In this document: piece after piece, positions 1 to 34,174 of the stretch
Numbering within the stretch: the stretch's first letter is position 1
How the letters are laid out: each line of letters begins with the position of its first letter
NCBI GenBank assembly: GCA_000934665.2
Contig: JYFJ02004169.1
Coordinates: 1-34,174 of the forward strand
From: Catajapyx aquilonaris
Taxonomy: Eukaryota
Direction of reading: 5' to 3'
DNA: 34,174 bases
The notes under the pieces: model-generated
Told to the model about the DNA's origin: nothing
Seen by the model: the letters and a program-made list of their open reading frames with translations, nothing else
Databases searched by the model: none
Made by a program: the position numbers and the translations under genes

Positions 1-406
1 ACTCTACAAGAACTAATTATTTACTGGTAACTAAACAACGCTGCCTGTTGACCCAGTGTTGACCTGTCTCGGTTGCGCCAACTGCGGCCAACAATGAACA
101 GACCAGAAGGCCTATTTATTGACACACCCGGGTCAGTCCAGTTCCGACGGATTGGGCCTGTGGTTTGGCAGCTAGTGACCTCATGTGAAACCCTCCAGCG
201 AACACCAGAACAGCCTGTTTCCCACGGATGACCCTTTTTTTCTCCTCATTAATATTGTTACATGGGCATTGGACCTAATATCAGCAGGTGCTATTCCCGA
301 TTCTCCAGAAAGTATCTCTTATTGATCTCTTAGCAACGACCTGCTTATAAACAAGCAGCTTGCTGATTTTTCCAATAACTGTTGGTGCCATAAAGTTGGA
401 TCACCC

Positions 407-815
407 TGTATTTGAAACATTGAGATCGCCATTTCTGTAATCATAATTGAATTAATTGCGCACCTCTGTTATCTCGGCTGTTTATAATCCGAAATACTTC
501 ACGATTGTATCGACGGCAAGCCAGAAATTATAAGATTACATTGTGGTTCTATTACACTAAACAATTTAAAAAGTATTGATTCAGTAAGTTTAATAGAAAA
601 TGACCCAGCCCGCTTTCTGGAGGGAATAGACGGCGATACTTTTAAATACTTTTTAAATTTTTTAGTGTAATAGAACCACAATGTAATCTTATAATTTCTG
701 GCTTGCCGTCGATACAATCGTGAAGTAATTCGGATTATAAACAGCCGAGATAACAGAGGTGTGCAATTAACTAAATTATGATTACAGAAATGGCGATCTC
801 AATGTTTCAAATACA
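407..815. repeat. Long inverted repeat (fold-back element): arms about 170 bp (407-577 and 645-815), spacer about 67 bp
   Basis: tgtatttgaaacattgagatcgccatttctgtaatc... is mirrored by ...gattacagaaatggcgatctcaatgtttcaaataca with few mismatches. Confidence 0.9.
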
Positions 816-1429
816 TCATTAGATAGACAAAGATGTGCACTATCCAGGGTTCACGGGGGGATTTTTTTGGCCTCCTGAAAGTGTCATAAAAAAATTCACT
901 TGGCGGTGCAATGTCGGCAACTAGTCAAAAAATGACACTTTTCCCCCTTCTTTTTACAATAAAAAATTAGACACTGACGATAGGTAAACAACTCTCATAT
1001 ATGTAACGTGGATTTAAACAAGCTTTCGAACGATATATAACTTAATTTTTTTGGATAATTTTCCTGTGACTTGTTTAGAGTCAAACACAGGGCTCTATAT
1101 TAAATAAACGGATAGTAGACGATCTTATTCACTAGTGTATTTACGTCTTGTCCCCCAAGTGACAAAGCAAGCGAATTTTTTGCAGTTCCTTGCAAAAACG
1201 CGAAAAACCACCCATCTTATTAGGGTTAACCACAGATTTATTTTTATTGCAAATGATATGGCTAACCATTTGTTCATTTGGATTGAAGATAGCCAAGGAA
1301 TACAAGTATAAGAGGGTGAATCAAATGAATCCTGTTTAGGATGCCTAGAGCGGAGACTTGAAACTTTTACCACAACAAGAATGTGTCAATACCTTTTAAA
1401 AGCATAGGCCATAGTCTGCATGGGCATAC

Positions 1430-1850
1430 CGCACATGGTGCCACAGCCATTCCAAGCCGGCAAACTCCCTGTTGTACATTCCCTAGCAGGATCAGTGCAT
1501 TGTTATTCCATTTCTGACAGCCAAGGGTAATAGACTTGCAGAAATCCATTGAAGAAGGCTTTACAGCAGTGGTTTCCAACCTTTTACCAACTGCGGCCCC
1601 CTAAACATGTTTCCATAAATGTGCAAACTCCCCTCCCAGCCCCTTCTACAACTGACCAATTTCCAGAAAACATACACTCTGTACAGCCACAAAAATGGTT
1701 CAATTTACACAGAAATTGCAGCAAAAAAAAACAAAAAAAACAAAAAAAAGCGTTGAACAAAGGCTTGCGACCCTGTCCGCGACCCCCAGGTTGGAAACCA
1801 CTGTCTTACACTGTATGGTGCCGGTGTTGAAGACATTCCAGTGACCATCC
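1430..1850 (+). pseudogene. Decayed mariner transposase 5' fragment, interrupted by a hAT MITE
   Basis: Reads DQCIVIPFLTAKGNRLAEIH*RR..[insertion]..LYGAG, matching the mariner N-terminal pattern (Q R.VI.FL..KG..P.EIH..M..VYG). It shares ggatcagtgcattgttatt with the opposite-strand relic near 2193-2211. Confidence 0.55.
1567..1803 (+). mobile_element. Non-autonomous hAT (Charlie-like) MITE, copy 1
   Basis: TIRs CAGTGGTTTCCAACCT ... AGGTTGGAAACCACTG; degenerate 8-bp flanks ctttacag/tcttacac; an inverted homolog lies at 7964-8187. Confidence 0.8.
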
Positions 1851-1889
1851 CATGCACAGCTGCTGCTCCACAGTCAAACACTTGGGTGC

Positions 1890-2230
1890 GATACCACAGG
1901 TGGTTATGGACAATTGTGAATACTGTACCGTAACTATGACTGACCATTGCAGCCAAGTAAGCCAGATGCACCCAATAATCATCCCTTATTAGCTGGCCCA
2001 CACATACAATGATGGCAGTGATTGTATGCTGATCCAGGCCTGATCCAAGTAGGTTGGCTGTGGATTGTCTGACATCTTGAAATCACCAGCACCACTTCAA
2101 AACAGTTGTGTTTGCCTGACACTAGTATCATACACTGTGAGCATCCTCAGATGGCTTTCCACAGGTCTTGGGCCCTTGGCCCTCAGATATAGAATAACAA
2201 TGCACTGATCCCCCTTGGACATCCATGACT
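1890..2230 (-). pseudogene. Decayed mariner transposase N-terminal (HTH) region
   Basis: With frameshifts it reads SKGDQCIVILYLRAKGPRPVESH..MLTVY..WC..F..GSG..T..VGQLIRDD..LAAMVSHSYGTVFTIVHNHLWYR, the mariner paired-HTH pattern. Confidence 0.65.
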
Positions 2231-2704
2231 GGGAGCAAGCCCCCTTGGAATGGCTGTGGAAGCATGTAAAGTATGCGCGTGCACTCTCTTATTTAGGAGA
2301 TATTGATGCTACCTTGCTGTGGTGGAAGTTTCAAATCCCTACGTCAGCAGTATCCACTCCAGATGCCATGAACATGTGTCATTCGATTCTCCCTAATATT
2401 TTGCTCTTAAACTACAGCACGTTTTAACAAATTTAATTAAATGGCATTTCTCAGTTGAAAAATTGAGAGCAGTAGAAAGCATGGGCTATTGATTTAGAGA
2501 ATGACAAGCTAACAGATATATTTTAGAAGCATAATATGTTGTGGAAGTTAAGAAAATAACATATTTTCAAGCTCTTGGGATGTAAATTTTGCAGGAAATA
2601 AGCAGAGAAGGAACTTTGATGTGTTAGAGCTTTAACTAAGGTCATAATATGGAACACTTTTTCTGACTATTCATTTGATTAAATTTTCCCCTGTGCCAAT
2701 AATA

Positions 2705-3090
2705 CGAGGGTGGATGAAATGAAAACAAGAATATTGAATCTATTTATTTACTGGTAGTTTGGGATGTTGCTTGAGATGAAAGAGTTGCGAACTCATACAT
2801 CAGTATGCCTCATATGGGCTTAGACCTTAGAAAGTTTGCTGATAGGTGGAATGTTAGTTATACAGTAGCTGGGCAAAGATGGTGACCACCCTTCTGGTGT
2901 GTACCAAGGAGGAAAAGAGAGGTGGTCCTCAGATTTTGCCATGTAACAGACAGAACCCATGGAAATGTATCAGCGAATGCAGGCACAACACAAATGTCCG
3001 TGTATGTTGTAGTCACTTGTCTACGAATGGTGTAAAAATATGCCAGAAATATGAAAGAATTCTGACAGGCAGACCACTGCCAAGCCAGTC
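2705..3090 (+). mobile_element. Mariner element 5' relic (terminus plus transposase start)
   Basis: TA|CGAGGG terminus; ATG at 2879 gives MVTTLLVCTKEEKR, followed by frameshifted ..PMEMYQRMQAQH..LVYEWCK. Confidence 0.65.
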
Positions 3091-3094
3091 GAAT

Positions 3095-3155
<61 letters not shown>

Positions 3156-3163
3156 CAGTAGCA
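3095..3163. repeat. (GTA)n microsatellite
   Basis: About 23 GTA/GCA units; may be the tail of a minus-strand retroposon at 3164-3410. Confidence 0.97.
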
Positions 3164-3634
3164 AGAGCTAATAACTGAGAGCATGTGACAAGTCCTTTGC
3201 CGTGACTGAACCTCTGATGGAGCAGGGAAGTGTTGCGATTAGTTTCCCTCTGGCGCGACTAGGCCGAACCAAGAAGGGAACCTTTGTCCCGCCCATAGAG
3301 GCGTGGCTACTTCAGGATGGCAACTCTTTCTGTTGCTCACTTATCACCTTGGGTCGGGGTGGGTGCGAAGAATTCAAGGCCCCAGGGCTCCTGGACTTTG
3401 ACCCTGGTAAAAAGTGAAAATGACACAATTAACAAAACTATTGTTGACCATATATTGAGCAATGTGCAGCATACTTTCCGCAAAATAAGGTATGACTGTT
3501 ACAAAAAAAAAAAAGGGAGGGTGATGGACACTTTCTGACTTCATATTCGGAATCAGCGAGTGTGAATGCATTAGAAACAGCTAAAATTGTTCATGAGCCA
3601 AAAACCTTGTTGACTAGTGTTATTAGTGCGTAAT

Positions 3635-4583
3635 ATATGGCCTACCCTTATCAAGATGAAAGTGAGGAATATAAGTGTGGCACTGCGCATTTTTTACGCA
3701 CAAATAGTACCATCAGTATTGTATAATGTGCAAATATGGGGTTTGCAATATGCTGAAGACCTGGAACGAGTGCAAACGTATTTCCTTAAAAAAATTCTGG
3801 GATTGCCACGATCTAGTGCGGGTTACTTTGTGAGACTGGAGACTGGCAGGAGGCAACTGGAAGTTAAAATCTTTAAAAGATTGCTGTTATTCCTAAAACA
3901 AATGAGTGTACTAACGGATAGGAGTATATTGAAACAAAGTTATGATTACCAAACGCAGGGTACTTTTATTGCTAAGAAAGACTGGCTAGTATTGGTTGAA
4001 AGAATGTTAAATAAAATTGGTATATCTTGGGAATATTGGACAGCGAACTGTAATGAAATGACTGTGAGTGACTTGGTTGGAAGGATGGTATATGTAACAA
4101 TAGAGAAAGATTGGCAAGACCTGGCAAAGTCGAGAGGGTATGCGTATTACGAAGACATATGAAATGGTTATACACAAGAACAATATATGTATCAAAAATT
4201 GCCACTGAAAATTATAAGATTTATGGCAAATCTAAGGAATAATTATTCTAAAACACTTTGGGTGAACAATTATAGGTTGGCTTTTAACGATGAGGAGATG
4301 TGTACATTGTGCAATAGCCAATGGAGTAATGTGATATATCATATGGTGTACGAATGTTGTTTTGCAAATGAATTCAGAGAGAGCTCGCTAGAGGGCTTCC
4401 CAAAAGTGCCAATTGACAAGATGCATACGTTATTCCATCAGACGCCAGCTGACAGACTTTTTGTTTTGTATAATTTCTTTTGTCTAGTTATTAAGAAACT
4501 AAACCTCTGTAATATAGTTTTATAAGTGGAGGGTCTTTCCATAATAATGTATCAAATGTTGATTGGAATTAAAACTTACTTAC
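3635..4583 (+). mobile_element. 5'-truncated non-LTR retrotransposon (LINE ORF2 C-terminus)
   Basis: Post-RT region IFYAQIVPSVLYNVQIWG..LERVQTYFLKKILGLP..RLETG and a C-terminal CCHC (CTLCN..YHMVYEC). One in-frame TGA at 4160-4162 separates the two ORFs. Ends in an (ACTT)n tail. 14-bp TSD tattagtgc(g/t)taat at 3621-3634 and 4584-4597. Confidence 0.88.
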
Positions 4584-4909
4584 TATTAGTGCTTAATTTT
4601 ACAGAGCAATTTATGTATGCACAATGATTTTATCATATGGGGTTAATATTATTTTTTCTCATTACCAAACAGAACACTGGTGGCAGGAAGTCTCCAACTG
4701 CCTGTCACACCTCCTTGGAAAGGCACTTTCAACGTGCCCTGGTGGAAGCACAAGAGGCACACAAGGAACAACATCTGGTGAGGAGACCAAGGACTGCTGC
4801 CGTACCTCGGACACACCGAAGCCTTTCCCATACATAGATGCTGACAGCATTTACAATGGAAATCATAACACCATTTAGTTTAAAAGGTCATTCATCATAT
4901 AAAAAAAAA

Positions 4910-5466
4910 AATGTTCATTGGATTTAAAATGTCACTTGTGTATACAGACAATGATCATTCCATTATGAGGGAATATAGTTTCTTTCAGTTTAAAAGGTCA
5001 CTTTTGCTTACAATGATTGGTCATTTATCAGGAAATAAGTTTTTTCTTAGGTTTAAAATGTCACTTGTGTATACAGACAAAGATCATTCCATTATGAGGG
5101 AATATAGTTTCTTTCAGTCTAAAAGGTCACTTTTGCTTACAATGATTGGTCATTGTATCAGGAAATAAGTTTTTTCTTAGGTTTAAAATGTCACTTGTGT
5201 ATACAGACAATGATCATTCCATTATGAGGGAATATAGTTTCTTTCAGTTTAAAAGGTCAGTTTTGCTTACAATGATTGGTCATTTATCAGGAAATAAGTT
5301 TTTTCTTAGGTTTAAAATGTCACTTGTGTATACAGACAAAGATCATTCCATTATGAGGGAATATATATAGTTTCTTTCAGTTTAAAAGGTCACTTTTGCT
5401 TACAATGATTGGTCATTGTATCAGGAAATAAGTTTTTCTTAGGTTTAAAATGTCACTTGTGTATAT
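4910..5466. repeat. Tandem repeat, unit about 130 bp, about 4.2 copies, dimeric higher-order pattern
   Basis: tttaaaatgtcacttgtgtatacagac recurs at about 4923, 5052, 5182 and 5311, with a partial fifth copy at about 5444. Confidence 0.95.
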
Positions 5467-6021
5467 GGATAATGGCTTGCCTTGGTGAAAGTACAAGATG
5501 CACACAAGAAGTGGGAGAAACAACTGTGTGGGAGGCCCAAGAATTACAGCGTACCTCTGACTCAACCCAGCTTCTACTCTCCACCAATATTGGCAGTCTC
5601 TGTTGTTATGAACAATGGCTGAGATAAAAATTGTAACGTGTATGTGGTTTTTTTCTTCCATGACTTGCATGCCTGAAGGCGCACCATGATATTCACACAG
5701 CCCCCTGTGCTGTACAGTACCTCTCCACAAAGTGCTTATGATTACCACTAGAGTCTGAATCTGACCTTGAATTTTTTTATTATATTTATTTATTTATTTT
5801 TAAATCCAGAATTTTCTCGTAAGTTGTTTCTGGCAAGGGAACAGGGACAAGGGAACATCATGATGTGAGAATAACTGAATTGGCCAAATATCAATCAGTG
5901 GGTAAATCACATGTGTAGAATTCACTGGTGAAATCAAAAAGACCCACTCCGCAGTCATTTTCGAGATAATGAGTGACGACATCCAGCACGCTCAGTACTG
6001 TTTAGAGCAGCCGCCTCTTAA

Positions 6022-6435
6022 AGGGACACTCCACTCAAAATACAAGTTGGCCCCCAAAAATTGGGCAAAAAATACTGATTCCGAATGTGCAATCTGTTTT
6101 TTTCTACTCCCAACGGTAACACGGAAAATCATATATCTACACACGTCGTCTGCTAAGAAGGGCGATACAGCACCATCCCGCGGGAAACCGGAGAAGTATA
6201 ACGCGCACAGTAAACACCTGCCGCGCCAGGCGTGCCTGGTCTAGTTCCGCCCAGTTCCACTCTGGTGGCGTCGCCACCTGCGCCCACCGCCCCGCGCGCG
6301 GTTTTCGAACGACACACTTCCAGCTTTCACACTGTCCTTACCGTTCGTCTCTAAGAAAAACTGCTTATACCCTCGGAATCAGCATTTTTTGCCCGATTTT
6401 TAGAACCCAACGTGTATTTTGAGTGGAGTGTCCCT
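6022..6435. mobile_element. Kolobok-like MITE with TTAA TSD
   Basis: TTAA|AGGGACACTCCACTCAAAATAC ... GTATTTTGAGTGGAGTGTCCCT|TTAA; imperfect TIR about 60 bp. A diverged end fragment lies near 14670-14725. Confidence 0.85.
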
Positions 6436-6737
6436 TTAATCCACCTGCCCACTTGACCTATTTTTTGCTTCCTTCCATTATCTCAAAAAAATTGAGATGA
6501 TTTTGCATTGAATCCAAATGCAAAATCATCTCATCTTTTTGAGTGGTAAAAGTACATGAGGGAGGTAGACTATAATATTGTTAGTGCCTGTCTGGTGCAA
6601 ATTTTAGTCACAATTAACTGACGACATACACATTTCCAATTACATGTTCAATATATTGTAGATTGTATGAGTGCAAGCATGGTCTTAGTATTCTAAGGTC
6701 TGGTCACTCCCTCTTATCGCCTCCTGAGGCGTTTTGC

Positions 6738-6989
6738 ATGAGGTGCTCACTTGAGAGGGCCATGAGACAGCTTTCACTGCTACATTATGTGGCGACCCTA
6801 CCGGACCGCGCTGAACTTAGATAGAAGGGAAGCCGCTACATGCGGCCCCAACATGGCCCCCGGTGACCATGTTGGGTCCCCCAATGTAGCGCTTCCCTTT
6901 CGTACCTATAAAGTTCAGCGTGGTCCTGTAGGGTCGCCACATAATGTAGCAGTGAAAGGTCTCATGGCTGTCTCAAGTGAGCACCTCAT
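6738..6989. repeat. Palindromic MITE-like element, about 250 bp
   Basis: atgaggtgctcacttgaga..tttcactgctacattatgtggcgacccta is mirrored by tagggtcgccacataatgtagcagtgaaag..tctcaagtgagcacctcat. Confidence 0.85.
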
Positions 6990-7322
6990 CCTGGTCTACG
7001 AACTGGGTTACATTCCTGAAAATGTCCATAAGTTGGATTTGCATGTAACTCTGATTCCTGAGGAATAGCACATATTATGCAGTGTATAAAGCTGCTCCAA
7101 CGAACCGCTTACATCATGTGTGTTTACATGCATGGAAGAAGGTAGTTTCCCAATTATTTTTAATTATACAGTAGTTATGTTGAACTTGGTGTTGGTCAAC
7201 GTATGCATAAGTGAATGAAACAGATTGAAAGTGGAGGGATAGTTATAGATTATTAATTTTCGGGGAAGTCTTGGGAGCCGGAAGTTGGGTTGTTCATAAA
7301 CCGGGGACTACCTGTATCAAGT

Positions 7323-7323
<1 letters not shown>

Positions 7324-7364
<41 letters not shown>
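7324..7364. repeat. (AG)n microsatellite
   Basis: About 20 AG units. Confidence 0.97.
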
Positions 7365-7368
<4 letters not shown>

Positions 7369-7525
7369 GAAAAAACTGGAAGGCGCAGTCAGAATTGTCT
7401 ATTCATTGGGTCCATTGATTCCATCACTTCTCTTGGGATTTCACACTCCAATAGTCCGGGTTCTGCCAGATTCCAATCAGAAATGGAACTAGAATTGAAG
7501 ACCTACAGCATTAACTTACTGTTAG

Positions 7526-7891
7526 GGGGGAGGCGTGGTGGCCAAGTTAGTAATGACTTGGCTTGCTGAGCGAAAGGTCCCGGGTTCGATCCCCTCCCGG
7601 GAGTTCCTTTTTGCATGCGTCAAGAGAGTCTCTGACCCACCTCTTGGAGGATTCTGGCAACCTAGCCTCCAGGGAGACTGACTGCACATGACCCCTTTGA
7701 AGACATTCCACCAGCACCCGTGTCTCCTCCCCAAAAATCCCCATCCCTACTCCATGTCCTTTCTTCCCTGTATGCAGTTTGAAGAAAAATTACATGAAAA
7801 TGGAAAGTATGGTGGTGTTCCACCCCCCTAAAAATAGCGCTGAACTCTCAAAATGGGGTAATAAAATAAAAATAAATAAATAAATAAATAA
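7526..7891 (+). mobile_element. tRNA-derived SINE with 13-bp TSD
   Basis: A-box-like TGGCCAAGTTAG, B box GGTTCGATCCC, (TAAA)n tail, TSD aacttactgttag at 7513-7525 and 7892-7904. Confidence 0.9.
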
Positions 7892-7963
7892 AACTTACTG
7901 TTAGTTCTGTCGCAGGCTGTTGCCACAAAACAATTTTAAAATCAATAGGTAACTTAGAGACTA

Positions 7964-8187
7964 CAGTGGTTTACAACCTGGGGGTCGCAGGCAGGGTCGC
8001 GAGCCTTTGTTAAACCTCTTTTTTTGTTGTTGTTTGTGGTTTTTTTTGCAATATCTGTGTAAATTGAACCATTTTTGCAGCCGTACAGAGTGTTTTCTGG
8101 AAATGGGGCAGTTGTAGGAGGGGCGGGTCGCACATTTATGGAAACATGTTTAGGGAGTTGTAGTTGATAAAATGTTGGAAACCCCTG
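7964..8187 (-). mobile_element. hAT MITE, copy 2 (inverted relative to 1567-1803)
   Basis: cagtggtttacaacctgggggtcgc...tggaaacatgtttagg...gttggaaacccctg is the reverse complement of copy 1. Confidence 0.8.
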
Positions 8188-8987
8188 CTCTAGGTATAAG
8201 AGACTACAAGGGACTGCAGAAATTAGTATGTTATATCCAGAGTCAACTGTGTTAATATTTTGTAAAAAAGGCGGCAGGTCCTATGCCCATTCCCAGAAAT
8301 AATTCTACTATAATCAGGGTCCATTATGGACAGGTTTCACTGTATTAGTGTGTACTGTTTTCAATGACTGTGTGGCAATAATCTGTATATACAGTGCATT
8401 GCAGAATACAGTGAGCACTTGACAAGATACTTAATCTTACTTTTCACTATCCCCTCTTCGTCCTCTTCCTTGCCGCTATTATTATTAACTACCTACCAGT
8501 GTGTCCGAAGTGTAGAACCAGCAAGCTATTGAGCAAGGCAAAGCACTGATTGCGAGTTCGCCTTGATCCTCTGTGATGGAGTAGGGGGTTACCCTCTCAA
8601 CGCAGGTTGACGAGATTAGATTAGTTACACGCTATGCACTGTGTCACAGAACTAGAATATTCTCATTTCTCAGGGCCCTGTACTCGCTCATTTTTCACCA
8701 TTACATAATTTTAGTATGCATTTTAGTTGCATGAATAATCATGTCATGAGGCATAGGATGCAATAAATACTCTGCTGGTTTTAATCTGTGAATTTATTTG
8801 TAATTACACTACACACATCTGAAATACACTACACTGGAAGTTTATTTCAATGCCTATATTTATGCAAGGAAAATATTGTTACACAAAGGATTTGCTAAAT
8901 TTGCCTATCTGTGACTAGCCATGCTGCAGGACGTCACAGGCAGCAAGTCCCACCATACACCCATTAGTTTGGAATTTCTGGGAACTC

Positions 8988-9012
8988 AACAACAACAACA
9001 ACAACAACAACA
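8988..9012. repeat. (CAA)n microsatellite
   Basis: About 8 CAA units. Confidence 0.9.
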
Positions 9013-9537
9013 TCACGACATTTCCCTATGAGGGGTAGTCAGCGATGAAGGGAACTCAAATCTTGTCAAATAAAGTTACGGTGCACTCAACTACATTAAC
9101 AATGACCATTTTGGACAGATTTTGACAGATAAAAACAATATCAGCAATGGGCCTGTAAAAATAATTGTCTAATTAATAATGGTGAATTCAACATTTATCA
9201 TATTGAGTGATGATCACATACACTCATGCCGAGTGACAAGAGGACAGTCACCTGTGAGTGACATAGAAAATTCAGAATGCTGCATGCATCACACGAATGT
9301 TTATTAATCTGATCTTTTTGCCTTTTTAAAAACCCTGTATGTTGAATTCCACATTTTGTATGACAGATGCTGATGATAAATATCTCCAAGTGGAATTAAA
9401 TTGATACACTGTATGAAAAGTACTCTGTGTAAATATTTCAATTTTTTTTTCCTTCGAGGTGTTTCATACTGACCAATTAGGTTACAAATCTTGCTGCATG
9501 AAATTGATTATTTAAAACCTAAGAGAATTCTCACCCA

Positions 9538-10621
9538 TTAAAGTTTGGCAAACTTGCGGCCCAACTTACACCTGATGTAACCAGATGGCTTGTCCACAGG
9601 AAGATACACTTCTTTGTTTTCCTTTACACCCAAACGGGGAAACTTGGAAAGGTCTACTTCAAAGTAATGCCTGTTTGGCATGTCCATTTCAATATTGCTT
9701 ATCTATAGGGGAGGGAAACCATGTGAGTTACAGACACCAAAAGATAAGCCTCAGTAATTTACATAACACTTACTTGAGGAACTTTGTCTAGAATTTCTTT
9801 CTCAATAATGTAAAGTGTATTTTGCACGGATGGTGAATAGGTTCCTTTCTCTGGAGGACCTGCAAAATTCTCAATGATGGTGTCCTTCACAAATTCTCTG
9901 CAAGATGCACAACATTAGTCCCATGGTGATAATGTGAGTATCAATGATAATCTCACCTGGCCTTTTCAAAGTTGAGATCTTTTGTTGTGAAGTACTCCCA
10001 GTTAGCTGATACACTAGTGGAAAAAATACGATCATCCATATCAGGGAGGCTACGAAACTCGTCATCCACAAATTTGACAAAAGAGGATTGTGTGGTTTTG
10101 AGCAGTCGAAGTCCTCTTAATCCGGACACAATACGGGGCATAGCTGGTGGTAAAAATTCAAGCATTATGTTCAAATAGCTGCATGGTTCCCGAAACTGTT
10201 ACATACCTCCTCTCTCTTGAATGACACTGCAAAAAGTAGTATTAATAGGAGTAGAGACAAATGCATGGTTATGCTCTTGACCAGCATGGACAACCCTCCT
10301 CCATGGATGGACCTCCACATGAACCATGGCTTTGGTCACATTGGAATAGCGAGAAAGGAAATGGTTGCAAAGAAGCAAAGCAAAGCCCTCAGGGCTGTTG
10401 ACACCATGGTTCTTGGCCAACAGGTAGACCGTGTTCTTTTGTGAATCAGTGGCCACAACATCCTCATTGTCTCCCTTGGTGTAATCCTTTTTGGACTGTA
10501 GGGACAGCTGTGTGCTCACTTCAAACTCCCGGATGGTGTGGTAGATCCCATCTCGTTTAACATGAAGTAGCTTCACCAAGCTCTTACCATAGCCAGTATC
10601 TAAGAATTCATAGTCACCCAT
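9538..10621 (-). CDS. UOX: Urate oxidase (uricase), paralog B; 4 coding exons, 296 aa, C-terminal PTS1 (AKL)
   Basis: Exons 10621-10207, 10143-9957, 9897-9774 and 9702-9538 are separated by short GT..AG introns. Motifs YGKS, ATDSQKNT, HNHAF, LKTTQSSF, RIFST, YSPSVQNTLY, MPNRHYF, PVDKPSG are present and the protein ends ...GRKFAKL*. The last three exons have the same lengths as in paralog A (187/124/165 nt). Confidence 0.96.
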
Positions 10622-10773
10622 CTTTTCGGCTGCACCTTCCTACGTAACAAGTATTGCATTAAAGAAATTAGTGTTACACTTCCCAGGTAAACCAATAAAA
10701 TGATAACTTTTTGTTCACATTACAAACAAATATTACACTATTTTTATGGACTTACTTGTCTCTAGGCACTTAC

Positions 10774-11040
10774 CCACTCAGAATGCCACTCAGAACTGAG
10801 CCCATATAACAAGTTGTTTGTGTCAAAAATATCAGGGGAGGCTGAAGAGATAAGCAGGAAGGAGCATAGAGGTTTCTCAGTGTCATCAAAGGGCATATCT
10901 TCTAACATATGACCTCTTTCCCACAGTTGCCACCTACCCATCCACTTCTGAAGGACTCCAAAAACTTGGTCACCATCCAAGCCACTGTGCAACAACTTAT
11001 TAAAGGCTGCCAAGGCCTCTGGCAAAAATCTGAGTAACAT
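10774..11040 (-). CDS. Putative upstream exon or uORF of UOX-B (89 codons) that can splice in frame onto uricase
   Basis: ATG at 11040 has an in-frame TGA just upstream. The frame is open to a phase-0 donor TGG|GTAAGT at 10774. The acceptor TAG|GAAGGTGCAGCCGAAAAG at 10639 lies exactly 18 nt before the uricase ATG. No family recognised; could be 5' UTR. Confidence 0.35.
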
Positions 11041-11497
11041 GACGATGACTCATGTGGACACAATGTCGAGTTTTTTTTTGTGGACAATATACCTATTTTG
11101 CAACATAGGACATATAAAAGCCTGTAGTAGATACATACACATGAAGAATGATGTTATCTGGGAAACTTGCACTTTGCACATTTATTTTTAACTCTCTACA
11201 CTTCCAGAAAGTTACATTACTACTGGGTCAAGGTTGCCACATATTATGTAGCATATGCCATTATGAATTTTTTGCAGCACAAAGATTAGTTGAACTGCAT
11301 AACATTCCAAATGCCATAGTGACTCTCAAATCAATTCTGAAATTGAGCCAAACACGTGCAATATCACTGGGTCAAAAAAGATGAAACTCGTCGATAAATC
11401 ACTCATTTTACAATGAAATTTATTTTATTGGCAGAGCCTTTCATAGTCACATCTAATGATCCTCTATAAAACTATGGTGACGACATGCTGTTTGTAT

Positions 11498-12235
11498 TCA
11501 CAGCTTGGCCAAGTTTCGGCCCATCATGAGTTGTATTGTTCCCGAGGGCTTTTCGGTACCCATGAAAACATCCTTGTTTTCCTTGGCCCCTATGCGAGGG
11601 AACTTCGACAGGTCAACTTCAAAATAATGCTTGTTTGGCATCTCCATTTCAATAGATGATACCTATGGATTTCGACATGAGCATGAGTTTGTCCAAAATG
11701 TCAAAGTTATTTGCTCACCTGTGGAACTTTGTTCAGAATTTCTGTCTGTGTCAAGTAAAGCGTGTTCTGAACTGACGGTGATGGAATACCCTTATCAGGA
11801 GGTCCAGAAAAGTTGTTAAGAATAACATTTCTGATTGTGTGCCTAAAAGAAAAATTTTAAAATTAAGATCATCCAATAAAATTATTGGTGCAGCATATTC
11901 CATTACATCATGTGGTGCATGACATTCTCAGTGTACCACAATATAAGCAGAATGGATATGTGTGATCTTGTATCAAACAGTCATCAAAATTTGAACATCT
12001 CAGAGATTTGATTGTTTCAGGCAATTGAAATCACAGCATTTTTCCTTGTAGAGGTAGATTATGTGACTTGGTTGGGAGACCAGTCAGGTGCTCCTTTAGA
12101 ATAATGCTGTTTAAAATGTGGCTGAGAAAGGTAAACCAAAAGGAAAATTAACAGTATGACCATGCAAGACATAAGAAGTACCATGGAACAAAAACATTTA
12201 TAGGGACATACTTTTCCAAGGCATCAATATGTGTA

Positions 12236-12307
<72 letters not shown>

Positions 12308-15300
12308 TTACCCCGTGATAGAGCCATATTGGCTCCCTTAGGGGGGGAGTTCATCCCAATTTTTTTGTCAGGAACTCTTTGCTTTTTACTTTTTGCTTCG
12401 CTTTTTGGGAAGGGATAGGGATGGAAGAAGCGGCTGTGGCCTGTTAATTACGGAAACAACTCCGGAATTTTCCTGGAGGGACCGTGGGAAACCACAGAAA
12501 ACCCCGGTCAGAGTTGCCGGTCCCGGGATTTGATCCCGGACCTCCCGATTAGCAGCCGGATACCATATCCCCTCACCTACTGCTGCTTCGGTGGCATCAA
12601 TATGTGTACAAACTACAAAAGTCATTGGAAAAGAACATTTTAAGGATCAACTTTGCAGATCCCAGAACTACCACTCATTGTGTATTTTTTGTCCTAATAT
12701 AACATTACATGAAAAATTAAATTCCTTCCTACTAATCCTAGCATGTGTATCAAAGTTGCATATGTGCCATTTTACTAGTTTAAAATCAGGAAGGGCATGG
12801 TTCGAAATGTACATTTAACTACAGGTTTCATCATAGCTCGCATCCATCTCGGTTGACATTTTGCAGTTACTCTGGCATCAAGTTGGTGCTCCTTATGCAG
12901 TGCGCCTGGCAAAAATATGAGCTGGTGACAAGAACCAAATGTGCACTCCCATTCATAACTCTCTCTCCCCCCTTACGCCATTCCCCCCTCCAGTCACCAA
13001 CAAGCGACTTGTGAGAGTAAGGGAGATTGGGGTCGGTTGTAACACTTTTTGGTCTGGATTTTTAAATTCAGTTACATAATTATGCATTTAGGCAAAGGTT
13101 TATAATATGGTGGAAATAAAGCAACATTCGTCTTTGTAAATTAACATTATAAAATCTTAAGATTAAAAATTGATCGATTTATAAATATTTTTCTAAGGCA
13201 AGGCGGAGTGTTACAACTGACCCCATCATATGGGCAGTTGTAACAGAGGGCGGGGTCAATATTGTAACACAATGTCGTAAGGGGAGAATGTAATATGGAA
13301 GAACAGTTTACACTCACTCATCTTCTCGACAATATTATTGTCTTATAACCTGCTTGATCCACCTAGATACACTGGAATTTACTCAGCAGGTAAGTATGAC
13401 AAGAATAGATAAGTACCGGTATTCAAAAAGTAACAAGATAAGGATTACAAGAAAATTGATTTTTTATTCATATAAATTTTCGACAAACTGATTATAAGCC
13501 TCTTATAATCAGTTTGTCGAAAATTTATATGAATAAAAAATCCATTTTCTTGTAATACTTATCTGCTGAATAAATTCCAGTGTATCTAGGTGGATCAAGC
13601 AGGCTATAAGACAATAATATTGTCGAGAAGATGAGTGAGTGTAAACTGTTCTTCCATATTGCACAAAATAATAACTATCCTGTGAGATATGTAGCTGTAA
13701 CATCTGTACACTGACTTGACCTTTCTCTCATGATTTTACCATGATACAACTGACCCCAAGGAAGCTGTTACAACTATCCCCATGGTGTGTTGCCTTCTAG
13801 ATATGCTTACTACTTTTTAACTGTGCACATGTTTTGGTCATCCATACCTTTATAATTGATATTAAGGAGGTTGGCCCAGCATTGCCTTTCAACCTCCGAG
13901 GATAGAGAAGGAAGGAAGCGGCTGTGGCCTATAATACAGAAGCGACCCCGGAATTATCCTAGAAAGATCGTGGAAAACCACAGAAAACCACGGTCAGGGT
14001 TTCCGGCCCCGGGATTCGAACCCAGGACCTCCCGATTAGCAGTCGGACGCCCTATCCACTATGCCAACCTGCTTCGGTGTCATCCATACCGTCAATATGA
14101 AATTACTAAAGGAACCTTTCTCATGATACCAAGGGCAATTCAATAACACCTCTACCCTCCGCATAATCACTTGATTTAATACTGCCACTCACAAAAGTAG
14201 GGAATGCACCTTGATTTTGGTTTTTTTCATATATAAAAACAAAAAACAAAAAAGGAGTATCCAAAGTTTTGCCTGGCTTAGAGATACTGGCACAAGTACT
14301 GTATGAGTTTCAACTTCAGGGCCTTCCAAGGTAACCCCAGGGCAAGAAGTCAAATTCAGGGAAAATGCATCCACTGCTGCATTCAATTCATTAAGAGAAA
14401 GGAATGCCAGTGGCACTGATGGCACTGTGGCAAATGGTGCATTTGCATGAGTGACAGAAAGGGTCTGGATGTGACCAGGCAGTTGATTCAGTTTCTCTCT
14501 CTGCAGCAGCTGTTGCCAGATAATCTTACGATAATATCTTTTCCACTACTCCCCATGTAGCAATGCCACTATAGAGCAAATGATAGCTTTCTAGCTGACT
14601 TTGATCTCTCACCTTAGGGTGACCTTCAGCTCTGATATGAGAAAAAGGGAATGCATCCTTAGAATCCAGATATTTTGCCCAATGTTTAGAGCCAAACTTG
14701 CAAATCGAGTGCAGTGTCCCTATGAATCTCCACACAAGTATTGCTTCTGAAATGCTGACTTTCCAGCTCATTCATCAACTGACTGTGAGAGAACAAAATA
14801 TGAAGATTGGAAATGCAAAAGTCACAATGGATAATTTCAAGATCTGAAAGTCAAAGTTTGATGATTGCATTATCTGTTATGTGGGCAGACACTTTCTCTA
14901 GGAGAGTGTAACTGAGCACTAGGCCTATAGCAGAGCACTCATATTATTTGTATGTGCCCTATGTTCATCGGCAGTAGGCAGACCCTCCAAGTTCAGATAG
15001 ACGCTGTTTAATTTCTGCATGTATGTGGCCAAATGGCACAATAACTTCTAACCTCTCCATATCCTTCTCCTTTGATATACTTGGACAATGTGAAAATGAT
15101 CTGTCCTTCTCTTCACCTGCTTGCTATAAGCAGGAAGATGCATAAAAATTGATGAATAATAACACATCACTGACTAGGCTGTCATGTCCATGATAATGAC
15201 TATACTGCCTAACTTAATTCTCTCCAACATATAACTCTTCTGCAAATAAAGGCTTGAAATGAAACTTGATTAGGTTGCATATATGGGTTACGTACAGATA

Positions 15301-18039
15301 GTATGGTCTAAGAAGTCATGACTTTTACAAATCCTGTTCCTGTCAGGCTATGAACGAATGCTTGCAGACAATCGCCGGGTAGACTAATAGTGATAGTACT
15401 CGTAAAACTAATATAGGGATGTGCAATTAGTTTTGGGTACCATTGCATAGTTAATGCATATGGTGCCATTAAAGTGTAGAGTGCCAGAAGGTAGAATATG
15501 AGGTAAACAACAACAAAGTACAGGGGTGTCACACCCGGATTTTTTCTCTGACAGGATTTGATCACCTTTTTCATATGGATGACCAGGGGACCAGGGCCGG
15601 ATTATTCGGAGGTCCTCGAGCTGGCTTTTGCTTCTTTGAAACTGGCAAAGCAGATGTGACGTCACGAAACTTGAAAGGCGCAGTATGCATTAACTAAGCA
15701 AAGGCGCCCAAAACTAATTGCACATCTCTATATTAGTTTGGTGATTAGGCTACTATCAGTCTACCTGGTGATTGTCTGTGAGTTTCCCTTCACCCTGTAT
15801 CTGGGTGTTTTCATCAAGAACACATCCCCACAGCCCTGACCTGGTCCCTAATGACTTTTTAAGTTCCCTACATTAAAGATGAAAGTCAGCATTTCAGACT
15901 AATGACACAAATATTGAAAAAAAGCAGTGCACCATTTCCTCACTAGGGAGGGCAAAACTATCTTTGCAGGGGTTCCAAAATTGCTATGATCATTGGGCAA
16001 ATACCCCAATACTGATTGCGTCAAGACAATATAGAAGTTTGTAGAAATAATTTCAAGCACAGCACACTTTTCGAAATGAATTTTTATCCATTAACCAGAG
16101 TCAGAAATATTTTTTTTCTCAAATAACATTAAGGATGCTTTACCCTCTTATATCCTCATTTTTTTTTACACATAAACAAATAACACATGAAAATTGAAAT
16201 GTCTGAAAATTTCTTTAAGCAACACTTACCAAGCTTGGTCAAAGTCCAGATCCTTTATGGTGTGGTAATCCCATCGTGTGTAGATGATAGTAGAAAATAT
16301 GCGCTCAGGTGCATCCGGTAAGGTTCGAAATTCATCATCTACAAATCGAACGAAAGATGATTGGGTTGTTTTCAACACACGAAAATCTTTCAAGCCTGAT
16401 TCCACATGTGGTTGAGCTGAAAAGTGAAACAAAAAAATAATTGATCTGGTCTATGGCGCACTGTAGTACACTAGCTCCTGGAGCAAAACTAACCTCCTCT
16501 CTTATTGATGATGGTACAAAACCGAGTGTGGACAGGTGAAGATAAAAATGCATGGTTATGACCTTTGCCATCCTTAGTTATTCTCTCCCATGGATGAGCC
16601 TCTATATATATTCTTGCCTTTATCACCTGGGGGTAATTATTCAGGAAATGATTGCCCAAGAGCAAGGCAAATCCCTCAGGACTGCTAATCTGAGAAAAAG
16701 CAAGTAAATGTCAAATACAGACTGTGGGTTAAAGGTGACAGTTCACCAAAAAATGTCAACCTACAATTTCCCATTTTTATAATGGCATACATAGTAGGTA
16801 GGAATACTTTCAGTAATCAAAGGCCAATAGGTCATAAGTCATTAATGCAATGACGTCAGCACATGTTACTAGATTGGCTTAGATCTCTAGAATGCTAGGA
16901 ATACAAACTTGCTCATAATTATTATTAGGCAAGGTAGCAAATATCCTGCAGGCTATTACACCTTGAGATATTTTTACGCAATGACAATCTCACACACAAT
17001 TGACCAGAAAAATATTTATGAATGAGCAGTAAGAATGCAGAACAATTTATCAAAAAGAAAACAATACACAGCCTATAACACAAAATTGTGTTACAGTGTC
17101 GTGGCATTGTCAGTCACGAGGCATACAATCTTTCTCACATTGCTACATCTTTTGAACTTTCTTTTTCCTTTCCTGCCCTTCAGTTACCATGCTTCATGGC
17201 CTCAGTTACCTCAGGCTCTGCCAACAGATTAATAAACTAAGTCAAATAAAACATGGAATACTGTTCCTATGCCTTTCAATAACTTGTGGCCCGATGTTTT
17301 AAAAAGATATACTAGCAACAAATGAAGCTTACACCAAAGCTGGATGCTTCTTGTTCATGGGATCCGTAATTGCATTTTTTGCCTATATTAGGGTAGGCCT
17401 ACTAAAATCTTGAGGTATGCGATGAAATGTACACATATGTACTATGGGCGCCAACAGAATTGACCGGAGTTGATGGGTATATGGCGCTATATACCCATCA
17501 ACTCCGGTCAATTCTTTTGGCGCCCGTAGTACATTTCATCGCATGCCTCAAATTGCAAATAAAATGACATTGCTAGTACCGTATTTCTATTATGGATTGT
17601 TCTGGATATCGAAGCCAATTTTTAGTAACATATGCTGCTTTCATTTCATTTCTCCTGACCTACTGATCTCTGATCCCTGGAAATACTTGCACCTACAGGG
17701 TGTTGCCTTAAGCCCATGTGCCAAGTTTGTAAAATATCAGAAAATGTGTGTGACATCTGGAATTTCTTTTGGGTAAATTGTCCTGGAAATACTGGAAGGT
17801 CCATTTTAAATACATACCCCATGCTTCTTGGCAAGAACATAAACAGTGTTTTTCTGAGAATCTGTAGCAACAATATCTTGATTGTCTCCATATATGTAAT
17901 CCTTCTTTGAATCCAGTGACAACCGAATGCTCACTTCAAACTCGCGAATTGAATGGAAACTTCCATCTCTTTTGACATGCAAAAGCTTGACAAAGCTTTT
18001 GCCATAGCCAGTGTCCAGAAATTTGTGTTCAGTAGACAT
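11498..18039 (-). CDS. UOX: Urate oxidase (uricase), paralog A; 5 coding exons, 297 aa, C-terminal PTS1 (AKL)
   Basis: Exons 18039-17818, 16689-16494, 16416-16230, 11842-11719 and 11662-11498 have GT..AG borders and consistent phases. The translation contains uricase motifs YGKS, ATDSQKNT, HPW, HNHAF, LKTTQSSF, RIFST, SPSVQNTLY, MPNKHYF and ends ...GRNLAKL*. AATAAA lies about 70 nt past the stop. Confidence 0.96.
12236..12592 (-). mobile_element. tRNA-derived SINE with (ATT)n tail and 16-bp TSD, in UOX-A intron 3
   Basis: Head accgaagcag..gctgctaatcgggaggtccgggatcaaatccc, core ggttttctgtggtttccc..aggccacagccgcttc, TSD ggcatcaatatgtgta at 12220-12235 and 12593-12608. Confidence 0.9.
13289..13663. 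repeat. Near-perfect long palindrome (3-nt loop at 13499-13501) inside a DNA-transposon-like element at about 13020-13790
   Basis: Centre ..gacaaactgattataag-cct-cttataatcagtttgtc..; the left arm carries an extra insert of about 45 bp. Flanks contain repeated ggggtcagttgtaaca/tgttacaactgacccc motifs. Confidence 0.9.
13849..14078 (-). mobile_element. tRNA-derived SINE (same head and core as 12236-12592) with 12-bp TSD
   Basis: A box TGGCATAGTGG, B box GGTTCGAATCCC, TSD gtcatccatacc at 13837-13848 and 14079-14090. Confidence 0.9.
15361..15797 (-). mobile_element. Tc1/mariner-type MITE family M1, copy with one truncated end and inverted interior
   Basis: Ends ...agtttcccttcaccctg|TA; the interior is the reverse complement of the copies at 27172 and 33072. 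Confidence 0.8.
17410..17551. repeat. Essentially loop-less palindrome, about 140 bp, in UOX-A intron 1
   Basis: gaattgaccggagttgatgggtatat-ggcgct-atatacccatcaactccggtcaattc core, extended by gcgatgaaatgtac/gtacatttcatcgc. Confidence 0.9.
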
Positions 18040-18949
18040 ACTTTCTGTAGAAAAAAATTCCTATCATGTATCATCATGCAAGTACAGGAGGCTTAGCAAA
18101 AATTTTAAAGCAGTTCCTTAATATAGGGCACAAACAGTACTTTGGCATGCTTATCACGAACACAAATCGTGGAATATAACAGTAAAGTCAGCTACTAATC
18201 ATGGTCATGTAATACATGCTTATGTAATCAACACAAGATGTGCTATGAGCATGAGTATGTTTAGTTCTTGGTTTACAAAAATGGATAGTTTGGACTGGGA
18301 TTTTATGAAATATTTAGGTAAGATAATATTAAATTCATTTTACAATGATATACTGTACTTGGATGTAATCAATCCCTTTCAAAATGAAGTACCGACTTCT
18401 CTTCTCCCATCCCATCCAATCTCTTCCCATATTTGGAGAACTGCATAAATCCTATAATTTTTGCAAAGATGGTCAAACAAAAATCATGTACTTACAATGA
18501 CACTGCAACTGCACCAAAGTACTTCACAACCTCACTGTGAGAAAGAGAACAACATACAAGTTCCAATCTGTAGACAAGACATTAAAAAATGACTGATGAC
18601 CTTGGAACGATTCCCTTCATGTCAAATTCCACCCTAGCCCTACTCTGCTGACAGATGACCCCATGATACTCTGTAAAGATTAAGTTCAGTCATGTGTGAT
18701 TATTAAAGTTTGTTATTGCACAGTTGCATTCGTTTTCATTCAGTTCCATAACATTTCATCTCATGCTGCTCCACTTTGTTCAGAAACTGTGTGTTGAAGG
18801 GTGGGTTTACAATATATTTCTTTTATTTAAACATGGGCAATGTCAGTCAGGAGAAACAACAACAATCATCTTGCTGGTATTTGGCAAACAAGAAAAGGAT
18901 GTTACAGACAGATGAAAAATTCAGTTTAGTATATGAGCTGGGGCTTTTT

Positions 18950-19260
18950 TAAAATTTTATTTTAATACCCCTTGCCACCCCTTACGGGGTATTCGGGGAG
19001 AGCCATTGCTCCTATTGCTCATATTGCTGCCTACGGGCAGGGGGACTGGGAGGGGATGTGCAAGGTGCAGTGCATCGACTAATAAGGTCATTTTGTGAGC
19101 TTCCCTGGGTGGCTTGGTCTGTCGGAAATACCACCTGAAACGAAGCCAGAGACGACCCGAGAACTGCACGAGATGAAGGGGGTATCCCCGGGTTGGGTTC
19201 GAACCGGGGACCTTAACATCCGTGGGCACGTACGTTACCGCATCGCCACTCCATCTCCCC
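18950..19260 (-). mobile_element. tRNA-derived SINE (third family)
   Basis: Minus strand ggggagatggagtggcgatgcggt (A-box-like) ... ggttcgaaccc (B box), ending in an A/T-rich tail; no TSD identified. Confidence 0.7.
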
Positions 19261-19585
19261 TGTTATAGTCTAATAGTTTGTATCAGAAGTAACTGTTTCC
19301 CTTTTCAATGAAAGAAAACACATTCATGGAAACAAGGATTTATTCAGTACATCAGACACAATTTTGGCTATCCTTGCAGCTTCCTTGTTCCAGAAGTAAT
19401 GGCACTTTTGACGCCTGTCGTGTAGCAATTAGGGGAAAATGTGACTAAAGTAAATGCTAGGAACAAAATGATAATGGAACATAACAGCACTAGGCTGAGT
19501 AGCTGTAGGGCTGAAAGATCTTGTCGATATGCAAAACACAAAGTTTGTGTGTATCCATGTCCAGACTAATTTAATACTCTTTAAG

Positions 19586-19836
19586 TGAAGCACCAAGAAT
19601 GAAAACACGCATAACTCCAAAATACAGTTTTTCAGGGGAACAGTTTTTCTGCCTCTTGTTGTGAGCACCTAAGTAGGTGAAACGGGTTTTTGCCCCTTTT
19701 TTTCTGTGGTGTTCCGTGTGGAATTGGGTTGTTTCCTCTCTGCAGCTGTTGCACCTAGGCTTGAGGTACCCCTTGTGATCATAAACAGAATATTGGTTAT
19801 TTTGGAGTTATGCGCGTTTTCATTCTTGGTGCTTCA
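19586..19836. mobile_element. MITE-like element with about 40-bp terminal inverted repeats
   Basis: tgaagcaccaagaatgaaaacacgcataactccaaaata ... tattttggagttatgcgcgttttcattcttggtgcttca. Confidence 0.75.
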
Positions 19837-22800
19837 AGTGTACCTAAGAGCTGATATTAATTGACACACTGATAGCCGAGATGCTAGAAAAGTCCAAAAA
19901 TCCAAACATTTCAGACATGCACAGAAGTTGATAAATGACACTGTTGCCTAAAATGCTTGCATTTTCAGTACCAGAAAAACTAAAGCAAACAACTGCTCAG
20001 GACCTAATAGGCCGGGTAGAATGAACATGGGTCAAGGGGGGCAACCTTGGTAGAACAAATAAGACTCTGTGAATATAAAAACATATATAAACCATCTTAT
20101 TCATTTTGAATTTGGACTGGAACCATGCGGAGGATGCACAGTATAAGAATGCGCTGGTGTCCAGAAAAGTAGTAGGCCTAACAGCTGTTGCTGATGCTGA
20201 GTGACAGTATAAAATTGGAATCATCACCTCTTTTCAATATTGCACACAATACTAATGAAAGTAACTTATTAAACAACCACCAGTGACAGCCAAAAGCCAT
20301 ATGGCACATTACAAGGTGTTTGCAAATGTACTGACAAACCTGTAAGGTTGCATCCCTAGGCACCAGAGAATCACTTTTAGTGAGGTGTCATCGGTCTCCA
20401 ATGCCCATTTACTGAGATAGTTAGCATTAATCAAAGAGTGAATTCCACCACCTCTGATGTTGTGGATACAGACTGACACTTCCATCACCTTCACGGCTGC
20501 CTACTACACCCAATGAGATACAATTTAAATTACATGACACCACAGCTATTATTAACCTTTAACATATTTCAAATTTAAAAGGCAAGGTCATGCAGAGAAT
20601 GTGCATGTGCCAGGATATTTTACATCGTGTATCTGACTCAGTAACAAGCCAGAGCAGGTCGACATCCCTACATAAAGAGTCACAGGAATGCAACAGTACA
20701 GGTATGTTGTATCAATCTGGAACACCTGCATATGGATTACTACACAAAGTGATTATTCAAACCTTGACCTATAAATGGTTGGCACAATTATCAAAATAGT
20801 AACTAAAACACATTGAGGCTACTGTGGACTGAGTTGATAAAAGCATAACAACTAAGACGGCAGATGATCACAATAAAAATACAGAGAGTACAGGAACTTA
20901 CACTGTTGTAGTGATCTTATTATGTAATTACTATTAGGAGTTCAAGAACCTTTCAAGACTCACCACCTGTACAAGGTGGTGGAAGTAAGGGGTAAGATCC
21001 TATGGAGAAAATTTCTCGAAAATTTGACGTTCTACCTCATGGACAGGTCAAATATGTCGAGGCATCATGTACTGCATATGGAAAAGTTCTTCCTTTACAA
21101 CAGGCCACATCTATACTGCTCTCATTATATCACAGTGTGTGTGAATGTTTAATGTAGTGAAGAAACCCATCATTAAAAATGCAAAAGAATTCATTTAAAA
21201 CATCTCACTAATTTGAATTTTTATTGTGAAGTGAACTCTTTATCTTACAGGCTCATGTTTTCTTTCCCGAGAGTATATCAGCATAATTTGTTCAACAATT
21301 CCATGACTGACCAAATACCACAATGAAGCAACTAAATTCACAATGCTTTAAAAAAATTGCAATGTTACAAAAGACATTATGCTTTCACCTGCATTACCTT
21401 AAGCATGTTCAAAGTGTTTCAAAAAAATACCAGATTTGCCATGTTGCTTGAGCAACTTGATAAATATAGGTGACTTACACTAGTTACACATAATATCAAC
21501 CAAACATCACTGCAGACACTCAATAAGTCAGTAGGCCAGTTTCAAAACCAGGCAACCTACATATTTCAGAACCAAATTTCCAGGAAAGGCGAATTTATGA
21601 TTTTGAGCTTTTTTTACGGCCCAGGGAAAAAGTAACATATTCATTATATGCTCTGCCACGTCTCCTATCACATATCCAGAGCATGGAAATCATAATATAT
21701 AAAAAAATCACAGTGATAAATTGAAAATATTTTATGATACCCTGGTTGTGAAACTGCCAAGATTGTTCAAGCCAGGCCGATAATGCAGGTCAATACTAAA
21801 AGCTCTACAAAAAGTAAATTTTAATAGCATAAGTGACGCATTATGAAAGTCGTTATGAGGGCTTTTAGACTCCAAACATTGCGGATTTTGGACTTTTCCT
21901 GGACTCCGGGAAGCATAAGACATGGGTGTGAAAAATTTCAGAGCTCTCAGAACCTGGGAAGTGGGTTAAGTAGGCATGATAAATATACAAATATATGTAC
22001 AAATTTTCAGCTTTATATTAATAGGGATGCCGCTTTAAGTGAGGTAATGCGGTATTAATTTGCAAATATTATACCTTGTCGGAGATGTATCGATGTATGT
22101 GATATCTCGTCAATTATTTAGCATTGTACAATATATGAACTCTGAGAAATTAACATCACATTTTGAAGAAACCTCATTTTGGCCATAACTGACACCCAAA
22201 AAAGGTCTGAGGGACTAAAATCAGGAAGCAAGTTATTCAGAAAGTCCAAAACGTGGGCTTTCATAATATATCTGTCTGATATATGATAATCTGGCCTGGA
22301 GAGACGGTAGGGTCGTTTGTGTGAATGTTTCCGCCGGCAGCTGTGGCGTCTGTACCCAGCCATCATATTGCCCCCACAGGAGAACATCGGAGAGTCCGAA
22401 GCACAGTCCGAAGCCAACCGATGATGCCCCCCCCCCNCCCCCCCCGGACATATCTCCTTGCCTCTCGTGACCTTGAGGACAGCGAAGCGAAATTCTAGGG
22501 AAATCTATAGAGCTTAGGGATAGGTCTATCTCCCTGCAAAATATTTTGGAAATCTAAAATTCACGAGCACACCTCGGGAATGACCCATATGGGATGGGAT
22601 TAAATATGATAGTGGGTTAGCACAGCCACAAGACACAATAATGGCTGGAATACACTATGCAATATCAGTCTCAGCACGATTGGTCTGATGCTGTGCAACA
22701 GCCAGAAAGAGCCAAGTTTTAAATATCTGGACTGACACTTGAATTGCAACTGTGTAATCACTGGGTATATCATTTGCAGATCATTGAAATCCCATATACC

Positions 22801-23103
22801 AAGTAATGCTGTCAAATTTCCATGTATCAGATATTTCGTGTTCCATGATTTATCACCAGTTCAGTGCCATTGGAATGATTGATTAATAAGAGTAAAACAC
22901 TTATATAACTGCAACTAGCCAAGGCCACAACTTCAGGGAAATGGATGTAGCTCACTGAAAAATGTGGATAATCAGTGTGTTGAGTGGGGGCAGAAGTGAA
23001 CAGGGTTATATCCCACTGGAATAAATTAACACTCACTCTGGAGGGAGAGATATAGATTGAGTTTCACATAGACCTATAACAGCAGCCAAACATACTCTGA
23101 CAT

Positions 23104-23840
23104 GGGAACGGTCAAGGTTGACCCTCTCCGATTTGGTTGAAACTTGCGATGTACACAATGGCGAAAGTTTTGGCTGACACTTTCCAGCCGTTTCTGAGAA
23201 ATGAGCGACAGAAACATCCGAATTTTTGGCCCTGCACAGAGGTCAGGCGAGAACGAGTGCAAGGAAGAGCTGATGGTAGTCAAGTGGATAGAGCGTTGGA
23301 CTTGTGATTTTGCCGGGAGCTGCTCTGCCAGCTCCAAATCCCTTCTACCTTGATTCCCCCCACCCCCTTTACCCCCTTTTTTCAATCCCATACCACCATC
23401 CCCTACTCCCCCACCAACATTTTTGTTTTCCATTGTTTCTTTGCTCCGGTATTTATTATGAGACCATCAAGCTGCTTTCTTTCGCTTCTGTCAACTGCGA
23501 AGAAAGAGCTTCAACACCTAAAATTGTGTAATGGGAAGCCATCAGCTTTTGGCCTAGGTTGAGATGAAATAGCGAGTGCTTCGGGAGCATATTGGTGTGT
23601 CAATTATTAGCGTAACATATAGCCTGCTGTGGTGCATTTGCTTTGCTTATTCTTATCCAATCCATCCTTCTCGCCCGACCTCTATATGTGAGGGGGCCAA
23701 AATTCGGATGTTTCTGTCGCTCATATCTCGGAAACGGCTGGAAACTGTCAGCTAAAACTTTCACCACTGTGTCTATGACACACGAATGACCCTTCAAGCA
23801 AGTTTCAACCAAATCTGAGGGGGTCGACCTTGACTGATCC
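23104..23840. mobile_element. Non-autonomous DNA transposon with about 130-bp imperfect TIRs
   Basis: gtcaaggttgaccc..atttggttgaaacttgc..gagcgacagaaacatccgaatttt is mirrored by aaaattcggatgtttctgtcgctc..gcaagtttcaaccaaat..gggtcgaccttgac. Confidence 0.8.
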
Positions 23841-24325
23841 CTTGGAAGTGGCAGTGAGAGTGTGCGCTTTGTCAGACTTGAGATTTCTTCAAAATCTCTT
23901 TATCAGTGGTGGAACTAGCCACAATGGGCTCTGGTTCAATATTTCATAACGGGGGGTCATTTCCCCCACTTGCATATTAGGCCGATTTCTCGCGTCAATT
24001 TTTTGCATGTTTATTTTACTTTACAATTTTACTTTCATGATTTGAAGGCCCCTAGTTTGGCTGAAATACCTGAATTGCTCTAGTTCCACCTTTCATCTCA
24101 ACCGTGAGACGGAGGGTCCCTCTCACCCGAAGTGGGTGATGGTCTGCTTGACTCTCATCTGCACTATATGCAGAGCGAGATCCTATCATGTCCCTTCACA
24201 GGAACAAAATGTGAAGTCAGGTGCATAAATAAAGAACGTCAACCAGTCAAAACTGACAATAATCTCCGCACATAAGACATCACACATAAAGTTGACATGT
24301 TAACATCTTGTAGATTCTCAGGAAA

Positions 24326-24607
24326 GAGTAACCCCTACTGGCGTGGGGAAGGTGGCAGGGTGAGTGGCAGCTTGGCTGTGTCGCAAAGGCAAGGATGCAA
24401 GGATTGATTTTTTGGATTTTTTAAGGGGGATGCTGTACCAACCTAACCTAACCAAGCCTAACCTTCCTTCCTTTCGGACACAGACCTATCTTCAGCCACA
24501 CAGACCTATCTTCAGCGGATACACGCCTATCCTTTATCCTTGACTTTGCGACACAGCCCGCTGCCCCCATGAGTACTACCCTCCTGCACGCCAGTAAGGG
24601 CAACTAT
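24326..24607. mobile_element. Palindromic MITE-like element with a central (CCTAA)n stretch
   Basis: ccctactggcgtg..ggctgtgtcgcaaag..caaggat is mirrored by atccttg..ctttgcgacacagcc..cacgccagtaaggg; centre aacctaacctaacc. Confidence 0.7.
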
Positions 24608-25072
24608 ATCCGATTCTCATCCTCAGCAGTCCATTTCATACGTACAAGTATATAGGAACAATATCAATGCATGATGAGACCAGCCAGTGTCTTCCAAGAC
24701 ACATCCTTTTACAGACCTGGTCAAGGCAGGGGAGGACAACTTCAGTCAAATGCTACACTGGATGTGGCTCCTAATGGTTACCAAAGAACTCTACCGCTGG
24801 TGGACTTCGACAGAAGGACACACAGTCATGTCTATTGGGAATATGTCTGCTTGCAGCCTTGAATTACTTGGGTCAGTCACTATTCAGTCTTGTTTGTCAT
24901 TTTAGACCAAACACCCCTCAGTTTTCCAAGGTGAAATGCACACATGAGATCAATAATTAATCATACATTATATTCATAAACTGCAAAAATGCTAACAATG
25001 CTAACTGTATTAGAGAACATATTAGAATATGCTATAAATAAAAGAGCACCGAATATTAATGCTGTAAACAAG

Positions 25073-28000
25073 CTACTTGCCAAACCTCAGAAGGGCACTG
25101 AGAAGTGGTGTTTCCCGCCCTTGGGACACCAACCTCTCCAACTTGTCTGTGAAGGATGTAAGTGGCTGTTGAAACTTGTCTGGGTTATTCCTAAACTTCT
25201 CAAGGCAGCAACTAATGGCTTCCCTCAGACGATTCTCCACATCCTGGACTAGACTTGAACTTGGGCTTGACACCAGTGGCAATTCATCTAAGTTTGATGT
25301 TTCATCATCACACGCATCAAAGTCCCACTTACTCTCCATTCCATTCTGGGTCATCTCAGCAGAATCATTGGTGTCATCCAATTCACTTGCGGACCTGGGA
25401 GGATTTATCTTGAAAAGGACGGTGCGGGTTTCCTCTTTGCTGAGTGACAGGAGGTTAACTGCCAACACATTGCGACGCTGGGCCACCACATATTGATGCT
25501 CACATGGTGTCCCAACCATGCCCTTGGCACATGAACACAGTCCTAATGCCATGTCCAAATCAAAGCTGTTACCTGAACTGGGGTCAGTCACCAGGTAGAG
25601 TGCATCAGAGAGTTGCACTACCTGGAAACGCTCTATCTGCAGCTGAGAAAGCACCCCAAACCTCCAGTAGTTCAACTCCAAGAAGCGGTTCTCCAGTGCC
25701 TGAAAGAAGTGGGACTGAGTTGCATGATTGATGGAAGGAATCAAATGAAAAAGGAGTTGTCTCTACCAATTATAAATTATTATTATTAAGGTGCTATTAT
25801 GCTGCTTAACACTATACCAAAGAGGTAAAATTGACTGAGTCTTCAAAAACATGGGAAACTCTGTACCAGGTAATGCCTCACTAGTCACTGCCTGCAGGCC
25901 TACTACAAAAAAATAGACAGTAAAACTGCAGAAAACTATTCTTCCTCTGGGTGAGATTAAAAGTAAGAAACAAGTCCATAGGTGGGGGGTGGGTTCGTGT
26001 CGTGGGGATGTGTGATAATCAAATTTAATTCAAAACATTCGTGCTTTAGAGCTGGGAAGAATTAGGCAGATATCGCTTTTATGTACTTCTCCGACTCTCA
26101 TACTCTGCCTAATTCTTCCCAGCCCCAAAGCACGAATGATTTGAATTAAATTTAATCATCACACATCCCCATGACACGAACCAACCCCCACCTATGGACT
26201 TGTTTCTTACTTTTAATCTCTCCCAGAGGAAGAATAGTTTTCTGCAGTGTTACTGCCTATTTTTATTTAATTCTTTTCATCATCAGAATTAAGTAATAGG
26301 GCACTGAAGGGTCACTGATGACATCTTGAATGTCACTTATCGCAGCCGCGGCACTGTTTCTATGGTGTTGAGACTTATATTTGTGCATTTGTCTAATCAT
26401 GGAAGGCATATTGAACTGTTGTTATTAGCCGAATAATACCTGAACCATTTTATCCGCGGACCCTAGGCAGACTGAAACATCCGCCGTACAACTCAACCAA
26501 AAAAAAAANNNNNNNNGGGGCAATTTTTTCCCCTTTTGGTTGAGATATTGTTGATGCTGAGAGGCATTGAGCAAACAAATGGGGACATTTATTATTATTA
26601 TTAAGAGCCTCTCTGCATCGACTCTCAGACGAGTACATGGGTCATGACTCATGATGAGTTTCTCTGTGGGGAAGAAAGAGAGCGAGAGCAACAAAACGGA
26701 CACTATCGAAATCGCCGCGTAACTCAAAAAGTAAAGGCTTTTTTCAAAATACGGTAGGCAGAAGGACACCTCCTGGGAACATTGCGGTTCTCATGACACA
26801 TTGTATGACCCTCTACGACGCACCGTTTAGGCTGTACCCTTGTCAGACTAACGACACTTTTTTGAACTTTGACCCCAGCTGGTGACCCCGGTAATGTCTC
26901 TAGTTGTTGTTTATCTATCTAAAGTTGGTAACTGGAGTGAGCGGAGTGTAAATATTGTTTCCGATTTGAAATCGATTAACCCAATCGGGAGTTATGAAGT
27001 CGGCAAATTAACATTGGGAGCGTAGCGATTCCATACTATTCGTTTTCATGGGCCCACAGGTCCCTGCCATGCCAGCTGCCCCGCGAAGCGGGGCAACCGG
27101 CATGGAGGAAGAATAGAAAAAATAAGAGCTGTGGAGATAAGCATGAAAAATAACAAAATTCTGATTAAATACAGGGTGAAGGGAAACCCGCAGACATTCG
27201 CCAGGTAGACTGATAGTACTCATAAAACTAATATAGGGATGTGCAATTAGTTTTGGGCACCTTTGCATAGTTAATGTGTACCGGCGCCACCCAAGTTTCG
27301 TGACGTCACATCCGTTCTGCCAGCTTCAACGAAGCAAAATCCAGCTCAAGGGCATCCGAATAATCCAGCCTTGGGTCCGGAACACATCGTCCATGTGCAA
27401 TAGGTGATCAAATCCCATCAGAGTAAGAATCCGGGTTCAACACAGGTGCACTTTGTCGGTTTTACCTCATATTTTACCATCCGACCCTCTACAGTCTACA
27501 CTTTAAAGGCGCAGTACGCATGAACTATTCAACGGTTCCAAAGACTAATTACACATCACTATATTAGTTTTGTGAATACTATCAGTCTACCTGGTGATTG
27601 TCCACAAGTTTCCCTTCGCCCTGTATATGGGAAACTATGTTGCATAGGAAGGAACCTAAATCACCAATTCTCTTGAACATCTGTCACCACTATTGTAATA
27701 TTGTACCTGTGTAAGGCGGTTTTCATAGTAGCAATCCATCCTAGTAAGGATAAAGTCCAGCTGCTGTGCCAGAGTAAAGTTCTTTGTCCTCACCAACACC
27801 TTGTCTTGCAGCACCACTGCACCAGTTTCACATAGGTTGTTGTCAATGTCACCAGTGAAAGTTACGTCATTCTGACAGCAAAGTGCCCATGTATTTCGCT
27901 TATCATATACAGACTGCACTTGCTTAATATAGGAGGGGTATGAACTTGCTACAGGGTCACGAGACACCAAAGAATACTTGTCTTGCAGATCATTTGCACT

Positions 28001-31000
28001 CTCCGCATACACCATTGCACGTAGCAGCTGGAATAGGTGAGGCCGATGAGAAGGTAGCACTTCACTCTTCGTGTCCCATAGGAATTGCCACATACCCCTG
28101 AGTATGTGCACAGGGCACAGCAAGGTTTCTGACTGAAACACACTGTGGAGAGCATTGTTTTCTGATGTACTTTCATCAGCCAGAAACAGGACTGGACCCT
28201 GATGGCTACCTCTTCCAAAGAAGGACAATGCTCCATCTTCATCACCTTCCTGAGGAAGTATCTCAACCAGAAGACGAAAGGCAGTAGTTAGTGATTCTTC
28301 TGATTCAGATGAAGTGGCCACAACTCCCAAGGGGAGTCCCCCAGCTGGACTATCTGCTAAGAGTAGGAAGACACGATGCTTCTTGCGATCCACTTTGCGA
28401 GATGAATCCACAAAAACCATGTCTTGACACCTTGGAAGGTTCGTATGTACCCGCCGCATCAGTGGGGTACATATGGCTGCTGCAATTGATTCCTCACCCA
28501 ACCGAACTAGTTTGGCACAAGTCATACCAGCCCGAGCATTGTAGGCAGCAAATGATTCCTCAAGGGAGTTCAAAATGGACTCATCTGAAGGCATGCCATT
28601 CTCTTTCCGAAATATTTCATAGAATCTGTAAGGAAAAAAAAAAAACATGGATCCATCAGGCCATCAAAATTAGGACTGTCAGCCTATATACTGATTAATC
28701 TAGTACAGGATGGGGCAAAAGTCATGGGTGGATAAAAACGACGCAGCAAGGCATAAGTAACGAGCGATTATATATATTTTTTAAATTACACTACACAGAG
28801 AAAGATATGCCATTTATGGATCAAGGTCCAAAAAAGTCACTTCTTGAAAACAACACCGGATAGATGTCCACCTTTGCGGGCAACACATTCCTCCAAGCCC
28901 CGGACGAAACCATTCATAACGCGCTCCAGCATGTCCAGGGGAGTGTTTCTCACGGCGTGTCTTATCTGATCCTTAAGATCAGCCAATACACCACCGTGTC
29001 ACCCTAACATGTGTCCAATAATGCACACATTGGATATGGAATAATAGGCATACTGCCTACTACATACAAAAAGGCATAATAGTCCTTTCATCCAAACTAT
29101 GACGAGTTGTGGCATAATGGCATGCAGCAAATATTGGCGAATTTGCAGTTTGGTGCAATATAATTATGGTTGCTATAACTCACAGGCATTTGTTTCTAAC
29201 CCAAGGGGACCATTATTAGAGATTTGCATGTTACACTTCCAAATGTGGGGGACACTGGCATTCATCTTTCCCTAACAACGTCATAAATGCCAAGTACTTA
29301 TAATAGCAAGTACCAGGAACCAACTGTAACTTGAATTAACCTAAATACCACTTTATCTCACCTATAACACCAACTTGTGTCAGGATTATATCTACGGTCA
29401 GCCAAAACCTTGCGGTAATTATCTCCATGTTCAACTTGCAGGTCATGTTTATGCAATCTCATGACTGACAGGGGTGTGTGACCAGCTTTGAAGAGTGCCA
29501 CAAACTTTGCCTTCACATTCCCATCCACATCTCGATAGCAGAGTACATCAGTGGAGTCAATCGGATGGTTGTGTTTGTGCCTAAGTCGCACAAGCATGGG
29601 ATGAGATGGAAGATGTGGGTCCTTGGACCTGAAATCCAAGATATCATTAGTGTTTAATGTAAAACTGGTTCCCTTCTTCTCTCACCTTAATCGCTGAACC
29701 ACCCGCTTCACTTGAATCATGAGCTTTGCATTACATTGAGTGTTCTTTTTATGAGAATTATGATCCCTACGAGGACGAGTGTTGTGATGGCATCGAAAAT
29801 CTTCCTAGAGTGTGCAACATATGTTTCATTATATTAAAGCCAAATGTGTAGCACCAACACACTTACCTTGTAAACATTCTTAAGTCCACTCTCAGAATAT
29901 GTTCTGTCTACTCGCCATGTAGTCAGAGAGCTCTTCTGAAAGTCATCTTTCCAGCTTCGAGCATTTGGTTCTGATTGAATGGGAAGGCGTAACACACAGG
30001 TGAAGCCTCCATCAAACCTTTCAAACTCACACAACTTGTAATCCCAGCCTATAGGTAGCAACTCCTGAAAATGTACAACCCAAATTAATATCATTTTGAG
30101 AAAAATGTTCTACACAGTGTCATGACAAACAATGAAACAAAGCACATAGTTTTGCCTGAAACAGCATTCAACTGTAAGTTTTTATCAATCATCTTCACAC
30201 AAGTCTTTCATATCTTTAGAAAATATTTTGGTTCCTAAATATTGTACAGTGGGGGAAATTAATGGAGAAGCACAAGTATCACCACCTGGCGGAGCTTTTC
30301 CTTTACATAAAGCTGCTTCATGTAGAATTGTAAAGGAAAAGCTCGGCCAGGCAGCGATACTTGTGGTTCTCCATTAATTTCCCCCACTGTACTAACAAGA
30401 ACTTACTATCCATGTAACCCATACTGTACCTTCAGTTCCGGATACATCATCACACTTTGTGACCTACAGTTACAGCTCACTTCAGACCCACATTTTACTT
30501 TGGGTGCAGATGTAGCGTCATCCCTGTCAAAAATTAACATATGTCAAGCACACATATTCATCACATCACTAGCTCTTTACGCACATTCTTAATGTTGACT
30601 CTTCCTCCCCGTCCATGAGAGGGCCTTTCAACATGTTGGCTATCTCTGAAGCCAAACTCTGGTGTCGCTTTTTACTCTGTGCAGATGACAATGATTTCCT
30701 CTTCCTCCTCTTCCTCTTCTCAGCTCCACTACTCCTTATTGTGTCATTCCCAAATATCTCTTCCAAGTCATTGTAATACTTCCACTTCTTACGATTTGTC
30801 CCAAATAGAGCTCGAAAGTCCATAACCTTCCTGTATTTCTTCTCCAACTTCCGGAATTTGCAGACACATATGTCTCCAGTGACAGTGACCCCACACTGTT
30901 GGCTCACCTTGCTTGCCACCTCATTCCATAACAGCATGTTGACTGGTTTGTCACCCCATGGCTTCGGCAAAATCAGCTTGCAGTGCTGAACTAATGATTT

Positions 31001-33859
31001 AGTCAGATTCTCTTTCCACTGAAATGTTGCATTGTCGCTGCAACTTCCCTGAGCTGAAAGTGTACCAAAGTTTGACTATTGTTAATGAACTGATGCTCTC
31101 TACTCCAGACCAGTTTGCTCCAATTTCAACTATGCCCATTAAGAACAACCTAAGATATGTACATTTGACTCAGGCACTTTCATTTGACCCAACCTAGTAG
31201 TCTTCTACTGGTAAAACAGGTGCCCCAGGAAAGGTTCATGCCCCCTGCATCTACTGCAAACCTCCACACAGAGCAGTGAATTGCCCTGCGTCAAGGGCAG
31301 CTGCTCTGTGAGCAATCAGCAGTACAACATTTCACTTTGCCCTGCAATTTGGCCCAGGAAGTCTGGGGTACATGCAAAGCGTGTACAACTTGCACAGGGC
31401 ACCAGTTTCACCTCCCTAGTTGTTTTACTTGTTTATTCTGCTTTATCACTGACTGTCACTACTCTCAAGAAATGCTATCATAGTAATGATCTTTGAACAA
31501 TAATTCACCTCATAACTTGAACACATAAATGCATCTGCGTGAAACAATCTACCACGTTATCAAGTAAACTTTCCCCAGAACTTCCCATTCTTAAAGCATC
31601 ACTTACATGTATTTTACAGGGGGTTCGAAATGTCAGGGTAGTTTTAAATGATCACTAGTATCACCCAACGTAGTTATTTTTTTCCAGTTTGTTGAGTCCT
31701 AAACCAGGTGCCAAAGTATTCCCAAGTGGTTGAATATGACAGTTTCTATACAGGGTGTTAATCCTAAGGGTGTCACCAGAAAAGGTGGTGGTAGAGGGTG
31801 CAGGTGTGAGCATTTTTGCATAAGGAACTAGGGGTCGGAAACGCGCCCTCACCCAGTCACTCCGCCGCGTGCCGCACACCTCTTGCACACTGCCTGCCGC
31901 AAACTTGAAAGGGGAGTAACTTGGTGAGGGTGCGTTTCCGACCCTTAGTTCCTCATGCCAAAATGCTCACACCTACGCCCTCTACCACCACCTTTTCTGG
32001 TGACACACCTAGGATAACACCTTGTATAATAGGGCACCTAGATCGGGGTGCAACATGCTCCTAAAAAATAGCAGCTGCAAGTGAAATTTCCTATAACTAA
32101 TGAGATCCACATACTTGGAACACCCTGCATAAGCTTGGATATGTATGATGAGAATGCTTCTCTACTACAAACTAATACGTGCTTTACAGTTGCCCCTGTC
32201 GCGAATGTACCTGCTACATGACATTGTGATTCCAGCTGTTGTTCTGGTTCTGGTTCCTGCTCCACAATGATGAACTCAGTGGGTGAATTACCACCTTCAC
32301 TAAGTGGATCTCGCTCAGTAAGGAATGATTCACTGGCTACCTCTTCTTGTATTAATTGGACAGGGGGCTCTTGTTCAACGGATGGTGGCTGTGTCGTAGG
32401 TGATGGTGCACACACAATCTGTTCTTGCTGCACCCATGCATGAATAGGCTGGGACTGTAAGGGATGGTGCACCCATGCCACCTGTTCAGGGCCTGCGGTG
32501 GTGTGGACAGGCTGCCACTGTGGAACCGTTGCCCACTGAGCCTGTTGCATAACTTCATGACCAACAGGGGATTGCAACTCTTCCTCTGCTACAGTAGGGG
32601 GCAATGGCAGCTTTGCACTGTCATCTGGAGACACACCAAACAGGCCTTGACCAGCTTCTCCTTCACCATGATTGCTGGGGACCATGGAAAATCCTGTAAA
32701 GTGTTTGGAAGATAGCTTCAAAAAATATCCCTGAGAAGCTTTATAATCAACTAATAGCAACGAAATTTATTATAAAAAATATGTCCCCTGTTTCAGAAAT
32801 GAGCTCAATTCTGTGTTTGTGAAAATCTTGTGGACTTCAATTCACTTATGTTTTCTCCCCTACAAATATGGGAAGACGCTATGCAAACAGTAATGGCATC
32901 TCTGGGCCAAGACGCTGCGCACCAAAGGGGTACGAATTCCCATTAATATAATTATGGCCACTACTGTATATAAGCTGTGCTATTATAAAACAGAGGGCCA
33001 CACATTCAAAACAATGTAACATAAAAGTGTCCTGCTTTTGCCTCAAGTCTAACAGATGCTATATGCAAATACAGGGTGAAGGGAAACTTGCACCCAATCG
33101 CCAGGTAGACTGATAGTACTTGTAAAACTAATATAGGGATGTGCCATTAGTTTTGGGCTCCGTTGCAATGTGTACGGTGCTGTCAAAGTTTCATAACGTC
33201 ACATCCGTTCCGCCAGCTTCAAGGAAGCAAAAGTCAGTTCTAGGGCCTCCGGTCCTTGCCTTGGTCCCCTAACACATCGTCCACGTGCAAAAGGCGATCA
33301 ATTCCCGTCAGAGTAAGAATCCGGGTACGACACCCATGCACTTTGTCGTTTTTGCCTCATATTCCACCATCCGACCCTCTACACTTCAAGGGCGCCATAC
33401 GCATTAACTACGCAACGGAGGAAAAAACTAATTGCATATATTAGTTTTGTGAGTACTATAAGTTTACCTGGCGATTGTCCGCAAGTTTCCCTTCACCCTG
33501 TATACAATTATTATTAGTACCATACTGCTTGTATGCCTGCTTGCTTAAGTGCTCTCTGCACAATCTGATAATTTGGCAACCCTTTCGGTACACTACAATA
33601 CAGTACAGTAGTTACTCAGAAATCAGCAACAACTTCACAAAAACTGACCAGTTATTTTCAAAAAGTCCCCTACAATGAGCAATTAAAACACATTAGTTTG
33701 GATCCCTCTTTTCCTAAACACTGTTCATAACCCGTCACACATCTCATATCCTCTAACTCTCAGTATACCTTCTGACACCTCGGTGGCAATGATCTGAAAG
33801 CTTTCATCCCGAATAAATGCCAGCGCCAGCAAATTCCCACCACCACTTCGTCCTGCCAT
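25073..33859 (-). CDS. 9-exon gene, about 1088 aa: trihelix/Myb-SANT-like domain fused to a MULE (Mutator) transposase-derived region with a SWIM zinc finger
   Basis: Exons 33859-33769, 32693-32211, 31053-30585, 30523-30430, 30064-29867, 29804-29686, 29628-29362, 28625-27707 and 25699-25073 all have GT..AG borders and matching phases (3267 nt, no internal stop). Start context is caaaATGG. Exon 3: W..L..LWNEVA..V..TGDICVCKFRKLEKKYR..WKYYNDLEEIFG. Exons 6-7: FRCHHN..KNTQCNAKL..HNH. Exon 8: FVDSS / GGLPLG / FLADES / LLCPVH / NNLCE. Exon 9: CSCAKGMVGTPCEH. Confidence 0.85.
25909..26264. repeat. Long inverted repeat (arms about 160 bp, loop about 30 bp) in intron 8 of the MULE gene
   Basis: actgcagaaaactattcttcctctggg..gctgggaagaattaggcaga is mirrored by tctgcctaattcttcccagc..cccagaggaagaatagttttctgcagt. 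Confidence 0.9.
27172..27623 (+). mobile_element. Tc1/mariner-type MITE family M1, full copy, TA TSD
   Basis: TA|CAGGGTGAAGGGAAAC ... GTTTCCCTTCGCCCTG|TA; imperfect TIRs about 100 bp. Confidence 0.88.
28706..28987 (-). mobile_element. 3' relic of a Tc1/mariner-superfamily element (transposase C-terminus plus terminus)
   Basis: Minus strand encodes LADLKDQIRHAVRNTPLDMLERVMNGFVRGLEECVARKGGHLSGVVFKK* (stop 28837-28839), the typical Tc1-like C-terminus, followed by ...cccatcctg|TA. Confidence 0.8.
30247..30389. mobile_element. 143-bp Tc1/mariner-type MITE, TA TSD
   Basis: TA|CAGTGGGGGAAATTAATGGAGAA ... TTCTCCATTAATTTCCCCCACTG|TA; almost wholly palindromic. Confidence 0.9.
31751..32024. mobile_element. 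Tc1/mariner-type MITE, TA TSD, TIRs about 100 bp
   Basis: TA|CAGGGTGTTA..gtgtcaccagaaaaggtggtggtagaggg ... ccctctaccaccaccttttctggtgacac..taacaccttg|TA. Confidence 0.88.
33072..33500 (+). mobile_element. Tc1/mariner-type MITE family M1, full copy, TA TSD
   Basis: TA|CAGGGTGAAGGGAAACTTG ... CAAGTTTCCCTTCACCCTG|TA; colinear with 27172-27623. Confidence 0.88.
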
Positions 33860-34174
33860 TTTGGGTTTGGCCAGCTGCATTCAGTCATCGGCATACCTGT
33901 TCACGAACTAAGCTTTGAATATGTGACGTCATCGGTTCTGCTGTCCGATATTTTCTTATCAAAATGCCAATAATATAATACACATTAAAAAATTTACTCC
34001 TGTAAATTATTTACGTCAGCTGTAAACATTATTCTGGTGGATGCAGGTTAGTCATATTATATACGAACGAGCCCGCTTACAAAGAGAACTCGCACAGGCC
34101 AGACAGCCACGTGAGATTCATTGCTGCTCCGAGTGCCCCCCAACTGTGTCTCGTGTGTCTGTCAGAGACAATGG
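33860..34174 (-). promoter_or_regulatory. Probable 5' UTR/promoter of the trihelix-MULE gene, with a CRE palindrome
   Basis: Directly upstream of ATG 33859; TGACGTCA at 33924-33931 and TTACGTCA at 34011-34018; relatively CpG-rich. Confidence 0.35.

Follow-up and report, generated by a model that had tools for sequence, protein, structure and literature searches.

A Myb/SANT reading frame adjoining a complete MULE transposase gene in Catajapyx aquilonaris: a candidate host-transposase fusion

Layout of the locus

The window analysed here is a stretch of 34,174 nucleotides of Catajapyx aquilonaris DNA (contig JYFJ02004169.1). On its minus strand, between an ATG at 33859 and a TAG stop codon at 25075-25073, lies a candidate gene made of two parts: a frame coding for a Myb_DNA-bind_4 domain and, on the same strand and after a spacer of 28 nt, a complete MULE transposase gene, whose own start exon is followed by five others. 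In silico, in-frame splicing can merge the two into a single protein. The features are listed below, with residue numbers following the 1073-aa model of this protein; MITEs and hairpins are given without strand.

33769..33859, minus strand: candidate exon 1, from sequence reading (ATG 33859, donor CAGAAG/GTATAC)
33066..33515: MITE in intron 1, same family as 27157-27629 and 15361-15805
32211..32738, minus strand: exon 2, Q/P/E-rich, internal ATG 32685, donor TAGCAG/GTACAT
31761..32015: MITE-like hairpin in intron 2 (103-nt arms, 90% complementary)
30581..31053, minus strand: exon 3, full Myb_DNA-bind_4 domain, KRKRRKRK basic stretch, acidic tail
30541..30568, minus strand: spacer of 28 nt, from the Myb stop codon to the MULE ATG
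30430..30540, minus strand: first coding exon of the MULE gene (earlier 'exon 4'), ATG 30540, 37 aa, CxC motif
30244..30392: MITE-like hairpin in the intron from the MULE start exon to exon 5 (64-nt arms, 92% complementary)
29867..30064, minus strand: exon 5, family homology from its first residues (ELLPIGWDY...)
29686..29804, minus strand: exon 6, first half of a WRKY/FAR1-type zinc finger (C435, C454)
29362..29628, minus strand: exon 7, second half of the finger (H489-N-H491) and helical linker
27707..28625, minus strand: exon 8, MULE catalytic core (D632, D709, C729-x2-H732, E825)
27157..27629: MITE lying between exons 8 and 9 (113-nt arms, 84% complementary)
25904..26269: pair of nested MITE-like hairpins, also between exons 8 and 9
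25073..25699, minus strand: exon 9, SWIM finger (C920-x-C922-x8-C931-x-H933), family C-terminal motif, TAG stop

An earlier note on this DNA, made from the sequence, had described MITEs in the introns, and six MITE-like hairpins with arms 84-93% complementary were indeed found, all of them intronic. Within the window the MITEs recur, and no exon sequence does. An assembly gap of 8 N lies at 26509-26516, near the hairpins of the exon 8/9 intron.

The earlier note had also joined nine exons into one open frame of about 1088 aa. An open nine-exon join exists, the best one measuring 1103 aa with an exon 3-4 intron of just 61 nt; joins of 1087-1088 aa need poorer splice sites, and that length was not retained. 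Open joined frames are obtained with 9 direct donors and with 307 'middle exon' combinations, and such a frame is weak evidence when taken alone.

A complete MULE transposase gene

Exons 5-9 have many relatives among MULE/SWIM proteins: phmmer returned 1423 matches at E<=1e-3, 184 of them at E<=1e-30, with a best value of 5.7e-68. In the printed alignments homology is continuous over junctions 5/6, 6/7 and 7/8, and the spliced 8/9 join agrees with the family consensus. The MULE protein is 30-46% identical to its relatives, the closest named ones coming from echinoderms, fishes, a nemertean, a snail and insects. A quick tree placed the gene on a long branch of its own (length 1.34; median 0.77). 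Because it falls outside the fish-plus-echinoderm clade (SH-aLRT 97) of this quick tree, it was rejected as an ortholog of the fish gene 'si:dkey-75a21.2'.

The Mutator architecture claimed for the C-terminal part was recovered in full when conserved columns were inspected. In the zinc finger, C435 and C454 (present in 37 and 38 of 40 relatives, respectively) and H489, N490 and H491 (each in 40 of 40) are all kept, as are C920, C922, C931 and H933 of the SWIM finger, each again present in 40 of 40 relatives. In the catalytic core, D632, D709, E825 and C729-x2-H732 align with invariant or nearly invariant columns; in alignment A1, whose 30 rows are exon 8 of the window and 29 relatives, D73 and E266 are invariant and D150 nearly so. 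A1067 and F1071 are kept in exon 9. Of the 62 columns with 85% conservation or more among 40 relatives, 53 are kept here; the relatives themselves keep 50-62.

Profile searches of the kind suggested with the earlier note gave a direct match for Myb_DNA-bind_4 (see below) and none for the MULE and SWIM domains: at E<=1, Pfam found neither MULE (PF10551) nor Transposase_mut (PF00872) on exon 8, and no SWIM on exon 9. The assignment of these two exons therefore rests on their relatives, among which PF10551 was detected in 32 of 46 (E<=0.001) and PF04434 in 8 of 46. A likeness to ZSWIM1/ZSWIM3 was seen on exon 6, as a weak ZSWIM3_N match (E 0.024, 15.6 bits for a cut-off of 27.8). The ZSWIM1-3_RNaseH-like profile was present in 10 of 46 relatives (E<=0.001), two of them above the cut-off, and had no match on exon 8 at E<=1. 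From these sequence comparisons there is no evidence of orthology with vertebrate ZSWIM1/ZSWIM3.

The segment at 30430-30540, counted earlier as exon 4 of the fusion, is not a linker within it. It begins with an ATG, ends in ...YPELK and is followed by a phase-0 donor (AAG/GTACAG at 30430). An HMM of the N-termini of 25 relatives gave 56.8 bits when this exon was joined to exon 5, against 46.9 for exon 5 alone, 48.9 with the exon-3 tail and 50.2 with the unspliced leader; 56.8 bits were reached by only 6 of 1000 shuffles and 3 of 634 genomic 37-mers. The layout of the start exon is identical in two relatives, L013 and L041. A start at ATG 30094 (leader MILIWVVHFQ, in frame) was discarded, as its 50.2 bits make it less family-like. 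We conclude that with the earlier 'exon 4' the coding sequence of the transposase itself begins, and that the MULE half is a complete gene of 746 aa which, having this start exon with ATG 30540, could be translated alone.

The Myb/SANT exons and the junction between the halves

Exon 3 matched Pfam PF13837 (Myb_DNA-bind_4) with an E value of 1.8e-9 (38.3 bits for a cut-off of 27), over profile positions 3-89 of 89, and its nearest Atlas clusters were also Myb_DNA-bind_4 (PF13837, score 0.92), in line with its first description as a trihelix/MSANTD-type domain. Exon 2 lies within a stop-free frame of 242 aa, the second longest in the window, where 0.02 such frames are expected; the longest frame in 100 shuffles was 231 aa. 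It gave no Pfam family and no usable Atlas match, and is probably a disordered coding region. The open frame of exon 1 is 51 aa long, a length for which about 262 frames are expected by chance in the window, and it had no Pfam match at E<=1. It is in frame only via a weak acceptor at 32738, a stronger one at 32730 being out of frame; speculatively, exon 1 may be 5' UTR, or no exon at all. Exons 1-3 had no relatives among longer proteins, which is weak evidence, and phmmer found no match to them among 193 MULE relatives (best E 0.59).

If left unspliced, the Myb frame stops at TAG 30571-30569, three codons past the donor. Two candidate donors were found at the end of exon 3, 30585 (AAT/GTGCGT) and 30581 (TGC/GTAAAG), and each offers a route into the transposase. 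In the first route, donor 30581 is joined to acceptor 30064, the MULE start exon is skipped and the product is 1073 aa long. In the second, donor 30585 is joined to acceptor 30523, which lies inside the MULE start exon and is the one that the nine-exon fusion would use; the intron is then 61 nt and the product 1103 aa. Both routes read through without a stop. Measured against the donor consensus, TGC/GTAAAG is without G at -1 and +5, and AAT/GTGCGT without G at -1 and A at +4. A derivation of exons 3 and 4 from a single ancestral exon, split by a frameshift, was considered and rejected. The exon-4 frame, read by eye, is closed upstream by TGA 30546-30544 and TAA 30579-30577, so that at least two changes would be required.

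These observations bear on a reading without fusion, which we hold unlikely, if a serious contender. The locus would produce two separate proteins from overlapping or alternative transcripts, a MULE-derived one of 746 aa starting at ATG 30540 and a Myb/SANT protein of 319-367 aa ending at TAG 30569. Such a reading accounts well for the intact, family-like start exon, for a length of 746 aa that fits typical relatives (about 720-830 aa) and for the stop codon of the Myb frame; the mediocre quality of the fusion donors and the 61-nt intron of one route also speak for it. Independent transcription units are hard to fit, however, into a locus where the two frames are 28 nt apart and where neither AATAAA nor ATTAAA occurs in 30580-30065, the 516 nt before exon 5, so that a separate terminator and promoter would have scarcely any space. 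On a shared mRNA, the downstream frame would be poorly translated without an internal promoter. Moreover, no relative has an upstream Myb partner: 28 of the 80 relatives' loci gave 188 ORFs of 60 aa or more, and none of the 99 that lie upstream on the same strand and reach 72 aa has the domain.

In a two-protein locus the Myb protein might be a DNA-binding partner of the transposase, or an unrelated neighbour. PIF/Harbinger elements provide the model for a partner, as they encode a DDE transposase and a Myb/SANT-like protein separately (HARBI1-NAIF1). The present locus is like them in that a trihelix-type Myb/SANT frame adjoins a DDE transposase gene, and unlike them in that the transposase belongs to the MULE superfamily. 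DDE_Tnp_4 was absent from the eight gene frames and from 114 of the 118 other window frames of at least 62 aa, the four frames outside this Pfam scan being microsatellite-derived.

Transposon ancestry and origin of the locus

Metazoan MULEs bounded by TIRs have the same domain order as the MULE half (CxC N-terminus, C-C-HxH finger, DDE core with CxxH, SWIM) and share exon boundaries with it before the 'LP' motif, after residue 66 and at 193-197. An AG directly precedes the ELLP-equivalent codon in L007, L013, L037/L043 and L041, the boundary after residue 66 is also present in L007, L041 and L003, and a break at residues 193-197 (the end of exon 7) was seen in seven relatives' loci. By this comparison, acceptor 30064 is the ancestral exon-2 acceptor of the MULE family. 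At least three introns lie at positions where TIR-bounded transposon relatives also have introns, the TIRs measuring 46-108 nt at several of the loci that share these positions, and the eight-intron structure, first taken as a sign of domestication, is consequently no such sign. Unlike these relatives, the locus shows no TIRs in the window, has Myb/SANT exons upstream and carries an extra intron between exons 8 and 9, which is absent from 10 of 11 relatives' loci.

Flanking TIRs of 42-108 nt were found at 6 of the 11 relatives' loci examined, in elements of 6.5-9.8 kb (L013, L010, L024, L074, L040 and L045 are among the TIR-bounded relatives), and one assembly contains at least 12 relatives' loci. 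The 5' TIR of such elements is close to the gene start, that of L013 ending 30-115 nt before candidate start codons. Around the present gene, no TIR pair flanking either the whole unit or the MULE half was found in the window, including the 315 nt upstream of exon 1; a TIR may lie beyond the window end. Between 30541-34174 and 18100-25072 no pair of inverted repeats was found (best match 14-16 nt, E >=0.19), and the single copy of the MULE family's TIR-end motif in the window, at 1171, is a long way from the gene. A 15-nt inverted match (30545-30559 / 24839-24853) was considered as a TIR remnant and rejected as chance: it beats 300 local shuffles, but chance has produced a better one in the 7-kb target. 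No target-site duplication lies beside it (flanks 'tgatgtgat' / 'ccaatagac'). The original statement that neither TIR nor target-site duplication is visible thus stands.

It is improbable, in our estimation, that the locus is an ordinary MULE copy, possibly mobile or recently immobilised, which carries a captured Myb/SANT fragment in the manner of Pack-MULEs and whose TIRs are beyond the window, too short or degenerate. Pack-MULEs are non-autonomous plant elements bounded by TIRs and containing captured host gene fragments; the locus resembles them in associating MULE-family sequence with a piece of an unrelated gene, and differs in having a complete transposase and no TIR seen. True transposons among the relatives, an exon structure that is that of the transposon family, an intact DDE triad, the shortness of the sequence upstream of exon 1 and the existence of relatives with other added domains (THAP, Peptidase_C48, C2H2) are what such a copy would lead one to expect. 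The failure of every search for an inverted pair, for a nearby TIR-end motif and for a target-site duplication weighs against it, and so do two further facts. The six intronic MITEs, with their diverged arms, indicate long residence, and searches with exon 8 found no protein more than 46% identical, in libraries from which Catajapyx aquilonaris itself may be absent.

The same MITEs give an idea of the possible constraint on the locus. If their arms were identical at insertion, neutral divergence amounts to 3.5-8%. Under the assumption of perfect arms at insertion, and of insertion after the arrival of the gene, the chance that no nonsense codon would have appeared at such divergence is 0.036-0.0005 for the MULE frame and 0.16-0.016 for the Myb frame. 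That the frames are intact despite six intronic MITEs suggests selective constraint. This bears on the last alternative, a functionless relic in which a dead MULE copy lies beside a dead or unrelated Myb-like frame, open by chance. Exon 1 is not significant and exons 1-3 are without relatives among longer proteins, as such a relic would have it. We nevertheless regard it as very improbable, given frames of 242, 335 and 229 aa that are far beyond chance length, a no-nonsense probability of at most 0.036 for the MULE frame, and the retention of 53 of 62 conserved columns with every catalytic and zinc-binding residue.

The reading that we favour, although we grant it slightly less than an even chance, is that of a young host-transposase fusion, in which upstream exons are spliced to the acceptor that the transposon brought with it. 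A MULE transposase copy, otherwise complete, would have lost its TIRs; the Myb and MULE parts would most likely be carried on a single primary transcript; and alternative splicing, by the route 30581 to 30064 or 30585 to 30523, would attach the Myb/SANT exons to the transposase, an origin by 'transposase capture'. What results would be a nuclear protein that has two modules for binding DNA and a catalytic core, possibly still functional; Myb-only and MULE-only products would probably exist alongside it. A Myb domain above the Pfam cut-off next to a MULE gene complete from family-typical start to stop argues for the fusion, and so does acceptor 30064, a transposon-supplied site of the type known from host-transposase fusions, in the accessible part of the literature on them. 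The Myb exon fills the space where TIR-bounded relatives have their 5' TIR. The 28-nt spacing, the lack of a poly(A) hexamer, the stop-free routes and the suggested constraint point the same way, as does the N-terminal extension, which recurs at the 'LP' point in the family (7 of 40 aligned relatives have 200 to about 270 extra residues upstream of this motif).

Several points speak against the fusion. The MULE gene keeps its own ATG exon, skipped by the 1073-aa route, which argues that this start is still in use; the Myb frame has its own stop, the donors are mediocre, one intron would be 61 nt, and in-frame GT sites are common. The Myb domain is found in none of the relatives: Pfam detected it in 0 of 46 and 0 of 9, and tblastn of exon 3 against 80 relatives' loci gave nothing (best E 0.83). 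The Myb plus MULE architecture is for this reason without comparative support.

Known fusions such as SETMAR and KRABINER exemplify transposase capture, in which upstream non-transposase exons are spliced in frame to a transposon-borne acceptor, and for which RNA support and purifying selection were required, according to the accessible part of Cosby et al. (bioRxiv 10.1101/2020.05.07.082677). As in the fusions described in that part of the preprint, the transposase lies here on exons separate from those of the other domain; unlike in them, the added domain is a DNA-binding Myb/SANT rather than KRAB or SET, and the whole transposase is retained, catalytic core included. In the main text of this preprint, as accessible, the terms MULE, Mutator, MuDR, SWIM, Myb and Harbinger have 0 mentions each. 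As for MULE-derived genes, 'FHY3-like' ones are described, in the accessible portion of PMC10027918, as patchy across animals, with none reported in human. By the descriptions given in that portion, FHY3/FAR1/FRS, MUSTANG and the animal FHY3-like genes are TIR-less and combine a FAR1-type finger, a MULE core and SWIM, as here; no Myb/SANT module is described there for any of them, unlike what is seen at this locus. We found no report of a Myb/SANT plus MULE fusion in the literature searched, and no case among the 193 sampled relatives.

A bolder proposal, which we find possible but doubtful, is that a Myb/SANT gene was spliced onto an immobilised MULE at its ancestral exon-2 acceptor, in an animal with a vertebrate-type urate oxidase, bringing together two unrelated DNA-binding modules (trihelix Myb/SANT and FAR1-type finger) and an intact DDE nuclease core. 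The protein could then be a sequence-targeted recombinase or nuclease, and not only a transcription factor. As the DDE triad is intact, the 'transcription or chromatin factor' initially proposed is no better supported than a nuclease or recombinase.

An animal MULE family with conserved introns in TIR-bounded elements calls for caution in using introns as evidence of domestication. Should the halves prove separate, interest in the locus would be modest: it would be an ordinary immobilised MULE gene adjoining a Myb-like gene. A real fusion would mean that the ways in which animals build DNA-binding proteins from transposases extend to the Mutator superfamily and to a Myb/SANT partner, and the capture would be seen early, with the start exon, the ancestral acceptor, the upstream stop and a candidate donor still within 520 bases. 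RAG and some other domesticated transposases are recruited working nucleases, and the intact DDE triad raises the question of whether here too a working nuclease, beyond a DNA-binding domain, may have been recruited.

Exon map and open frames

The earlier note had described nine minus-strand exons (E1 to E9), in which a Myb part (E1 to E3) is joined to a Mutator-like (MULE) transposase half (E4 to E9). Every exon boundary listed here lies at a GT-AG junction, as that note had stated.

Exons of the gene
33859-33769, minus strand: E1, candidate start exon
32738-32211, minus strand: E2, frame rich in Q/P/E
31053-30581 (alternatively to 30585), minus strand: E3, Myb/SANT domain
30540 (or 30523)-30430, minus strand: E4, MULE start exon
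30064-29867, minus strand: E5, family homology begins
29804-29686, minus strand: E6, first half of zinc finger
29628-29362, minus strand: E7, second half of zinc finger
28625-27707, minus strand: E8, catalytic core
25699-25073, minus strand: E9, SWIM finger and stop

The nine-exon ORF was indeed uninterrupted when 30585 was joined to 30523, with a length of 1103 aa; the length of about 1088 aa proposed earlier was not reproduced with good splice sites. Also open were eight exons without E4, joining 30581 to 30064 (1073 aa, the model used for residue numbers below), the MULE part alone from ATG 30540 (746 aa), and the Myb part alone to TAG 30571-30569 (367 aa, or 319 aa from ATG 32685). Since 9 direct donors and 307 "middle exon" combinations are in frame, openness of the joined frame is in itself weak evidence.

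The longest three frames of the window are those of E8 (335 aa), E2 (242 aa) and E9 (229 aa), with chance expectations of 0.0002, 0.02 and 0.04 respectively; the longest frame in 100 shuffled windows was 231 aa. The E3 frame, 168 aa, is not exceptional in length. E3 matches Pfam Myb_DNA-bind_4 over profile positions 3-89 of 89 (E 1.8e-9, 38.3 bits, cut-off 27), and its neighbours in the Atlas protein cluster resource concur, so that its assignment as a trihelix/Myb-SANT domain stands. E1 is unsupported, because its frame, only 51 aa long, is not significant and is in frame only via a weak acceptor. About 65 nt upstream of its candidate ATG lies the palindrome TGACGTCA (33924-33931, minus), a cAMP-response-element consensus. 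The fourth longest frame of the window, 182 aa at 3614-4159 (+), had no Pfam match.

The MULE half and its transposon relatives

A search with E8 by phmmer (exhaustive) retrieved 1423 proteins at E<=1e-3, 184 of them at <=1e-30, the best at 5.7e-68 with 44% identity. Named relatives come from a crinoid, a sea cucumber, a sea urchin, several fishes, a nemertean, a snail, a thrips and a beetle. Nothing above 46% identity to E8 was found in three protein searches; this says little on copy number, because the species may be missing from the libraries. Three profiles had been proposed as a check: Myb_DNA-bind_4 was found on E3, whereas a Pfam scan of E8 and E9 gave no direct MULE or SWIM match, these being present among the relatives (PF10551, MULE, in 32 and PF04434, SWIM, in 8 of the 46 long relatives scanned).

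When the model was aligned with 40 full-length relatives, picked from 169, it kept 53 of 62 columns conserved at >=85%, the relatives themselves ranging from 50 to 62. Kept residues include those of the zinc finger (C435, C454, H489-N-H491), the catalytic D632, D709 and E825 plus C729-x2-H732, those of SWIM (C920, C922, C931, H933), and the C-terminal A1067 and F1071. The catalytic triad is intact, and the MULE architecture recognised earlier (zinc finger, core with CxxH, SWIM) was right, as these columns indicate. Local alignments with relatives show no break at the E5/E6, E6/E7 and E7/E8 joins, which confirms those introns, and the spliced E8/E9 join agrees with the family consensus.

Metagenome contigs scanned with an alignment of E8 relatives yielded 80 loci (numbered with L), at least 12 of them from one assembly. 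Terminal inverted repeats (TIRs) flank the MULE gene in 6 of 11 loci examined for inverted repeats.

TIRs of relatives' loci: positions, length, complementarity
L013: 375-420 and 6867-6912, 46 nt, 100%
L010: 317-367 and 10040-10090, 51 nt, 98%
L024: 289-396 and 8475-8582, 108 nt, 96%
L074: 3333-3383 and 11514-11564, 51 nt, 100%
L040: 7861-7902 and 15724-15765, 42 nt, 98%
L045: 7408-7460 and 16210-16262, 53 nt, 92%

Element lengths range from 6.5 to 9.8 kb; a GC.A.ATTTTT-like motif is common to four TIR ends (L013, L010, L074, L040), and in L040 the 7 nt AACGGGG adjoin both element ends. By sequence, relatives of the MULE half are real transposons.

For a comparison of exon boundaries, the model was searched by tblastn against 11 loci. 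In L007, L013, L037/L043 and L041, an AG stands immediately 5′ of the codon that matches the first residue of E5. In L007 and L041 the end of E5 (residue 66) is directly followed by a GT, for which L003 has the corresponding acceptor. The E7/E8 junction, at residues 193-197, coincides with a break in seven loci; others, such as L040 and L045, are uninterrupted at that point. These common boundaries imply that at least three introns were inherited from the transposon family, and the reading of the intron-rich structure as a sign of domestication was not upheld. The E8/E9 intron (25700-27706, 2007 nt) looks lineage-specific, its position being read straight through in 10 of the 11 loci; three MITE-like hairpins lie within it, as does an assembly gap of 8 N (26509-26516) that makes its true length uncertain.

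Full-length relatives have 13-65 variable residues before a conserved "(I/L)LP", in many cases including a CxC or CxxC motif. In the 516-nt E3-E5 interval, the frame from ATG 30540 encodes 37 residues ("...SCNC...YPELK") up to a phase-0 GT at 30430 and, joined to E5, reads "...YPELK/ELLP". The exon boundary is at the same place in the TIR-bounded L013 ("...CSFC...VNILT/GYLP") and in L041 ("...VCDC...ISKLQ/DIFP"). An N-terminal HMM built on 25 relatives gave 56.8 bits for E4+E5, 50.2 for the unspliced leader with E5, 48.9 for the E3 tail with E5 and 46.9 for E5 alone; 56.8 bits or more were attained by only 6 of 1000 shuffles of matched composition and by 3 of 634 37-mers taken from the genome. 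E4 is the start exon of the transposase itself. Its score, with a layout as in relatives, indicates that the MULE half is a complete, family-typical 746-aa gene.

The Myb frame next to the MULE gene

No Myb domain was found by Pfam in the 46 long relatives, nor, at a looser threshold, in the 9 whose N-terminal extensions are longest, nor in 99 upstream same-strand ORFs of 28 loci. Likeness to exons 1-3 was absent among 193 relatives (phmmer, best E 0.59), as was Myb likeness in the 80 loci (tblastn, best E 0.83). In these sets, the Myb link is not a trait of the MULE family. Other additions occur in single relatives, namely an N-terminal THAP domain in P0154, a Peptidase_C48 (Ulp1) domain in P0092 and C-terminal C2H2 fingers in P0112; in 7 of the 40 in the alignment, "LP" is preceded by 200 to ~270 additional residues. 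Elsewhere in the window, 114 of 118 frames (the four left out are microsatellite-derived) gave no Harbinger-type transposase domain; the real protein-family matches were five uricase frames only, one further frame giving a low-complexity, sub-threshold match. The uricase frames belong to two tandem urate oxidase copies (Uricase, PF01014) downstream of the gene, at 9956-10639 and 16229-18060 (minus). Profile positions 2-139 are covered by a single 146-aa frame in the first and divided between 17809-18060 and 16492-16710 in the second, so the copies differ by an intron.

In L013, the 5′ TIR ends 30-115 nt ahead of candidate start codons; the Myb exon occupies this space at the present locus. No inverted repeats pair 30541-34174 with 18100-25072, and the lack of a visible TIR reported earlier holds within the window. 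We conclude that the transposon 5′ end was lost or replaced and, as far as the window shows, the MULE copy is immobilised. A 15-nt inverted match in the 28-nt spacer between the two frames was rejected as a TIR remnant: no target-site duplication accompanies it, and chance is the best explanation. With only 315 nt upstream of E1 in the window, there is room for a larger element including the Myb exons; a transposon, whether ordinary or larger, that carries a captured Myb fragment is unlikely.

The Myb stop (TAG 30571-30569) and the MULE ATG (30540) are 28 nt apart, and between 30580 and 30065 there is no AATAAA or ATTAAA, only one AGTAAA. Given so short a spacer and the lack of a poly(A) signal, the two parts would likely be co-transcribed on one transcript, from which the Myb exons could be spliced into the transposon's own downstream acceptor (30064), as in host-transposase fusions. 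That a fusion isoform is made is a serious possibility, which we advance tentatively. Two in-frame splice routes support it. Against it, the Myb frame ends in a stop codon of its own, the transposase half has kept its own start exon, chance in-frame GTs are easily found, the candidate donors are mediocre and one route would require a 61-nt intron. The same stop and start would suit two separate proteins only, an outcome we consider rather doubtful.

Constraint and known systems

MITE-like hairpins were confirmed in the introns: the 8.8-kb unit has six, all intronic, with arms 84-93% complementary, and the remaining 25.4 kb of the window ten. Two of the three copies of a ~450-nt MITE family with long inverted arms (15361-15805, 27157-27629 and 33066-33515; 77-91% alike) sit in the gene's introns. 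On the assumption that the two arms of a hairpin started out identical, ~3.5-8% of neutral divergence has accumulated since insertion, and by substitutions alone the probability of no stop is 0.036-0.0005 for the 746-codon MULE frame and 0.16-0.016 for the 319-codon Myb frame. As stop-free frames are improbable at this divergence, purifying selection would be favoured under these MITE-age assumptions, more clearly on the MULE half; that the locus is a neutral relic is very improbable.

Fusions of host genes with transposases, and host genes derived from MULEs, are both established kinds. For the former, the Cosby preprint (bioRxiv 10.1101/2020.05.07.082677) describes a mechanism in which host exons are spliced to a transposon-supplied acceptor, as at the present locus in silico; its main text does not mention MULE, Mutator, MuDR, SWIM, Myb or Harbinger. 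A limited literature search over titles and the openings of abstracts, which is not proof of absence, found no published report of a Myb/SANT-MULE fusion. MULE-derived host genes include FHY3/FAR1 and MUSTANG in plants, and "FHY3-like" genes that are patchy in animals (PMC10027918).

In a quick maximum-likelihood tree with 47 relatives, the model stood alone on a long branch (1.34 vs a median of 0.77). It fell outside a fish and echinoderm clade (support 97) that includes the fish "si:dkey-75a21.2", and orthology with the latter was rejected. Sequences of that name from three percomorphs, with other fish sequences, group there with echinoderms. The clade seems to span the deuterostomes and may represent an old lineage that was domesticated or inherited vertically.
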